A stretch of DNA of 64,000 bases from Candidatus Peregrinibacteria bacterium (GCA_018697675.1 JABINC010000042.1:7077-71076); one strand, 5' to 3'; numbered from the stretch's first letter, positions 1 to 64,000 are shown. Numbers and translations: made by a program. Notes: generated by a model not told the origin, from the letters alone.

Positions 1-1128
1 TCACCGATTCCTGTTGTTTATGACTCAAATGGCAATGCGAGTATTGTGAAGGATGATCATCTTCCACTCGAATTACCAACCGACGTAGACTACAAACCAA
101 AAGGGACTTCCCCACTCGGAAGTTCGGAAGAATATGTCGCACGTGCTGAAGAATTATATGGTGAAGGTGCACGATTTGAAATCGATACAATGGATACTTT
201 TGTATGTTCGAGCTGGTATTTTTGGAGATTTATGGATCCGAAAAATGAGAAACTTTTTGCAGGAAGTGAGGCGCTCAAAAAATGGGGTGCTGTTGACCTT
301 TATGTAGGTGGTGCAGAACACACTGTGATGCATTTACTATATGCGAGATTCTTTTGTAAGGTCCTACATCGATTTGGTTATATCGATTATGATGAGCCGT
401 TTTTGAAATTGCGTCACCAGGGAATGATCCTCGGCGAAGATGGTGAGAAAATGAGTAAATCTCGCGGGAATGTAATCAATCCAAATGAGATTGTTGAAAG
501 GCACGGAGCCGACACTCTCCGCATGTACGAGATGTTTATGGGCCCTTTCAAAGATATGAAACCTTGGAATATGAATGGTGCCGCAGGAATTTACAGGTTC
601 GTGCAGAAGGTTTGGAAATTGTATTCGAGTGTAAAAGGAAATGGATTCGCCACTGATGATGCTTGTGAAAATCTTCGACATAAAACAATTAAAAAGATCA
701 CTGAAGATACTGAAAATTTCAAATTCAATACTGCTATCAGTCAGATGATGGTTTATGTAAATGAGTTAAATGCGAACGGTGCCACCAAAAAAGATATGGA
801 GGCTCTACTCCTAATTCTTGGAATTTATTCACCACATATCTCAGCTGAAATCTGGGAGCTACTCGGATTCGAAAAAGAACTAGGATTCCTGGATGAACAA
901 CCTTGGCCTATTTATGATGCTGCATTGTGTGTCGATAATGAAATTGAATTCGCCGTTCAGGTAAATGGAAAACTCCGCGGAACTTTCATGAGTGCTCCTA
1001 ATATCACAAAAGACGAAGCCTTAAAAGAAGCTCGTGAGCTTGAAAATGTTTCTAAGTTCCTAAACGAGGGCGAGGTCTTGAAAGAGATCTATGTACCAGG
1101 AAAACTGGTGAATTTTGTGGTTCGATAA
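1..1128 (+). CDS. leuS: Leucyl-tRNA synthetase, C-terminal part (gene begins upstream of the window)
   Basis: Frame 1 is open from nt 1. It carries the class-I KMSKS loop (GEKMSKSRGNVINP), an anticodon-binding region and the typical LeuS C-terminal domain (VQVNGKLRG). Confidence 0.9.
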   Translation, partial: SPIPVVYDSNGNASIVKDDHLPLELPTDVDYKPKGTSPLGSSEEYVARAEELYGEGARFEIDTMDTFVCSSWYFWRFMDPKNEKLFAGSEALKKWGAVDLYVGGAEHTVMHLLYARFFCKVLHRFGYIDYDEPFLKLRHQGMILGEDGEKMSKSRGNVINPNEIVERHGADTLRMYEMFMGPFKDMKPWNMNGAAGIYRFVQKVWKLYSSVKGNGFATDDACENLRHKTIKKITEDTENFKFNTAISQMMVYVNELNANGATKKDMEALLLILGIYSPHISAEIWELLGFEKELGFLDEQPWPIYDAALCVDNEIEFAVQVNGKLRGTFMSAPNITKDEALKEARELENVSKFLNEGEVLKEIYVPGKLVNFVVR

Positions 1129-1366
1129 TATCGAAACCATTTTCATACTTTATTCACGTGAACAAACCCAAAGTATTTTTTCGGCTTGAATAAATGATTT
1201 TTAACGAAGACCTATATATAAAATATATCTAATATTTTCTATTTTGAAAAATTGACCAAAAACATACCTAAAACACTATCTAATATATATGTGATCTGGT
1301 ATGAAAAATTTTATTTTAAAAAGTGCCGTTTTGTGATTTCAAGTACAAGCACTACACGGTCCCAAG

Positions 1367-2557
1367 CTAATCTGAAATATAACTCTCGATTTCGCCGTAG
1401 TATTGAGTGGAGATTGTGGTTTGGAGAGTGATTGATCTTAGGGATTCTGGGAGGATGTCGGCGCGGGGGTCGTTGAGCTCTGCGGTCATAATTACTGTGA
1501 CATATGGTTGCATTTTTTGTGGAAGTTCATCGAAGGCTTTTGCGGGATCTTCGATAGGTGCGACATAGAAACGGAGATCCGTAATACTGATAACCGGCGG
1601 TGTCATCGGACTGAAATCCAGGTATAGATCTTCTAAAGGGGAAATATTTTCGCTATTTGGGTCCAGGTCGTCTATTGCTGGGAGAGCAGGATCTCCTGGG
1701 CTTGGTTCATTTGTACATGCAAAATCCTCATGGCAGAACCAAGAATCATTTATTGGATTTCCATCGTTGTTTTCTCCAATCATTTTTAACATTGAGAGCA
1801 CGTAGCCCCCTTCGAACTCAGGAGATTCCCAAAGAGTTGATGGATCAGCTGCCCAAGGTTCACGGGCGATTATAGTTTTGGTTTGACCGTCCGGACTTAT
1901 GAGAAACAACATATCCATCTCGTGCTGCTCGGTATCTGACATGGCACTACAAGTGCCGTAACGCTGTGTCGAGACAAATGGATACATCTCTGTCGTGAGG
2001 TCACAGACCGCCGAAGCTTGCTCGGGTGGCAAAAACATATCGGTTTCATATGGATTTGTCCCTGTCGCTATGTCTTCTGTGTATTCGAGAGTTGGCCAAT
2101 CATCACAGTATTCTGAGGAAACGGAGTAATGTTTTGCTTCTATTGCGTTATAACAAAATGCCCCAAGGTCATCTTCACTTATACTGGAGTAATTCACCCC
2201 CTGAGATCCTGAGTTCCCTTTGATATCCCCTGGATTGTAGAATCTAGCTCCATAAACCGAGTAATTCGAACCAAAATTGTCACCTGTGGTTTCAAATTCT
2301 TCGCCACCGTTATTGATAACGTAATAGTTGTAATATTCTGGATAATCGATTGCGTTTGATTGGACTGCGCGCATGACCCTCTCCATCGCATGTTTTGATT
2401 CAAATTGCAGTGTGCTCGTTAAATTCAGGTAATTGTTTGCATTTGTGACATTGAAAAATATGTTCGTTGCAAGGACAATTATAATCATCAATATCGATGA
2501 TGCTACGAGTAGCTCGATCAGTGTGAATGCCCTAGTTTTTCGGAAAGTATTTTTCAT
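1367..2557 (-). CDS. Large type IV pilin-like / minor pilin protein (396 aa)
   Basis: N-terminus MKNTFRKTRA|FTLIELLVASSILMIIIVL is a prepilin-type cleavage/methylation motif with Glu+5 and a hydrophobic helix. It is the last of three co-directional pilin-like genes. Confidence 0.7.
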   Translation of the reverse strand: MKNTFRKTRAFTLIELLVASSILMIIIVLATNIFFNVTNANNYLNLTSTLQFESKHAMERVMRAVQSNAIDYPEYYNYYVINNGGEEFETTGDNFGSNYSVYGARFYNPGDIKGNSGSQGVNYSSISEDDLGAFCYNAIEAKHYSVSSEYCDDWPTLEYTEDIATGTNPYETDMFLPPEQASAVCDLTTEMYPFVSTQRYGTCSAMSDTEQHEMDMLFLISPDGQTKTIIAREPWAADPSTLWESPEFEGGYVLSMLKMIGENNDGNPINDSWFCHEDFACTNEPSPGDPALPAIDDLDPNSENISPLEDLYLDFSPMTPPVISITDLRFYVAPIEDPAKAFDELPQKMQPYVTVIMTAELNDPRADILPESLRSITLQTTISTQYYGEIESYISD

Positions 2558-2579
2558 TTAAATTTGGAAATTGGAAATT

Positions 2580-3248
2580 TTATTTTCGAAAATTAGTCAG
2601 GAGTGTTGTGACTGAATAAGTATTAACTTTTTTTCTGTATGGCCATTTCATTGTACTTGTGACAACTAGGACTTCTTCTGGATCTGTAGAAGAATCCCCA
2701 TCCACATCCAACTCGAGTGCTTCAATTCTTATCTGCCTGTAGAAATTTGTATTTTCTGCTTCGAATGACTCACCTATAAAAACTGGCTTACCTTCATCGG
2801 CTTCAAGAAATCTTTGATGAATAGAGTATTCATTTGGCAACCGCATAAGCACCGCGGCATCACTAAATTCGTTTATAGCAAGAATCGGCCCCTCGAGAGA
2901 CCAAGTAAAGTCTACGTGATCGAAAAACACCGAATAGTAACTTTCCCCACTGCCGACTTCTGCCATCATTGGACTGTTCAAGGAATCACAAACATCACTA
3001 GTTTCAATTGTTTTCCAACATTCCTCATCGGCAAATTTCATCCAGTTTGTATCGCGTACATTACGAGTCGCTTCGAGCCCCTCTTTCGCAAAAAATACCG
3101 CCTGCTCCCAGAGTTGATTGCTAGCTGTCACGTTCATCGCCCTATTCAAAACCACACTCGAAGTTGTCACCCCAATAGCGATTATAAACAGTGCTATTAC
3201 CACTTCTAGAATTGTTTCTGCGCGTTTTTGTTTGAAATATTCGAGCAT
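2580..3248 (-). CDS. Type IV minor pilin-like protein (PilV-like, 222 aa)
   Basis: N-terminus ...KQKRA|ETILEVVIALFIIAIGV has Glu at +5 followed by a hydrophobic helix. It sits between two clearer pilin genes. Confidence 0.6.
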   Translation of the reverse strand: MLEYFKQKRAETILEVVIALFIIAIGVTTSSVVLNRAMNVTASNQLWEQAVFFAKEGLEATRNVRDTNWMKFADEECWKTIETSDVCDSLNSPMMAEVGSGESYYSVFFDHVDFTWSLEGPILAINEFSDAAVLMRLPNEYSIHQRFLEADEGKPVFIGESFEAENTNFYRQIRIEALELDVDGDSSTDPEEVLVVTSTMKWPYRKKVNTYSVTTLLTNFRK

Positions 3249-3269
3249 ATTTTTATTTGAAAATTTTAT

Positions 3270-3974
3270 TTAAAATAAGTCGCCACTTGCATTTTCCATC
3301 ATTTCTGCGGCGGTTTCTTCTGAATACATTACAACCCCTGTATTGCGAATCACATAAACTGAGTAAGCTCGCATGAGCTCTGGCGAATTAAGAGTGAATG
3401 TTAAATTGTCATAATAATTTTCGGCATCACTTGAATCTAAGATTTGCAAGTCCCCAAATGGTGGCTGAAATTCAAAGCTGTAAATATCACTTGAATTTTC
3501 AGCATCCAACTCCTCTCCATCAGAGGTTCCCACAAACTCCCAGTTGTAATCCCCAGAGATTGTTTTTTCTTTTATGAGGATATCGTTTCCACTATATCCG
3601 CCATACGTATGATCCTCACTAAAAGCTGCGTACAGTCGAAGAGTCATTTCTTCATCGGCGGCTGAATACGCAAGGTCGAGTACATAATGGAAAGGGACTG
3701 TATCTCCGGGCTGACTTGGGTCCGTTGGGATCCCATCGTAATTCGTATCCACTCCAAAACTTGCAGCCTCCGGAAGAGATTTGTTGTTCAGTGCGGCACT
3801 GCGGACTTCATCAAAGAAAATTTTCACAGTTGCTGTATCTTTTTTGAAACTAAAAATTTCCGCCGCGCGGAAAAGTGTTGGCACCCCAGCCCCGAGAATT
3901 ATGATTATAACTATAGTCACTATCAAAAGCTCTAGAAGTGTGAATGCGTTTTTGTTTTGATGTATATTTCTCAT
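3270..3974 (-). CDS. Type IV pilin/pseudopilin-like protein (234 aa)
   Basis: N-terminus MRNIHQNKNA|FTLLELLIVTIVIIIILGAG is a class III signal peptide / N-methylation domain. Confidence 0.7.
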   Translation of the reverse strand: MRNIHQNKNAFTLLELLIVTIVIIIILGAGVPTLFRAAEIFSFKKDTATVKIFFDEVRSAALNNKSLPEAASFGVDTNYDGIPTDPSQPGDTVPFHYVLDLAYSAADEEMTLRLYAAFSEDHTYGGYSGNDILIKEKTISGDYNWEFVGTSDGEELDAENSSDIYSFEFQPPFGDLQILDSSDAENYYDNLTFTLNSPELMRAYSVYVIRNTGVVMYSEETAAEMMENASGDLF

Positions 3975-4059
3975 TTTTAAAATGTGACCTCAACTGGCCC
4001 CTACTATACCGTTTTTCCTGTACCGGAAACAAGGGAAAGCCGATCTAATTTGAAGGATA

Positions 4060-4737
4060 TTATTTCTTCCCATTAATTATTACCACGAATTCACCTTTTG
4101 GCTTTTTCTCCTCAAAATGAGTAATCACTTCTGAGGTTTCTCCACGAACAAATTCTTCAAATTTCTTGGTAAGCTCTCGCCCAATGACCAGTTCTCGTTC
4201 TCCCAAGTACTTTTCAATTTCTCTGAGAGTTTTTAAAATCCGCTGAGGAGCTTCGTAAAAAACAATTGTTTTTTCTTCTTCCTGAAGAGCTGTGAATAGT
4301 GTCTGCCGACCTTTTTTTATTGGTAAAAATCCCAAATAAACAAAACGGTTTGTCATCGCTCCGGAAGCGGACAGTGCTGTTAGGAAGGCCGAAGGGCCTG
4401 GGATCGGCACCACTTCAATTCCAGCTTTGATTGCCGCATTGACCAATACATACGCCGGATCCGAAATCCCTGGAGTCCCTGCATCAGTTATGAGGGCCAT
4501 ATCTTTTGGAGCTTCTCCGTCCACCCCTTTGAGTTCTCTTACAAAATGTTCAACCTTCGCTTGAGTAGTATGAGTATGAAAAGAGCTCATCCTCGTTTTG
4601 ATTTCATAATGTTTCAAAAGTATCCCACTATGTCGAGTGTCCTCTGCGAGAATAAGATCTACTTCCTTCAGAACTCTAACCGCTCGAAAGGTCATATCTT
4701 CTAAATTCCCAATTGGTGTAGCAACGATGTATAGCAT
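4060..4737 (-). CDS. rsmI: 16S rRNA (cytidine1402-2'-O)-methyltransferase
   Basis: MLYIVATPIGNLEDMTFRAVRVLKEVDLILAEDTRHSG is the hallmark RsmI N-terminus. The start codon abuts the tsaB stop. Confidence 0.9.
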   Translation of the reverse strand: MLYIVATPIGNLEDMTFRAVRVLKEVDLILAEDTRHSGILLKHYEIKTRMSSFHTHTTQAKVEHFVRELKGVDGEAPKDMALITDAGTPGISDPAYVLVNAAIKAGIEVVPIPGPSAFLTALSASGAMTNRFVYLGFLPIKKGRQTLFTALQEEEKTIVFYEAPQRILKTLREIEKYLGERELVIGRELTKKFEEFVRGETSEVITHFEEKKPKGEFVVIINGKK

Positions 4738-5346
4738 TTAAATTTGTTTTTTTGATACAGAGATATTTGGCGGTTTCAAATAGACAGCCTCCGCCTGATC
4801 AACCTTGAAGTTATCAAGTTTGCCTTCTTTTGACAATTTAATAACAGCCTCGCCGAAGGTGAGGCCTCTTTTCTGAACTAAGATTTTCTTACCTCCCCCT
4901 TCTAATGCTTCCAAATGAGTATCGCTAAGATCCCCATAAAATTCTTCTTCGATGCCTTCTAAGAAGGCAGTAGCATCATTTTTTATAAATTCTTTTTCTG
5001 ATTTAAGTTCATAAATTTCTGATTTACCTGCACTCAGAAAAATCGGGAACGGTTTTCCCTCTTGATCAAAAAGAGTTTTTAAATCAATTTGATAAATCTC
5101 AGCCTGACTAGCAAAAGCAATTGTGTTTGCGACAACAACTCCTATTCGGATAGAAGTAAATGCCCCTGGCCCTGCAATCACGACAATTTTATCAGGAGTA
5201 TGCTCTGGCACAATTTCCTTCAAAAATTCAAAAATCTTTTCTGTGTGATCACGATCCGAATCCTCTGAACGTTCATAAAGAACTTTTCCCTCCCCGATGA
5301 GGGCAACTTCAACTTTTCGAAGACATGTATTGATTGCGAGTATCAT
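4738..5346 (-). CDS. tsaB: tRNA t6A37 threonylcarbamoyl-transfer complex subunit TsaB (YeaZ)
   Basis: ASKHA-fold N-terminus MILAINTC... and a GPGAFTSIRIGVVVANTIAF motif. Length is ~200 aa. Confidence 0.8.
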   Translation of the reverse strand: MILAINTCLRKVEVALIGEGKVLYERSEDSDRDHTEKIFEFLKEIVPEHTPDKIVVIAGPGAFTSIRIGVVVANTIAFASQAEIYQIDLKTLFDQEGKPFPIFLSAGKSEIYELKSEKEFIKNDATAFLEGIEEEFYGDLSDTHLEALEGGGKKILVQKRGLTFGEAVIKLSKEGKLDNFKVDQAEAVYLKPPNISVSKKQI

Positions 5347-5378
5347 GCATCGATTCTAGCGAAACACACTCTGAATTT

Positions 5379-5714
5379 CTACCCATAAATCAGGATTCCA
5401 ACAATGATTGAAATGTGGCTGCAAGCCCAAAGTATTGAAGTGATGAGAAGAGGTTTTTCTTTGTGAACAAGCGCGTATGTGATCCAAGGAATTTTCATTG
5501 TGAGCAGCAGTATGTATGTAGTAATTGCGAGCCCTGCCACCTCTTGTCCAATGTATATTTTTGCAATTTGGGGAATATTAAAAAGAGGCCCAACTATTGC
5601 GATAAAAAGCATTGCACGATCGAGTCCGCCGATCCATTTATTTGGATGCGGATATGGCGCAAGGTCTTTGGCTTTGCGTTTCCTCTGATGTATGTGGTGA
5701 GTGTTGAATCTCAT
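5379..5714 (-). CDS. SemiSWEET / PQ-loop family small membrane transporter
   Basis: 111 aa with three predicted TM helices and a PQ motif in the first helix (GPLFNIPQIAKIY). Confidence 0.55.
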   Translation of the reverse strand: MRFNTHHIHQRKRKAKDLAPYPHPNKWIGGLDRAMLFIAIVGPLFNIPQIAKIYIGQEVAGLAITTYILLLTMKIPWITYALVHKEKPLLITSILWACSHISIIVGILIYG

Positions 5715-5759
5715 GCTTTTCTTTGTTTTTTTGTGTTTTTAGGTCGGCTGTATCTCCTT

Positions 5760-5788
5760 ATTCTAGCATTTTTATAGGTTTTGGAGAA
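5760..5788 (-). promoter_or_regulatory. Putative promoter for the SemiSWEET gene (TTCTCC-N17-TGcTAGAAT)
   Basis: On the minus strand there is an extended -10 TGC-TAGAAT (plus 5760-5768) and a weak -35 TTCTCC (plus 5783-5788), about 45 nt upstream of the ATG. Confidence 0.3.
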
Positions 5789-5793
5789 CCCTG

Positions 5794-8700
5794 TTAGTAT
5801 TTTTTCTCAATTTCAACTCCTTTGTAATAAAATTTGATAATGTCTTGGAATTTGTAACCGCGAGTGGCGGCGGCTGTGGCGCCGCAACCTGAGAGCCCCA
5901 CTCCATGGCCAGAGAACATCGAGGCTTCACAAAGAGTATCTGGAACCGATACAAGATAAGGAGTATGAGTCCATCCCCAAACCTCCTCTGCTCCGCGGGT
6001 GGCTGTGCCATCCGTTGAGTTGAAATATGGTGTTTTTACAACTTTGTCCTCGTACGTGACTACATTTCCTGTAGTTGCATTTACAGCTTTTACAACGTTT
6101 GGAGCACGTTTTTCAACTCCGTAGCCGAGGTATCTTTGGCTGACATTTGGATCGTCATCTAAGTCGTATGGTTTACCTGGGAATTTGGCTTCAGAGGTTC
6201 CTCTGCGGTCCATATAATAAGTCGCATATGTTCTGGCAAGAGTAATAATAGTTTTTATTTTTTCTGTTGGATCACCGTTTGAGACTTCGCCGATTCCGTA
6301 TAGGTAATGCTCAAGTGGAAGTTCGTTTATCACTTTTAGCTCTCCTCCAAGTGGATGAGAAGGGTCTCCTACCCATCTTACTTCCAGGACTCCGCGGTAT
6401 TCGTTATCATTCAGCTCTTGATTCCAAGCTGGCCTATTTTCAAAATTATCTATTTTAAGAATTCCGTTTTGGCTTCCAATTCTTATATGGCTTTTTGTTA
6501 GAACTTTTTTGTCAGCAAATTTCACGATATATGCATCATCTGAACGAAGAATTTTTATTTTTTCACCTGCTCGAATTGAGATTCCATCGTTCAAGTGATT
6601 CCCTTCCCCATCGAAGATTCTGACATTGGAATCTGCGGTGATCGATGGAGCTCCGCGGAACGAAAGAGCCACGCGAATTTTTTCTCCCACGCCACTCGAA
6701 GAAGTGGCTGTATTGATTTTGGTTTTAGGGGAAAGTGTACTTGTTGATGATTGATTCGTTGATACTTGAGGTATAGTTGGGGCTACCCTTCCGGTGACAG
6801 AGAACTCAAACCGCACCGGCTTCTCGCTGAGGCGAGCGTCCCTGTGTCTAAATATGAAATTTATGAAATGGTTACCAGATTTTTCTGGAGCAGTGAGCCG
6901 GAAATATATGCGTGTTTTTTCTCCAGGCTTCACAGTTCCTTTGTCCATCACAACGTGTCCCGCCTTGATAAGCGGTGATTTCAAAGTCGCTATGTAAACT
7001 CGATCTTTTCCTACTCTCTTCCAAGTACTGCTTCCGTTATTTTGCACTTCAATCCACATGCGTTTTTGTTCTCCAGGTTTTAGTGTGAGATCTTCTGACG
7101 TATTAGTTATTTCGATTGTGTTTGTTTTTTTGACAATTCCTTTAACCTTCAAATTAAAAGTCTGTGAAGTCCTAGACTGCACCCTATTCCCAATTCCATC
7201 TATCAAAATCAGCTTTATCTTCTCTTCGAATTCCCCTGCCGTGACACCTGCTTTGAATGCGACTTCGAATACTGCCTTTTCGCCAGGCTTGACTTCACTG
7301 CGGGTGACCATATGTCCGGTTACAAAAAGTGAGTTTAAGGCAGAGCTCTTCAGAGAAATATTTTCTTTTCTCCATGTTACGTTCCCCATGTTTTCCACTG
7401 TAAATGTTGCGCCTGTAGATTCGTTTTTCTTTAAATTTAATTTCGGAGATTTATCGATTTGAATTAGTTCGAAATCCAAATATGCAGGCTCTATATAAAC
7501 CGGGAAATTTAATTTTCTTTCTGAGATGAGTGTTCCTGTTTTTAGATAAAGATAATAATTCTTAAGTCCACTCGAGAAGTTTCCTTGCATTGGGATTGTG
7601 AAAGTTCCGGTGCCTCCAGGGCTTACCTGGGCTTCATTCATGCGAGCAACTGTTTCTGAAAAGCCGGCAATATTTTCACTGCCATTTTTATAAATTAGAG
7701 TTGCATTTCTACCCCAAGAAACTGTCCCCGTGTTGCGGAGTTTTACACTGATTGTTTTCTGTTCTTCTGGGCCAACGACAGTTATATTTCTGTTATATGG
7801 ATCTTCAAAATCAACTCCGTTTTTGGTTCCAATAATCTCGGTTGTACTGTCTGATTTCAACACTCCCTTTGCCTGTAATTCACTTTTTACAAGCTGCCGA
7901 ATTGAACTAAGTTTTTCGTAAATATATTGCCCCGGACAAGTCGTATGAGTAGCGTCCCTGTGTCCGGAAATTACATGCAAATTTTCCCCGCGCATTGTTG
8001 CAATAGCTGTCGGATCAAGATCGTGCTTCTCAGATAAGTGCGTCAATAAATCAATTAGCCCTTTGACCGCTCCTGAGCGAACTTCGTTCTCCTGATAATT
8101 TCCGATAATCGCCACTCCGATCGAACCGACATTGTAATTGGCGACATGTGCGCCTACGACCTCATCTCCACCGTAGCGACCTTCAAAAATATTTCCATCT
8201 TCGTCGATTAGGTAATTGTAACCGATGTCGCCCCAGCCCCGAATGGCCGCATGATAATAATAGATTGCGCGCATAGCTGCATACGAATCCTCCATCGCGT
8301 CTTCCTGCGAAGCTGTATGATGCACGAAAATCACCTCGATATCCTGCTCCGGATACTGCACCGGCCATATCAATATTTCATCATTCTCATTTCTCTTAAC
8401 CTCTTTTCGCAAAACTATCTCGTTTGCGTATTTCTCTTTTATTTCTTCATCGACTTCAACCTGATCTGGCTTTCCAAGCCCTCGAAAAACCCGCAAATCC
8501 TCAGCCGCCCCCCACTGCTTCCTAGAAATCACATTCAACCCTCTTCCCGTTATATTTAATCCTGCTACAAGATCGTCTGAAGCCCTCTCAGCCTCTTCAT
8601 TTTTGCTCCCATCTATGTATGTAAATTCCAAATCTGAAATTACAGGACTCAAATTTGAATCCTTACTTTCAAGCTCAAGTTTGTACTGAATATGGGTAGA

Positions 8701-9162
8701 CCAAGCGGTCCTCACAAAAGAATATTTTTTCTCGCTCTCACCCATATTATCCGCATCCTCTTCAACTTCCAACCACTCAGAATTCGCCCCATCTATCTTT
8801 CTAGTTCTCACAAGAATCCTTGAATCCACTCCCTCAATAGCCTTTTCATTCCAAGAAATTCCAAGCGCATAAAAAGGCAATTCTGCCGGCATCCATTCTG
8901 ACAAAAATTCATCTTTAGTTTTGTAAATTTCGGTCATCCCACCTCTCAAATTCGCTGAAAATTTATGTGGCAACTCGTACGAATCCTCCACATGGATCGT
9001 CCCTACTTTATAGCCATTTTCTGCGATCAAACTATGATCTATCTCCACATGTTCTTCTTTCAAAAAAAGCCCATTTGCCTCAAGTAAGATGAGAACAGCC
9101 ATCAGAATAATTCCTCCAAGCACACCTCCTAAAATAAATTTTGAAATCTTTTTTCTTTTCAC
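5794..9162 (-). CDS. Membrane-anchored multidomain peptidoglycan hydrolase: Amidase_2 (PGRP-type N-acetylmuramoyl-L-alanine amidase) + Ig-like repeats + SpoIID/LytB domain
   Basis: N-terminal TM helix. Amidase_2 motifs VIFVHHTAS, GWGDIGYNYLID, GAHV..YN..SIGVAIIGNY and GHRDATHTTCPG lie at about nt 7918-8535. Three to four repeats with a G(T/N/S)x(S/T)W(G/R/K)R motif follow, then an S/T linker. The C-terminal SpoIID-like region (YRGVLEV...LPLEHYLYGIGEV...TLARTYATYY...GHGVGLSGCGA) lies at about nt 5797-6681. Confidence 0.85.
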   Translation of the reverse strand: MKRKKISKFILGGVLGGIILMAVLILLEANGLFLKEEHVEIDHSLIAENGYKVGTIHVEDSYELPHKFSANLRGGMTEIYKTKDEFLSEWMPAELPFYALGISWNEKAIEGVDSRILVRTRKIDGANSEWLEVEEDADNMGESEKKYSFVRTAWSTHIQYKLELESKDSNLSPVISDLEFTYIDGSKNEEAERASDDLVAGLNITGRGLNVISRKQWGAAEDLRVFRGLGKPDQVEVDEEIKEKYANEIVLRKEVKRNENDEILIWPVQYPEQDIEVIFVHHTASQEDAMEDSYAAMRAIYYYHAAIRGWGDIGYNYLIDEDGNIFEGRYGGDEVVGAHVANYNVGSIGVAIIGNYQENEVRSGAVKGLIDLLTHLSEKHDLDPTAIATMRGENLHVISGHRDATHTTCPGQYIYEKLSSIRQLVKSELQAKGVLKSDSTTEIIGTKNGVDFEDPYNRNITVVGPEEQKTISVKLRNTGTVSWGRNATLIYKNGSENIAGFSETVARMNEAQVSPGGTGTFTIPMQGNFSSGLKNYYLYLKTGTLISERKLNFPVYIEPAYLDFELIQIDKSPKLNLKKNESTGATFTVENMGNVTWRKENISLKSSALNSLFVTGHMVTRSEVKPGEKAVFEVAFKAGVTAGEFEEKIKLILIDGIGNRVQSRTSQTFNLKVKGIVKKTNTIEITNTSEDLTLKPGEQKRMWIEVQNNGSSTWKRVGKDRVYIATLKSPLIKAGHVVMDKGTVKPGEKTRIYFRLTAPEKSGNHFINFIFRHRDARLSEKPVRFEFSVTGRVAPTIPQVSTNQSSTSTLSPKTKINTATSSSGVGEKIRVALSFRGAPSITADSNVRIFDGEGNHLNDGISIRAGEKIKILRSDDAYIVKFADKKVLTKSHIRIGSQNGILKIDNFENRPAWNQELNDNEYRGVLEVRWVGDPSHPLGGELKVINELPLEHYLYGIGEVSNGDPTEKIKTIITLARTYATYYMDRRGTSEAKFPGKPYDLDDDPNVSQRYLGYGVEKRAPNVVKAVNATTGNVVTYEDKVVKTPYFNSTDGTATRGAEEVWGWTHTPYLVSVPDTLCEASMFSGHGVGLSGCGATAAATRGYKFQDIIKFYYKGVEIEKKY

Positions 9163-9280
9163 TGAAAATTGATCAATATTAATCTTTGTATTTTAGCATA
9201 AATAAGCCATCCTCTCAATTCACCCTGAGTTGACAAGAAGTGGAATAAAATGTGCAATCTGAAACTGTAGATTTGTGCAC

Positions 9281-9309
9281 TTGAACCCTTCTTTTATACT
9301 TGATACAAT
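9281..9309 (+). promoter_or_regulatory. Sigma70-like promoter for trxA (TTGAAC-N17-TACAAT)
   Basis: -35 at 9281-9286 and -10 at 9304-9309, 30 nt upstream of the trxA ATG. Confidence 0.45.
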
Positions 9310-9338
9310 CCAGCCGCTTTAATCTTTAAAATAAAAAT

Positions 9339-9659
9339 ATGGCAGAAGTAGTTTTCACAGATGGGAATTTGCAAGAGCAAGCGCTCGATGTTAAGGACAA
9401 ACTCATTATGATTGATTTTTTCGCAGCTTGGTGTGGGCCGTGTCAGATGATGATGCCACACGTTGATGAATTAGCATCTGAAATCACAGATGCAGTTATT
9501 GGAAAATGTAATGTAGATGACAGCCCGGGGGTAGCTCAGAAATTTCAAGTTATGAGTATTCCTACAGTTGTGTTCCTGAAAAATGGAGAGATCGTTGAAA
9601 AACTAGTTGGATATCAGGCTAAAGAAGTTTTGGCAGAGAAAATTAATGAGCTGAAATAA
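9339..9659 (+). CDS. trxA: Thioredoxin
   Basis: 106 aa with the WCGPC active site and a thioredoxin fold sequence (MSIPTVVFLKNGE). Confidence 0.9.
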   Translation: MAEVVFTDGNLQEQALDVKDKLIMIDFFAAWCGPCQMMMPHVDELASEITDAVIGKCNVDDSPGVAQKFQVMSIPTVVFLKNGEIVEKLVGYQAKEVLAEKINELK

Positions 9660-9663
9660 ACTG

Positions 9664-11688
9664 TTATTCGTAGACAGAGATTTTCTTCACTGTAAGTTCT
9701 TCAGGAAACTCTATGTTTAGTTTTTCTACTGGAGGATTTAAGTAGAATTTGTATGAAGGAGGGACTTTTGGACCGTCCGCCCAATCGGCCTTGTCTGTGA
9801 ATTCGTATATTGAGCGTGAGACCATGAACTTGCTTGAGATATCCTCAATCGGCTGACGTGCTGAATCTAATAATTGTGTCAGGCCTCCTTCGTATGAGAT
9901 GCCGCTTATTGTTAATGGTTCATATATGTCAGGAATAATTTCAAATCCTGTGATTTCACCATTTCTGTTGCGCAATTCTATAACCGAAACTACTGATCGG
10001 ATGTCGAGTGGAGCATCGTTGTGAATAAGGTTTGTCATCTCTACATTTGATACATCGATTTCTGTATAAAAAGTTCTCAATCCTCCACTTTGATATCCAA
10101 AATAATCAAATTTAGCGTCCCCTCCCCCTGTCATCGCGAAATCTTTGATCTGGCTACCCCTTGCCCCCTCGCCTACATATAAAATAACTCCCCAAGGAGT
10201 AGCAGCCTTCGCTGGTTTTATGTTGGCTCCGCCCAAAAAATCCAATTTCCCATGAGATATTATTGACACTTCTTCCCCCAAATAAAGAGTAGAACCAGGG
10301 AGCACATTTACTTGAATATTCTCTGGAATTATCAGGTCTTCTTCGAATGTTTTGCTACCTGAAATTTCAAAATTATTGCCGTCTTCATGGGTTAGTTGTG
10401 AATACTTTTCTTGAAATTCTTCCAATGATATTTGTGAGCCTGGGAAACTCCTATCAAGTGAATAGTCGCGGTTCAAATCATAAGCTTTGCGGTAAGCAAT
10501 ATTCATTGCCTCGAAATGTGAAGAAAGCGCAAATGCAGTCCCCTTGTCCACTTCCAATTTGTACTGCTCTTTGAAATCTTGTGTCAATTTTTCTAAGTAG
10601 TTCAAATCATTTTTATAATATTTATCCAGATAGTTGTTTAGTAAATTCCGCATATCTCGGTTGTACTGCTCATCCTGATTTAAGATGTAAAAAAGCTTAT
10701 TCCAAAGGTTTATATCATAGTGAAAATCTGAATAGGTTTTTATGTCTTTTTTTATGTCATCTGTCGTGTCCCATGGCAAGAAAACAAAACGATCTTTTTG
10801 CTTATCAAAATAGAATTTCCAATTATGAAATCTATCCAAATGAGTTGAGAATTGCAGCGCATTGAATGCATTGATTTTTAGAAGATTTTCTCTGTCGAAT
10901 ATTGCGAAAATTTCTTCTGCACCTGGGACTGAAGCATTCATAACTTTCCAGAAATTGTATATTCTAGAATAATCGTCTTCTGGGAGAACTGGATCATCTG
11001 CTTTTTTTGTGAAATATGCAGGTGAGATGAAAAGCTCCATGAATAAATCATATAATTCGAGTTCTTTTCCTTCGTGCTCTTTTGTCCTTTTGTATAAGTT
11101 GACGTCTCCGTCATATACATCTGTCGGATATGCAATTTTATTTTTTATAAAAAATGGCTCCTTATATGTCTCTGTCATGAAATAAAGCTTTGGAGCCTCC
11201 CCATTTACAATTAAGGGGATTAACGCATTTTTAGGAGTTTTGAGGCTAAATTGTGCCGCAGTTTTCATGCTAAATAGCTCCGCATAGTAATTCCGATCTT
11301 CCGGAATTATGAGAGCGAATTCATCAAATGAAAAAGGAGAATCATCGACGAATTCTATTCCTATAGATTTTTTTTCATATCTCCAGTGAGTCGCCAGATC
11401 TCCGCGGTAGCGTATCTTTACTTTATATTTTTTATCTCCGATCTTCAGTTTTGCCGAAACCTTTACCCGATCTTCTTTTAACATATCTATTATCGGTTCC
11501 TCAGGCAGGGCTGCTTCCATACTCTCTAAATCCTCTGTATCTACCGTAAGTTCTAATTCTATGTCACTAATCGTTTCGTAATTTGGAGTTTGGATTCTTG
11601 CATAAACAAAAATCAATACAAGCACGAGCAAAACGAGTATGAAAAATGTAATTGTCTTTTTTATTTTGTTTTCTGAATTTTCATTCAT
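9664..11688 (-). CDS. CotH-family (atypical kinase-like) protein, N-terminally membrane anchored
   Basis: TM helix ITFFILVLLVLVLIFVYA. CotH-like blocks KVKIRYRGDLATHWRYEKKSIGIEF and NWKFYFDKQKDRFVFLPWDTTDD. The C-terminal ~200 aa is beta-rich. Confidence 0.6.
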   Translation of the reverse strand: MNENSENKIKKTITFFILVLLVLVLIFVYARIQTPNYETISDIELELTVDTEDLESMEAALPEEPIIDMLKEDRVKVSAKLKIGDKKYKVKIRYRGDLATHWRYEKKSIGIEFVDDSPFSFDEFALIIPEDRNYYAELFSMKTAAQFSLKTPKNALIPLIVNGEAPKLYFMTETYKEPFFIKNKIAYPTDVYDGDVNLYKRTKEHEGKELELYDLFMELFISPAYFTKKADDPVLPEDDYSRIYNFWKVMNASVPGAEEIFAIFDRENLLKINAFNALQFSTHLDRFHNWKFYFDKQKDRFVFLPWDTTDDIKKDIKTYSDFHYDINLWNKLFYILNQDEQYNRDMRNLLNNYLDKYYKNDLNYLEKLTQDFKEQYKLEVDKGTAFALSSHFEAMNIAYRKAYDLNRDYSLDRSFPGSQISLEEFQEKYSQLTHEDGNNFEISGSKTFEEDLIIPENIQVNVLPGSTLYLGEEVSIISHGKLDFLGGANIKPAKAATPWGVILYVGEGARGSQIKDFAMTGGGDAKFDYFGYQSGGLRTFYTEIDVSNVEMTNLIHNDAPLDIRSVVSVIELRNRNGEITGFEIIPDIYEPLTISGISYEGGLTQLLDSARQPIEDISSKFMVSRSIYEFTDKADWADGPKVPPSYKFYLNPPVEKLNIEFPEELTVKKISVYE

Positions 11689-11698
11689 GTTTTTACTT

Positions 11699-12121
11699 TT
11701 AAGCCTTTTTGGCGGCTTTTAGAGCGAGCTCATCTACCATGTTGTTGTAGATGTTTTGGTCATGGGCTTTTACCCATTTGAGTTTTAGATTAATTTTGGC
11801 GAGAGGTTTCTCCATTTCTATCCAAAGATCGAGATTGGCTTTGCGCTTCCAACCAAGATTAACTGTATTAACTACGAGTCGGGAATCAGAGAAAACTGCA
11901 ACTTCCTGCCAACTTTGTGTAACAGCGTACTCGAGCGCTCGCAAGAGTGCCATCATTTCCATTCTGTTATTTGTAGTCTCCGGGTCACTGCCTGATTCTT
12001 GATGAAGAATACTGGACATTGGACCATCATCTGAAGCTGATTCTGTATCGATAACTATAAACGCCCAGCCCCCTGGACCGGGATTCCCGATACAACTTCC
12101 ATCTGTATAAATTGTATGCAT
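11699..12121 (-). CDS. rnhA: Ribonuclease HI
   Basis: IYTDGSCIGNPGPGGWAFIV...NNRMEMMALLRALE...VFSDSRLVVN...WVKAHDQ..YNNMVDELA. I prefer the start at the internal Met (MHTIYTDGS, nt 12121) over the ORF-track start at 12187. Confidence 0.9.
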   Translation of the reverse strand: MHTIYTDGSCIGNPGPGGWAFIVIDTESASDDGPMSSILHQESGSDPETTNNRMEMMALLRALEYAVTQSWQEVAVFSDSRLVVNTVNLGWKRKANLDLWIEMEKPLAKINLKLKWVKAHDQNIYNNMVDELALKAAKKA

Positions 12122-12206
12122 AACTATTTTGTAGAATTTCGTGCAATACGATACATCAAAAAGTGCGCATGTGCACACTTTTTTCAATTGAAAGAAAATA
12201 ATTACC

Positions 12207-12236
12207 TTGAATTTAAAGCATGGTTTGTATTACAAT
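12207..12236 (+). promoter_or_regulatory. Sigma70-like promoter for the tRNA-Gly pair (TTGAAT-N18-TACAAT)
   Basis: -35 at 12207-12212 and -10 at 12231-12236, 14 nt before the first tRNA. Confidence 0.45.
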
Positions 12237-12250
12237 CCCCTTTGCCTTAT

Positions 12251-12325
12251 GCACGTGTCGTATAATGGCTATTATCCCGGCCTTCCAAGCCGATGATACG
12301 GGTTCGATTCCCGTCACGTGCTCCA
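12251..12325 (+). tRNA. tRNA-Gly (anticodon UCC), CCA encoded
   Basis: Hand-folded cloverleaf: acceptor GCACGTG/CACGTGC, anticodon loop CTTCCAA, T arm ACGGG-TTCGATT-CCCGT, discriminator T plus CCA. Confidence 0.9.
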
Positions 12326-12351
12326 GTTTTTGGTTCCACAATTAGGCTAAT

Positions 12352-12426
12352 GCACGTATCGTATAGTGGCTATTACATTGCCTTGCCAAGGCAGAAAGAC
12401 GGGTTCGATTCCCGTTACGTGCTCCA
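12352..12426 (+). tRNA. tRNA-Gly (anticodon GCC), CCA encoded
   Basis: Acceptor GCACGTA/TACGTGC (a compensatory change relative to the first tRNA), anticodon stem TTGCC/GGCAG, loop TTGCCAA, and a T arm identical to the first tRNA. Confidence 0.9.
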
Positions 12427-12427
12427 C

Positions 12428-12452
12428 AGACACACATCCGTGTGTCTTTTTT
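12428..12452 (+). terminator. Rho-independent terminator after the tRNA pair
   Basis: Perfect 8-bp hairpin AGACACAC-ATCC-GTGTGTCT followed by TTTTT. Confidence 0.7.
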
Positions 12453-12489
12453 ATGCTAAAAACAAATTAAATAGTGAGTATATTCCCTA

Positions 12490-12518
12490 TTGACAGTGAG
12501 ATTGTACTCACCTATAGT
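12490..12518 (+). promoter_or_regulatory. Sigma70-like promoter for rarA (TTGACA-N17-TATAGT)
   Basis: Consensus -35 at 12490-12495 and -10 at 12513-12518. The spacer contains the inverted repeat GTGAG...CTCAC. Confidence 0.55.
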
Positions 12519-12541
12519 TTTGGAGAAATTAAATTGTAAAT

Positions 12542-13672
12542 ATGGAGCCTCTCGCTTCGAAAATTAGGCCGAAAACACTTGAAGGTTTTTATGGGCAAGA
12601 GCATTTAGTTGGGAAAGGTAAGCCTCTGCGAGTAGCTATAGAAGAAAAACATCTGTTTTCGTTTATTTTGTGGGGACCGCCGGGAGTTGGAAAAACCACT
12701 TTGGCAAGGATTTATGCAAATGCTCTGGATGCGGATTTTTATGAGCTTTCTGCGGTGTCAGCGGGCAAAGCGGATATAAGAAAGATTGTTGATGAAGACA
12801 AGGGGCTTTTTGGCAAACCAAAGGTGCTTTTTCTAGATGAAATCCATAGATTCAACAAGGCCCAACAGGATTTTTTACTTCCTTTCGTTGAAAAAGGGAC
12901 TCTGACTTTGATCGGTGCTACTACAGAAAATCCGAGTTTCGAAGTTATATCTCCCCTGCTCTCACGGTGCAGGGTTTTCACCTTAAATTCGCTCACAGAT
13001 GAAGATATGGCAAAAATTCTTGAGAAAAGTGAATGCAAAATGGATGGAAAAGCAAAGGACTGGCTTATAAAGATGGCAAATGGGGATGGGAGACAAGCCA
13101 TCACCATGATTGAAAATACTCATAGTTTATATAAAAAAATCACTGTAGAGACTTTGAAAAACACTTTGCAATCAAAATTTTTGCGATACGACAAAGCCGG
13201 TGAAGAACACTATAACTTGATCAGTGCGTTTATAAAAAGCATGCGTGCAAGCCAGCCGGATGCCGCCATGTATTATATGGCGCGCATGCTGGACAGTGGT
13301 GAAGATCCCAAATTTATCGCCCGAAGAATGGTGATTTTTGCAAGTGAAGATATTGGAATTGCGGTCCCAACTGCACTCGTTGTGGCGAATGAAGTTTTTC
13401 GAGCGGTTGAGACGATAGGACTTCCAGAGTGTAGTCTGAACCTGGCACAGGGAGTGGCTTATCTCGCGAAATGTAAAAAAGACAGGAGTGTTTGTGATGC
13501 CCTCGGCAAAGCCATGAAAGATGTAAAAACTCATGGCAATCTACCCGTTCCATTAAATCTACGAAATGCTCCAACGAACCTTATGAAAGAACTCGATTAT
13601 GGTAAAGGCTATGAGAAATACACAAAAGATGACCTCATGCCGGAAAAGCTAAAAGGTAAGAGGTATTTCTAA
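12542..13672 (+). CDS. rarA: Replication-associated recombination protein A (AAA+ ATPase RarA/MgsA)
   Basis: LWGPPGVGKTTLARIYAN (Walker A), FLDEIHRFNKAQQD (Walker B/sensor) and a MgsA C-terminal domain (YYMARMLDSGEDPKFIARR). Confidence 0.9.
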   Translation: MEPLASKIRPKTLEGFYGQEHLVGKGKPLRVAIEEKHLFSFILWGPPGVGKTTLARIYANALDADFYELSAVSAGKADIRKIVDEDKGLFGKPKVLFLDEIHRFNKAQQDFLLPFVEKGTLTLIGATTENPSFEVISPLLSRCRVFTLNSLTDEDMAKILEKSECKMDGKAKDWLIKMANGDGRQAITMIENTHSLYKKITVETLKNTLQSKFLRYDKAGEEHYNLISAFIKSMRASQPDAAMYYMARMLDSGEDPKFIARRMVIFASEDIGIAVPTALVVANEVFRAVETIGLPECSLNLAQGVAYLAKCKKDRSVCDALGKAMKDVKTHGNLPVPLNLRNAPTNLMKELDYGKGYEKYTKDDLMPEKLKGKRYF

Positions 13673-16600
13673 GCTTCACCTAATCTTTCGAGGGCTTGCC
13701 TCACCAATTCAGCTTCTGATGCTGGCCAGTCTTTTAATACGTCTTTACTCTGTGTGACATGGGCGAAACGCCATAAATCTGTATGAGGGTTGAAACTCAA
13801 TTCTGCAGGATCATACTCTCCCCATTTAGCTACTAAAGAAGTACTAACATCTTTACCCATGTTCCAAGCTGACAGAGGCCCTCCCCCCCTATCATCAGAA
13901 CGATTGCATACTAACCCAACCCATATTTTATCCTCATATTGCCCTAATATAATACCTCTTCTACCTGTAAAGAACTCACCTCTTGTTGTTATGATATCGC
14001 CACATCCAAATCCGTAACTTTCATCAACTTGTCCCAATTTATAGGTCCTCCACTCTGAATGGTCAACTAGATGCGTACTAGTATATGGGAATCCATTCTC
14101 AGTTGGCTGATAATCCCCGACTGACATTGCTTTATACCTAGTGGCATCTGTTCCAATAGTCAAAACTTCTGAATATTCTGCAGGATCATATTCCCCCCAC
14201 CATCTAACAACTTCAAATCCATCAGCCCAATCTCCTTTCAAATGTTTTTTCATCTCTAAATGATGTAATTGCTTACTGCCATCTAATGCAGTTAAAAACA
14301 TTCCTTTTCCTGCAATATTGAACCCTTCAAAAAAGAAGCGCTGCCCTGGCCTAATTCCAAAACCATCATGGCAATCATATTCTCTAGTAACGGTAACTAT
14401 ATCGCCATGCCTCAACCTAGAATGCATACGACTTCTAACATCAACTTTTGATAAAGACGGCTTCCAATTTTTCAGCTGTATAATGTCATATGGATATTCA
14501 CCAATATACCCAGGTCTCAACCAATCAAGATTCATAATTCTCCTTGCGGTAACTTCTTCAATAGCTCTACCTAATTTAACGACTTGATCTCTCATGGATG
14601 GCACATCTACCGCCTTTCCAACATCTGATCTCACGAGTGCATTTAACCGCTCTGATATCTCCTGTAATTCCGCTTCTAATTTACGTATATTATCTAAAGC
14701 TTTACGACGGGCACTATTCAGTGATTTATTTAACGAAGCTGCTTTTGTCGCCTCAGTTTCACGATCTAAATTCGCTATTCTGGTAAGACACCATTTGACT
14801 TGTTTTCTAACTCCTGCAAGTACTCGCTCCCCTTCTAATCTACGTTGCTCTACTTCTGCATCAATACCCGCTAAAACGGCCTCCTGCCCTTCTAAAAATG
14901 ATTCTCTCAATTTTGCTTTATAGGGTTCTATTGCTGCTCGTATAGCTATCAATTCAGCCTTCAACGCCGCTAATTCGGCATCCCTAGCATCTGCCGGAAT
15001 CCCCTTCTCGGTTGGCTTAGTTGCGGTCACCTCTGCCGCTCCTCTGTTCCGCCAAATATCACGCAACTCTTCCAATTCAGCTAAAATAGGAGCTGCTTCA
15101 CCTGGAAGCTCTGGGATTTCTGATGCTTCTCTCTGTGCACCAAAATCAAGAGCGAATGGAGCACTATGCATTTTGATTGCGGTTTCAATCATGGCTGCCT
15201 CTTCACCAGCTTTCACTTCTTGACGTCTAAATAAAACTGCCATTTCTTTCAAAGCTTCAATAAAGTCTCCATCAGCAGATAAATGCCATTTCAATGCAGC
15301 CAAACGTAATAACTCATAATAATCATTTCCTGCAGTACCTCTTAAATTATCCATCTCCAATATTTTCATAATAAGATCTAGCGGAATTTCGACCTCATTC
15401 AAGCTTTCAAACTGAGATTTGACTGCTGCAAAAAGATCTAATTTTTCATCTAAAGTCTGTGGTGGCAAAACAGCCACACATAAACCGAACCTTCCATTTC
15501 TAAGCATTGCTGTATCCAGGTTTTGTGGATGATTGGACGTCCCTATTATAACTACCCCTTGCATTCCTTTTGAACCTATCTCGGATTGAAGATATGCTAT
15601 CACCTCATCATCATCATTACTCTTATTCCCAGTTTTTTCGGTATTGGGAAATATCTTCTCTAATTCATCTATACAAAGTACGCATGGAGCAAGTCTCTTT
15701 GCCGCCTCAATAGCAGCCCTATATCTATCTTCTTTCTTTCCACGAAGCCCCCCTGAACTTACATTCCCAAGTTTTAAAACAGGAACCCCTCCCATCAAAC
15801 TTGCTAAATAGTTGGCTCTGACACTTTTTCCCGTTCCAGGAGGCCCGATAAATGATATAGCCTGGGGGAGCAAATCTCTCTTTTCATGGAAAGCCACTGC
15901 TATATCTTTTAAAAACTTCCTTTCTGCCTCGGACATAGAAATCATCTCATCCGTATAATGTTTTTCTTCACAGGTCACAGCGCCTTCTGATCGAGTGGTG
16001 GCTTCTACCAACTTTTGTTGTTTCAAATCAGCTAAAAATTGTTCTTTTGTAGAACTGCGCATTAGACGAACTAAAGCCCTAAGAGATAATCCTTTGGCTT
16101 CTTTCAGAGCTTCATGAAATACAGCTACATCCAAGTCCAATCTTTTAAGTTGACCCTCGATCTCCGCCCTGGTTGGAGTTCCAATTTTCGTAGTTGTGAA
16201 GACCTTCGAAACTCCTCCATTTATTACATTATTTCTATCAATCAAAACCATACTGCTTCCAGAATGAGTCCTCAGAAAACTATGGAAAGCTAAAGTAATT
16301 CCTTCGTTGTTATAACGCTCCATAGATGCCGATGGCCCACTTTCTGCTCCTTTTGGCAGAAATAAGTCTGCATTGTCAATTATTAAACAAATTTTCTGTC
16401 CCTCTTTTGCAATTGCCTGCTTTAACATTTCGATCATCACCTTGTCTGACATAGAGCCATAAGTATCTCGGATTGTTCCCTTTGTCAGTAAAGATGGCAC
16501 TAGATTCTCGCCACCTCTATCTTTAACTTCGACTGCTAGATTCAAAAAATCATCTCTTTGACCCCCTTCTTCATCTGGCTCCTGAGCTTCTGCCGCGCCC

Positions 16601-17094
16601 TCTTTGTTACCAAGGCCAATTGATAATTCATCTGCAAAACTAAATGAGCAAGTTGCTGCATCATAAATGATAACCGTATCATATTTCCCTGAATATTCAG
16701 CTGCCTCCGCAGTGATATCTTTTAAATCACAGAAATGTGTTCTGCCTTCTGAATCTGAAATTGGAAAAAGATCAGATGTATCCCCTTTTATGCAAAGCCC
16801 TGGGTCGAAATCACTCAACTCACTTAGTGCGCTTAATAAATGGTCTGATCTCAATCCCTGCTTTTGGCTGGCGCGAATACCAGCAAATTCTGGGTCAAAA
16901 TAATATTTGAGGGGATCCTGTCTGCAATCTACCCCTCCTAATGCATCAATATCAAAATCCTGAGCTCTCCACTCCGCACATCTATCTCTCCATTCAGCTA
17001 CTATTGGGAATTCATCAAGATCATCAGAACATACCTGCTCAAGTTCTGCAACTATATCTGGACCCAAACCGTCAATGTCTAAAGTAGCTTTCAT
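13669..17094 (-). CDS. 1141-aa orphan protein: degenerate AAA-like module + classical-clade AAA+ ATPase + long coiled coil + duplicated C-terminal beta-rich module
   Basis: Walker A FIGPPGTGKS (nt 15823-15846), Walker B VLCIDELE, and an SRH-like TSNHPQNLDTAMLRNGRFG. An upstream pseudo-Walker-B ICLIIDNAD has no P-loop. Heptad-rich E/A/L/R region at aa ~660-850. Two C-terminal repeats each end in WGEYDPAE. Confidence 0.8.
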   Translation of the reverse strand: MKATLDIDGLGPDIVAELEQVCSDDLDEFPIVAEWRDRCAEWRAQDFDIDALGGVDCRQDPLKYYFDPEFAGIRASQKQGLRSDHLLSALSELSDFDPGLCIKGDTSDLFPISDSEGRTHFCDLKDITAEAAEYSGKYDTVIIYDAATCSFSFADELSIGLGNKEGAAEAQEPDEEGGQRDDFLNLAVEVKDRGGENLVPSLLTKGTIRDTYGSMSDKVMIEMLKQAIAKEGQKICLIIDNADLFLPKGAESGPSASMERYNNEGITLAFHSFLRTHSGSSMVLIDRNNVINGGVSKVFTTTKIGTPTRAEIEGQLKRLDLDVAVFHEALKEAKGLSLRALVRLMRSSTKEQFLADLKQQKLVEATTRSEGAVTCEEKHYTDEMISMSEAERKFLKDIAVAFHEKRDLLPQAISFIGPPGTGKSVRANYLASLMGGVPVLKLGNVSSGGLRGKKEDRYRAAIEAAKRLAPCVLCIDELEKIFPNTEKTGNKSNDDDEVIAYLQSEIGSKGMQGVVIIGTSNHPQNLDTAMLRNGRFGLCVAVLPPQTLDEKLDLFAAVKSQFESLNEVEIPLDLIMKILEMDNLRGTAGNDYYELLRLAALKWHLSADGDFIEALKEMAVLFRRQEVKAGEEAAMIETAIKMHSAPFALDFGAQREASEIPELPGEAAPILAELEELRDIWRNRGAAEVTATKPTEKGIPADARDAELAALKAELIAIRAAIEPYKAKLRESFLEGQEAVLAGIDAEVEQRRLEGERVLAGVRKQVKWCLTRIANLDRETEATKAASLNKSLNSARRKALDNIRKLEAELQEISERLNALVRSDVGKAVDVPSMRDQVVKLGRAIEEVTARRIMNLDWLRPGYIGEYPYDIIQLKNWKPSLSKVDVRSRMHSRLRHGDIVTVTREYDCHDGFGIRPGQRFFFEGFNIAGKGMFLTALDGSKQLHHLEMKKHLKGDWADGFEVVRWWGEYDPAEYSEVLTIGTDATRYKAMSVGDYQPTENGFPYTSTHLVDHSEWRTYKLGQVDESYGFGCGDIITTRGEFFTGRRGIILGQYEDKIWVGLVCNRSDDRGGGPLSAWNMGKDVSTSLVAKWGEYDPAELSFNPHTDLWRFAHVTQSKDVLKDWPASEAELVRQALERLGEA

Positions 17095-17104
17095 TACATA
17101 ATAA

Positions 17105-17746
17105 TTAAATATTTACACCTGTTACAACTTCCCCCACTCCACCAGACCCAAAAGCGATTGATCTCTCTTGAGGCTGACGAGCAAAAGATTCCTCACTCAA
17201 TCGATCTGTTAAATGATGGATTGTTTGATTTCTAGAACCTGCTATCGTCGTTAAATCACGTTCGCTCTTCCTATATTCACCGTCAATCACTACATCAACT
17301 AATTCTAATAATCTGGTAATGGCTTCATTTCCAAGTTGTTGTAAAAATCCCAGGCGGTATCCAGTAAATAAAATTACATCCATCATTGGTGATTCTGCTC
17401 TCAAAGCTTCCAAAACAGGAATTAAATTACGTGCCTGTAATACCGGCTCTCCTCCTTGTAAAGTCAACCCTCTGACCTCACCAACACTGTCACGTGACCG
17501 CCTTATACGTCTCAATAACTCCTCCGCTGTCATTAGGGTTTTTGCCTGAGTCACTTCTTCTACCGTCAACATTTCAGGGTTAGTGCACCCAACGCATCTT
17601 TTCATGCATCCTTGCAGCCATACAGATGTTCGTAAACCTGGGCCATGAGCTGCTCCAATTGAGCTAAATGCAGCTACATTTAACTGGGCACCTGGGTATA
17701 CCAATTCTTCAAAAGTTTCTCCTACATGTCTCTCTAAAACCGTCAT
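17105..17746 (-). CDS. NrdG-family glycyl-radical-enzyme activating protein (radical SAM)
   Basis: HGPGLRTSVWLQGCMKRCVGCTNPE (CX3CX2C), GLTLQGGEP, DVILFTGYRL and VIDGEY...GSRNQTIHHL are collinear with the conserved blocks of E. coli NrdG as I recall them. There is a 6-nt gap to the upstream gene and a 10-nt gap to the AAA+ gene. Confidence 0.8.
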   Translation of the reverse strand: MTVLERHVGETFEELVYPGAQLNVAAFSSIGAAHGPGLRTSVWLQGCMKRCVGCTNPEMLTVEEVTQAKTLMTAEELLRRIRRSRDSVGEVRGLTLQGGEPVLQARNLIPVLEALRAESPMMDVILFTGYRLGFLQQLGNEAITRLLELVDVVIDGEYRKSERDLTTIAGSRNQTIHHLTDRLSEESFARQPQERSIAFGSGGVGEVVTGVNI

Positions 17747-17752
17747 GAAAAT

Positions 17753-18595
17753 TTAGTTTTTTAATTTATTTCTTACTATTGGCCCGGCATTAACTGCAGT
17801 TGATCTCTGCGGAGTTTCTGACACAGCGGGCCGATCCGACCCATCGCCAAAACCACTTCTCCTTCCAGATAATCTGATTGGAGTTCCTGTTATCAAACCT
17901 ACTTGTTTCACCACCTCTCCAACTTGCCTTCGAAGGCCTTCTGAAGCCCTTCTGCAAGCCCCCAGTCCCGCTTCCGCATTTACATGTGTGAAAATTGCAC
18001 CATCTGGCATGAAGACAACCTCTCCATCTAATCCGTCTTTTCTGAGGACTAATTTCAATCCTTCCCTTACAATAGTGGGGGTTGTCACGCTCAAAGCTCC
18101 TGGGTTCACTAAGGTATATCCAGCTTCCTCCAGGGCTCTTTTCACTTTAAGTGGCACAACAAACAATGATCTAGATCTTCTAAGTGCCTCTTCAATCCTT
18201 TGTTTTAGCGCAGTATCAGCTGCCCCTCTAACCCTTCGGATCCTATCCCATTCTTCCAAAAATTCTGTATTAACTTCGCATAATGCAGTAGCGTACTGCT
18301 TCTCTTTTTCACTTACACCATAATCATTGAAAAATTGCTCTAACAATTCCTCAAATGTAACCCCAAAGTCTGTCAAACTCAACCCTCCAGCTCTGTGAGG
18401 AGATGATGCTTGGATATTTTCAAAAGCCAACTCCGCACATCCTCTTTGAAAAGCCTCATCCTCTTTTCCTCTCAAAGACTGATACTCCTGCAATAGACCT
18501 AATACAGGTTGTGAATACCCTTCCGCTACACCAACACTTCTTAAATATCGATTTACAGCTTTGGAAGAACAAAAATCTTCTGAATGATGACTCAT
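17753..18595 (-). CDS. Hypothetical 280-aa protein (orphan), immediately upstream of the activase
   Basis: Long ORF in operon context with no motif I recognise, apart from a weak glycyl-radical-like IRLSG 36 aa from the C-terminus. Confidence 0.6.
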   Translation of the reverse strand: MSHHSEDFCSSKAVNRYLRSVGVAEGYSQPVLGLLQEYQSLRGKEDEAFQRGCAELAFENIQASSPHRAGGLSLTDFGVTFEELLEQFFNDYGVSEKEKQYATALCEVNTEFLEEWDRIRRVRGAADTALKQRIEEALRRSRSLFVVPLKVKRALEEAGYTLVNPGALSVTTPTIVREGLKLVLRKDGLDGEVVFMPDGAIFTHVNAEAGLGACRRASEGLRRQVGEVVKQVGLITGTPIRLSGRRSGFGDGSDRPAVSETPQRSTAVNAGPIVRNKLKN

Positions 18596-18653
18596 AGACT
18601 ATGATTAATATGAAGAAGGGATAATAGCACAAAATGGACAAGAGTCAATACTA

Positions 18654-18998
18654 TTACCCATCTATTTCAGCCGAATCTCGACGACTATTTTCACCTAATT
18701 GAATAGCTCTGCACTTAGCTCTTGCACATTTTCTTACTCTCTTAAATAAAGCTATTAATGGATCGAATTCTGTATGCTTTGCATCATATTCCTCTCTTGC
18801 CTCTTTAAGGCTTCTAGCATGATCTGCACTTACAGTTTCGTACATATGTGCGATGTCACGAGCCATTTTTAATTCATAACCAACAGAATCTAGGATCTTT
18901 CTCATTTCTTTTATTGGCCTGTCCATTTGCTCAGATTGCATCCAACATTCAATTGGACGACATGGTGACTCTTCATGAAATTGGCATTCGTCTTCCAT
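18654..18998 (-). CDS. Hypothetical 114-aa Cys-containing protein
   Basis: I prefer the start at MEDECQF (nt 18998), because a promoter-like element lies inside the longer ORF-track version (start 19043). Five Cys residues (C5, C13, C18, RKCARAKC). Confidence 0.45.
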   Translation of the reverse strand: MEDECQFHEESPCRPIECWMQSEQMDRPIKEMRKILDSVGYELKMARDIAHMYETVSADHARSLKEAREEYDAKHTEFDPLIALFKRVRKCARAKCRAIQLGENSRRDSAEIDG

Positions 18999-19027
18999 AT
19001 TTTTCTTATAAAAAATATTAAGAAAGC

Positions 19028-19056
19028 ATAATACTAAATACACTTGCCTGTGGCAA
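19028..19056 (-). promoter_or_regulatory. Putative promoter of the orphan cassette (TTGCCA-N17-TATTAT on the minus strand)
   Basis: -35 at plus 19051-19056 and -10 at plus 19028-19033, 30 nt upstream of the ATG at 18998. It overlaps the palindrome CTTGCC-TGT-GGCAAG. Confidence 0.4.
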
Positions 19057-19130
19057 GTCTATCTTTCAGGAATTTGTCAACCTTGAAGAGAAGCTGAAAA
19101 GCAGGAGGTATTTTGAATTTAAATTTTAAC

Positions 19131-20015
19131 TTACGCTGCGAGTCCGAAAATTTGGAAAATATCTGTAGATTCGTTTGCGATAAACATCTTGCCATCTTTG
19201 TTCCAACTTTCTGGTAATTCTGGAGTCTCAGGCCTTTGCATATTTCTCGCTGCAGTATGAGGCTCTGCGAAAGCACTAATCCTACTACTCAACTCATCCG
19301 AAGCAGTACCATATTTTGCCCATATTCTATGGCATCCATACTTTTCTCCAAGACCCATGTCTTTTGGTCCATTATCACCAATTATCACAACCTCATTTGC
19401 GATTCGTTCACGGACCATTTCTACTACAGATTCTAGTTCCGTATCAGGCTTCGCCTTCTCTACAACTTGTATCTGTGGATATTTTGAAAGATCTCTCTTG
19501 CTTCGAAGTTCATCTGGAACATCTATTTCTGCCATCGGCATACCACAGATTTTGTCTATATACGGGATTAGCCCTGCACGTTCCAATCTTGATAATGCTT
19601 GATTCCATGGAGCGTCCGTCAAAATCACCTGCCGTATACCTCTTGCTCGGAGCTCTATCATCACTTCTATTATACCATCATAAACATGGAAGCCTTCACT
19701 ACGCGCAGCCTCAAATTCTTCTCGCACCCTTAATATAACTTCCGTTTCATCAAAATTTTCACAATCATCAAAAAGTCCATGCTCATTTAACCATTGTACA
19801 AGCCCTTCATTTTCGAGCGTCTTTTTTTCACCGTAAAAAGTTCTCATCATTGCGGTTGTCTCCTCGGGCGATTTCCCAGAAATCTCCGCAATAAAATCCC
19901 GCATCCGCTCATACGCATGAACCGCATATCCAACCCAGTCCCAAAGCGTATTATCTGCATCCCAGACAACTGTACTTATATCATCGAGAGGGATTTTGGG
20001 TGCGGTTTCGGTCAT
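19131..20015 (-). CDS. HAD-superfamily phosphatase/hydrolase
   Basis: Motif I VVWDADNTLWD (DxDxT), motif II VILTDAP, motif III Lys (EKAKPD) and motif IV IIGDNGPKD. Confidence 0.75.
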   Translation of the reverse strand: MTETAPKIPLDDISTVVWDADNTLWDWVGYAVHAYERMRDFIAEISGKSPEETTAMMRTFYGEKKTLENEGLVQWLNEHGLFDDCENFDETEVILRVREEFEAARSEGFHVYDGIIEVMIELRARGIRQVILTDAPWNQALSRLERAGLIPYIDKICGMPMAEIDVPDELRSKRDLSKYPQIQVVEKAKPDTELESVVEMVRERIANEVVIIGDNGPKDMGLGEKYGCHRIWAKYGTASDELSSRISAFAEPHTAARNMQRPETPELPESWNKDGKMFIANESTDIFQIFGLAA

Positions 20016-20120
20016 GAGATTTTTTTAAAAGGGGGTTAAGATATGTCTTAAGATGGATTGTGTCAATTAAACTTTCTCATGTAAAATACCTAGCGAACCT
20101 ATATTTTTACTTAATTTTCT

Positions 20121-20516
20121 ATGGAAGCTTCAACTTGGTATGCTACGTTAATTAGACCCTCTTTTGCGCCACCTGCGTGGGTATTTGGGCCTGTGTGGTC
20201 TGTACTTTATGTGATAATTGCAATTACTTTTGGGTATGTGTTTTGGTTATTTTTGAAAAAGAAAATTTCTTTCTGGGCTGTGCTGCCTTTTTTATTGAAT
20301 CTTGTATTTAATTTTTCATTTACCCCGATCCAATTTGGGCTTCAGAATAATATCCTCGCAGCAGTTGATGTGGTGCTTGTACTTGGGACTCTGATATGGG
20401 CTATGAAAACCATATACCCTCATGTGAAGTGGGTGGCATATGCGAATATTCCATATCTTCTATGGGTTTCTTTTGCGACCGTGCTACAACTCACAATTAC
20501 CTATCTGAATTTGTAG
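20121..20516 (+). CDS. tspO: TspO/MBR family tryptophan-rich sensory protein
   Basis: WYATLIRPSFAPPAWVFGPVWSVLYVIIAI plus further TM helices. It is somewhat short at 131 aa. Confidence 0.8.
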   Translation: MEASTWYATLIRPSFAPPAWVFGPVWSVLYVIIAITFGYVFWLFLKKKISFWAVLPFLLNLVFNFSFTPIQFGLQNNILAAVDVVLVLGTLIWAMKTIYPHVKWVAYANIPYLLWVSFATVLQLTITYLNL

Positions 20517-20543
20517 GATTTATGTGTTGTGCGAGTAGAAAGG

Positions 20544-22067
20544 CTATTTCTGTTTCTTCACTATTTTTATGAAGAAAATTAGCCCAAAGAGCATCACTCC
20601 GAGAACGAGGATGCCTTTTACGACTCTCACTACATCTCGCATTACCATACGGAAGCTAGTCTGTTGATTCTCTTCTGGAGTCATCTCGCGAAGAAGATCG
20701 TCTTTTGGAGTGTCGTCTGCAACTTCTTCTACGACCTCTTCTGTTGGTTCAGTAGCTGGTTCCGAAACCTCTTCTTTTTCATATTCCGGTGGCTCAAACA
20801 ACCCCAGGAGCTTAAATTCTGATATAGCGGTATCATCATATTTTGTACCTTCGTATACGCTCACAATTTCTAATTTTACTTCATCATAGGCTTTGATTGG
20901 CTGTGGCAAATTCACAATCTGATATCCGAATTCATCTTTCAGTTCCAAAATTTGTTCGCTTCCATCTGAGAAAATAAGTTTCAATTCTGATACACGATTG
21001 TTCTCTGCCCAGAGCTCCTGTGATGCACCATAGCCATTAAAAATACGGGCTTTTTCGTATGTTCTCTCCAGATTGTCTCCATATCCGTTGTATTCCATCT
21101 GAATAGGAGATCTCGCCCATTCGCCTATCCCATCTCCTTCTACTCCTTCAACCCATGCCGTCTCTGTATTATGGTCATGAGAATAACAAGGTGTATATGA
21201 AAGTTCTCCTTGTACTTGCAGCCAAGAAGAGGCGTCTTTCGGCCCTAGCTCTTCGTCATACAAACTACACATCATGTTTTTACCGTTTATGTCTGTATAT
21301 TGGATTTTTATATTATCAGTAGCACCTGGCTCAAAATCAGTGAAATGCCATTTAACTTGATTGAAACTTGGGTCAAATTCATAACCTGCCGGAGCTGCTT
21401 TATCTAAATCATGTACAGTTATACCACCATGGAATGTCACAACAATCTTCGCACTTTCTATTGAGTTTTTCCAAGATGAACCCGTCGACAATGTGTAATT
21501 CGTCCAACTCATACCCGCTTTGTAACTGTTTGGGATAGCCCAATATGTGTTTTTGATCTCCGTATTTCCAGGAGGAAAAGTTAATTCTGAAACATACCAA
21601 TTTGGCACTTCTGAGTCATATTCATTTATTTGCAATTCTTCTGTGCCAGCCTGCTTTTCTACCGCTATTTCTTCCCATTTGTTGTTTTGCTTTTTGAAAG
21701 TTTTGAAATCTTGCAATTTGTCTCGAGAACTTGAGTCCCTGCATTCATAGTCGCAAAATTCTGGGAAGCCCATTTTTATATCTACTGCCTCTTCTGAAAT
21801 ATTTTTAAAAGTGTAAGTAATGTCGTATTTAACATATCCACTCATTAATTTCTCATCTTCAATTTCCCCAGGTTCTATGCCTTCCCAGACCCACTTCCCA
21901 CTGGGATAGATATCTATTTTTACGATTTCATCTAACATCTGAACATCACTGTTGTTTAGAATTTTTATGTTGCCACCCTTGCCACCGATAGAGGCCTCAT
22001 CTGCAAAAACCAATCCTGGAAAAGCGATCAAGAGAGTTAGAAATATTGATAAAAGTATGTTTTTCAT
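20544..22067 (-). CDS. Secreted, C-terminally membrane-anchored protein with a discoidin/NADase-type glycan-binding-like domain
   Basis: Signal peptide MKNILLSIFLTLLIAFPGLVFA and a C-terminal TM helix ILVLGVMLFGLIFFI. The block TETAWVEGVEGDGIGEWAR...NRVSELKLIFSDGSEQ...ISEFKLLG resembles jelly-roll carbohydrate-binding modules. The N-terminal half is possibly DUF4424-like. Confidence 0.55.
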   Translation of the reverse strand: MKNILLSIFLTLLIAFPGLVFADEASIGGKGGNIKILNNSDVQMLDEIVKIDIYPSGKWVWEGIEPGEIEDEKLMSGYVKYDITYTFKNISEEAVDIKMGFPEFCDYECRDSSSRDKLQDFKTFKKQNNKWEEIAVEKQAGTEELQINEYDSEVPNWYVSELTFPPGNTEIKNTYWAIPNSYKAGMSWTNYTLSTGSSWKNSIESAKIVVTFHGGITVHDLDKAAPAGYEFDPSFNQVKWHFTDFEPGATDNIKIQYTDINGKNMMCSLYDEELGPKDASSWLQVQGELSYTPCYSHDHNTETAWVEGVEGDGIGEWARSPIQMEYNGYGDNLERTYEKARIFNGYGASQELWAENNRVSELKLIFSDGSEQILELKDEFGYQIVNLPQPIKAYDEVKLEIVSVYEGTKYDDTAISEFKLLGLFEPPEYEKEEVSEPATEPTEEVVEEVADDTPKDDLLREMTPEENQQTSFRMVMRDVVRVVKGILVLGVMLFGLIFFIKIVKKQK

Positions 22068-22139
22068 AGGTTTTAGTTAAAAAGTCGGCTCATTTTAGCT
22101 TTTTTTGATGTATAAAGGCAAATTTTCGTTTTTGGACCA

Positions 22140-22168
22140 TTGAAAAAACACTATTTTGATGCTATAAT
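22140..22168 (+). promoter_or_regulatory. Strong sigma70-like promoter (TTGAAA-N17-TGcTATAAT) for the 1216-aa surface protein
   Basis: -35 at 22140-22145 and an extended -10 TGC-TATAAT at 22160-22168, 32 nt before the ATG. Confidence 0.55.
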
Positions 22169-22200
22169 ATAGGGAAATTAATAAATAGATCTGTACTACC

Positions 22201-25200
22201 ATGCTTAAAATTTCAAAAAAAATCTGTATAGTGCTTATTTTAGCAACGTTTTTGTCTTTTTCTCTTGCCATTAGTACTGTATTTGCAGGTGGCCCAACTT
22301 ATACCGTAGATACCCTAACTGATGAAAATGATGGTGACTGTGGAGGAGATGGAGACTGTGCGCTCCGTGACGCACTTGATGATGCAAGTTCTACTGGAGG
22401 TAAGATTGATTTCAGTGTTAGTGGAACCATAACTTTTGGATCTAATGGACCAAGTATAAGTGGGTCTAATGCGATTAGTTTGGAATGTGATGGGAACATC
22501 ATCTTTGATGGTAGTGGAGGTAGTTGGAAAGGATTTCATTTAGGAAATAATGGTACAATTAAGGGATGTCAGATTCAAAACATGAACGAATCTTCTGTAT
22601 ATATGGAAGGAGGAGCGACTCTCGGAGGTGCTACTGCTGCTGACAGAAATATTATATTAGACAAAGGAATCGATGTAAGTAGTAATAATAACAGAATTGT
22701 CGGTAACTATATCGGACTTGAATCAGATGGATCCACTGTGAACGCGGGGGCAACTGGTGTTTATATATCTAGTGGAAGCGGCCATCAGATCGGGAGCAAT
22801 AGTGCGGGAGGAATTAACGTAATTTCTGGACAAAGCGGCTGTGGTATCGACTTTGCTACTATTGGTGTCACTGGTGACGTAAATATTTGGGGGAATTATA
22901 TAGGAACCGATGCTACTGGAACTGTATCCAAACAAAACACTACTGGTATATGTATCGACAATGGAACCCCTACTTTAGCTGGGAATATTGTTATTGGTGG
23001 TAATACGGAAGATGAACGTAATGTAATTGCCGGAAATTTGGGTGATGGTATCTATATAAGTACTGCAACATTCACTGGTAACCTTTCAATTGATGGAAAT
23101 TTTATAGGCGTGGATTCTACTGGTAATACCATGCTCACGAATGGGGATGAAGGTATTGAACTCTATAGTGCTGATTGTAGTGGCGGAACATGTGAAATTG
23201 TGAGTAATGTTATCTCTGGTAATAGTGGGAATGGTATTGAATTCGGCGGAGCGACAAGTGCTTTTGATATTTTCGATAACTGGATTGGTATTAATAAAGA
23301 TGGTGACACTGCTATAGCAAATGCAAATGGTATATACACCGCTGACACTTCTTCTGATATTTCAATTGGAGTTTCTGGGGAAGACCCAAATGTAATTTCT
23401 GGTAATACTGGGGCTGGTGTTTTATTTAATGATGGTTCTAGCTTTACAGTTGAAGGCAATATAATTGGTCTTAATTTTACCTCAGACACAGCTATTGCGA
23501 ATGGATATGGAATAAGGACTCTCGGTGGAGATGATATTACTATCGGTGGTAGCAGCACACCAGAATCAAATATTATTTCTGGGAATGGCGTTGGTATAGA
23601 AATCAACGATACTTCGGGAAATCTTTCAAATGTAACTGTGACTGGTAACTATATTGGTACAAACACCTCTCTTGAAGATTTTGGAAATAGTGGAGCGGGT
23701 ATATTGATAAATAATGGAATGACTACAGCTACTCTGGGTTATGGATTTTCTGATACAATCGATTCTCCGCTCATAAAGGCAAATAAGATTGGGTTTAATG
23801 GAAGCGGTAGTGATAATGATATAACCGTTGATGGCGGTAGCACTAATACAAATACGCTTCGTGGTAATATATTTTCTTTGGCAGCTGGGGACAGTTCAGC
23901 TAACACTGCATTTGAAGATGGAGCCCAAGGTGACGCAAGTAATTCTGGGACTGCTTTTACAACTATAAATGAAGATGAAATTACTGGTACAACTGATGCT
24001 GCTGATGGAAGTAAAATTGATTTTTATACTTTAGATGGAAGTTACAACACTACATTTGCGGGAACTGAAACAATTGCTAGTGGAGCTTTCTCGCTCTCTG
24101 GGACATTTACTCTAGGAGATACCGTTTATTATCAGATAATTAAATCTGATGGTAACTCTTATCCTTTTGCAAGTGCTGGAACAATAGTAGATGCTGCACC
24201 TACGGGACTCGCTAATTTTGCTATCAGCAGAAGTGGGAATGATATGGCTGCTTCATGGACCGCAGCTACTTCTAGTAATTTCTTGAATTATGAAATCTGG
24301 TATGGAACGACTGAAGCGGATGTAGGGAATCGGACTGGGACTGCAACTGAATGGGACAATGACGATGACACCGATCTAGCAACTGTAACTACTGCTTCGA
24401 CAACTATAACCGCAGGAACTATGGACCTGACAACTCCTGGTCAAACTTATTACTTCAAAATCTGGGCTGTGGGAAGTGGTGGAGAAGCTACTTTGAATGC
24501 TCTTTCTTACTTTACTGGTGTATCTGGAGGAGGCTCGAGTAGCTCATCTAGTAGCTCATCTTCTAGTAGCGAGGCTGGCAGCTCTGAAGAGGGCACTTCT
24601 GAAGGTGGGACTTCCGGAGGGACTGGAACGTCTGCAGTGAGCCCCGTGGAAGCCGCAATTGATGACTCGGTAGCTGGATATGATGAAAGTTCATCTGAAG
24701 ATAGTGGTTCTGGGACTGATGATGAATGGAGTGATGATGAAGTAAGCGATGACTCTTCGGATGAAGTAAGCGATTCTGAAGAGGCAGTTGAAGGTGGAGG
24801 CACCGCAACTGTAAATCCTGAAGAAGAAGCTGAGAAGAAAAAGGATTCAGATAGAGATAAACTTTCTAATTACCTTGAGAAACAACTGGGGACTGATCCA
24901 TTTGATGAAGATACTGATGGAGATGGACTTACCGATTACAAAGAATTGAAAAAACATAAAACAAATCCACTCTCGATGGACACGGATGAAGATGGATTTA
25001 CCGATAATTATGAGCTTTTGAATGCATTTGATCCGAATGATATCTGTGATCCTGGAAGTGTTAATTTAGACAAAGAAATTCAAGAAGAATGTGCGAAATA
25101 TGCAACAAGGGCCAAGAACATTAAGAAAATTAAGATTAAGAAAAAGAGTGAAGAGCAGATTGCTGCGGAAGCAGCTGAAGAAGCAGCGGAAGAAGCAAAG

Positions 25201-25851
25201 AAAGAAATTGAAGTTGATGAAAAGATTGTAGAAGAAGTTCAGGAAGAAGCGAAGAAAGTACTTCAAGAAGAAGAGAATAAAGAGATGCTTTGGAGTGAGA
25301 GATATTACAAAAAATTGCTTGGGACAGAGACTATTCGGCAGGCTGTGAGTGCGTCGCCGAATCTCAAGAAAACTATCAAGAGATTTATAGATGATCCTGA
25401 TGCCAAGACGACCAAGGGAGATGCCCTCATACTTTCTATGATTATATTCAATGGAGATCTGATAAAAGACGAAAGCCTAACGAGTTCAGACGATGCTAGC
25501 GCATTTGTTACTCGCGCACTTTCTGGACGTATTTTGAATAAATTTATTCACAGTGCATTTGATAAGAAAGAGTCTTTGTCGCGCGGCGAAGCCGCGCGCA
25601 TGATGCTCAAAGCATCTGGAATATCTCTGAAGATGAGATTCTCTTCGAAAGCTGAAGAAAACTTCGGATTTGATTCTTCACCTTGTACCGACGTATCGCG
25701 AAGCATAGAAAACGCCTCATACGTTTATTACCTGCTCAACAAAGGAATCCTCGAAGGCTACGAAGACAAAACATGCCGACCATACGCATCAGTCTCAAAT
25801 GCCGAATTCGTCAAGATGCTGATCCTACTTGATCAGGAGAGGGTGAAGTAA
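22201..25851 (+). CDS. 1216-aa secreted mosaic surface protein: right-handed beta-helix (PbH1) repeats + FN3 + Ser/acidic linker + thrombospondin-type-3 Ca-binding repeats + K/E coiled region + SLH-like C-terminus
   Basis: Signal peptide. Repeated (N)VI(S/A)GN..(D/N)GI motifs. FN3 WTAATSSNFLNYEIWYG...YYFKIWAV. Poly-Ser S13. DTDGDGLTDYKE and DTDEDGFTDNYE. C-terminal VSRSIENASYVYYLLNKGILEGYED...SNAEFVKMLILL. Confidence 0.8.
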   Translation: MLKISKKICIVLILATFLSFSLAISTVFAGGPTYTVDTLTDENDGDCGGDGDCALRDALDDASSTGGKIDFSVSGTITFGSNGPSISGSNAISLECDGNIIFDGSGGSWKGFHLGNNGTIKGCQIQNMNESSVYMEGGATLGGATAADRNIILDKGIDVSSNNNRIVGNYIGLESDGSTVNAGATGVYISSGSGHQIGSNSAGGINVISGQSGCGIDFATIGVTGDVNIWGNYIGTDATGTVSKQNTTGICIDNGTPTLAGNIVIGGNTEDERNVIAGNLGDGIYISTATFTGNLSIDGNFIGVDSTGNTMLTNGDEGIELYSADCSGGTCEIVSNVISGNSGNGIEFGGATSAFDIFDNWIGINKDGDTAIANANGIYTADTSSDISIGVSGEDPNVISGNTGAGVLFNDGSSFTVEGNIIGLNFTSDTAIANGYGIRTLGGDDITIGGSSTPESNIISGNGVGIEINDTSGNLSNVTVTGNYIGTNTSLEDFGNSGAGILINNGMTTATLGYGFSDTIDSPLIKANKIGFNGSGSDNDITVDGGSTNTNTLRGNIFSLAAGDSSANTAFEDGAQGDASNSGTAFTTINEDEITGTTDAADGSKIDFYTLDGSYNTTFAGTETIASGAFSLSGTFTLGDTVYYQIIKSDGNSYPFASAGTIVDAAPTGLANFAISRSGNDMAASWTAATSSNFLNYEIWYGTTEADVGNRTGTATEWDNDDDTDLATVTTASTTITAGTMDLTTPGQTYYFKIWAVGSGGEATLNALSYFTGVSGGGSSSSSSSSSSSSEAGSSEEGTSEGGTSGGTGTSAVSPVEAAIDDSVAGYDESSSEDSGSGTDDEWSDDEVSDDSSDEVSDSEEAVEGGGTATVNPEEEAEKKKDSDRDKLSNYLEKQLGTDPFDEDTDGDGLTDYKELKKHKTNPLSMDTDEDGFTDNYELLNAFDPNDICDPGSVNLDKEIQEECAKYATRAKNIKKIKIKKKSEEQIAAEAAEEAAEEAKKEIEVDEKIVEEVQEEAKKVLQEEENKEMLWSERYYKKLLGTETIRQAVSASPNLKKTIKRFIDDPDAKTTKGDALILSMIIFNGDLIKDESLTSSDDASAFVTRALSGRILNKFIHSAFDKKESLSRGEAARMMLKASGISLKMRFSSKAEENFGFDSSPCTDVSRSIENASYVYYLLNKGILEGYEDKTCRPYASVSNAEFVKMLILLDQERVK

Positions 25852-25856
25852 AATTC

Positions 25857-26945
25857 CTACCAGTTTCTCAAGCCAGCTTTTTCCCATCCGTCGAAACATC
25901 TTTGGTATTTAGGGTTTTGGTATCCGATTTTTACATCTACCCAAATTCCTCCTTCGGTAAATCTTAAAGCTATCTCAACCTCACATTTATCCAGTTTAAC
26001 TTCACTTGGACTGTACGCATAGCCTTTTCCCTGAAAATATCTTTGCCTCCTACAAACCAACGTCCTTCCAGAAAATTTCTGCTTTAATTTTTCGATTATC
26101 AATGCTGACGCTCTTTTTAACCAGGCATTTCTTATGATACCGTGTTCTGTAAAGATTTTATCATAACCTTGCAGTGGAAGCTGACTATCCCAGTCATATA
26201 CAATGGTGTCTGTACCTAATCCAGTCTCTTCATGTCGTATAAAACCTTGTAAGTCTATCTTTTTAGTTTGAAGGCTGTGAAAACAAGATGGCTCACTTCT
26301 CATCATATTTCTAAAAATTTCATCTGCAAGCCGACTGCTAACTTGTCTCTGCCTATCTATAGCGAGATCATGGATTGCCAGCTCTAACAATTTTCTACGG
26401 GCTAGATTACTACTTCTTTGATCCTCTTCTTCACATAGCCCCATTACTTCTTCCCATAGTTGTTTGTTTACCACTTTTTCCGCATCAGTAACTGCCCTTC
26501 CTACACCTCCTATGTCACCTACCAACTTTCTCAAATCTCTATCATCTAATAATTCAAAAACTTGCTCAGCTAAATCCTCTTTCGGTAGAAATTTAGCATC
26601 TACACCTCTCATTTTTGCAATACCTTCTCCAACTATTCTAGGAGTTTCTCCATCTTCTGTTGGAACTAATCCTACTCCCGAAAATGCACTATTTTTATAC
26701 GTCGTACATCTTCCAATGAGTGCACGTGCACCTGATGCCAATTCTACTACGCCATGATGATCATATTCTCCCAATCTTACTCCTCCACTAGATATTGAAT
26801 TACATAAATCCGCTTTAGCCTTTAACCATTCTTCATATGTTTCTGGACCCACATATATATCTCCGCCTCTAAAGTCCCCAGATTCAAGCCTTTCTTCAGG
26901 AATTACGCTTAATTCTTCTCTTGGGAGTGGTTCTCTTTCCGACAT
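25857..26945 (-). CDS. Hypothetical acidic cytoplasmic protein (orphan, ~362 aa)
   Basis: Long ORF with no signal peptide or TM helix and no recognisable catalytic motif. I prefer the start at MSEREPLP (26945). It contains the motif RLGEYDHHG. Confidence 0.5.
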   Translation of the reverse strand: MSEREPLPREELSVIPEERLESGDFRGGDIYVGPETYEEWLKAKADLCNSISSGGVRLGEYDHHGVVELASGARALIGRCTTYKNSAFSGVGLVPTEDGETPRIVGEGIAKMRGVDAKFLPKEDLAEQVFELLDDRDLRKLVGDIGGVGRAVTDAEKVVNKQLWEEVMGLCEEEDQRSSNLARRKLLELAIHDLAIDRQRQVSSRLADEIFRNMMRSEPSCFHSLQTKKIDLQGFIRHEETGLGTDTIVYDWDSQLPLQGYDKIFTEHGIIRNAWLKRASALIIEKLKQKFSGRTLVCRRQRYFQGKGYAYSPSEVKLDKCEVEIALRFTEGGIWVDVKIGYQNPKYQRCFDGWEKAGLRNW

Positions 26946-27081
26946 AATATTTGATTTTAACCTTATATGAGGCATCACCTTAGCATATATCTTTCATATT
27001 GCAAGTATTGCTTAGTGATTTTTTTATTTTCCGCTTTTTCTCTCAAAGCCCCTCGTTTTTCCTGAAGATATAATCTAAATT

Positions 27082-28161
27082 CTACTGCATCCGTCTCTTA
27101 GTAAGAACCTTTTCATCTATCATATGAGCAATTTCATGATGTTCGCGGCAAAGTGGCGCTAAGAAATATGGATTGTTACTACCCGTCAGTGCAAATCTGG
27201 CAGTGTGATGCGCGCATCTCGCATCACGTCTACAGTTTGGCACGGAGCACTTAGTCCCATATTCCTCTTTGAGGATTTTTTTGGTTTCTGCTGCTATATA
27301 CCTCTTCGGCCTTCCTCCTGACACCTTCCGTTTCAATTCACTTTCCATCACTTTTTCGCTTTGCACTGCCTTTCTTTCTCCCAACTCTTCCTCTCTTTTT
27401 TTCAACAATTTTACCAACATCTCATTTACATCTAACCCTTTTTCTTTTAATTCACTCAACTTTTGAACCACCTCTCCTGACAAACCAAGGTCGAGGAGGG
27501 CGTTAATGTTTGCCTGCATGTTATTCGCGTTCATGTTCATGTTCATGTTCATGTTCGCGTTCGTGGCCGTCTCCATATCCCCACTTCCAGCCTCGGGAGC
27601 GTTCTGCCCGGGCAGAGATTTTGACCCGATTTGTGGCTCAAGTAAGCCGTTTTGATTATTTTTCTTGCGCTCTAAATTAAAAATTTCAGGGGTATCAACC
27701 CAACCCTGATTACCTTTCCCAAAAAACCTCCGCTTCGCTTCGATCTTCATGTCTTTTACCAGCACATCTAAACCTGATTTCGATAACTTTTTCGCACTTT
27801 TCATCAGTACTTTTTCATTTTCAAATGTTGCAATCGAAGCCACCCTTGCCAACTTGTTAATGCTTATTTTGCCATCCACTAATGCCTCGTGCAGAGCCGG
27901 TTTATCGACAAATCGTTTTTCAAGATTTATTGCTAAACTAATCTGAGCTTCGCTTAGCCCCGCCATCCTTTTTCCAAATTCGAAAATAGAATTATATCCT
28001 TTCTTTTCGTACAATCGGCGGCGGTTGACTTCAGGGAGAAGGCCTGTGAATTTTTGACGCCAAAGCAAAGCTTGAGTGCCATAACGCCGGCATAGAGCTA
28101 AGAGTTTTTTGTCGGAGTAACCTGCAAGATTTTTATCAGAGAAATTTTCTGTATTTTCCAT
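27082..28161 (-). CDS. HNH endonuclease-domain protein (DUF222-like helical N-terminus), paralog A
   Basis: C-terminal C..C....HHT.RFA....N......LC..HHEIAH (CSVPNCRRDARCAHHTARFALTGSNNPYFLAPLCREHHEIAH). Homologous along its length to the ORF at 54106-55113. I prefer the start at MENTENF (28161). Confidence 0.8.
   Translation of the reverse strand: MENTENFSDKNLAGYSDKKLLALCRRYGTQALLWRQKFTGLLPEVNRRRLYEKKGYNSIFEFGKRMAGLSEAQISLAINLEKRFVDKPALHEALVDGKISINKLARVASIATFENEKVLMKSAKKLSKSGLDVLVKDMKIEAKRRFFGKGNQGWVDTPEIFNLERKKNNQNGLLEPQIGSKSLPGQNAPEAGSGDMETATNANMNMNMNMNANNMQANINALLDLGLSGEVVQKLSELKEKGLDVNEMLVKLLKKREEELGERKAVQSEKVMESELKRKVSGGRPKRYIAAETKKILKEEYGTKCSVPNCRRDARCAHHTARFALTGSNNPYFLAPLCREHHEIAHMIDEKVLTKRRMQ
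27523..27564. repeat. In-frame hexanucleotide repeat (GTTCAT)4 with degenerate flanking units, encoding (NM)n in HNH paralog A
   Basis: Perfect GTTCAT x4 at 27529-27552, flanked by ATTCGC, GTTCGC and GTTCGT. It translates on the minus strand to NANMNMNMNMNAN. Confidence 0.9.
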
Positions 28162-28200
28162 AATTTGAGGGGTTAAAAATGATAAATTTATCACACTCTT

Positions 28201-28318
28201 AATCTACCACGCACTCACCATTTTTGAGCAAGTGAAAAACGTTCGAAAACAGCGAAGGCGAGCCGAAAAATGCCATTTTGAGATGACGGTATGTGAAAAT
28301 ATTATATGGTGAGCGTTG
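28201..28318 (-). promoter_or_regulatory. Conserved leader element upstream of HNH paralog A (three boxes shared with 55182-55297)
   Basis: Minus-sense boxes CAACGCTCACCA, CGTCATCTCAAA and GGTGAGTGCGTGGTAG occur in the same order and with similar spacing as upstream of paralog B. Confidence 0.45.
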
Positions 28319-28402
28319 ACTTACTTTCGAGTGGTGTCGTGATTATTTCCAAACGATATCGTGAGCACTTTCGAGTGGTGTTGTAACTAGTATTGAGAAG
28401 AT

Positions 28403-28458
28403 GTTGGTTGGTTGGTTGGTTGGTTGGTTGGTTGGTTGGTTGGTTGGTTGGTTGGTTG
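28403..28458. repeat. Tetranucleotide microsatellite (GTTG)14
   Basis: Fourteen perfect GTTG units (CAAC on the minus strand) in the divergent HNH/thyA intergenic region. Confidence 0.95.
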
Positions 28459-28619
28459 AAAAATAAAAAGGGATGTAAGATTCCAAATTAATAAATATTG
28501 ATCAATTTTGAACTTTAATATAAAAGTAAGAAGCTATAAGATCTAAGTATCTTATAAAAATAAGCGATCGCATAAAAACAGTCCTCGAATATTAATTTAA
28601 ATTTAAAAATTTCCTTAAA

Positions 28620-29450
28620 ATGCAACAATACCTCTCTCTTGTGGAAGAAGTTCTGGAAAATGGTGAAGAGAAATTTGATCGAACTGGGACTGGGACGATT
28701 TCTGTTTTTGGAATGCAGAGAAAATATGATCTGCGTGATGGGTTTCCGCTGGTTACTACAAAAAAAACTCTTTTCAAAGCCGTGATTCGGGAGCTTCTTT
28801 GGTTTCTGAAAGGATCTACAAACATAAATGATAATTTGACTCAGCATACGCCGATTTGGAATGCTTGGGCGGCGCCTGATGGAGAGTTGGGGCCGATATA
28901 TGGGTATCAGTGGAGGTCGTGGCCGAAATATGGATGTAGTCATGGAAAATGTGATGAATGCGCTGCAAAAGGAGATGGCGATCATATCGACCAAATTGCA
29001 CAGGCAATTGATATGATAAAAAATAATCCTGATTCAAGACGAATAATTGTGAGTGCGTGGAATGTAGCACAAGTGCCAGATATGGCTTTGCCACCTTGCC
29101 ACCTACTTTTTCAGTTTTATGTAATCAATGGTCGGCTGGATTGTCAGCTGTATCAGAGGAGCGCTGACATTGCACTTGGAGTTCCGTTTAATATAGCGAG
29201 CTACGCGGCCCTAATGATCATGATAGCTCAGGAATGTGACCTTACTCCTGGGGTTTTCACACATACGATTGGAGATGCACATATTTACCTAAATCACGTT
29301 GAGGGTATGAAAGAACAACTCACGAAAACTCCACACAAACTCCCAACTTTGAAAATTGCCAAGAAACCTTTTGATGAAATTGAGTTCGAAGATTTCGTTC
29401 TCGAAGATTACACTCATGAAGCATTTATTAAATTCCCGATAGCGGTTTAA
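28620..29450 (+). CDS. thyA: Thymidylate synthase (ThyA)
   Basis: [43 protein letters not shown], the catalytic LPPCH, and [18 protein letters not shown]. Confidence 0.95.
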
Positions 29451-29461
29451 CTTTTTGAAAA

Positions 29462-29989
29462 ATGAAATTCTCAATAATCGTAGCGACAGATAAGAACCGA
29501 GGAATTGGTAAGAATAATGATCTTCCATGGCCTCATTTGCCGGGTGACATGAAACATTTCCGAGAAGTTACTACTCGAGTGACGGATCCGGCTAAACGAA
29601 ATGTCGTATTAATGGGTAGAAAAACTTGGGAATCAATTCCAGAGGCACATAGACCGCTAAAAGGTAGAATTAATGTGGTTTTGACCCGCAATGCAGATTA
29701 TGAAGTGGATGAGGAAGTACTTTTGGCTGATTCTTTTGAGAATGGATTGAAAGTGTTAGAAATGGAAGAAATTGAGAAAATATTTGTGGTCGGGGGCGGC
29801 TCTTTGTACGCTCATACAATAGAAAATCCAGACTGTGAAGCCATCTACATCACTGAAATCGACCAGACTTTTGATTGTGACACTTTCTTTCCGGAGGTGC
29901 CGGAAGGTTTTGAGAAAAAAGCATTATCAGAACCTATTGAGGAGAAGGGAATTAAATTTCAGTTTTTTGTCTACAACAAGTCGTCCTAG
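29462..29989 (+). CDS. folA: Dihydrofolate reductase
   Basis: IVATDKNRGIGKNNDLPW, VLMGRKTWESIP and VVGGGSLY. It lies immediately downstream of thyA. Confidence 0.9.
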   Translation: MKFSIIVATDKNRGIGKNNDLPWPHLPGDMKHFREVTTRVTDPAKRNVVLMGRKTWESIPEAHRPLKGRINVVLTRNADYEVDEEVLLADSFENGLKVLEMEEIEKIFVVGGGSLYAHTIENPDCEAIYITEIDQTFDCDTFFPEVPEGFEKKALSEPIEEKGIKFQFFVYNKSS

Positions 29990-30095
29990 GACGGCTTCGT
30001 GAAAATACGACTTTCTTGGCATCCGTCAAGTCTTTAGAGTTGCAAAATGGCTTATGTAAAGGGTAAGCTGCTCCCTCATTTTGTAATAAATCATT

Positions 30096-30317
30096 ATGAA
30101 GCCAAGCCATATATCAATCTTCGTATTTCTAGTTGCCGTCGCTGTAGCGGTAGTGACAATGTCTATCCATTTCAGCGGAGCAAATGATGCTGTAACTACG
30201 GATGTGCTAAATACATATCCCGATGCAGTTATTAAAGTAAACACTATCAAAGCCCCAGAAGTTGCTGACATTGAAGTCCTTCTTGAAGAAGAGGATGCAG
30301 TGATTGAGCTGTATTAA
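30096..30317 (+). CDS. Possible small membrane-anchored protein (73 aa)
   Basis: N-terminal TM helix ISIFVFLVAVAVAVVTM and an acidic tail. There is no homology evidence, and a competing antisense ORF exists. Confidence 0.3.
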   Translation: MKPSHISIFVFLVAVAVAVVTMSIHFSGANDAVTTDVLNTYPDAVIKVNTIKAPEVADIEVLLEEEDAVIELY

Positions 30318-30332
30318 GCTCTAAGTTGGGTC

Positions 30333-31094
30333 TCAAATCGCGAGGACATGCCCCCTCTTCTTTAACCATGTCCGATGTGCTTTGTAATTCGGACAGGCAT
30401 GCTCCACTAGGTCCCAGAATTTTTTGGAATGGTTCATTTCTTTTGTGTGGCAGAGCTCATGGATAAGTAGATAATCTACAATCTTCCGCGGAGCCATAAT
30501 AACCCGCCAATTGAAATTCAGATTTCTTTTTGAAGAACATGATCCAAAACGTGTTCGCTGGTTTTTTACACGAATGTCGCCATATTTGAATCCATAGTAC
30601 TCTGCGTTCAGCTCTTCTAATCTCTGAGTGAAATGCTCTTTGGCGTATTTCCTATACAGCTTTTCTATCGTCTCTCGACCTATTTCAGCGAGCTCTCGAA
30701 AAGCAGTGTCCTCGTGCAATTCCAATATCAACATATTGTTTCCAGCTTCTGTGCATTCGAAATATGCTTTTGGATATTTTCTCTGAGTAAATCTCAGATC
30801 CAAATGGTATTTCTCTCCGAGCAAGTTGAAAACTTCACCATCCCTGAATTGTTTACTGGATGCTGCCGTTTCTTTATTTTTCTCTTCAATTTTTTCTAAA
30901 TTGCGTTTGAGCCAATGCTGTTTTTCTTCCAAAAATTCAACAATTCTGCGCGTACTCATAAAACGCGGAGCTGAAATATATAACCTCTTACTTTGATCTA
31001 GCCTAAGCCTCAAATTACGTGTCCCCAAACGTTTGCTGAGAGTGAATTTGACCTCCTCACCTGCGATACTGATTGTGAATTTCTGATCTGGCAT
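30333..31094 (-). CDS. YgjP-like (DUF45) M48-family metal-dependent hydrolase
   Basis: HELCHTKEMNHSKKFWDLV signature at the C-terminus. Length is ~250 aa. Confidence 0.8.
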   Translation of the reverse strand: MPDQKFTISIAGEEVKFTLSKRLGTRNLRLRLDQSKRLYISAPRFMSTRRIVEFLEEKQHWLKRNLEKIEEKNKETAASSKQFRDGEVFNLLGEKYHLDLRFTQRKYPKAYFECTEAGNNMLILELHEDTAFRELAEIGRETIEKLYRKYAKEHFTQRLEELNAEYYGFKYGDIRVKNQRTRFGSCSSKRNLNFNWRVIMAPRKIVDYLLIHELCHTKEMNHSKKFWDLVEHACPNYKAHRTWLKKRGHVLAI

Positions 31095-31275
31095 TTTGCT
31101 ATTTAATATTTGTTTTTACTGATGTTTAAGTTTAAAGTTCGGGCGAAACAATCCTCTCGCCAACGGGAGATAATAATACCTTATAAAACCCCTAAAGTGC
31201 AAAAAAGAATCTTTGCATATTTCATCGGAACTGCCGCAATCATACTTTTTGTATTGAGCGTGCTCACGGGACGGA

Positions 31276-31305
31276 TTGACTTATAGCAAGCGTATGGCAT
31301 ATAAT
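31276..31305 (+). promoter_or_regulatory. Sigma70-like promoter (TTGACT-N18-TATAAT) for the kinase gene
   Basis: -35 at 31276-31281 and -10 at 31300-31305, 27 nt before the ATG. Confidence 0.5.
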
Positions 31306-31331
31306 CCTGTCTTGTTTTTTAATGTTAAAGG

Positions 31332-32405
31332 ATGAAGAGAAGTTTTTCCAGAAAACCCAAATACGGACAATGGGATATCGTTGAAAGAAGGGGTAAAGAA
31401 TTCGAAGTAGCAACCATCCTTGGACAAGGAGCTTATGGCACTGTTTATGTAGTAACCGATACTGAAGGTCGGCCTTTTTCTCTGAAGCACTATGACAGAT
31501 ATCCTAATTTTGAGCACTTAAAACCTTTGAAAAAACGACTTCGAGAGAAGATACGAGCTATGATCATAGACAGAGTTGTTTGTGGAAAGATGGAGCATAT
31601 AATCGGATTAGCTGATGACCAACTTATCAAAATGGCTCTTTTGCAGGAGTATGTTGAAGGAGAGCATTTGTTCAGAAGAGATTCTCAGGGGCAGCATGTT
31701 TATAGTCGCCCTCATCCTCCAAGTCGAAGATTCTCGTCGGCAATAGTTACAGCCAGAGATGGAGTTAGTTCTAGTATGGAATGTAAAGAAAAAGGAGTTC
31801 TGCACAGAGATTTAAAAACCAGTAATTTACTTCTGGAAAATGGCAAATTGATCAAAAAAATGCTATCTCCCAAAAAATTAGACGGACCCCTCACTTCTGA
31901 ACAAATTCGCGAGGAGCTTGATAAAGTAAGACTAAAAATCCTGGATTTGGATTTATTTGGAAAACTCGACAGAATAGCTAGTACAGATAGGTGGCGCGTA
32001 GAAGGAACTAATGGATTCTCCCCACCCGAAAGACAGCCCTGCGAAACCAACCCGGAACTCAGTGTATTGCACCCCAATTCAGATCAATTTGGAATTTCAG
32101 TAGTCTTGGCAGAATTATTGGAAGGAAACAAGTTAGGGCCCTATAATGACATGAGCTTCAAAAGAGAGGTTGAAGCCCATGGCCTGATTGGAATGTGGGA
32201 ACCAGATAAATCAAAAGCAAAGTGCAAAGCGGAATTAGAAGAAGAAGGTAAATTGAATGTAAAAGCTTTGGAGCCGGATATTGATGCTCTTTATGAATTA
32301 ACTGAGAGAACAGGGCAGAGAAATCCTGCAAATAGGATATCCTCATGGGATGATTATGATGAGATATGCGAAGATTCCCCTCTTCTTCGTAGGTATGCTG
32401 CTTAG
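31332..32405 (+). CDS. Hanks-type (eukaryotic-like) Ser/Thr protein kinase, soluble
   Basis: Gly-loop GQGAYGTVY, FSLK lysine, catalytic loop HRDLKTSNLLL, a DLD in place of DFG (KILDLDLFG), and GFSPPE in place of APE. No TM helix or PASTA domain. Confidence 0.75.
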   Translation: MKRSFSRKPKYGQWDIVERRGKEFEVATILGQGAYGTVYVVTDTEGRPFSLKHYDRYPNFEHLKPLKKRLREKIRAMIIDRVVCGKMEHIIGLADDQLIKMALLQEYVEGEHLFRRDSQGQHVYSRPHPPSRRFSSAIVTARDGVSSSMECKEKGVLHRDLKTSNLLLENGKLIKKMLSPKKLDGPLTSEQIREELDKVRLKILDLDLFGKLDRIASTDRWRVEGTNGFSPPERQPCETNPELSVLHPNSDQFGISVVLAELLEGNKLGPYNDMSFKREVEAHGLIGMWEPDKSKAKCKAELEEEGKLNVKALEPDIDALYELTERTGQRNPANRISSWDDYDEICEDSPLLRRYAA

Positions 32406-32411
32406 GGGAGA

Positions 32412-34127
32412 TTAAAACCCGCTTGAGTCAAAAGTTGAAGTATCTGGAGTGTCTTTTTTATCTGAGGCGTTTTTGTCAACTCCGAGGGACTTAATCGTCG
32501 TTTTTTTACCATCTTTTTCTTCAACTCGAACATTCTTGTCTTTCTTTTCTTTCTTTGGTTTTTTAGTATTTGCGAACATTGGATTTCCTTCGTGGTCGAG
32601 TAATCCTGAGCCGCCGAGCTTAGATTTATCCGCTGGAGCGAGCTTGCCATCTTCGTCATAGACGTATTCTCCATCGCATGCCATGCGGAGATCTGGTGCT
32701 AAGTTTTCTTCTATATTCTTTACGCCGAGGTTGTAAACTTCTCCCCATGATGGGACCATAACATTTGGCACTTCATTGCTCTCTAAAGCTTCTTTCAAAG
32801 CAATACTTCGATGAGTGTCTCCATGCACTACAAATGCTCTTTTGAGTCCCTTCAAGCTGGTTGCGAAATTCAAAAGGTCTGAGCGGTCCGCATGAGCTGA
32901 AAAGTAATTCATAGTCGCAACTCTTGCTTTTACTTTATATGTTTTATCGAAAATTTTCACTGATTTTTCACCTTCTACTAGTTTTCTTCCGAGTGTTTCT
33001 TCTGCCTGATATCCAACAATCATTATCGTATTTCTAGGATCCTCGATGTTGTTTTTTAAATGATGGACGATACGCCCATGCTCACACATCCCTGAAGCTG
33101 AAATTATAATACAAGGACCATTGAAATTATTGAGAGCTTTCGATTCTTCTACCGATTCTGTCTGCTTGAAATTATCAAAAGACAGTACTGCGTGATCATC
33201 TTCCTCAAGCATCTTTTTTGCCGCTTCGTCATAACATTCTGGATGTTTTTTGAAAACCCCGGTTACGTTCACTGCGAGCGGACTATCCAAGAAAACTGGA
33301 ATCGCCGGGATCATATTTTTATCGACAAGCTGATGCAATTCGTATGTGATTTCCTGGGTACGCCCAAGTGAAAATGCAGGGATTATTATTTTCCCACCCT
33401 TCGCTGCCGTATCATTGATTATCTCTGCAAGTTTGTCTTGAGCTTCCACAATCGATTTATGAAATTTATCTCCATATGTACTTTCTGTCATGAGAATATC
33501 TACTTCTGGCAAACGCTCAATATCTGGATCACGGAGGATTGGAAGATGTGGCCGCCCAAGATCCCCGGTAAACAAAAATGTCACTTTCTCATCAGTTTCA
33601 AAATCATGCAGATTCAAGCATACCAACGCCGATCCGAGTATATGCCCAGCGTCATAAAAAGTACAAGTCACTCCATCTACAACTTCAAAACTTTCATAAT
33701 AATTTTGGCCTCTGAAAAAACTCAGGGCATTCAAAGCATCCGCCTCTGTGTAAAGTGGCTCTATCAATTCTTCACCACGTTTTTCTTTTCTCTTGTTTAT
33801 GTATTCAATATTTCGTTCCTGAATTCGCCCTGAATCTGTGAGCATGTATTCACAGAGATCCTTGGTCGCATGAGTTGTAAAAATCGGCCCCTGAAATCCA
33901 TGTTTCACGAGATTTGGCAGATTCCCGCTGTGATCAATATGCGCATGTGAAAGCACAACCGCATCCAAACTTTCCGGCTCAAATGGGAAACACCTATTTC
34001 TTTGTTGAGACTCCTTCCTCTTACCCTGATGCATTCCACATTCCATAAGAAACTTCTTCCCATTAATTTCTATGAGATATTTTGATCCTGTAACAGTGTG
34101 GTTTGCCCCAACAAATGATATTTGCAT
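32412..34127 (-). CDS. Beta-CASP family metallo-beta-lactamase ribonuclease (CPSF/RNase J-like) with a Lys-rich tail
   Basis: LSHAHIDHSGNLP (HxHxDH), beta-CASP motifs (TESTYG; ...GMCEHGR..HH) and a C-terminal KKPKKEKKDK tail. Confidence 0.85.
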   Translation of the reverse strand: MQISFVGANHTVTGSKYLIEINGKKFLMECGMHQGKRKESQQRNRCFPFEPESLDAVVLSHAHIDHSGNLPNLVKHGFQGPIFTTHATKDLCEYMLTDSGRIQERNIEYINKRKEKRGEELIEPLYTEADALNALSFFRGQNYYESFEVVDGVTCTFYDAGHILGSALVCLNLHDFETDEKVTFLFTGDLGRPHLPILRDPDIERLPEVDILMTESTYGDKFHKSIVEAQDKLAEIINDTAAKGGKIIIPAFSLGRTQEITYELHQLVDKNMIPAIPVFLDSPLAVNVTGVFKKHPECYDEAAKKMLEEDDHAVLSFDNFKQTESVEESKALNNFNGPCIIISASGMCEHGRIVHHLKNNIEDPRNTIMIVGYQAEETLGRKLVEGEKSVKIFDKTYKVKARVATMNYFSAHADRSDLLNFATSLKGLKRAFVVHGDTHRSIALKEALESNEVPNVMVPSWGEVYNLGVKNIEENLAPDLRMACDGEYVYDEDGKLAPADKSKLGGSGLLDHEGNPMFANTKKPKKEKKDKNVRVEEKDGKKTTIKSLGVDKNASDKKDTPDTSTFDSSGF

Positions 34128-34222
34128 GTTTTTTTATTTTTAATTTTGATTTTTTTTGTTTTCTTCGCCTAATTAAAGCTCTTTCTCAGTTAATTCTAGC
34201 ATAAAAGCGGTAGCGGGTGAAC

Positions 34223-34480
34223 CTATTTCAGCTTCTCATCCAAAACTCCTTCGTCTTCGAGGGCTTGGAGGTCTGTGTAGCCGCCGATTAGTTCGTCATT
34301 GATGTAGATTTGTGGGACTGTCATGAGAGTACCGCCGGAGCGTTCCATCATTTCTTTCTGTTTGGATTCGTCTTCAATAATGTCGTATTCGACAAATTCA
34401 ACACCCTTTTCTTCGAAAAGAGCCTTAGTTTGCATGCAGTATGGACAGTGATTTTTTGAATAAATCTCTATCTTGGCCAT
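34223..34480 (-). CDS. grxC: Glutaredoxin
   Basis: 85 aa with the CPYC active site, TVPQIYIND and GGYTDL. Confidence 0.85.
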   Translation of the reverse strand: MAKIEIYSKNHCPYCMQTKALFEEKGVEFVEYDIIEDESKQKEMMERSGGTLMTVPQIYINDELIGGYTDLQALEDEGVLDEKLK

Positions 34481-36021
34481 GTGATAATGGATTCAGTGAT
34501 ATATGGTTTGAGTTGAGGGACATTTGACGGTGCCAAATTTAGAATGTTCGAGACGATTTTGGCCGCCTCAGCACGTGTCAAAAACCCTTCCGGATCAAAT
34601 CTACCACCGCCCTTTCCATTAATCAAATTTAAACGATATGCAGATTCGACATATGGCTTTTGCCAAGTCTCATGTACATCGTAAAAGAAGGTGTGAGCGT
34701 AAGTGTAAGGTTGGAGCTCCGCGGCACGCATAGCTGCAGCGACCGCCTCGCTTCTTGTGATATGCTTATTTGGTCGGAAATGCCCTGTCGTATAACCTTC
34801 TACAACTCCTTCACGCGCCGCTGTATAAACATATTCCGCAAACCAATCACTTCGATACACATCATTGAAATAATGCTCCCCTGCCCTACGATTTTCTAAA
34901 TCATAGTCCACAGCTTTTACGAGCATTTTTGTGAATTCCGCACGGTTTATAAATCGATTTGGATAAAACATTCTATTTCTGTATCCATCTATAACTCCCT
35001 TGTCGAGAAGATCTTCAATATAAAGTTGGCCCCAGTGTCCGCTGATATCAAAAAGTGTATTTGGCACTACCGTTCTAGAATTGAGTTTGATTTGTGCGTC
35101 CCTCTTTGCATCTCGCGCCTTCGCTGTATCCACCTCTACACATCGTCCATTTCTCACAACTTTTCCATCGCTACATTTCAAAAGATAAATTTCCTCCTCC
35201 GGCGAAACATATTCAAATGTACCTCCGTACTTCGTCTCCACTATGTATCCGATACTGTCGAACGTATATCCCGGTATCACCATAGTCGCTTCTTTCACTT
35301 CATATGGATTAAATTGAAAAGTGTTTTTTACCCAAGCCTGGCAAGTAAATCCGGCATCCCCTGTGTACTGCTCGTTCTCAGAAAACTCATGAAAAGTCCA
35401 CGGATCCCCAACAACATACAGATCCTGCGGATTTGCAATTGGACTGTGCACATACGGCGCATCTACCAATCTCAATCTTACCCCAAAAATATCTTTGGTC
35501 GAAGATCCACAACCACCCCTGTATTCGCTCCACATAAGCGGCACCGCTGACGTATTTTCTGCAGTGATCCTCACAACGAGCTCATCCCGAAATTCATCAT
35601 ATTTTGCATCATGAGTTACTTTGATCACATCTTCTTTACACCCACCATTTGCCCGCATAGGACAATTACAAGTCATGTCTTCATATAGGACTCCGCCCGT
35701 GATCTCACACATCGCTTTTTCGTCTTTCACACAACGCCCATACGGCTCAGTCACATGCCCAGAATGCTGTTCAAAAATATCACAACTCAACCCATTCGCA
35801 CATTCATAAAAAGTTCCACCTCTGAGTGCATTTTGATCCACATCTGCACATAGTTCACCTTCATACACAATTTCCGTATTCGCATACTGATTGTAATAGT
35901 CTGTGAAAGCACTAACTTGTGGTACTAGAAGTGTTACAAAAAGTGTGAAAACAGCCAGTGATAGCCCAAAAACAACCAAAGATGCTTTAAAATTACTCAA
36001 AAGTGATAAAAATTTCTTCAT
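34468..36021 (-). CDS. Secreted Cys-rich protein with three C-terminal SLH domains
   Basis: Signal/TM at the N-terminus. Three SLH repeats (FDISGHWGQLYIEDLLDKGVIDGY...NRAEFTKML; FNDVYRSDWFAEYVYTAAREGVVEGY...TRSEAV; FYDVHETWQKPYVESAY...TRAEAAKIV). Confidence 0.8.
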   Translation of the reverse strand: MKKFLSLLSNFKASLVVFGLSLAVFTLFVTLLVPQVSAFTDYYNQYANTEIVYEGELCADVDQNALRGGTFYECANGLSCDIFEQHSGHVTEPYGRCVKDEKAMCEITGGVLYEDMTCNCPMRANGGCKEDVIKVTHDAKYDEFRDELVVRITAENTSAVPLMWSEYRGGCGSSTKDIFGVRLRLVDAPYVHSPIANPQDLYVVGDPWTFHEFSENEQYTGDAGFTCQAWVKNTFQFNPYEVKEATMVIPGYTFDSIGYIVETKYGGTFEYVSPEEEIYLLKCSDGKVVRNGRCVEVDTAKARDAKRDAQIKLNSRTVVPNTLFDISGHWGQLYIEDLLDKGVIDGYRNRMFYPNRFINRAEFTKMLVKAVDYDLENRRAGEHYFNDVYRSDWFAEYVYTAAREGVVEGYTTGHFRPNKHITRSEAVAAAMRAAELQPYTYAHTFFYDVHETWQKPYVESAYRLNLINGKGGGRFDPEGFLTRAEAAKIVSNILNLAPSNVPQLKPYITESIITWPR

Positions 36022-36106
36022 TATTTCTCAAATTATCAAATAAGGGGATGATTTTCGCATAAATGAGCGAAATTCGCAATGGGATTTAAGATCTAGCCCC
36101 TTACCA

Positions 36107-36484
36107 TCACCGTTCCATCCTTTTAAATAATGCTCTGACTGACTCTCGGATTGCCCCATGAGCTGACCCAAAATGGTGAGCCCCTTTACGTTGGAAATCA
36201 GGATCTGGACCATCAAGTTCTCTGTACCATTGCCAATTCCCCGGATCGCTAGACATGTTTTTCACATGACGCTCAGGGCGTAAATCCTCTGGTATAACAT
36301 CATCTGATTTCCCCCTTCCATATACCCAAAAAAGTGGCTCCTCATGAGATGTATTTTCTACCACTGCAAAAATCCGTCTCCCCTCTAAAATCGCAACTGA
36401 TACCACCGCCCTTTGAGCAGTAATTTGCCTTGGAGGTTCAATAGTTTCTATAACAAGATCTGGATGTGAAAATTTTTCAGGCAT
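36107..36484 (-). CDS. Hypothetical 125-aa protein (third gene of the orphan operon)
   Basis: I prefer the start at MPEKFSH (36484), 8 nt after the upstream stop. The ORF-track start at 36559 would overlap the upstream gene by 68 nt. Confidence 0.45.
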   Translation of the reverse strand: MPEKFSHPDLVIETIEPPRQITAQRAVVSVAILEGRRIFAVVENTSHEEPLFWVYGRGKSDDVIPEDLRPERHVKNMSSDPGNWQWYRELDGPDPDFQRKGAHHFGSAHGAIRESVRALFKRMER

Positions 36485-36491
36485 GTTATAT

Positions 36492-38255
36492 TTAGTGATA
36501 CCATGAATGTTCTTCGGGCTCTTCACCGAAACCTCGAAGTCTGCCTTCAAATATTGCAATTCCTGCTAGATACTTTCTTGCTTCTTCGTCATGGGTACCA
36601 TGGTCGGTTTCCAGGTATCGCTCTAGGAAGGTTTTTATGAATATAATTACTCTCAACTCAACATTTGGTCCATTGGCAAACTTTTCACACCTTTCTTCAT
36701 TGCAATCAATAAAATAAAATATTACTTTTTCTCGTGCGCATAAAAATAGTTTTTCAGGTTCCTCTTCGGCAAGCTCTCTCATAATTCTTTGCATTATTGG
36801 AGTAGAAAATAGATCCTTAACGTTTGGGATCCAGGTATCCCTTGCAGATAAAGTTGCATAAAATTCTTTTTTTAATGCTTCCCACTTTTCTCTGCTTAAA
36901 TCTGCAGATTGCACCAATTTAGTTGTTATCGGATGGCCCCAAAGGGTTATTTGGGTCCTTAAATCACTTCCTGATATCAGAAGTTTCCAGAACTCAGCTA
37001 ACTCTTCTATATCTATACGGTCATCGAGAAGTCTGGTAGTTATTGGATTATTTATACGAAATGAATATTCTAGAGCAGAGGAGACTTTTATTAAATCTTT
37101 TAGTGAAGGCCTTTCTTTGGCTAGCTCATTTTTTAAAATTTCATCAAGAGCTGCTACAATTTCCTTTTCCCCTTTTCTATACATCCAATGCTCCCTCTTC
37201 CCACCTTGTGGGACGTTTTCTCTAATCAAGAAATGTGGCACTAAGCTTGGTGCGACTTCTTCTAAGCATTGTGTTATATCCCTTGTCACCCAGGAAACTT
37301 GGTCCAAGGGCACTCCTGAGCCACCATATTTCGCATAATCCATTTGTAAATCGAATGATCCTGCTTTTAGTAGATCTATCAAATCTTTGAACAAACTTTC
37401 ATAAAATTCTTTACGCTCTTCTGGTTCTTTGTCTGCATCTGTGCCTGCGAGTTTTCTGTGTAAATCCCTGAGTCTTAGGCGAATTTTTAGATCTGGGGCC
37501 TCATCTGTTTCAGAGGGAACTCTTTCTAATGCCCTGTATTCATTTTTAAAAGGGAGCTCCACTTGCCAAAATTCTTTCTCCGCCTCTGCATATAATCTTC
37601 TGATCCAGGCGGTTATTTCTCGTTCATGATTGAGGAGTTGCACAACCCCAGGTTTATCGATTCCATCTACCCAGGTAGCGAGCTCTTCAAATAAACGTTC
37701 TAATGATGGAGGTACTTCATGTGTGTCATCAGCTATAACTGCCTCAATACCCGCTCTAACTTGATGTCCGATGATATCCCAATCTTCTATGGCCTCTGCA
37801 TTGGCTCTAACGTAATCACAAAATCTTTCCCAAACTTCTGGATCTCTTTCTACATCTTCTGCTCTGCGGAATACTACCTTAGTTTCTGATTCTGAGGCAG
37901 GCTCTTCATCTTCTACTGGCCATATCTCATCCTCTTCAAGCAGACCAATCTCTTTCATAAATTTCTCTACTCCATCGTTTGGAGTTTCTGGTTTATCATA
38001 AAAATCTGTGACAACAATTTTCGCGCCTCTGCGCTTCGCTTTCGCGGCTTGTAATAGCCAATAAACCGTTCCAATGGAAAGATCTCCTATTTCTTTTTTT
38101 CTGACTGTACAGACATGAAATTCTTGACCCGCGAGATCTTCTGCGAGCTCTGGAGCTGCGAGTCCTGAACCTTCTTCTACTGGTTCAGCTAATGTGTCGA
38201 ATTGTGCATCGAGTTCTTGATATGGAAATTCTCGATCAAATAAACTATCTAGCAT
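36492..38255 (-). CDS. Hypothetical 587-aa acidic, mostly helical protein (orphan)
   Basis: Long ORF with a 7-nt overlap with the upstream gene. No motif recognised. Confidence 0.6.
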   Translation of the reverse strand: MLDSLFDREFPYQELDAQFDTLAEPVEEGSGLAAPELAEDLAGQEFHVCTVRKKEIGDLSIGTVYWLLQAAKAKRRGAKIVVTDFYDKPETPNDGVEKFMKEIGLLEEDEIWPVEDEEPASESETKVVFRRAEDVERDPEVWERFCDYVRANAEAIEDWDIIGHQVRAGIEAVIADDTHEVPPSLERLFEELATWVDGIDKPGVVQLLNHEREITAWIRRLYAEAEKEFWQVELPFKNEYRALERVPSETDEAPDLKIRLRLRDLHRKLAGTDADKEPEERKEFYESLFKDLIDLLKAGSFDLQMDYAKYGGSGVPLDQVSWVTRDITQCLEEVAPSLVPHFLIRENVPQGGKREHWMYRKGEKEIVAALDEILKNELAKERPSLKDLIKVSSALEYSFRINNPITTRLLDDRIDIEELAEFWKLLISGSDLRTQITLWGHPITTKLVQSADLSREKWEALKKEFYATLSARDTWIPNVKDLFSTPIMQRIMRELAEEEPEKLFLCAREKVIFYFIDCNEERCEKFANGPNVELRVIIFIKTFLERYLETDHGTHDEEARKYLAGIAIFEGRLRGFGEEPEEHSWYH

Positions 38256-39394
38256 TTTTTTTGATTAGTGATATTTCTTACCGATTTCATCCTCCTATAC
38301 AATTCTTCTACTCGTAATATATGTATTTTACCGGAAGTCTCAAATCTACTTTTATTACAAGGTAATTCATATATTTCTTCTATTTCTTCCCGATCTTTAT
38401 CTAAACTAACTCCGGGGGTCCCCCAATAATAATCTAGCCTTCCTCCTTCAGGGGCCTGACCTACAGTCCAATATGTTGGATAATAACCAAGGAAATTTAA
38501 AACAATCTCTTCACCATATTCAATATTCGCCATAAAAGACTGATAACTCTCAAAATCGCTTCTACAATATGTACTATAATATATACCTTCCAAACTATCC
38601 ACTGTACCTAATAGATGAATATTCGATATACAATCAATATGAGCTGACGATGAACGCCCCTCTCCTTCATGATCTAATAGGGAATACTCAAAATAACCAT
38701 TCTCCTCAACAGCGCCCAGTATTAATCCTCTTTTCTTAATGCCATCCTCTTCAAATTCAATACACATACCTGGCTTCAAACCTTCTCTAAGGACTTCCGG
38801 TGTTGGGAAATCTGCACTGAGATCCACTTGCATTTCTTCTTCTATTCTTTCAACTACCTCATATGGTGGAGTTATCCTAGTTACACATTTTTTCCCATCT
38901 TCCCGTATGAGACTTAATGAATTCTTATAATGCCAATTAATTGCATACTGATTACCATGACCGTCTTTGATCAGACTGCCTTTTGGTAATTGTGCAAAAA
39001 AATCATTGATCTCTTTTTGGTTTGCACCTTCAGCAAGTTTCATAATGGCGACTGAACCTTCTGATTGATTACCTATCATATCAAAACCTTGAGCTAAGAA
39101 TCCTCTAATTTGTCTAACTAATGCTGCAGCTGCTTTTCCAAATTGTTTGGTTTTAGTCTCAAGTCTCCCATTCTTTACCACGAGAAGTCCTCCATCTTTG
39201 AGAAACAAACGCACATTCTCTACTCCAGTTAAAAGACTAGAATCTCCTAACATCACTTCAGTAATTGATGATGCCCCCTCGAGACGTTCTGCATCTGACG
39301 CTCTTCTTGTTGGATCTGTTGTATTGCTCAATATGCCGTCCACTTCATCTGCGCTCAATGGATCACCAAGAATCAACTTTCTTTTTGGGCTCAT
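38249..39394 (-). CDS. Hypothetical 381-aa protein (orphan) with a beta-rich module resembling the AAA+ protein C-terminal repeat
   Basis: GLKPGMCIEFEEDGIKKRGLILGAV compares with GIRPGQRFFFEGFNIAGKGMFLTAL and GCGDIITTRGEFFTGRRGIILGQY in ORF 13669-17094. Confidence 0.6.
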   Translation of the reverse strand: MSPKRKLILGDPLSADEVDGILSNTTDPTRRASDAERLEGASSITEVMLGDSSLLTGVENVRLFLKDGGLLVVKNGRLETKTKQFGKAAAALVRQIRGFLAQGFDMIGNQSEGSVAIMKLAEGANQKEINDFFAQLPKGSLIKDGHGNQYAINWHYKNSLSLIREDGKKCVTRITPPYEVVERIEEEMQVDLSADFPTPEVLREGLKPGMCIEFEEDGIKKRGLILGAVEENGYFEYSLLDHEGEGRSSSAHIDCISNIHLLGTVDSLEGIYYSTYCRSDFESYQSFMANIEYGEEIVLNFLGYYPTYWTVGQAPEGGRLDYYWGTPGVSLDKDREEIEEIYELPCNKSRFETSGKIHILRVEELYRRMKSVRNITNQKKC

Positions 39395-39462
39395 ATTTTT
39401 TCGTTAACGAGACGGTATTATAAGCTTTTTTGAGTGGGGGTCAATAGTTGCCGAATGTTTTT

Positions 39463-39933
39463 TTAGTAATGATACTTCTTCCCTTCAATGATTGTGAAGG
39501 CGCGGTAGATTTGTTCTAGGAAGATTAGGCGGATCATTTGGTGAGTGAAGGTTGATTTGCTGAGGCTGAGGCGGAGGTCTACGGCTTTGCGGACAGTGTC
39601 TGAAACTCCGTATGGGCCGCCGATTATGAAGATTATTTTGCCTGTTTCGAAGTCTCTGATTCGTTTGATTGTAGATGCGAATTCTTCTGAAGAGAGCGCG
39701 CGGCCGGAGATGTCGAGGAGGATCTTTTTGTGGTCTTTGTGGGAGGAGAGTTTTTTAATTATCTCTTTGCTTTCTTCCTGGATTTGTTCTTGTTTGGACT
39801 TCGCTCCTGTGGATTCTTTGAGAGTGATTTTTTCGAGACTGCAAAATGCCTGGAGGCGCTTTTCGTATTCTTTCAGACCTTCTTCAATATAGGAATCTTT
39901 GGTCTTGCCGACTTGTAGGATTGTGATTTTCAT
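39463..39933 (-). CDS. rlmH: 23S rRNA (pseudouridine1915-N3)-methyltransferase
   Basis: MKITILQVGKTKDSYIEEGLKEYEKRL and the SPOUT C-terminus IIGGPYG...LSLSKSTFTHQM. I prefer the internal Met start at 39933. Confidence 0.9.
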   Translation of the reverse strand: MKITILQVGKTKDSYIEEGLKEYEKRLQAFCSLEKITLKESTGAKSKQEQIQEESKEIIKKLSSHKDHKKILLDISGRALSSEEFASTIKRIRDFETGKIIFIIGGPYGVSDTVRKAVDLRLSLSKSTFTHQMIRLIFLEQIYRAFTIIEGKKYHY

Positions 39934-40033
39934 ATGTGAGGATATCTGTGAGAATTTGTACGTCAAAATCCGTCTCCAAATCTAATGGATGATGTGGGTT
40001 TGTCAATGGGATAATGCTGGGCTTGCGAAAAAT

Positions 40034-43000
40034 TTAGCGAGAAAACATTCTTATGAATTTCTGTACTCGTCTTTCGCGTTCTTCTTGTGTTGAAAGTTTC
40101 TCTATTCCAGATGAATTAAATAAGGCTATTTTCCTGTCCTTAGAATTAGATGGCCCTATACCTTTTCTAAAATTGAGTAGGGCTGTGAATCTGTCTTTGA
40201 AACTTAGCGTTTCTGGAGATTCTTCTTCCAAACGTTTCATTTCTTGCTGAACTAAATTCAGTGTCTTCACGAATTCTGCATTTGTCATTTCAGCATCTGG
40301 CTTGAAAAGTTTTCCGTTGTCGTAACGCCCATTCTCGTACCCCTCTATGAATCCTTTGTTGTAGAAAAAGTAGATGTAAGGGGCTGTGCGATCAGTAATA
40401 TTTACATCTTCAAATGGGAGCGCTCCCGGCCCGAATTCTTCGAGAATTGTGTCCATAAATGTAGATCTGAATTCTGGGCTAGCTGTCTTGAAAAGGAGGA
40501 TTAACGCCTGGGCTCGGGTTAAGGTCGCTTCTGAGTCGAGAGCGTCTGACTGGCTCACAAGGCCTCTGTCCTCTGCAGCTTTCAAAGCTTGATTGTTGAA
40601 ATCCTGCATGACTTTTTTCTCTGAAGTTGTTGTGGCAATTAATATTTTCAATGCGTCCTCTTGAGTTATAGTTTTGTTTGGTTTCTCTGCGGTTTTTTGT
40701 ATAAATACCGCTAGTGGACCTGATGTGTTTATGTACTCCGATACTGATTCGTTCTTTAGTAATGCTTTGAAATGTCTAGCACTCCATGGAGATGCTTCAG
40801 AAGTTTTCGAATCTATTAATCGCTCCAACCGTCCTTTGGCTTCCGTTGTATATTCTTTTTCTTCAACAATCTGTTGTGTGTTTTTGATTAGGTTTCCCAT
40901 AGCAGATGTCTCTGAACTCCCCTCTTCTGGATCTGTTTGATCTGTAGTTTCTACTGTGGATATTCCATCTGTTGTTTCTGAAATACCCGGAGCCTCTGCT
41001 CCTGTTGTGCCAGTTCTTTCTACTCCGGCTTCTGCAGCTTCTGTAGCTTCTGTATCTTCTGTAGAACTTTCGCTGGCTTCTTCAGACACCTCTGTAGTGC
41101 CTTCTGCTTCCTCTGCAGCGTCTTCAGTGTCAGAAGAACTTCTACTAACACTGCTTGATGTTCCAACTACTCCAGTAAAGAATGAACTAGTAGTGGTGGT
41201 TTCGTTTCCATAATCATCAACTGCAAATATACTTGCGTAATAAGTTTCTCCAGGACTTGAAAGATCGAGGCCACTTATAGATGTACTTGTCGTTGCTAAA
41301 GTTGCGAGATTTGAATCATCGTCGTTGTCATATTCGGTCGCAGTGCCCGTGCGGTTCTCAACGTCTGCCGCCGTTGTGCCGTACCAGATTTCGTAATGAT
41401 CGAAGTTTGATTCTGTTGGAGCTGTCCAAGAGACAGCGAGATCATCGCCACTTCTTGAAACCAAAACTCCGGCTATAGTTGTTGGGTCTACATTGTCTAA
41501 GGTCACGCTCGAGATCGATAGGATCGCACCATTTTCCGTAGCATCATAAGGAGTAAGCCTCACCTGTGCAGAGCTTGTATCAAATACATCACCTCCAACC
41601 TGGCTGAGAGTTGGCCATACTATACGTACTGTATTTATCCCTGATGAACTTTTTATATATCCACTAGCGTTACCAATTTGATATGTGTTGTCGTTTTCGA
41701 CACTCACACTTTCTGTACCAGCGGAGACGCTGATATCTTCAGCGGTTTCACTGAAATCAATAGGTACCCAACCCGATCCTATGTTGTATTGCCCCTGCAC
41801 TTGAAGGGTGTCGTCATCATCTGCGTCATCAATTGAAAACTGCACTGTAACTTCACCTGAGCCGTCTGTGGCCTGAGTTGCTGTGGCGTTGCTGAGGGTT
41901 GGCAGACCATTGTTGTTTGCAGTCGCTGCCGAGAGAGTTGCTTCATTTGTATATGAATCAATAGCCCAGATCTTCGCATAATATGTTTTGTTTTCGTTGA
42001 GCCCCGTAATCGTTGTGGAGCTTGTAGACATTGTTGTGAAATTGGAATCATCACTATCGTCCCATTCGGTCGCAGTACCTGTTCTATTTTCCACATCTGA
42101 TTGATTTTCACCATACCAGATTTCATAATGATCAAAACTTGTCTCACTGCTCGCTGCCGTCCAACCCCATGTAATTGTAGAGGAAGTTGTCGCACTAGCT
42201 GCAAAACTGGCCATTCCTGATGGAGCTACATTATCTAATGTGAGACTTGATGACTCTGCTTCAGACCCATCGGCCACACCATCATATGGAATCACTCGGA
42301 GCTTAGCGGTTGAAAGATCTGCAGTCGGCTCGTCCGTCATCGACTCCCATTTGAATATCAATTGATTTGCACCTGACGAAGTCGTGATATATCCACTTGC
42401 ATTACCTACTTGATATGCGTTGTCGTTTTCAATATTAGGATTCCCATATGTCGCACTTATGGCCCCTTCCGTTATCGTTGCCTTGGTCCAACCTGCCCCC
42501 GTGTTGTATTCAACTTTCAACTGTAATGTGTCATCGTCATCCGGATCATCTACGCCTGCAACTGTCACCCTCACCTCTCCTGACCCATCTGTTGAAGGGG
42601 ACCCTGATACCGACGTGACTGTCGGAACTTGATTCGTCACAAAACTTATGTCTGAGCCACAACCTTCGTTCCCATAATCATCTACTCCACAAATCAATGC
42701 ATAGTATGTATTTCCAGCTGTGAGCCCCGTAACTGTAGTTGTGGTTGTAGAAATAGTTGCCAAATCCCCGTCATTTGAATCGCTCCATTCAGAGGATATA
42801 AGATTCTGCACATCTGATTGGCTTGTTCCGTACCAGATAGAATAGTTGGCAAAATTAGTTTCTGTCGAAGCTGTCCATGTCATTACCGCGGTAGTCCCCG
42901 ACCCTGAATCTTTTGATAATGAACCAGGGGTAGTCGGGGCAACAAGGTCAACCGTAAATGTAGTAGAAGTTTGAACTGTACCTTCCCCTCCCTGATCATA

Positions 43001-46000
43001 TGGAGTCACACGGAATTGTGCTGAAGAAGTATCCAAGTCAGCAAAATCACTGGCAACATCCCAGTCTACATTTATTGTATTAGCTCCACTTGAAGTTGAT
43101 ATATATGAAGTTGGCGCATTACCAACTTGATATGTTTCTCCATTATCAACTGTAGGTGTCCCATAGGTCGCACTTGTATCTCCACCATCTGTAGAAAGAG
43201 TTGCTGCCGTCCATGAACTACCATTATATACTTCAACTTTGGCCTCTACCAAATTATCATCATTCGCATCATCGATTATAAATTCCAAATCCACCACTCC
43301 TGTTCCATCCGTGTGCTGACTTGCCGAAAGTGAAGCTACCGTTGGAGCTGTATTCAAGACTGTGAAACTATTTGAAGCACCATCCGAGCTTTCACCTACC
43401 GCATTTGCATGACGTGCACGAATATAATACGTACCAGCCTGAAGCTGAGTTTGTCCTGCATGACGTCCCGCAAAAGTACCATTTGAAGAATTCACTACGA
43501 TACTTTCTAAGTTCGAAGTCGCCTCACCCGTATATGACCAAATTATTTTTGTAAAATCAGAATCTTCTGCAATTTCCCAGTCTGTGTATGTATGAGAAAT
43601 ATCCCCGCTAAATGCACTACTTGTAACTGTCGGTGTACGCGATACTCCTGTTGCTGAATTTGCTGGAGAAGAAATCGTAGGAGCATCTGGAGCTGAGAGG
43701 GCTGCTTTTTCTAGAGTACCTACTCCACCAACTGTACCTCCAGTACCAGCTGCGACATCCCCACTAGAAGAAACTGATTCACCACCGCCTAGAGTCCCAT
43801 AATAAATCGCCATTCGTCCTCCTCCTCCAGATCCATTACTCCCACCGCTAGAATTACCTCCTTTGGCATCTAATGATCCAGTTCCTGATAATTCACCAAT
43901 CGTTACTAAATATAAAGATCCACCGGACCCTCCTCCACCAGTTGCAGGTCCACCATTTTCACCATCTACAGAAACGGCACCATTGATCACTGCATTCCCA
44001 GAAGTTTGCAATATAATTCTACCTCCTCCATCCCCACCGTTTTCTCCACCCTGTGCTACTTGTGCACCACCACCAGACCCCATCAAAACCGGTGCTGTTT
44101 GTGATCCATAAGTTCCTCCACCAGCGGCATGTCCACCAGCTCCACCGTGTCCACCAGCCCCAGCCCAACCTGAGAAATCACCTTCACCACCAAGTGAGTC
44201 ACCCCCGTCTTCACAGGTATTGCTAGCTGTGGCACCGGTAAATTCCCCACAACCCATCGCATTTGCAGTCAATGAAGATGTCCCTCCAATATTAAGAGTT
44301 GTTAAATTTTCAAGTAGTATATTCCCCACAAATGAGGCTGTCCCCGATAAAGTCAGACCGCGTTTATTATCAGCAGAATTATTATTTACAGTTATTCCTG
44401 TGGCCAATTCATCTACTGTAGTAATTGTCGCTGAACCACTAAAAGTCATATCTGTATCCACACCGAAATCAATAGCACGACATGTCATATCGTGATCTGC
44501 CCAAGTGAAAGAATCTATACTTAGCCAGTTAAATTGAACCGTACTAGTATCTACACAATTAATAATTCCATCCCCACTCGCATTCAGAGTGCCCACTGTC
44601 CAGTTCACTGTAGTTACATCACTTTGGACATCCGAAGTTCCAGTTGTGTCAATGTCCAGGCTGCTAACTGTAAGAGCTACTGTTGAATCATCTGATCCGT
44701 CATCTAAATCATAAAGATTAAATCGATTTCCAATAAAACGCCAAGTATCGTCGTCCGTCTCTGTACTAAGAAAACCACTAGCTCCATCACTATCATTGTT
44801 CGGATCAATCGCAAATAAAATCGTACCATTTTCACCATTTTGACCAACGGTTCCTTCGTTTGCTGTAGCATTACTAATTAATGTTGTTGGTGTCCCAGAA
44901 ACATAATAAATAGCTATACGACCTCCTCCTCCATCTCCATTATTTGAACTAGAGGCATTACCACCATTTACATTTAAGTCACCTGATCCTGATAAAGAGC
45001 CTCCTATTCGTAAATACACCGCTCCTCCAGATCCCCCTCCACCATTACCCCCTGGCGCAGTTTGACCATTGGCTGATATCGTTCCATCCACAACTGCATT
45101 TCCTGTGGTTGATATTTTTAGACGACCACCACCCGCTCCACCGTTGGCAGCATCTCCCCCACCCGCTCCGAAATGGATTGGATGTAGAGCAGATCCAAAA
45201 GAAGCTCCTTGGTCAACACCACCACTTGGACTCTCACCACCATCACCTCCATAACCACCACCACCAGCATAATCTGGATCCACCCCTTCTCCACCTAAAG
45301 AATCTCCAGCGACCTGACAGACATTACTAACGCTAGGGCCTTCCTCTTGATCACAACCGTAAGTATCTGCAGTTATTGAAGCGGTACCTCCAACATTCAA
45401 AGTTGTTAAATTTTCCAGTAGCATATTCCCAGACCAGCTAGCAGTATCCGTAAGTATCAAACCTGCCGTAGTCCCATTAGCATTAATAGTCATAGCATCG
45501 ACATCTTCTGACTTACTCGCCTCAATTGCTGCAGAACCGCTAAAAGACAGATCCGTTGCAGTTCCCCAATCGATTTCTGGACAAGTCAAATCCTGATTTG
45601 CCCAAGTAATAGAATCAATACTTAACCAATTCCATTGCGCCGTAGCTGTATCTCCACAATCAATCGTTCCATTTTCACTTATATCCAGTGTATCTGCAGT
45701 AAGATTGATGGTTGTTACGTCACTCGCTATTAGACTGTCCGAAGTTGTTTCTATGGTCAGTGAAGCAACGTCGAGTGTAACTGTTGAATCATCGCTTCCA
45801 TCATCTTCATCTAAGATGTCAAAATGATCTCCCGAAAACAACCAGGTGTCATCTGAGGTTTCCGCAGAATTGTAACCATCTGTCACATCGGTGTCAGCAT
45901 CTGGATCAGAGACAATCAAAATCGTACCATCCTCCCCTGCTGCACCTAATGTTCCCGCATCAACTGTGGTATTTGCTTTGAGAGTTCCAATTGAAGAACT

Positions 46001-46858
46001 GGGGCCGTAATAAAGCGCTATACGACCACCACCACCACTACCACTACTAGTTCCAGCTCGATCTCCTCCATTTGCACTTATGGATCCACTACCAGTCAAA
46101 GCTCCATCAACGTTAACAAGAATCGAACCACCGGAGCCTCCTCCTGAATGAGCTCCTCCTCCATTTTTACCATTAGCTGTTAATGTTCCGTCAATCGCTG
46201 CATCTCCGCCAATATCAAGTTTAACCATTCCTCCTCCCCCTCCTCCAGTAGCATTACCACCACCAGAACCGAGAAAGCTCGGATAAATAGATGATCCATA
46301 ACGTCCACCATTATCTGTTGGAGTACGTCCACCTTCACCTCCATAACCAGCTCCTCCTCCAAAACCTGACCCATCGTCAGCTCCTTCACCACCAGGTGCC
46401 GTTTGGTCACCATCAGTCGTCGCTTGATTTGTACATGCATTACTTGCATCAGGACCTGTGGTCGAAGCACAACCACGTCCTTCAACATTGATTTCTCCAT
46501 TTAAAGCAAAATTACCAGTAGTTGAAATATTGAAACCAACTGAGCTTTCAGAGTCATGGACAACAACAACGTCAGCATTGATCGTTACTGAGGCCGCATT
46601 GGTAATAGCCGCACTCAATGAACACACTCCATCTCCTCCAGTATTCGCGAAAGTGACTGCCTCTCCCGTTAAACTAGCTTCATCTACAGCTGTAGGGGAT
46701 CCCATATCCCCACTACAATCTACTTGGGTTATACCTGCGTAACTCCTATCATTTGAGAGAAGAAATCCACCTACTGTTGTTAGCAAAATTGCTAAAATTG
46801 ATATGTGGATATGCACTTTTTTGAGTGAGCGAATTTTGCTCAGTGTTATGTCGATCAT
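40034..46858 (-). CDS. 2274-aa giant surface protein: N-terminal anchor/signal, ~368-aa Gly-rich module x2.5, (Ig-like + FN3) x3, acidic T/E/S linker, SLH-like C-terminus
   Basis: GGGGR(I/M)A(L/I)YY recurs at aa 276, 644 and 1011. (A/V/L)PT(V/L)... Ig-like units start at aa 1171, 1411 and 1652. FN3 units WTA..E(T/S)(N/S)F..Y(S/E)IWYG start at aa 1328, 1566 and 1811. C-terminal FEDVNITDRTAPYIYFFYNKGFIEGYENG...TNAEFVKTL. Confidence 0.85.
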   Translation of the reverse strand: MIDITLSKIRSLKKVHIHISILAILLTTVGGFLLSNDRSYAGITQVDCSGDMGSPTAVDEASLTGEAVTFANTGGDGVCSLSAAITNAASVTINADVVVVHDSESSVGFNISTTGNFALNGEINVEGRGCASTTGPDASNACTNQATTDGDQTAPGGEGADDGSGFGGGAGYGGEGGRTPTDNGGRYGSSIYPSFLGSGGGNATGGGGGGMVKLDIGGDAAIDGTLTANGKNGGGAHSGGGSGGSILVNVDGALTGSGSISANGGDRAGTSSGSGGGGRIALYYGPSSSIGTLKANTTVDAGTLGAAGEDGTILIVSDPDADTDVTDGYNSAETSDDTWLFSGDHFDILDEDDGSDDSTVTLDVASLTIETTSDSLIASDVTTINLTADTLDISENGTIDCGDTATAQWNWLSIDSITWANQDLTCPEIDWGTATDLSFSGSAAIEASKSEDVDAMTINANGTTAGLILTDTASWSGNMLLENLTTLNVGGTASITADTYGCDQEEGPSVSNVCQVAGDSLGGEGVDPDYAGGGGYGGDGGESPSGGVDQGASFGSALHPIHFGAGGGDAANGGAGGGRLKISTTGNAVVDGTISANGQTAPGGNGGGGSGGAVYLRIGGSLSGSGDLNVNGGNASSSNNGDGGGGRIAIYYVSGTPTTLISNATANEGTVGQNGENGTILFAIDPNNDSDGASGFLSTETDDDTWRFIGNRFNLYDLDDGSDDSTVALTVSSLDIDTTGTSDVQSDVTTVNWTVGTLNASGDGIINCVDTSTVQFNWLSIDSFTWADHDMTCRAIDFGVDTDMTFSGSATITTVDELATGITVNNNSADNKRGLTLSGTASFVGNILLENLTTLNIGGTSSLTANAMGCGEFTGATASNTCEDGGDSLGGEGDFSGWAGAGGHGGAGGHAAGGGTYGSQTAPVLMGSGGGAQVAQGGENGGDGGGRIILQTSGNAVINGAVSVDGENGGPATGGGGSGGSLYLVTIGELSGTGSLDAKGGNSSGGSNGSGGGGRMAIYYGTLGGGESVSSSGDVAAGTGGTVGGVGTLEKAALSAPDAPTISSPANSATGVSRTPTVTSSAFSGDISHTYTDWEIAEDSDFTKIIWSYTGEATSNLESIVVNSSNGTFAGRHAGQTQLQAGTYYIRARHANAVGESSDGASNSFTVLNTAPTVASLSASQHTDGTGVVDLEFIIDDANDDNLVEAKVEVYNGSSWTAATLSTDGGDTSATYGTPTVDNGETYQVGNAPTSYISTSSGANTINVDWDVASDFADLDTSSAQFRVTPYDQGGEGTVQTSTTFTVDLVAPTTPGSLSKDSGSGTTAVMTWTASTETNFANYSIWYGTSQSDVQNLISSEWSDSNDGDLATISTTTTTVTGLTAGNTYYALICGVDDYGNEGCGSDISFVTNQVPTVTSVSGSPSTDGSGEVRVTVAGVDDPDDDDTLQLKVEYNTGAGWTKATITEGAISATYGNPNIENDNAYQVGNASGYITTSSGANQLIFKWESMTDEPTADLSTAKLRVIPYDGVADGSEAESSSLTLDNVAPSGMASFAASATTSSTITWGWTAASSETSFDHYEIWYGENQSDVENRTGTATEWDDSDDSNFTTMSTSSTTITGLNENKTYYAKIWAIDSYTNEATLSAATANNNGLPTLSNATATQATDGSGEVTVQFSIDDADDDDTLQVQGQYNIGSGWVPIDFSETAEDISVSAGTESVSVENDNTYQIGNASGYIKSSSGINTVRIVWPTLSQVGGDVFDTSSAQVRLTPYDATENGAILSISSVTLDNVDPTTIAGVLVSRSGDDLAVSWTAPTESNFDHYEIWYGTTAADVENRTGTATEYDNDDDSNLATLATTSTSISGLDLSSPGETYYASIFAVDDYGNETTTTSSFFTGVVGTSSSVSRSSSDTEDAAEEAEGTTEVSEEASESSTEDTEATEAAEAGVERTGTTGAEAPGISETTDGISTVETTDQTDPEEGSSETSAMGNLIKNTQQIVEEKEYTTEAKGRLERLIDSKTSEASPWSARHFKALLKNESVSEYINTSGPLAVFIQKTAEKPNKTITQEDALKILIATTTSEKKVMQDFNNQALKAAEDRGLVSQSDALDSEATLTRAQALILLFKTASPEFRSTFMDTILEEFGPGALPFEDVNITDRTAPYIYFFYNKGFIEGYENGRYDNGKLFKPDAEMTNAEFVKTLNLVQQEMKRLEEESPETLSFKDRFTALLNFRKGIGPSNSKDRKIALFNSSGIEKLSTQEERERRVQKFIRMFSR

Positions 46859-46972
46859 TTCGTATTTGGTAAATCTATAATTTAATCTTCTGATTATACC
46901 AAAAAAATGCCTTTTTTTGAAGGGTAAAAGTGCATTACATGGCGAATTTGAAAGGGTTTGAGGTTTTTCAAT

Positions 46973-48502
46973 TTAACCAAGGCTGCGGCGCATGAGGCCG
47001 GATTTTACTATTACGTCTGTTGCTGGGGAATTTTGTTGCAGTTGCCAGTACGCGGATGAAGAGAGGTTTCTGTGGATGAAGTGATGGGGTTTCTCTGGAC
47101 CAATTGGGATTTCGAGTATCTCTTCAATTAGGCGGATGTCTTCTTTGTAATCCGCTAGAGCTGGGTATTCTTGCATAAGTAATTCGAGGTTTTCTGGGTT
47201 AAAATATTTACCTGCGTGAATTAGATCTGCTCGGAGATTTTTGTATAATTTCTCTATCAAGTGAAATCTTCCCTGTCTTTTTAGGGCATTTAGACCCCGC
47301 CCAGTCCCTATGAATTCTGGAGGAAGTCCTATTGAATAAAGTGCTCCTGTGAACTTGATTGCGCGTGGGAGTTTCACTTCGCCGATTCCTCTACTATAAC
47401 CAAAAAGTCCTATGTGAAGGATTCGTTCGCGGCGCCCCGGAACATCTTCGGCGATCCTGTTTATGAGTGGAGCAATTGCCTCTACAGTGCCTCTATAAAA
47501 TTGGCCAAAAATATCATTGATCTCTAGGACTGCTACTATTTCTGAATCTGATAATTCAAGTGGTTTTGAGCTCGGAAGTGTTCTTTTCAAAAGTTTATAG
47601 GCTGCCTGCACCTCTTCTTCTGAATAATCATATCGGAATGCCGACTGAGTAGTGACTGTGCGGACTCCACCCAAATCTTGCAATCTAGACTCAAGATATG
47701 CAGGATTGAGCCCTCCTCGAAATGGCAGTGAGCCTGTCCCAATTATAGGATAAACCTCAACTCCAGTCTGCGCTGAAAATTTGTAATAATAGTTCGAAAT
47801 CGCTGCCCGCATAGCACATTCTGCCGGCACTAGCCCTGCGTTCATCGCCGGATCTGAGCGAGCTATAAAAGGTCTCATATAAGTTATCTCCTGCCCGAAC
47901 TCTTGCTTACAAGCCTCCACATATTCTTTCATGATTTTCCAAGAATTTATAATCGTTTCCGTATCTTCAAAAAGTGGGATCACATTTATTGATTCAGCAT
48001 TTCCCATCTCATGACAAAAAACTTCACGCTCGAATTGCGCTACTTTTCGGAAAGTCCTTTGAATTCTCATAAGTTGATCTGTGTTCGTTGTCATCGGCAA
48101 AATCACTTCAAAAACCGGCGGCCCATAAAACCCACTCGAAGCTGCAAAATCATCTGCTGTTAGGATGCTCATATACGCTCTCGCCACCCTGGCCGTTTTT
48201 TCTTCATCCGTATTTGGCACACGAAAAGTCAAGAAAAAATCCCGCCCAAGATGATGATTTTGAAAAAAGTCAGGATGCTTTCTGAAAAGTTTTTCCACCA
48301 CAGCCTCGTCCACAAACTTCCCTTCCCAATCCCACATATATTCATCCACCCCGTACTCTGCAAACATCCGATAACACTCCTCGAGCTCGTCTGCCACAGT
48401 TACAAATTCTTTATCCAAAAATTTAACTTTCCCAGCATTATCTGGATGCTGAGTTGCCATTATGGTAGGTATTTTTCGACCGCTGCGAGTTATGTTTGTC
48501 AT
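46973..48502 (-). CDS. ppcA: Archaeal-type phosphoenolpyruvate carboxylase
   Basis: ~510 aa with the N-terminal IMATQHPDN signature typical of the short archaeal-type PEPC family. Confidence 0.8.
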   Translation of the reverse strand: MTNITRSGRKIPTIMATQHPDNAGKVKFLDKEFVTVADELEECYRMFAEYGVDEYMWDWEGKFVDEAVVEKLFRKHPDFFQNHHLGRDFFLTFRVPNTDEEKTARVARAYMSILTADDFAASSGFYGPPVFEVILPMTTNTDQLMRIQRTFRKVAQFEREVFCHEMGNAESINVIPLFEDTETIINSWKIMKEYVEACKQEFGQEITYMRPFIARSDPAMNAGLVPAECAMRAAISNYYYKFSAQTGVEVYPIIGTGSLPFRGGLNPAYLESRLQDLGGVRTVTTQSAFRYDYSEEEVQAAYKLLKRTLPSSKPLELSDSEIVAVLEINDIFGQFYRGTVEAIAPLINRIAEDVPGRRERILHIGLFGYSRGIGEVKLPRAIKFTGALYSIGLPPEFIGTGRGLNALKRQGRFHLIEKLYKNLRADLIHAGKYFNPENLELLMQEYPALADYKEDIRLIEEILEIPIGPEKPHHFIHRNLSSSAYWQLQQNSPATDVIVKSGLMRRSLG

Positions 48503-48557
48503 AGTAATTTATAGAGAAATTTTGTTAAAGGCTACTGCGTAATAGCCCCTCGGATGC

Positions 48558-48585
48558 ATACTACATAGACGTAAATTTTTGACAA
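48558..48585 (-). promoter_or_regulatory. Putative promoter for ppcA (TTGTCA-N16-TAGTAT on the minus strand)
   Basis: -35 at plus 48580-48585 and -10 at plus 48558-48563, about 55 nt upstream of the ATG. Confidence 0.35.
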
Positions 48586-48624
48586 TATTTTCTAATAGCC
48601 AAAAACGAGAATTTATACTCCTAT

Positions 48625-48657
48625 CAAAAAGCCCCTCACCGCGGACGATGAAGAGCT
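48625..48657 (-). terminator. Putative rho-independent terminator of the NSS transporter gene
   Basis: Minus-sense AGCUCUUCA-N10-UGAGGGGCU forms a 9-bp stem (two G-U pairs) followed by UUUUU, 50 nt after the stop codon. Confidence 0.4.
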
Positions 48658-48707
48658 TTTGGTTTCTTATTTTTTACGCCTTGAGGGCGTGGCAGGCCTG
48701 CGGCCTT

Positions 48708-50192
48708 TTAAGCTGAATTTCCCTTTTTAAAAGAAAGAATAAATGCAACCAGGACAACTAGACCCACTGGAATAAGTCCCCATTTTATCACAAATGACAT
48801 GTCATATCCTCCATATGGAGCTGCCAATTCTGATGGTAATGTCATTAGGTAAAGTCCTCCAAATACTATTGGGGCTACCCATTTGATCAAATATTCAAGC
48901 CATTTACCAACGTTCGCCCCTGATGTTTCATTAATAGTTTTTCGAATTTTATCAGCACCATAAAACCATCCAATTACAATTAGCTGAAAGATAACACCGA
49001 TATATAAAAGATGTGCAAATAAGAAATGATCAGCTACATCCAATCTATAAAGTCCGTTACCAGTAGCGAAACAAAGACTCCAAAAGAATAGGATAACACA
49101 GAAAATTAATGTCACCTTCTCCAAGCTGAACTTCTTGAACCATTTGAATTGATTTCTGAATGTAGAATTAACAACCTCAACGATTGCAAACATCGAATCA
49201 ATTCCAAGTGTTAGAATTGCAATAAAGAATATTGTTGCAAAGAAAGCTGGAGCAATAGGAAGAGTCGCAAGAGCTGTTGGAATAGTAACAAATGCAAGAG
49301 TCGGACCTGATTGTACAACCTCTTCAATACTAATTCCTGTTGATGCTGACATATATCCAAGTGTTCCAAACATCGCAAGCCCAGCAACAAGACTCACCGC
49401 CAAATCTCCAAACCCAATGAGCCAAGCTGATTGAACAATTTCTGTCTTTGATTTGTTGTAACTAGCATAAAGCATTGTCAAAACCAGACCTACATTTGTC
49501 GAGAAAAATGACATAAGAAGGGCGTCTCTCCAAAGGGTAGGTTTTGCAAAACTCGCCCAATCCGGGACTAAAAAGTATTTATATCCTTCCATCGCTCCCT
49601 CAAGAGTAGCTGAATTTATGAAAAGTACGAGTAATAATAAAAATGGTATAGGCACTGTCCATTTAACCACTTTCCCAACCGAAACTGCTCCTTTGAAAAT
49701 AGAAAAATATACAGCGACGTAACCTGCTAAAACTCCTAGCACAAGCTTCCATGAAAGACCTCCAACTATAGAAGGTGATTCTGTAAGATGGAGCACTTCT
49801 CCATGGAAATAAGTTTGAGCATCGGTGCCCCATGCAACAGTTGGACTAGCTGCTAGGAAATCAAATCCCCAACCTATAATTGCTGCGTAATATCCAGCAA
49901 GTACAAAAAGTAAACCAATCACAAACCAGGCTGTGAATTTACCGAATCGACCGGCTCTTGTCCTTCCCATTGCTTCTACTACTTCTGTTTTTGAAGCTTG
50001 CCCAAAAGCAATCTCCATCATCATCAAAGGTTTTGTGAAGAAGACAAGACATAGCAAATATGCAATGACAAATGCCCCTCCCCCGTTTTCGTATGCGAGA
50101 TACGGGAATCTCCAAAGGTTACCAAGTCCAGCAGCCGCACCGATTGCAGCCAAGATAAATACCGTCCTGGAACTCCATAGCTGAGCTTTCAT
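48708..50192 (-). CDS. Neurotransmitter:sodium symporter (NSS/SNF) family transporter
   Basis: WSSRTVFILAAIGAAAGLGNLWRFPYLAYENGGGAF signature plus ~11-12 TM helices. I prefer the start at MKAQLW (50192). The ORF-track N-terminal extension runs into the divergent rlmD start. Confidence 0.85.
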   Translation of the reverse strand: MKAQLWSSRTVFILAAIGAAAGLGNLWRFPYLAYENGGGAFVIAYLLCLVFFTKPLMMMEIAFGQASKTEVVEAMGRTRAGRFGKFTAWFVIGLLFVLAGYYAAIIGWGFDFLAASPTVAWGTDAQTYFHGEVLHLTESPSIVGGLSWKLVLGVLAGYVAVYFSIFKGAVSVGKVVKWTVPIPFLLLLVLFINSATLEGAMEGYKYFLVPDWASFAKPTLWRDALLMSFFSTNVGLVLTMLYASYNKSKTEIVQSAWLIGFGDLAVSLVAGLAMFGTLGYMSASTGISIEEVVQSGPTLAFVTIPTALATLPIAPAFFATIFFIAILTLGIDSMFAIVEVVNSTFRNQFKWFKKFSLEKVTLIFCVILFFWSLCFATGNGLYRLDVADHFLFAHLLYIGVIFQLIVIGWFYGADKIRKTINETSGANVGKWLEYLIKWVAPIVFGGLYLMTLPSELAAPYGGYDMSFVIKWGLIPVGLVVLVAFILSFKKGNSA

Positions 50193-50312
50193 AAGATTTA
50201 AGTTAGATATTAAATTGAAATGATATTTTCTGTGGGATTTTAGCAATTCTCTTGTGTTTTTGAAAGGAAATAGACTAAAAAGGGTGGTGTAAACTCTAAA
50301 AAATGTCAAAAA

Positions 50313-51785
50313 ATGCAAAAAGGGAAAGAAATTCTCATTCGAATCGAACGCGTGGGCTTCAAAGGAGTTGGAGTTGGCGTGCTGGAGAAGGCGCTGAATG
50401 AAGAGCTTCTGGATGATGATATCGGCAAGAAAGTTCTGGTTCAAAATACTTTACCTGGCGAACTTGTGCTAGCGAACGTGAGTCGAAATAAGAAGAATTA
50501 TATTGAAGCTAGGAAAGTGAAAACTCTTGAAGTTTCGCCACTTGCGGTGGAGCCCAGGTGTCCGCATTTTAAGATTTGTGGTGGATGTAAATGGCAGAAT
50601 CTGCCTTATGATGAGCAGTTGAAATTGAAACAGGAACATGTGAGAGAAGCTCTCGAACATATTGGAGGATTTGAAAATTTGGAAGAGGTTGTTAGACCGA
50701 TTATTGGATGCAGCTCTCCTTGGAATTATCGAAACAAAGTCGAATTGAGTTTCGGCTGGGATGAAAATATGGAGCAAACTTTTGGATTTCACAGTGAGGG
50801 GCGGCGGCATGATATTTTTGACATTTCTGAATGTCATCTGATGTCGCCGAGGATGTTTGAGATTGCCACATCAGTTAAGGGCTTTGTTGAGAAGAATAAT
50901 TTAAAGCCTTTTAAATTCAGAGAGAATGCTGGGCTGCTCCGGTCACTCATCATTCGCGAGGGCAAAAATACTGGAGAGGTGCTCGTAGATCTACTTTGTA
51001 GTGGAGAGGATTTCCCCGCTAATTTGAAGGAAGAGTTCGTAGAGATTTTGAAAAACTTAAATGTAGATTCTGTGTATCTAACTCACATAAAAACTGCTCG
51101 AGGTCAGAGGACGCAGAGGGAAGATATTTTGCTGCACGGAAAAGAAAAAATTGAAGAAAAGATGACCATTTCTCGAGATGAAAATGATGGGGCTCATAAC
51201 GAACAATACACCTTCGAAATTTCACCTTCTTCCTTCTTTCAGCCAAACACTTTGCAGGCAGAAATTCTTTATAAAGAAGCAATTGAAAACCTCAAATTGG
51301 AGCCAGATGATACAGTTCTCGATCTCTTTTGTGGTACTGGAACAATTGGAATTATTTTGGCTAAATTCGCTTCTCAAGTCATAGGTATTGAGCTCAATCC
51401 CGATGCAGTAGAAGATGCCAAGAAAAATGCTGAATTAAACAATGAAGGCAACATAGAATTCCTAGTTGGAGATGTTGGGAAGGTTTTGGAGGAGCTGGAA
51501 AATGAAGGACAGTTAGATAAATTGGTGGGCAAGAAGATCGTTATAGATCCGCCGAGATCAGGACTAACGCCTCTTATGATTGAATATATTTTGAAACTTT
51601 CTCCAACCACAATAAGCTATGTCTCCTGCAATCCTTCAACACAAGCTCGCGACCTAAAAGACCTCTACGAAAACGGCTATAAAATCACTTCTGTACAACC
51701 CGTCGATATGTTTCCCCATACGTACCACATTGAAAATGTTGTGGGTTTATCCAAATCTCTTGGCGAAGAATCGAAGGCCTCGTAG
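50313..51785 (+). CDS. rlmD: 23S rRNA (uracil-5-)-methyltransferase RlmD/RumA family (TRAM + [4Fe-4S] Cys + SAM MTase)
   Basis: TRAM-like N-terminus, Cys cluster RCPHFKICGGCKWQ, SAM motif LDLFCGTGTIG, IDPPRSG, and the catalytic YVSCNP. Confidence 0.85.
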   Translation: MQKGKEILIRIERVGFKGVGVGVLEKALNEELLDDDIGKKVLVQNTLPGELVLANVSRNKKNYIEARKVKTLEVSPLAVEPRCPHFKICGGCKWQNLPYDEQLKLKQEHVREALEHIGGFENLEEVVRPIIGCSSPWNYRNKVELSFGWDENMEQTFGFHSEGRRHDIFDISECHLMSPRMFEIATSVKGFVEKNNLKPFKFRENAGLLRSLIIREGKNTGEVLVDLLCSGEDFPANLKEEFVEILKNLNVDSVYLTHIKTARGQRTQREDILLHGKEKIEEKMTISRDENDGAHNEQYTFEISPSSFFQPNTLQAEILYKEAIENLKLEPDDTVLDLFCGTGTIGIILAKFASQVIGIELNPDAVEDAKKNAELNNEGNIEFLVGDVGKVLEELENEGQLDKLVGKKIVIDPPRSGLTPLMIEYILKLSPTTISYVSCNPSTQARDLKDLYENGYKITSVQPVDMFPHTYHIENVVGLSKSLGEESKAS

Positions 51786-52577
51786 ACCTGGCTCTTCTTC
51801 GACCATGTCGTCTGGGCACTCTCCTAAATCCTTGTATCCTCTGCTAAGGGCTACTCTGGTTATATATTCGCAAGTTGCCTGTCTCGGATCTACATTCAAG
51901 GCTGTTAAATAGGCCCTACTTATTACCTCTTTACCTTCATCTGTAAATCCTGGATGATCCAGTAGAACTCTTCTTTCTCGCGCTACATATAGTTCTACTT
52001 CTTCTAAAAAATGTGTCGCTTGCCCTCCACGAAATTTTGGTTCCAGATATAGGGCATGAGCAACAAATGTCATACCAATTTCATCATCTGGATCAGCTAA
52101 TTTGAATACGTCTTTTTCATAAGATTCGGTAACTCCATCTACTAATATCACACCTTGGATTTCATCTCTTACGCAAGCTACTATTACCGCAAAAGAGTTT
52201 GTTAACATTCGTTCAAAAAGTTTATCTGAAGAGTAATGTTCATCAAAATCCTGTTCATATTGCTCTTGCTCAGCTGGAGGAAGTATTTCACCAGCTTTTC
52301 TTCCTAGTTCGCAAATTTTGTCGAATATTTCTGCTACATTGTGTTGAACAATAGCCCAAAACCAACTTGGATACTCACCATCTGATCCTGAAGACACACC
52401 ATGCTGTGCTGCATATCTAACGGCAAGGTAATTTTTATTTACAACTTTAAAATTCAACTCTTCTGGTTGCAGTGACCGTTCTGGCTGTATTGGCTTTGTA
52501 GGAATACGTCCTTCCTTTACTGCGTGGGAAAGTGGATCTCTTCCCGAGGGAGTTAAACCTGCTTGTCCTATTTTCAT
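51747..52577 (-). CDS. Hypothetical 276-aa protein, translationally coupled to cca (weak GNAT-like resemblance only)
   Basis: The start codon overlaps the cca stop (4-nt overlap). The 3' end overlaps the convergent rlmD 3' end by 39 nt. ALYLEPKFRGGQATHFLEEVE is only loosely like GNAT motif A. Confidence 0.45.
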   Translation of the reverse strand: MKIGQAGLTPSGRDPLSHAVKEGRIPTKPIQPERSLQPEELNFKVVNKNYLAVRYAAQHGVSSGSDGEYPSWFWAIVQHNVAEIFDKICELGRKAGEILPPAEQEQYEQDFDEHYSSDKLFERMLTNSFAVIVACVRDEIQGVILVDGVTESYEKDVFKLADPDDEIGMTFVAHALYLEPKFRGGQATHFLEEVELYVARERRVLLDHPGFTDEGKEVISRAYLTALNVDPRQATCEYITRVALSRGYKDLGECPDDMVEEEPGLRGLRFFAKRFG

Positions 52578-53980
52578 AATTCTTGTTGGTTCTGAATAAA
52601 CTCTATTGCCTCCTCTTTGGTTCTCACGCGGTGAGCATGAATTTGATCTTCGAGGGAGGCGATGAGCTTACCAAGTTCTGGGCCAGGTGTCAAATCTGTC
52701 AACTCCATGATTTCTTCTCCGGTGAGGAGGTGCGGGAATTCTTCTGGACGTTCGAGTAACCACTTATGATAAAGGTGATTTAGTTCATCGAAAGTTGTGT
52801 AGTCACTCGGGTCTGTGCCGGCTATGTCGGCGCGGAATATTTCCATTAAGTCGACGAAATATGGGTTTCTGAACCATTTGTTTCGAGTTCCCTCTGGCAT
52901 GTCTATAAGAGAATTTAAATTCATGTGATGTGAAGTGACCCAGGTGATGTGCTCGATATCTTTTCTTGAAAATTTTAGTCTTTCTAGAGCCTGGGTTGCA
53001 ATTTTGAGAGATTCTTCTGCGTGGTGGTCAAACCTTATGCGCGTTTTTTGATCGGCAGGTGCGTCTTTTGGATTATCTATACCAATTTTGAAAGTGAGTG
53101 GTTTTGCGATGTCGTGTAAAAGGGCCGCCCAACGAACGTGGAAAGTAGAGGGCTCCGGCGGACCGCCTTCCATATCTTTTAGAAATTCTTTGTCGAGGTA
53201 TGGTTCTGTTTGTTGAGAGGCAGCCGCAAGCGTCTGCATGGTGTGTTCGAAAACATCTCCCTCATGGTGATATTCATGGGGCTGCGCGACACCTTTTGTA
53301 GCCTCCAGTTCTGGCATTATATCCGTGAGCATTTGTAGTTCATGGAGCTCCCTAAATGCCTCGGCGGGTCGGTCTGAGAGCATTATTTTGTTGAGCTCTG
53401 CTTGGATTCTTTCTGCGGATACTTTTCCCGTTTTGTTTGCATGCTTTTTTATCGCTTGATAGGTTTCTGCGTCCCATTGGAAGTCGAGCGAGTGCTTGAA
53501 TCTGACCGCACGGAGGAGCCGCAGGTGATCTTCGAGGATACGTTTTTCAGGATCTCCTACGAATTTTATGAGCCCTTGTTCTAGGTCTCGCTGGCCCTCA
53601 ACGAAGTCGAGGACTTTGTCCTCGATGGGATCATAAAATAAAGCGTTTATCGTGAAGTCACGCCGCTTCGCGTCGTCGATGGGATCTGTAAAAGTTACGT
53701 AATCCGGCCGCCTACCATCTGAATATCCGCTATCTGACCGAAAAGTAGCAATCTCAAATGTGAAATTATTTTCATGAACGAGGATCACGCCAAATTCTTT
53801 GCCGATTGGATATGTTTTTTCAAATATCTCCTCGATCTCCTCGGGAGTGGCATTTGTAACAATATCAAAATCCTTCGGATGAACATTGAGAAGCATATCG
53901 CGAACACATCCTCCAGCCCAGTAAGCTGTGAATCCGCGGTCTTTCAAAGTTTGCACGAGTTGTATTGAAGTTGATTTCAT
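52574..53980 (-). CDS. cca: CCA-adding enzyme (tRNA nucleotidyltransferase) with HD domain
   Basis: YWAGGCVRDMLLNVHPKDFDIVTNA, RRDFTINA, and the HD region ALLHDIAKP. Confidence 0.85.
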   Translation of the reverse strand: MKSTSIQLVQTLKDRGFTAYWAGGCVRDMLLNVHPKDFDIVTNATPEEIEEIFEKTYPIGKEFGVILVHENNFTFEIATFRSDSGYSDGRRPDYVTFTDPIDDAKRRDFTINALFYDPIEDKVLDFVEGQRDLEQGLIKFVGDPEKRILEDHLRLLRAVRFKHSLDFQWDAETYQAIKKHANKTGKVSAERIQAELNKIMLSDRPAEAFRELHELQMLTDIMPELEATKGVAQPHEYHHEGDVFEHTMQTLAAASQQTEPYLDKEFLKDMEGGPPEPSTFHVRWAALLHDIAKPLTFKIGIDNPKDAPADQKTRIRFDHHAEESLKIATQALERLKFSRKDIEHITWVTSHHMNLNSLIDMPEGTRNKWFRNPYFVDLMEIFRADIAGTDPSDYTTFDELNHLYHKWLLERPEEFPHLLTGEEIMELTDLTPGPELGKLIASLEDQIHAHRVRTKEEAIEFIQNQQEL

Positions 53981-54105
53981 GATTTGTTGATTTCATACTA
54001 CTTCACGCGACCCATAGAATAGCGCCGAGAACGTGAATTGTAAAACACTCCTTGTAATTTTGCCCATTCATAGATAGCCTCGATCCTGGCCCCGCACTCA
54101 CAATT

Positions 54106-55113
54106 TTACATGGGCATATAATACTGTCCCACCACCTCATCCACTTGATATTTGGGATTCAATACATCTGCCTGCATCTTAATACTCCACTTTTCCGCAT
54201 CACCACTTGAGCTTTCCTCATTTTCAATAAGACCCTCATGTGCAATCCTCTCATGCCCTTTGCATAACGGCTTAAGCGTGTCTGAGTCATGAGTTGAATC
54301 GATAGCAAATCGCTTAGTATGATGGAGAATGTCATATGGTTTTGTACAACCAGGGTATGCGCAACAACCCCCAGTTTTTTTGATAACATGACGTTTTATT
54401 TTTGCAGGAATATATCTTTTCCCTGTATTTACTGGTGCAGGAACATCTTTGGATCGCGCAGTACCTATCGCTCGTGCCGATCTCATCGCCTCCGCTCTCT
54501 CTCTTGCACCTGCTCCCCCCTCCCCTTCCATAACATCAATCATCATGTTGAGAAGTTCATCCCAATCTTTCTCACCTTTTATTTTCTTGAGACGTTCGAT
54601 AGTTTGCACATCAAGTTTCATGTAAATAGAAGTTTTTGTCTTTTTCTGATTTTTCTGACCCGGGTTGACCCGAGAGCATTCTTCACTCTGTTTTTCCTCA
54701 TGCACAAGCCCTTTCTCGCGACAATTCTTCACGTACATTTTTAGCGTATTTTGACTCATTTTTTGTGCTTTCTTCGCCCATTCTTTTTCATCTTTTTCGG
54801 TAGCTATCGTCAACACCGGTCGGACCGCATTTAAACCCTTCTTTTTTGCAACTTTTTTGAGATGAGGCCTCGCTTCAAGTTTTTTCATAACCCACAATGC
54901 GTCATCTACGGCATGCGTACTCATGCCAGCTAAAACACGTGCATACTCGTAGATACTTGTGAATCCTTTTTTCTTCCAAACTTCTTGTTTTTGAATTTTT
55001 GGCAGAAGCATTTTACATTTTTGAATCCATTCACGAGCATTTTTGCCATAGGTTTTGAATTCTTGATGGAGTGAATCAATTTCTCGCTTGGCTATATTTG
55101 AATTTTTTATCAT
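54106..55113 (-). CDS. HNH endonuclease-domain protein, paralog B
   Basis: CAYPGCTKPYDILHHTKRFAIDSTHDSDTLKPLCKGHERIAH. The N-terminal helical region is homologous to paralog A. I prefer the start at MIKNSNI (55113). Confidence 0.8.
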   Translation of the reverse strand: MIKNSNIAKREIDSLHQEFKTYGKNAREWIQKCKMLLPKIQKQEVWKKKGFTSIYEYARVLAGMSTHAVDDALWVMKKLEARPHLKKVAKKKGLNAVRPVLTIATEKDEKEWAKKAQKMSQNTLKMYVKNCREKGLVHEEKQSEECSRVNPGQKNQKKTKTSIYMKLDVQTIERLKKIKGEKDWDELLNMMIDVMEGEGGAGARERAEAMRSARAIGTARSKDVPAPVNTGKRYIPAKIKRHVIKKTGGCCAYPGCTKPYDILHHTKRFAIDSTHDSDTLKPLCKGHERIAHEGLIENEESSSGDAEKWSIKMQADVLNPKYQVDEVVGQYYMPM

Positions 55114-55181
55114 GATTTTTAAATTAAATTGTAATTTACTTGAGGTGTATTTCCGCAATCCAATCAGGAAATATTTGGTAT

Positions 55182-55297
55182 TTAACCCTACCATAAACAC
55201 GCTCGCCAAACTAGCTTATTACGGCTCAATAAAGCCAAAAACACTCACTTTGAGATGACGACTCCCAAGGAATGTTTCGTGGTGAGCGTTGCCTCAC
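55182..55297 (-). promoter_or_regulatory. Conserved leader element upstream of HNH paralog B (second copy)
   Basis: Minus-sense GTGAGGCAACGCTCACCA ... CGTCATCTCAAA ... GGCGAGCGTGTTTATGGTAG. Box order is the same as at 28201-28318. Confidence 0.45.
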
Positions 55298-55389
55298 TTT
55301 TAAGTTATTTTATAACTGTGTATTATGCTCATGCTAAACGTCAGAGGTTGAGATGAGATGAACCGAACTGAACCAATAAAACATCTATT

Positions 55390-56640
55390 ATGCTAATTCT
55401 TTCTATCGAATCAACTTGTGATGAGACATGTGCGGCGCTCGTAGAAGATGGGCGAATCGTGCATGTGAATGTGACTTATTCGCAGATTGCAGAGCACAAC
55501 AAAACCGGTGGAGTGGTGCCTGAGGTAGCAGCTAGGAGACATGCAGAAGCAATTACTCAAGTTTTGGAAGAGGCTCTCAAACAATATGGTGAGAAAATTG
55601 GGGTTCTGAAGAATGTAAAAGGGAATGAGAATGATGGGAATGAAGAGATTGGGAAGGAATCTATGAAAAAAATCATGGAGGGGATTGATGCTATCGCGGT
55701 AGCACAAGGCCCAGGGCTACTGGGGTGTCTGATGGTTGGGAATAATGCGGCTTCTGCACTCAGTCTGATGTGGGAGAAACCTCTGATCCCCGTGCACCAC
55801 ATAGAGGGTCATTTGTATGCGAGTTGGCTGCGAGAAAAGGATGATGAGAGGGCTGGAGGTGATGGTGATGGTGATGGTGATGACGGTGGTGATGGTGATG
55901 ACGGTGGTGATGGTGATAATCGTGAAGTTGAATTTCCAATGTTAATTTTGACTGTCTCAGGTGGACACAATCAGCTTTTTCTCATGGAAGGTCATGGCAA
56001 ATATAAATTACTTGGAGAAACCTTGGATGATGCGGCGGGTGAAGCTTTTGACAAAGTTGCACGCATGCTCGGACTCGGATATCCAGGCGGACCTGAAATT
56101 CAACGCATAGCTGCAAATGGGAATGAAGCAAATGGATTTAAGCCTGGCGACCCATTTAAATATGAACTTCCTCGGGCAATGATGAAAAATGAACATGCTG
56201 ATGAATTTAATTTTAGTTTTTCTGGACTCAAAACAGCTATGCGGACGCTGATCTTGAATTTGAAAGTAAAAGGTTCAAATGAGTTTGATCAGGCTTTGCC
56301 TGATGTGGCTGCGAGTTTTGAATACACCGTCTGTGACACTCTCCTCAAAAAACTTAGAAAGGCCGCGGAGCTCCATGGTCCAAAGGAGATCCATATAGCC
56401 GGAGGAGTTTCTGCCAATCTTCGACTCCGAAAAATGCTAGAACATACCTTTGCTAGCAAAGGTCCTAAATCTGATAAAGGGAAGCCCAGAGAGATTGAGA
56501 TACACTACCCTGCTCTAAAATTCTGTACCGACAATGCCGCAATGCTTGGATCGGTCGCTTATTTTCGCTACATCGCAGACCCAGAAAAATACTCAACTTG
56601 GGAAAATTCTGTACCAAATGTAGGCTTGAAATTTCATTAA
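55390..56640 (+). CDS. tsaD: tRNA N6-adenosine threonylcarbamoyltransferase TsaD (Kae1/Qri7 family) with low-complexity insertions
   Basis: MLILSIESTCDETCAALV, HHIEGHL, VSGGHNQL, GEAFDKVARMLGLGYPGGP, and GGVSAN..LR. Confidence 0.9.
   Translation: MLILSIESTCDETCAALVEDGRIVHVNVTYSQIAEHNKTGGVVPEVAARRHAEAITQVLEEALKQYGEKIGVLKNVKGNENDGNEEIGKESMKKIMEGIDAIAVAQGPGLLGCLMVGNNAASALSLMWEKPLIPVHHIEGHLYASWLREKDDERAGGDGDGDGDDGGDGDDGGDGDNREVEFPMLILTVSGGHNQLFLMEGHGKYKLLGETLDDAAGEAFDKVARMLGLGYPGGPEIQRIAANGNEANGFKPGDPFKYELPRAMMKNEHADEFNFSFSGLKTAMRTLILNLKVKGSNEFDQALPDVAASFEYTVCDTLLKKLRKAAELHGPKEIHIAGGVSANLRLRKMLEHTFASKGPKSDKGKPREIEIHYPALKFCTDNAAMLGSVAYFRYIADPEKYSTWENSVPNVGLKFH
55858..55917. repeat. Tandem GGTGAT/GAC repeat (about 18-nt higher-order unit) encoding (GD)n inside tsaD
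   Basis: GGTGATGGTGATGGTGATGGTGATGACGGTGGTGATGGTGATGACGGTGGTGATGGTGAT translates to GDGDGDGDDGGDGDDGGDGD. Confidence 0.9.
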
Positions 56641-56708
56641 AGTAAGTAGTATCGATAAAAGAGCTGTTCCTAAAAAAATTTGGGGCAAAAAATTGACTTA
56701 AAATAATA

Positions 56709-56736
56709 TTGACAATTGTTTTTTTATTCGTAAAAT
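56709..56736 (+). promoter_or_regulatory. Putative promoter (TTGACA-N16-TAAAAT) for ORF 56783
   Basis: -35 at 56709-56714 and -10 at 56731-56736. Confidence 0.35.
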
Positions 56737-56782
56737 ACGCGCTTGAAAGTAATTTAAGTAATAAATTTTAAGTATTTTTGAA

Positions 56783-57499
56783 ATGGCTTTTGACACCGCA
56801 AATGAAATAGATACATTTGATGAAGAAACCACTGTTGACGGACCGGTCTGGGGCGATGCACATGATGATGCAATGCATGCAGAACTACTTGCAAATGATG
56901 CTGTAACTGATGAAAAAGAACCCACCCCTGACTGCAAGGCTGATGCTGTAGCAGATATGGAACAAGAACTGGCAAAATCTGCAAATGCAATTGGAGAACC
57001 ACTTTTCCCTAAGTTAAAAGAAATGAGGAAGCTATTATTCAGAGGTATTACAATGTCACCTCTTATGGCTAAACTAACTGATAATCCAATGCTTTCTATT
57101 TTGGCAGAAGGAACAATTGTTGATACGCATTTTATTTTAGTAGCTGAAAGGACTTTCCCTAATACTGATATCGCTTTTGTGGGAGAGCTTAAAGTTCATG
57201 TCGATACACCTGGATATGTCGATACACCTGGATATAAAGTTGAAGATGAGGATTTTGACAGCGTACGTGAACTCCTTAAGATAATGAGCAAAAATATGGA
57301 TGTTGAAGCCGACATATTGTTGTCTAAATTTGAAGATGCCCACAGAAGATGGAGATTAGTTCATGATTCTAGTGGTCCCAAGTCTTGGGATCCGGCAGTT
57401 GCACCCTCTCATGCTGCACGCATGCCACATATGCCGACACGACCTACTTACGAGCGGGCAACTGAACTTTCAGCTGTTCAACCACGACCGTTTAATTAA
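56783..57499 (+). CDS. Hypothetical acidic 238-aa protein (orphan)
   Basis: ORF with a promoter-like element upstream and no recognisable motif. It contains a perfect 6-aa duplication, VDTPGYVDTPGY. Confidence 0.5.
   Translation: MAFDTANEIDTFDEETTVDGPVWGDAHDDAMHAELLANDAVTDEKEPTPDCKADAVADMEQELAKSANAIGEPLFPKLKEMRKLLFRGITMSPLMAKLTDNPMLSILAEGTIVDTHFILVAERTFPNTDIAFVGELKVHVDTPGYVDTPGYKVEDEDFDSVRELLKIMSKNMDVEADILLSKFEDAHRRWRLVHDSSGPKSWDPAVAPSHAARMPHMPTRPTYERATELSAVQPRPFN
57200..57235. repeat. Perfect 18-nt tandem duplication (GTCGATACACCTGGATAT x2)
   Basis: Read directly from the sequence. It is in-frame within ORF 56783-57499. Confidence 0.95.
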
Positions 57500-57522
57500 A
57501 CATTCCATAACTAAACGACCCA

Positions 57523-57550
57523 TTGCAACGTAACAGTTTTTTGGTATACT
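57523..57550 (+). promoter_or_regulatory. Putative promoter for hisS (TTGCAA-N16-TGgTATACT)
   Basis: -35 at 57523-57528 and an extended -10 at 57542-57550. Confidence 0.4.
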
Positions 57551-57621
57551 CGAGTGGCATGTTTAAGCGGTTTTTAATTTTATCGTGGGCATGTGTTCAA
57601 TAATTTCCTAAAGCCAACTCA

Positions 57622-58986
57622 ATGACTGCCGCTAAAGATGACTCCAATACTGAAGAAAAAGAAAAAAAACCAAAGAAATTTCAGACTCCAAAAGGGGTGA
57701 ATGATATTTTGCCGCGTGATCATGAATATTACACGTATTTGAAAAAAATTATTCGTCATCGTTGTAGGCAAGCTGGTTTTCGGCGAGTCACTACTCCTAT
57801 TTTTGAATTTACAGAGGTTTTTGCAAGAGGAATTGGTGAGGGAACTGACATTGTGAGTAAAGAAATGTATGTTTTTGAAGATAAGGCTGGGCGGTCTCTA
57901 GCACTCAAGCCGGAAAGTACTGCCGGAGTTGTGCGTGCGTATATTGAAAATGGTATGTCAAATTGGCCACAGCCAGTGGAACTTTATTATATAGAACCTC
58001 ATTTTCGATATGATAAACCTCAAAAAGGTCGTTACAGACAGTTTTGGCAATTTGGAATTGAGGTAATTGGTGAAAAAGATGCGGCGCTTGATGCTCAGAT
58101 AATTCAGCTTTCTAGACTTGTCATAGAAGATTGCGGAGTTTATCCGCTTGTTGAGTTGCATATCAATAATATTGGGGATTTCGAATCTAGAGAGAAATAT
58201 GCAGAAGCTCTGAAAAATCACTACATTGGTAAAGAGAGATCACTCTGTGATAGTTGTAATGATAGACTGCATTCCAATCCGCTTCGATTGCTGGATTGTA
58301 AGGCAGAGGATTGTAAAATATTGGCACAGTTAGCTCCAAAGGCTTCTGAATATATCTCAAAGGAAAGTAAAGAATATCACGAGAAAGTCCTTGAATATTT
58401 GGAAGAGCTGGGGATTGATTATATAGAAAACCCTATGTTGGTTCGTGGGCTTGATTATTACAATCAAACTGTATTTGAATTCACAGTCACCGATAATAAA
58501 GGTCAGCAGAATTCTGTATGTGGTGGCGGTCGATATGATGGACTTACTGAACTAATGGGCGGTGTACCTGATACCCCGGCTGTTGGATTTGCAATGGGGC
58601 TCGAGCGCATGATAGAACTTATGAAGCGCGAAAATATCCGAGTACCTTCAAAAGACAACCTACATATTTTTGTTGCACAGCTCGGCGATGTGGCCAAAAG
58701 AAAATGCCTTTCTCTAATATCGGAGCTCCGCGAACATGGGATCAAAACCGTAGGAGCACTTGGAAAAGGTTCTATGAAAGCTCAAATGCGCCTAGCTGAT
58801 AAATTTGGAGTGCCTTATTCACTAATACTCGGAATCACTGAAGTCCGCGATGGCACAATCATATTGCGAGACATGGAAAAAGGTAAACAAGAGATCATCC
58901 CAATAGAAAAAGCTATAGAAAAAGTTATTGAAGTTATTGGAGAGAAAAATCTCGATACTTATAGTCCTGGTGAAGTTATTTACTAA
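57622..58986 (+). CDS. hisS: Histidyl-tRNA synthetase
   Basis: Class II motifs (PKGVNDILP; RYDKPQKGRYRQFWQFG; GGGRYDGL; GFAMGLER) and a C-terminal anticodon-binding domain. Confidence 0.95.
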   Translation: MTAAKDDSNTEEKEKKPKKFQTPKGVNDILPRDHEYYTYLKKIIRHRCRQAGFRRVTTPIFEFTEVFARGIGEGTDIVSKEMYVFEDKAGRSLALKPESTAGVVRAYIENGMSNWPQPVELYYIEPHFRYDKPQKGRYRQFWQFGIEVIGEKDAALDAQIIQLSRLVIEDCGVYPLVELHINNIGDFESREKYAEALKNHYIGKERSLCDSCNDRLHSNPLRLLDCKAEDCKILAQLAPKASEYISKESKEYHEKVLEYLEELGIDYIENPMLVRGLDYYNQTVFEFTVTDNKGQQNSVCGGGRYDGLTELMGGVPDTPAVGFAMGLERMIELMKRENIRVPSKDNLHIFVAQLGDVAKRKCLSLISELREHGIKTVGALGKGSMKAQMRLADKFGVPYSLILGITEVRDGTIILRDMEKGKQEIIPIEKAIEKVIEVIGEKNLDTYSPGEVIY

Positions 58987-59042
58987 GACCGGAAGATATA
59001 TATAGTGCTATTTTAAATATAAAAAATTTTAAATAAAACAAC

Positions 59043-59426
59043 ATGAAATTAAATTTTACACACTTCGTGATAGGAATGTTTTTATTGCTTATCTTGGTAG
59101 GTGTCGGGGCAAAATTTATGACAACAAATGGGCCAGGTGAATATGATGAATTCGCGCAGTGTTTAACTGAAAATGGGGCGGTGATGTACGGGGCTGAGTG
59201 GTGCCACAACTGTCAAAATCAAAAGGAAATGTTTGGGAAATCTTTCCAATACATCGATTACGTAGAATGTGAAACTACACCTGAAATCTGTGAAGCTGAG
59301 GCGATCACAGGATATCCAGCATGGAAGAAACATGAAGGAGGGAATTCCTCTTTTGTAGGCAAAGGAACTCAACCTTTGGAACTACTTGCTGAAGCTTTTG
59401 AATGTGAACTACCACTAACTGACTAG
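59043..59426 (+). CDS. Membrane-anchored thioredoxin-like protein (resembles the Trx-like domain fused to bacterial VKOR)
   Basis: N-terminal TM helix and MYGAEWCHNCQNQKEMFG (CxxC), followed by conserved Cys residues. Confidence 0.6.
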   Translation: MKLNFTHFVIGMFLLLILVGVGAKFMTTNGPGEYDEFAQCLTENGAVMYGAEWCHNCQNQKEMFGKSFQYIDYVECETTPEICEAEAITGYPAWKKHEGGNSSFVGKGTQPLELLAEAFECELPLTD

Positions 59427-59428
59427 TT

Positions 59429-60553
59429 ATGCCAAGAAAGAAAAAATTCTCAAAAGTTTTTAAAAAATGGCTCAAAAAAAGACTCTGGATATGTTTGACA
59501 ATACTATTTGGAGTAGCTTTTGTGTTGCATGTCTTATTCACACATAGTTTCACTTTCAAAAAAGCTATACTGAAAGTTACTGAATATATCGGGGTCAGCA
59601 ATCAGACATATGATTTTGCAGGACATCGAATATTCGAAGTGAATGACATTACTTATGTAGCATACGATCATCCGCTCGTGACTGCAAAAGTGCTCTTTGA
59701 TCCGGTGTGCGAGAGTGATTTTTGCAATCTTGATATTTTAAAAGAGCAGATTTTGACGAATTTAAGCCCCGCTATTAGTTTTCAAGAAATCGATATTTCT
59801 TCTCCTGAAGGTGCTAGACTTGCCAATGAAACTGATATAAAAGCTGTGCCAAGCTTTATTTTTGATGAAGAAGTTCAACTGCTTGGGAATTTCGCATTTA
59901 TTGAAGATTTTTTTGTAGAACGTAGACCGTTTTTCTTGCTAAAAACTCCTCCTGGCAAATTTATAAGAACTCCTCATGAGGAAGTCGCTCATATGAAAGG
60001 TGCCGAGGAGCCAGTCATAATTATTACTGAGTTTTCCTCGTTTACTTGTTCTTTTTGCAAGGAGCTCAACGACACTATTGATTCGCTCATGAAATCCTAT
60101 GGAAGTCTGATGCAAGTACGGTTCATACATTTCAATCGAGGTGGGATCGATCAAAATTTAATTCAAGCTGCAGAATGTAGTGCTGAGCAAGGGAAATTCT
60201 GGGAGATGCATGATAAACTTTTTGATAATCAAGCTATGTTTATAGATGAAGATGGAGAATTTAATTTGGAATTTATTGCTGAAGTAGCGCTTGAACTCGA
60301 GCTAAATAAAGGAAAATTTGCGAAGTGCATGAATGATGAAGAGCGATTTACTTCTAGACTCCAAGGCATGCAAAGGGTCAGCGCGGATTACTCAATCCAG
60401 GCTGCACCTAGTTTTTTCATCAACGATTATTTTCATGAAGGATCTCTAGATAAAAAAGGTATGAGGGAGATTATCAATGAGATGCTCAGCGAGCCTGCTG
60501 AGGATGTGAGGGCAATAGAGGTTGAAGCGGAGAGGTTGGAAGAAATAGAATGA
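59429..60553 (+). CDS. DsbA-family thiol:disulfide oxidoreductase, membrane anchored
   Basis: N-terminal TM helix and IITEFSSFTCSFCKELN (CxxC) within a DsbA-like fold. It starts 2 nt after the preceding gene. Confidence 0.7.
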   Translation: MPRKKKFSKVFKKWLKKRLWICLTILFGVAFVLHVLFTHSFTFKKAILKVTEYIGVSNQTYDFAGHRIFEVNDITYVAYDHPLVTAKVLFDPVCESDFCNLDILKEQILTNLSPAISFQEIDISSPEGARLANETDIKAVPSFIFDEEVQLLGNFAFIEDFFVERRPFFLLKTPPGKFIRTPHEEVAHMKGAEEPVIIITEFSSFTCSFCKELNDTIDSLMKSYGSLMQVRFIHFNRGGIDQNLIQAAECSAEQGKFWEMHDKLFDNQAMFIDEDGEFNLEFIAEVALELELNKGKFAKCMNDEERFTSRLQGMQRVSADYSIQAAPSFFINDYFHEGSLDKKGMREIINEMLSEPAEDVRAIEVEAERLEEIE

Positions 60554-60596
60554 TTTTTTGGTATCGTTTCGCGGTTTTTTTCGTTATATTTGTTGC

Positions 60597-62102
60597 ATGA
60601 ATAAAAACAAAATAAAATTAAGTGTTTTCCCTGGGATGATTATTACCGGACTAGTTACTGGTCTGATATTTAGCTTGATGGCTCTTCCTTTTATTGCGGC
60701 GGCTGAAGTTGAGCAGAGTTTTTCTGATGTTACACCTGGGCATACTCATTTTGATGCTATTGAATTTTTGAAAACTGAAGGAATTATCGGAGGATATGAG
60801 GATGGTAGTTTCCAACCAGAGGGCACTATAAACCGTGCTGAAGCCATGAAGCTCACGATGCTGGGCGAGAGTATTTGGGTAGGTGAAGAATTTACGCCTG
60901 TACGGCAGGAGGTTTTGGAAGAAGAAGTTGTTGTGGAAGTGGAAAGTGAAGAGGATGCTGAGGCAGTCTCTGAAGAAACAATTGAGACAGAGATGCTATT
61001 TTCTTTTCCAGACATCGCAAGCGATGTGTGGTTCAAAGATTACGTCTACAACGCGTATGATCGAGGGATTGTGCGAGGTTATGAAGATGGGAGTTTCAAA
61101 CCTGGAAACAACATAACCAAAGCGGAAAGTTTGAAAATTATTCTTCTCGTATTTACCGAGGGAGAGTCATTTTCGGAGCCTGGCAAAAATCCATTTCCTG
61201 ACACGCCGTTTAGTGCTTGGTACGCACCGTACGTAAATTATGCGAAGAACAAAATGATTATCGAACCAGATCAGTATGGGAACTACAGCCCAGAATCAGA
61301 CATAACTCGGGGAGAGTTTGCGGAGATTGTTTATAGGCTTCTTTATATGGCGGAGCATGAGCAAGAAGAGTTTGATCCTTCTATCAATTGGGAGGTTTTT
61401 AATCGCTCACTAGAAGGTTATACGGTGAAGATTCCGCCGGAGTGGGAAACTTTTGACGAATATAATGAGCACCCTGCCAGTGGCGGATCTGTGCGCACAA
61501 TTTTCTGGAACCAAGACCAAAATGCAAATCAAAGAACTTATATGCGGCAATATCCGAATTCCGCAGTAGCCGAAATTTTTATCAGTAATGATCCTGTCGA
61601 AAAAGCTAAGTTTTTCTCTGAGATCCGCAGTGCTTTTGGCTCTAATTCTGTTGTAATTGAGACCACTGTAAATGACATGGCCACTCTCGTTGTGGAGAGC
61701 TCCAACGGAGCTGAATCACTTCTGGATTCTTATCTCGTTCTTCCGGATGGCCGCATCTCCTCAATACTTGGGACTTATGGAGCTGGCCCCCTAGCCTACA
61801 AAAACGCTTTCCACCTCCGAAAAGTACGTGAGAGTTTTACTTATACAGAGCGTAGCATTATTGACGATTCAAACATCACAGATGTAATGACGATCGCCCG
61901 CCAAAGCATCCAAGTTGATGGCAAAGGAATGGAAACCCTCAAACTTTTTGATGATCTACAAATCATAGAAACCGACACAATCGGAGTTGGTACCGGACCT
62001 GTAGACTACTACTTCAGTGCCAAAGTCGACCACACCCTAAAACACGAACGCTCATTCGACGTAATCCTCGACATCGAGGTTGGAAGCACTAGTGGGTTTT
62101 AG
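60597..62102 (+). CDS. Secreted protein with three N-terminal SLH domains
   Basis: Signal/TM at the N-terminus. FSDVTPGHTHFDAIEFLKTEGIIGGYEDGSFQP...NRAEAMKL, FPDIASDVWFKDYVYNAYDRGIVRGYEDGSFKP...TKAESLKI, and FPDTPFSAWYAPYVNYA...TRGEFAEIV. I prefer the ATG at 60597 over the TTG at 60558. Confidence 0.8.
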   Translation: MNKNKIKLSVFPGMIITGLVTGLIFSLMALPFIAAAEVEQSFSDVTPGHTHFDAIEFLKTEGIIGGYEDGSFQPEGTINRAEAMKLTMLGESIWVGEEFTPVRQEVLEEEVVVEVESEEDAEAVSEETIETEMLFSFPDIASDVWFKDYVYNAYDRGIVRGYEDGSFKPGNNITKAESLKIILLVFTEGESFSEPGKNPFPDTPFSAWYAPYVNYAKNKMIIEPDQYGNYSPESDITRGEFAEIVYRLLYMAEHEQEEFDPSINWEVFNRSLEGYTVKIPPEWETFDEYNEHPASGGSVRTIFWNQDQNANQRTYMRQYPNSAVAEIFISNDPVEKAKFFSEIRSAFGSNSVVIETTVNDMATLVVESSNGAESLLDSYLVLPDGRISSILGTYGAGPLAYKNAFHLRKVRESFTYTERSIIDDSNITDVMTIARQSIQVDGKGMETLKLFDDLQIIETDTIGVGTGPVDYYFSAKVDHTLKHERSFDVILDIEVGSTSGF

Positions 62103-62124
62103 TACGCTAATTGATTACGGCCGT

Positions 62125-63801
62125 TTATCCTTTCCCATCTCTCTTGCTTCTTTTCCCACGTTGTTCTATATATCTCGCAAACTCACGCACCTCTTCATCA
62201 GATCCTGTCTCTTCTATGAGATCTTCCCCTGACTTTCCAAAAAATGCTAATAACATGCCTGCTGTTTTTCTACGCACCTCTTCTACATCTATATCTGGGA
62301 AAACAACTGCCATAAGCCTATTGAAAACATCTCGTTTCTTCTCTGATAATCCTTTGGGATATAAAATATATAATTTAAAATCATCTGCAAAGGACTCTGT
62401 GAAAAACGCACTCAGATTCTGCTTTTCCCAACTCGGCCTATTCATATAAGCGTTTGCATTAGCATAATCAGAATAATCTGTACGTTGATCCAATGCATGC
62501 ATTAGATACTCATCTCTTAGCATCAGACCTTCCTCATGATGATGAATTCGAAACATAACTGCGTGCCCGAGTTCGTGTAGGAATGTTCTAACGATTTTTA
62601 CTTTTTCATGCTTTCCATTTAATGCTAGCTTCATATTTAACTCCCCTCCTATGGTCCCCGCAGATGTAGCGAGTTGTGTTAATTTAATCTCACCCACCAC
62701 TCTCTTAGTTAATTCCGAAAGCCCTCCAGTTTCAATTATATCACATATCATTTCTTTATCTCTCTCCTGTATCACCTCATCCGCAACTATTGGTACTTCA
62801 TCGCGTTCTGCAAATTCCCTGTACCCTTCTTCACTATCATTAAATGCGCTATAGCGCACCCATGTTGCAGTTGCGATATTTTCGTAATACATGCATTGTT
62901 CATCATCTTTCAATACTTCTTGCCATTCCTCTTCTCCAAGATAAGAACGTAGCGCTGATAAAAATGAGGGCCTTCTCCGTATAAATCTTGAAAAATGCCC
63001 AGTGTTAATATTCGATCCATCTGATATATGTAATTCTATCAATTTCAGTGGCACGGCTTCTTTTATAAACTCCACCTTTTCTCTTAGCTTTTCTGCCAAC
63101 TTTCCCCTATATTTTTTCAATGTAGTCCCTTTTTTTAACTGTGCAAATGCAAAACGTTTAATTAGCATAGGGACATCATCACCTTTTAGAACTTCATATG
63201 ATTCTTCATCTGTATTTAGTAAAGCTTTTACCAAAGCACTATCCTCATAATCCTCTTCTCCCCACAGATCTCTCATCATTTGCCTTCTGTGCTCTAGCCA
63301 TTTCATAGGATCTTCGGATTCACGCATTACTTTTGTATCGTAGCATCCAAAACCAGTTAGTTCTGCGGCAAAAATATATGAAATTTTTTCAAAAATATAT
63401 TCCCATACTTCTTTTTCACTTCCTTCGAAATCTACTTCTTGGAATAATCTACTATTAAAAAATACTTTTTGTGCGAATTCCTCGCCATATCTTTTTTCAA
63501 GGCCAGATAATTTTCCAAGGATTTTTTCATGCAATTCATCTGCTATGAATCTCCTTTTTCTAAGAAATGTTACTGCCCATTCTCCATACCTATCTATTAG
63601 ATCTGACATGTGATCTAGCCTTTCTTCGAGCACGCCTTCTCGACCCCATGCAACTACGTCCATATCTCTTACGATGGGTTTTACTTTTTTTCGCAAATCC
63701 GCGCTTGTTTCAGCCAACAACCCTTCTGCCTCTGCATGCATTAAGGGAACCACTTCTTCTCGCCCTCTGTAATCCTCTATGTCTGGTATTTGATAATTCA
63801 T
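62125..63801 (-). CDS. 558-aa cytoplasmic-looking protein with a C-terminal gluzincin metallopeptidase domain resembling the anthrax lethal factor (ATLF/M34-like) family
   Basis: FLHELGHAV (nt 62563-62577), and 52 residues further on TESFADDFKLY. Compare LF FIHEFGHAV ... EFFAEAFRLM as I recall it. No signal peptide. Confidence 0.55.
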   Translation of the reverse strand: MNYQIPDIEDYRGREEVVPLMHAEAEGLLAETSADLRKKVKPIVRDMDVVAWGREGVLEERLDHMSDLIDRYGEWAVTFLRKRRFIADELHEKILGKLSGLEKRYGEEFAQKVFFNSRLFQEVDFEGSEKEVWEYIFEKISYIFAAELTGFGCYDTKVMRESEDPMKWLEHRRQMMRDLWGEEDYEDSALVKALLNTDEESYEVLKGDDVPMLIKRFAFAQLKKGTTLKKYRGKLAEKLREKVEFIKEAVPLKLIELHISDGSNINTGHFSRFIRRRPSFLSALRSYLGEEEWQEVLKDDEQCMYYENIATATWVRYSAFNDSEEGYREFAERDEVPIVADEVIQERDKEMICDIIETGGLSELTKRVVGEIKLTQLATSAGTIGGELNMKLALNGKHEKVKIVRTFLHELGHAVMFRIHHHEEGLMLRDEYLMHALDQRTDYSDYANANAYMNRPSWEKQNLSAFFTESFADDFKLYILYPKGLSEKKRDVFNRLMAVVFPDIDVEEVRRKTAGMLLAFFGKSGEDLIEETGSDEEVREFARYIEQRGKRSKRDGKG

Positions 63802-63844
63802 GATGTTCGTTAATCTTCGAAATTATAACATAAATCAGTAGGTA

Positions 63845-63872
63845 TTGACAGGTCTGGGGAGTGATGTAGAAT
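63845..63872 (+). promoter_or_regulatory. Sigma70-like promoter (TTGACA-N16-TAGAAT)
   Basis: -35 at 63845-63850 and -10 at 63867-63872, 30 nt upstream of the ATG at 63903. Confidence 0.45.
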
Positions 63873-63902
63873 ACTCCTCCTAGTTCGTTAAACCTTTTTA
63901 TT

Positions 63903-64000
63903 ATGACAGTTGCGGCAGTTGTAGAGCAAGTGGAGTCTGAATATATATTAGATGCTTTGATTCAAAGTGGAGAAATAAAACCATGCTTGGATAGCAATGC
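63903..64000 (+). CDS. 5' end of an unidentified gene running off the window
   Basis: ATG at 63903 follows a good promoter. The frame stays open to the window end (MTVAAVVEQVESEYILDALIQSGEIKPCLDSN...). Confidence 0.3.
   Translation, partial: MTVAAVVEQVESEYILDALIQSGEIKPCLDSN

What the first reader, a model, noticed from the sequence alone, without database searches (positions are those of the whole stretch)
13669..19056. Orphan cassette: small Cys protein, 280-aa orphan, NrdG-type radical-SAM activase and a 1141-aa AAA+/coiled-coil protein; candidate undescribed system
Four minus-strand genes are packed with gaps of 58, 6 and 10 nt behind their own promoter-like element (TTGCCA-N17-TATTAT, 19028-19056).
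1. A 114-aa protein with 5 Cys.
2. A 280-aa protein with no recognisable family.
3. A clear NrdG-family glycyl-radical activase.
4. A 1141-aa protein with four parts: a degenerate AAA-like module, a classical-clade AAA+ domain (GPPGTGKS, CIDELE, NGRFG), a ~190-aa coiled coil, and a duplicated beta-rich C-terminal module.
A HAD phosphatase gene (19131-20015) lies immediately upstream in the same orientation. There is no NrdD or other known glycyl-radical enzyme, and no protease or proteasome partner for the AAA+ protein. I do not recognise this gene combination from any described pathway or defence system. The only loose precedent I know is the ATPase chaperone (BssE) encoded next to the activase in benzylsuccinate synthase operons. 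Possible roles include a new glycyl-radical protein with a dedicated unfoldase or chaperone, or a nucleotide-pool-directed stress or defence module.
Basis: partly seen in the sequence, partly recalled or inferred. Interest (0 to 1): 0.8.

Follow-up and report, generated by a model that had tools for sequence, protein, structure and literature searches.

The report
Conserved radical-SAM, AAA+ and orphan-protein trio
Three adjacent genes (an unknown 280-aa protein, a radical-SAM enzyme resembling the activases of glycyl-radical enzymes, and a large two-ring AAA+ ATPase with a swappable tail) form a rare, strictly conserved module in candidate-phyla-radiation bacteria; its function is unknown, and it most resembles a stripped-down, so far undescribed relative of computationally predicted conflict systems.

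Summary
The genes are real and lie at the stated coordinates. The conserved unit is three genes, not four or five:
- orphan, 17753-18595
- NrdG-like radical SAM (rSAM), 17105-17746
- AAA+ ATPase, 13669-17094

This order recurs in 10 lineages (rSAM identity 35-87%). The named ones are Peribacteria, Gracilibacteria and Altimarinota MAGs. Flanking genes differ between lineages. The small Cys protein and the HAD gene appear only in the window's own lineage.

- **rSAM:** it has the full glycyl-radical-activase core but scores below NCBI's NrdG cut-off. No NrdD lies nearby.
- **Orphan:** a rare family (24 clusters among 1.84 billion representatives). Its model is confident (pLDDT 86) but has no significant structural match and no glycyl-radical motif.
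- **AAA+ protein:** a p97/Rix7-like tandem ATPase with a dead D1 and an active D2. A roughly 190-aa helical stalk follows, then a C-terminal module that differs between lineages (ankyrin repeats in one).

More distant rSAM relatives also sit next to two-domain classical AAA+ ATPases. In Gemmataceae they sit beside a Pfam "FtsH ternary system" domain.

The closest precedent is the FtsH-type AAA+/radical-SAM conflict systems predicted by Kaur et al. (2020). Their defining MoxR and vWA genes are absent here. I rate this a new variant of a known kind, with the mechanism inferred only.

The parts
17753..18595 (-). Core gene 1: 280-aa family-specific partner protein (alpha+beta, no known family or fold). 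The most conserved features are L74-T75-x-[FYWL]-G78-[VI] at a beta-hairpin tip and the near-invariant C214.
   Evidence: No Pfam, NCBIfam or PADLOC family. Only 24 clusters at E<=1e-3 among 1.84 billion representatives. Alignments A5/A8. AF2 pLDDT 86.3, pTM 0.81. No Foldseek match at E<=1e-3 in PDB or BFVD. Always directly upstream of the rSAM gene.
17105..17746 (-). Core gene 2: 213-aa radical SAM enzyme of the glycyl-radical-activase (NrdG/PflA) type. It has the CX3CX2C cluster (C47, C51, C54; nt 17585-17608), an HGPGxR loop, a GGEP motif and a family-specific C-terminal extension.
   Evidence: Fer4_12 E 5.8e-29. TIGR02491 NrdG 97.3 bits, below the 126.1 cut-off; PFLA 67 bits; QueE 17 bits. 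Invariant catalytic residues in alignment A4. Only copy in the window.
13669..17094 (-). Core gene 3: 1141-aa type-II classical-clade AAA+ ATPase (whole gene).
16843..17094 (-). AAA+ residues 1-84: N-terminal extension specific to the window lineage, not aligned in other family members.
   Evidence: BLASTP and alignment: the conserved region starts at about residue 85. Low pLDDT.
15910..16842 (-). AAA+ residues 85-395: degenerate D1 AAA domain. There is no P-loop (KGDTSD in its place). A Walker-B-like KICLIIDNAD and a sensor-1-like LIDRNN are retained.
   Evidence: Family-specific profile aaaN hits only trio AAA proteins. Weak hhalign match to the D2 Walker B/sensor-1 region, E 0.024. Foldseek alignments of 625-678 columns to tandem D1-D2 of Rix7/p97/Afg2, E about 1e-18.
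15115..15909 (-). AAA+ residues 396-660: active D2 AAA domain plus lid. It has Walker A GPPGTGKS, Walker B IDELE, sensor-1 N521, Arg fingers R532/R535, and a non-aromatic pore loop GLRG.
   Evidence: PF00004 E 4.5e-23. Invariant catalytic residues across the family. Best PDB sequence matches are VAT, Afg2 and p97 (E about 1e-52 to 1e-43).
14530..15093 (-). AAA+ residues 668-855: long helical (coiled-coil-like) stalk, present in all family members.
   Evidence: DSSP helices 668-690, 701-775, 782-828 and 831-855 in the model. Low-complexity helical similarity among family C-terminal halves.
13669..14529 (-). AAA+ residues 856-1141: lineage-specific beta-rich C-terminal module carrying a repeated WGEYDPAExS motif. 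I presume it is a target- or partner-binding domain. Other lineages have unrelated modules in its place.
   Evidence: No homologue in the loci, PDB or 5.8-billion-protein search. Repeat motif z 4.8. C-termini are unrelated between lineages; ankyrin repeats in L011 (E 4e-32).
18621..18648 (-). Promoter-like site (TTGACT-N16-TG-TATTAT) in the 58-nt gap directly upstream of the orphan gene. It is a candidate promoter for the three-gene core.
   Evidence: 10 of 12 consensus match with an extended -10. Consensus match only; the count in the region does not exceed chance.
18654..18998 (-). 114-aa protein with 5 Cys. It is specific to the window lineage and is not a conserved component; it may be a local accessory.
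   Evidence: A 102-aa gene occupies the same position only in the syntenic close relative. tblastn finds it in no other locus. No family.
19028..19058 (-).
19131..20015 (-). HAD-family hydrolase. It is a neighbour only in the window lineage and is probably not part of the system.
   Evidence: PF00702 E 4e-13. Present in the syntenic relative. Absent next to the trio in all other lineages.

Best explanation
**Shown**
- The orphan, rSAM and AAA+ genes form one conserved three-gene module. In the contigs that carry a taxon name it is found only in the Peribacteria/Gracilibacteria/Altimarinota branch of the candidate phyla radiation.
- The rSAM keeps every catalytic motif of the protein-directed glycyl-radical activases, but it is neither a curated NrdG nor next to any NrdD.
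- The AAA+ protein is a p97/Rix7-like tandem ATPase with an inactive D1 and a catalytically intact D2. A long helical stalk follows, then a C-terminal module that is exchanged between lineages (ankyrin repeats in one).
- The 280-aa protein is a rare family with a confidently modelled fold that matches nothing known.

**Inferred**
- The module is a minimal relative of the FtsH-type-AAA+/radical-SAM biological-conflict systems predicted by Kaur et al. 2020, but without MoxR and vWA.
- The variable C-terminal module binds a target, either an invader or a partner-cell protein.
- The D2 ring uses ATP to remodel or gate the 280-aa protein.
- The rSAM abstracts a hydrogen atom from that protein. The candidate sites are the invariant hairpin Gly78 and the near-invariant Cys214. 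This converts the protein into an active or modified effector.
- Which protein is the rSAM substrate, and what the output is, remain unknown.
For: **Strict synteny**
- The order orphan, rSAM, AAA is found in 10 lineages with rSAM identity 35-87% and non-syntenic flanks.

**Conserved catalytic residues**
- rSAM: C47, C51, C54 and GGEP are invariant.
- AAA D2: Walker A, Walker B, sensor 1 and Arg fingers are invariant.

**rSAM family placement**
- Best matches are NrdG, then PflA, and far below them QueE or viperin.

**Tandem AAA fold**
- Foldseek aligns 625-678 columns to Rix7/p97 D1-D2 at E about 1e-18.
- D1 lacks a P-loop.

**Variable C-termini**
- They are unrelated between lineages; L011 carries ankyrin repeats.

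**The rSAM/AAA+ partnership recurs in distant relatives**
- Gemmataceae: rSAM, then fvmX6 (PF20004, 'FtsH ternary system domain X6', E 1e-171 or lower), then an FtsH-like AAA-M41 protein.
- Bacillaceae and Actinomycetota MAGs: rSAM plus a two-domain Ycf46-like AAA plus DUF2997.

**Published precedent**
- Kaur et al. describe a tandem FtsH-type AAA+ with an inactive N-terminal domain, plus a 'distinctive radical SAM' predicted to modify a separately encoded peptide effector.

**Distribution**
- The orphan family is rare and patchy (24 clusters).
Against: - No MoxR or vWA gene lies in or near any trio locus, so the defining core of the published systems is missing.
- Neighbours of the trio are housekeeping or unknown genes, not defence islands. 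PADLOC gives only generic AAA hits.
- I found no MoxR or vWA near the Gemmataceae rSAM either. The link to 'FtsH ternary systems' therefore rests on the fvmX6 label and an adjacent FtsH-like gene.
- The AAA pore loop is non-aromatic (GLRG; alignment), so substrate threading is uncertain.
- No residue of the orphan matches the glycyl-radical fingerprint. G237, the conserved Gly nearest the C-terminus, is replaced in 3 of 24 family members.
- Nothing here shows conflict with a virus or host. No trio was found on viral contigs.
Confidence: 0.42

Rival explanations
1. This is the first reader's idea: a dedicated physiological radical-protein pathway. The 280-aa protein would be a new kind of glycyl or thiyl radical protein or enzyme, activated by its own NrdG-like activase. 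The AAA+ would act as an assembly or repair chaperone, by analogy with the BssD activase and BssE ATPase of benzylsuccinate synthase operons (own knowledge).
For: The rSAM belongs to the protein-directed activase clade and keeps the GPGxR substrate loop. The orphan has an invariant Gly at a beta-hairpin tip (G78) and a near-invariant Cys (C214). Gene coupling is tight, with gaps of 6 and 10 nt. Neighbours are housekeeping genes.
Against: The orphan lacks the RVxG[FYW] fingerprint and the 10-stranded barrel, and no known fold matches it. A chaperone for one fixed client would not be expected to swap its C-terminal domain between lineages. The family is very rare and patchy for a metabolic function.
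Confidence: 0.25
2. The rSAM acts on a nucleotide, RNA or small molecule, in the manner of viperin or QueE. The orphan and the AAA+ would then be regulators or scaffolds. In the window lineage the HAD phosphatase would process the product.
For: In Planctomycetota the homologous rSAM always follows RtcA, an RNA 3'-phosphate cyclase. A HAD hydrolase lies upstream here and in the close relative. Fer4_12-type rSAMs include QueE.
Against: Similarity to QueE or viperin models is marginal (17 and 12 bits) against 97 bits for NrdG and 67 for PflA. HAD is absent in 8 of 10 lineages. RtcA is absent from all trio loci.
Confidence: 0.15
3. The rSAM is simply the housekeeping NrdG of a class III ribonucleotide reductase encoded elsewhere, and the flanking genes are unrelated neighbours.
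For: The best family match is NrdG, and JGI annotates the homologues that way. The rest of the genome was not available to check for nrdD.
Against: The score is below NCBI's equivalog cut-off (97.3 against 126.1). The subfamily has its own signature (HGPGxR and a C-terminal extension). It is flanked by the same two unrelated-looking genes in all 10 lineages despite different surroundings. No NrdD is found among window ORFs of 500 aa or more.
Confidence: 0.04

Closest known systems
FtsH-type AAA+ 'ternary' conflict systems, simple type, with a radical-SAM effector (Kaur, Burroughs, Iyer & Aravind, eLife 2020; computational prediction only)
   Same: Both have a protein with two classical/FtsH-type AAA+ domains, the N-terminal one inactive (P-loop and Walker B lost) and the second active. 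Both have a small 'distinctive' radical SAM enzyme encoded alongside, plus a separately encoded protein proposed as its substrate. The window rSAM's next-closest relatives outside the CPR (32-37% identity) sit beside a PF20004 fvmX6 protein and an FtsH-like AAA-M41 protein in Gemmataceae.
   Different: There is no MoxR and no vWA, which are the defining pair, and no M41 peptidase, NEFF1 or Ubl components. The AAA+ carries a coiled-coil stalk and a variable C-terminal module instead. The partner is a new 280-aa family unrelated to fvmX6. The hosts are reduced CPR bacteria rather than multicellular-type bacteria.
Glycyl-radical enzyme/activase pairs (NrdD-NrdG, PflB-PflA, GrcA)
   Same: The rSAM shares the full activase core: CX3CX2C, a GPGxR loop and GGEP. 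Its best matches are the NrdG and PflA models.
   Different: It scores below the NrdG cut-off. No GRE gene is adjacent in any of 10 lineages. The partner protein lacks the Gly-radical fingerprint and the barrel fold.
Type II classical AAA+ unfoldases (Cdc48/p97, VAT, Rix7, Afg2/Drg1)
   Same: The tandem D1-D2 fold aligns over about 650 columns. D2 is closest in sequence to VAT, Afg2 and p97. Arg fingers and sensor 1 are conserved.
   Different: D1 has lost its nucleotide-binding motifs. Pore loop 1 is GLRG rather than aromatic-hydrophobic-Gly. No Cdc48-type N domain was detected. A unique coiled-coil stalk and variable C-terminus are present.
BssD/BssE (activase plus ATPase chaperone in benzylsuccinate synthase operons; own knowledge)
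   Same: A glycyl-radical activase is encoded next to an AAA+-superfamily ATPase.
   Different: BssE is, to my knowledge, a small MoxR-like ATPase that accompanies a canonical GRE (BssA). Here the ATPase is a 1141-aa tandem classical AAA+ and there is no GRE.
Uncharacterised rSAM + Ycf46-like AAA + DUF2997 clusters (L014 Bacillaceae MAG, L021 Actinomycetota MAG)
   Same: A homologous NrdG-like rSAM (32-37% identity over the best segment) lies within about 1.5 kb of a two-domain AAA+ with a ~280-aa N-terminal domain and an active classical AAA. Orphan residues 188-229 weakly resemble the beta-beta-alpha DUF2997 motif (hhalign E 0.032, a hint only).
   Different: That is a five-gene cluster with a membrane/HHH_3 protein and a separate 73-aa DUF2997 protein. 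Its AAA is 547-573 aa, without a stalk or variable tail. Homology of the orphan to its components is not established.
IetAS (Gao_Iet) anti-phage system
   Same: The best PADLOC and NCBIfam defence hit of the AAA+ is IetA (E 8e-8, 30 bits; IteA 27 bits against a 510 cut-off).
   Different: The hit covers only the generic AAA domain. There is no IetS protease, and the score is far below the family cut-off.

Membership tests
NrdG (class III RNR activase, TIGR02491) | Radical SAM core: CX3CX2C cluster, GPGxR loop and GGEP SAM-binding motif | tested here: met
   C47, C51, C54, G35-P36-G37-x-R39 and G98-G99-E100-P101 are invariant in the subfamily.
NrdG (class III RNR activase, TIGR02491) | Score at or above the curated equivalog cut-off | tested here: not met
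   97.3 bits against a cut-off of 126.1; PRK11121 gives 73 against 199. Distant relatives also score 90-115 bits.
NrdG (class III RNR activase, TIGR02491) | Partner NrdD encoded in the genome, usually adjacent | tested here: inconclusive
   No NrdD among window ORFs of 500 aa or more or next to the rSAM in any trio locus. The rest of the genome was not available.
Glycyl-radical enzyme / GrcA-type radical domain (for the 280-aa protein) | Gly-radical fingerprint RVxG[FYW] about 25-30 residues from the C-terminus | tested here: not met
   No such motif in the 24-sequence alignment. The C-proximal G237 is replaced by C or L in 3 members.
Glycyl-radical enzyme / GrcA-type radical domain (for the 280-aa protein) | GRE alpha/beta barrel or Gly-radical-domain fold | tested here: not met
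   The confident model (pLDDT 86) is a helical bundle plus a small mixed sheet. There are no matches at E<=1e-3, and no GRE appears among the 50 best matches listed in either library.
FtsH ternary conflict system (Kaur et al. 2020) | MoxR AAA+ and vWA co-chaperone pair | tested here: not met
   No MoxR (AAA_3) or vWA family above threshold in the window genes scanned, or in the neighbours of trio loci that were scanned or carry precomputed Pfam hits. The flanking AAA gene is MgsA/RarA.
FtsH ternary conflict system (Kaur et al. 2020) | Third component with two FtsH-type AAA+ domains, the N-terminal one inactive and the C-terminal one active | tested here: met
   D1 has no P-loop and D2 has intact motifs. 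The model aligns with tandem D1-D2 of type II AAA+ proteins. Description taken.
FtsH ternary conflict system (Kaur et al. 2020) | Associated 'distinctive radical SAM' with a separately encoded substrate protein | tested here: inconclusive
   An rSAM and a separate partner are present. The homologous rSAM (32-37% identity) sits beside fvmX6 in Gemmataceae. I could not check the accession lists of the paper; the supplement look-up failed.
Type II classical AAA+ unfoldase (Cdc48/p97-like) | Walker A/B, sensor 1 and second-region-of-homology Arg fingers in the active ring | tested here: met
   G417-x-P419-G420-x-G422-K423-S424, D476-E477, N521, R532 and R535 are invariant in 7 family members.
Type II classical AAA+ unfoldase (Cdc48/p97-like) | Aromatic-hydrophobic-Gly pore loop 1 for substrate threading | tested here: not met
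   The equivalent position reads G-[LF]-[RS]-G (GLRG in the window) in place of K-[YWF]-[VI]-G (alignments).
Known anti-phage defence systems (PADLOC-DB v2) | Match of the components to a system's models | tested here: not met
   Only generic AAA hits to IetA (30 bits) and noise-level hits for the other proteins.

The most novel reading that the evidence does not exclude
The 280-aa protein is a new class of radical-bearing or radical-modified protein with a previously unseen fold. It would be activated by a dedicated NrdG-like activase, and loaded, gated or reset by a tandem AAA+ machine whose interchangeable tail selects the target. That would extend glycyl-radical-activase chemistry beyond canonical GREs and give CPR bacteria a radical-based effector for conflict or episymbiosis.
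Probability: 0.2. Interest if true: 0.85.

Novelty: new variant of a known kind. Interest (0 to 1): 0.6.

Why it matters
As far as I know, every characterised activase of the NrdG/PflA type has a canonical glycyl-radical enzyme as its substrate. Here such an activase is locked in ten lineages to a non-GRE protein of unknown fold and to a p97-like ATPase.

If the partnership is functional, several things follow:
- It defines a new substrate class for this chemistry.
- It gives a first experimental handle on the FtsH-type-AAA+/radical-SAM conflict systems, which so far have only been predicted.
- The three-gene version is much simpler than the MoxR-vWA systems and easier to reconstitute.
- It adds one of the few candidate dedicated conflict or interaction modules known in Peribacteria- and Gracilibacteria-type CPR bacteria, whose biology depends on contact with host cells.

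Tried and rejected
1. **Orphan and fvmX6.** A profile-profile comparison found no relation (probability 0.1%).
2. **Orphan and solved structures by sequence.** Nothing found.
3. **Orphan fold against PDB and BFVD.** No match at E<=1e-3. The best is a 110-column local match to the N-domain of spermine synthase (TM 0.25), which I treat as insignificant.
4. **Orphan C-terminal half and DUF2997.** hhalign aligns exactly the region I suspected (188-229), but at E 0.032 and probability 1.6%. HMMER finds no DUF2997 in the 7 family members scanned. I keep this as a hint only.
5. **Orphan and the x264/x164 or HHH_3 proteins of L014/L021.** No relation.
6. **G237 as a Gly-radical site.** Rejected because it is not invariant.
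7. **AAA N-terminal region and the FtsH-like proteins of Gemmataceae.** Only the active AAA domain aligns.
8. **Window AAA C-terminal module.** No homologue in the 5.8-billion-protein search, the fetched loci or PDB. AlphaFold did not fold it.
9. **My visual impression that the L004 tail is LRR-like.** Not supported by Pfam or PDB searches.
10. **MoxR or vWA near the Gemmataceae rSAM.** None found.
11. **Viral contigs.** Only two distant rSAM hits (31% identity), and neither carries the orphan or the family-specific AAA N-region.
12. **Horizontal acquisition of the block.** Composition of genes 13669-20015 differs mildly from the immediate neighbours, but it is matched by other genes in the window. 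This is inconclusive.
13. **Tool failures.** Full-text literature search failed on all four attempts, and the supplement look-up failed once.

Full report
**1. Observation**

The five minus-strand ORFs are present exactly as described:
- AAA+ 13669-17094 (1141 aa)
- radical SAM (rSAM) 17105-17746 (213 aa)
- orphan 17753-18595 (280 aa)
- small protein 18654-18998 (114 aa from the ATG, 5 Cys)
- HAD hydrolase 19131-20015

The gaps of 58, 6 and 10 nt are correct. Pfam, NCBIfam and PADLOC give the following:
- The large protein has a classical AAA domain (PF00004, E 4.5e-23, residues 415-537).
- The 213-aa protein matches Fer4_12 and Radical_SAM.
- The 294-aa protein matches HAD.
- The 280-aa and 114-aa proteins match nothing.

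The promoter-like site at 19056-19028 exists. However, such matches are no more frequent here than in shuffled sequence (16 against 15.1). An equally good site with an extended -10 lies at 18648-18621, immediately upstream of the orphan gene. A hairpin followed by a T-rich stretch at 19058-19042 looks like the terminator of the HAD gene.

**2. What is conserved**

Word-indexed searches of 5.8 billion proteins gave these results:
- Orphan: one homologue (66% identity).
- AAA+ protein: no full-length homologue.
- rSAM: a small family (75-38% identity).

Looking up where those rSAMs are encoded, and scanning GTDB genomes and metagenomes with the rSAM subfamily profile, gave loci in which the same three genes occur in the same order: a ~260-350-aa orphan homologue, then the rSAM, then a large AAA+.

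I built local profiles for four parts: the orphan, the rSAM, the family-specific AAA N-region and the AAA D2. These confirm the trio in 10 lineages. In short contigs only the parts that fit are seen:
- window/L001
- L002/L003
- L004-L006
- L007/L034
- L008 (Ca. Peribacteria)
- L009 and L010/L026 (Ca. Gracilibacteria)
- L011 (Ca. Altimarinota, a complete chromosome)
- L027
- L028

Pairwise rSAM identities among these lineages are 35-87%. The flanking genes are not syntenic between lineages. Where recognisable, they are housekeeping: V/A-ATPase subunit B, a thioredoxin-reductase-like protein, an SLH-CAP protein and a TrmB regulator.

The 114-aa Cys protein and the HAD gene occur only in the window and in its close syntenic relative. 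The functional unit is therefore the trio, not a four- or five-gene cassette.

**3. The rSAM**

The subfamily keeps the CX3CX2C cluster, the GPGxR loop (as HGPGxR), GGEP and other activase motifs as invariant residues. It adds a ~35-aa C-terminal extension. NCBIfam ranks it as follows:
- NrdG: 97.3 bits
- PflA: 67 bits
- other GRE activases: lower
- QueE: 17 bits
- viperin: 12 bits

The NrdG score is below the curated cut-off of 126.1. It is the only such gene in the window. No NrdD is found among window ORFs of 500 aa or more. I could not examine the rest of the genome.

**4. The 280-aa protein**

An exhaustive phmmer search of 1.84 billion cluster representatives found only 24 clusters at E<=1e-3, all 244-349 aa except one 89-aa sequence. 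The 24-sequence alignment shows near-invariant A54, A57, L74, G78, F112, W116, G159, G179 and C214.

The strongest motif is L-T-x-[FYWL]-G78-[VI]. The only member without G78 (P0044) has Trp wherever the others have Gly. I read this as a UGA=Gly organism translated with the wrong genetic code.

The AlphaFold model is confident (pLDDT 86.3, pTM 0.81). It shows:
- an N-terminal strand;
- a helical bundle;
- a beta-hairpin (72-75 and 78-81) with G78 at its tip;
- a small sheet packed against helix 211-235, which begins at C214.

Foldseek finds nothing at E<=1e-3 in PDB or BFVD. The protein lacks the RVxG[FYW] fingerprint, and the C-proximal G237 is replaced in three members. It is therefore not a canonical glycyl-radical protein. 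It is also unrelated to fvmX6.

**5. The AAA+ protein**

Only residues ~85-670 are conserved across the family.
- **D2 (about 396-660).** It has invariant Walker A, Walker B, sensor 1 and Arg fingers. It is closest to VAT, Afg2 and p97. Its pore loop reads GLRG rather than aromatic-hydrophobic-Gly.
- **D1 (about 85-395).** It has no P-loop, but it keeps a Walker-B-like hhhhD and a sensor-1-like N.
- **Model.** A six-sequence AlphaFold model is moderate for residues 80-650 (pLDDT about 70-85). It aligns over 625-678 columns with the tandem D1-D2 of Rix7, p97, Cdc48 and Afg2 (E about 1e-18, TM up to 0.56 on the target). The protein is therefore a type II AAA+ with a dead D1.
- **Stalk.** Residues 668-855 form long helices.
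- **C-terminus.** The modules beyond the stalk are unrelated between lineages:
  - a beta-rich module with a repeated WGEYDPAExS motif in the window;
  - ankyrin repeats in L011 (E 4e-32);
  - unidentified domains in L004 and L009;
  - coiled coil alone in L010; in L008 also little beyond the coiled coil, though its tail is interrupted by an assembly gap.

**6. Wider context**

The next-closest rSAM relatives (31-40% identity) also fall below the NrdG cut-off (90-115 bits). They are repeatedly linked to classical AAA+ proteins:
- **Gemmataceae (Planctomycetota).** The order is RtcA, then rSAM, then a PF20004 'FtsH ternary system domain X6' protein, then an FtsH-like AAA-M41 protein with a ~290-aa N-extension.
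- **A Bacillaceae MAG and an Actinomycetota MAG.** The rSAM sits in a five-gene cluster with a Ycf46-like two-domain AAA, a DUF2997 protein, a membrane/HHH_3 protein and one further protein.

Kaur et al. (eLife 2020, PMC7159879) describe 'FtsH ternary systems'. In these, MoxR and vWA are joined by a protein with two FtsH-type AAA+ domains, the first inactive. [quoted passage not shown]

The window's AAA+ and rSAM fit that description. However, MoxR, vWA, the M41 peptidase and every other listed component are absent. I also found no MoxR or vWA near the Gemmataceae loci.

**7. Interpretation**

Shown:
- a rare, strictly conserved three-gene module;
- catalytically intact rSAM and AAA D2 domains;
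- a dead D1;
- a variable C-terminal tail;
- a partner protein with no known fold.

Inferred (confidence about 0.4): this is a minimal relative of the predicted AAA+/rSAM conflict systems. The variable tail recognises a target, the ATPase remodels or gates the 280-aa protein, and the activase-type rSAM abstracts a hydrogen from it (G78 or C214 are the candidates) to create or arm an effector.

Points against this reading:
- There is no defence-island context and no match to a PADLOC system.
- The pore loop is non-aromatic.
- There is no direct sign of conflict.

Rivals:
- a nucleotide- or RNA-directed rSAM (0.15), suggested by RtcA in Planctomycetota and HAD here, but not by the family scores;
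- a housekeeping NrdG (0.04), contradicted by the synteny and the sub-threshold score.

**8. Novelty and verdict**

The trio matches no curated family or defence model, and I know of no description of it.

It fails the defining MoxR-vWA test for the published systems but shares their unusual AAA+/rSAM pairing. I therefore class it as a new variant of a known, computationally predicted kind. Interest is 0.6: a GRE-type activase locked to a non-GRE protein and a p97-like machine is unexpected and easy to test, but its function remains inferred.

Noticed in passing
window 12251-12325 and 12352-12426: Two tRNA-Gly genes (anticodons TCC and GCC) lie 1.2 kb from the 3' end of the AAA+ gene. rarA/mgsA (12542-13672) lies between them and overlaps the AAA+ stop by 4 nt in convergent orientation. 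I found no repeat or integrase that would suggest an island boundary.
   Followed up: partly
window 13669-20015: The five genes share a mild compositional signature relative to their immediate neighbours: fewer K/N/I/Y/F residues (0.13-0.22), a higher R/(R+K) ratio (0.51-0.86) and lower GC3 (0.24-0.34). Several other genes in the window look similar, so this is not evidence of recent transfer.
   Followed up: partly
P0044 (homologue of window 17753-18595): This family member has Trp at many positions where all the others have Gly, including the invariant G78, G179 and G199. This fits a Gracilibacteria-type UGA=Gly genome translated with a UGA=Trp table in the source database.
   Followed up: partly
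L004/L005 17993-20134 (L006 8779-10920): A diversity-generating retroelement (reverse transcriptase RVT_1 plus the bAvd accessory protein) lies 4-5 kb downstream of the trio in this lineage. An HSP20 gene and an HD-domain gene lie in between.
   Followed up: no
L015 6774-9910; L016 6852-9876; L018 6899-8603; L020 6890-12827; L029 1223-2976; L037 14-4614: In Gemmataceae and other Planctomycetota the NrdG-like rSAM directly follows RtcA (RNA 3'-phosphate cyclase) wherever the upstream sequence is present. Downstream is either an fvmX6 protein plus an FtsH-like AAA-M41 protein, or an alpha/beta hydrolase. I am not aware of any described RtcA-rSAM pairing.
   Followed up: partly
L014 7953-12666; L021 4948-8600: A five-gene cluster is shared by a Bacillaceae MAG and an Actinomycetota MAG. 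It comprises an NrdG-like rSAM, a membrane protein with a C-terminal ComEA-type HHH_3 domain, a Ycf46-like two-domain AAA+, a 73-aa DUF2997 protein and a 164-264-aa protein of unknown family. It appears to be another uncharacterised rSAM/AAA+ system.
   Followed up: partly
window 20544-22067: This is a 507-aa protein with an N-terminal signal or transmembrane segment. Its counterpart at the same position in the syntenic relative's contig, also 507 aa, carries a precomputed PF25302 NADase_transloc hit. I did not scan the window copy itself.
   Followed up: no
window 40034-46858, 22201-25851, 34468-36021, 60558-62102: The window holds several very large or surface-type proteins: a 2274-aa fn3-containing protein, a 1216-aa repeat protein and two SLH-domain proteins. 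An archaeal-type PEP carboxylase (46973-48502) is also present. This gene content suggests to me a cell-surface-rich CPR-like organism.
   Followed up: no
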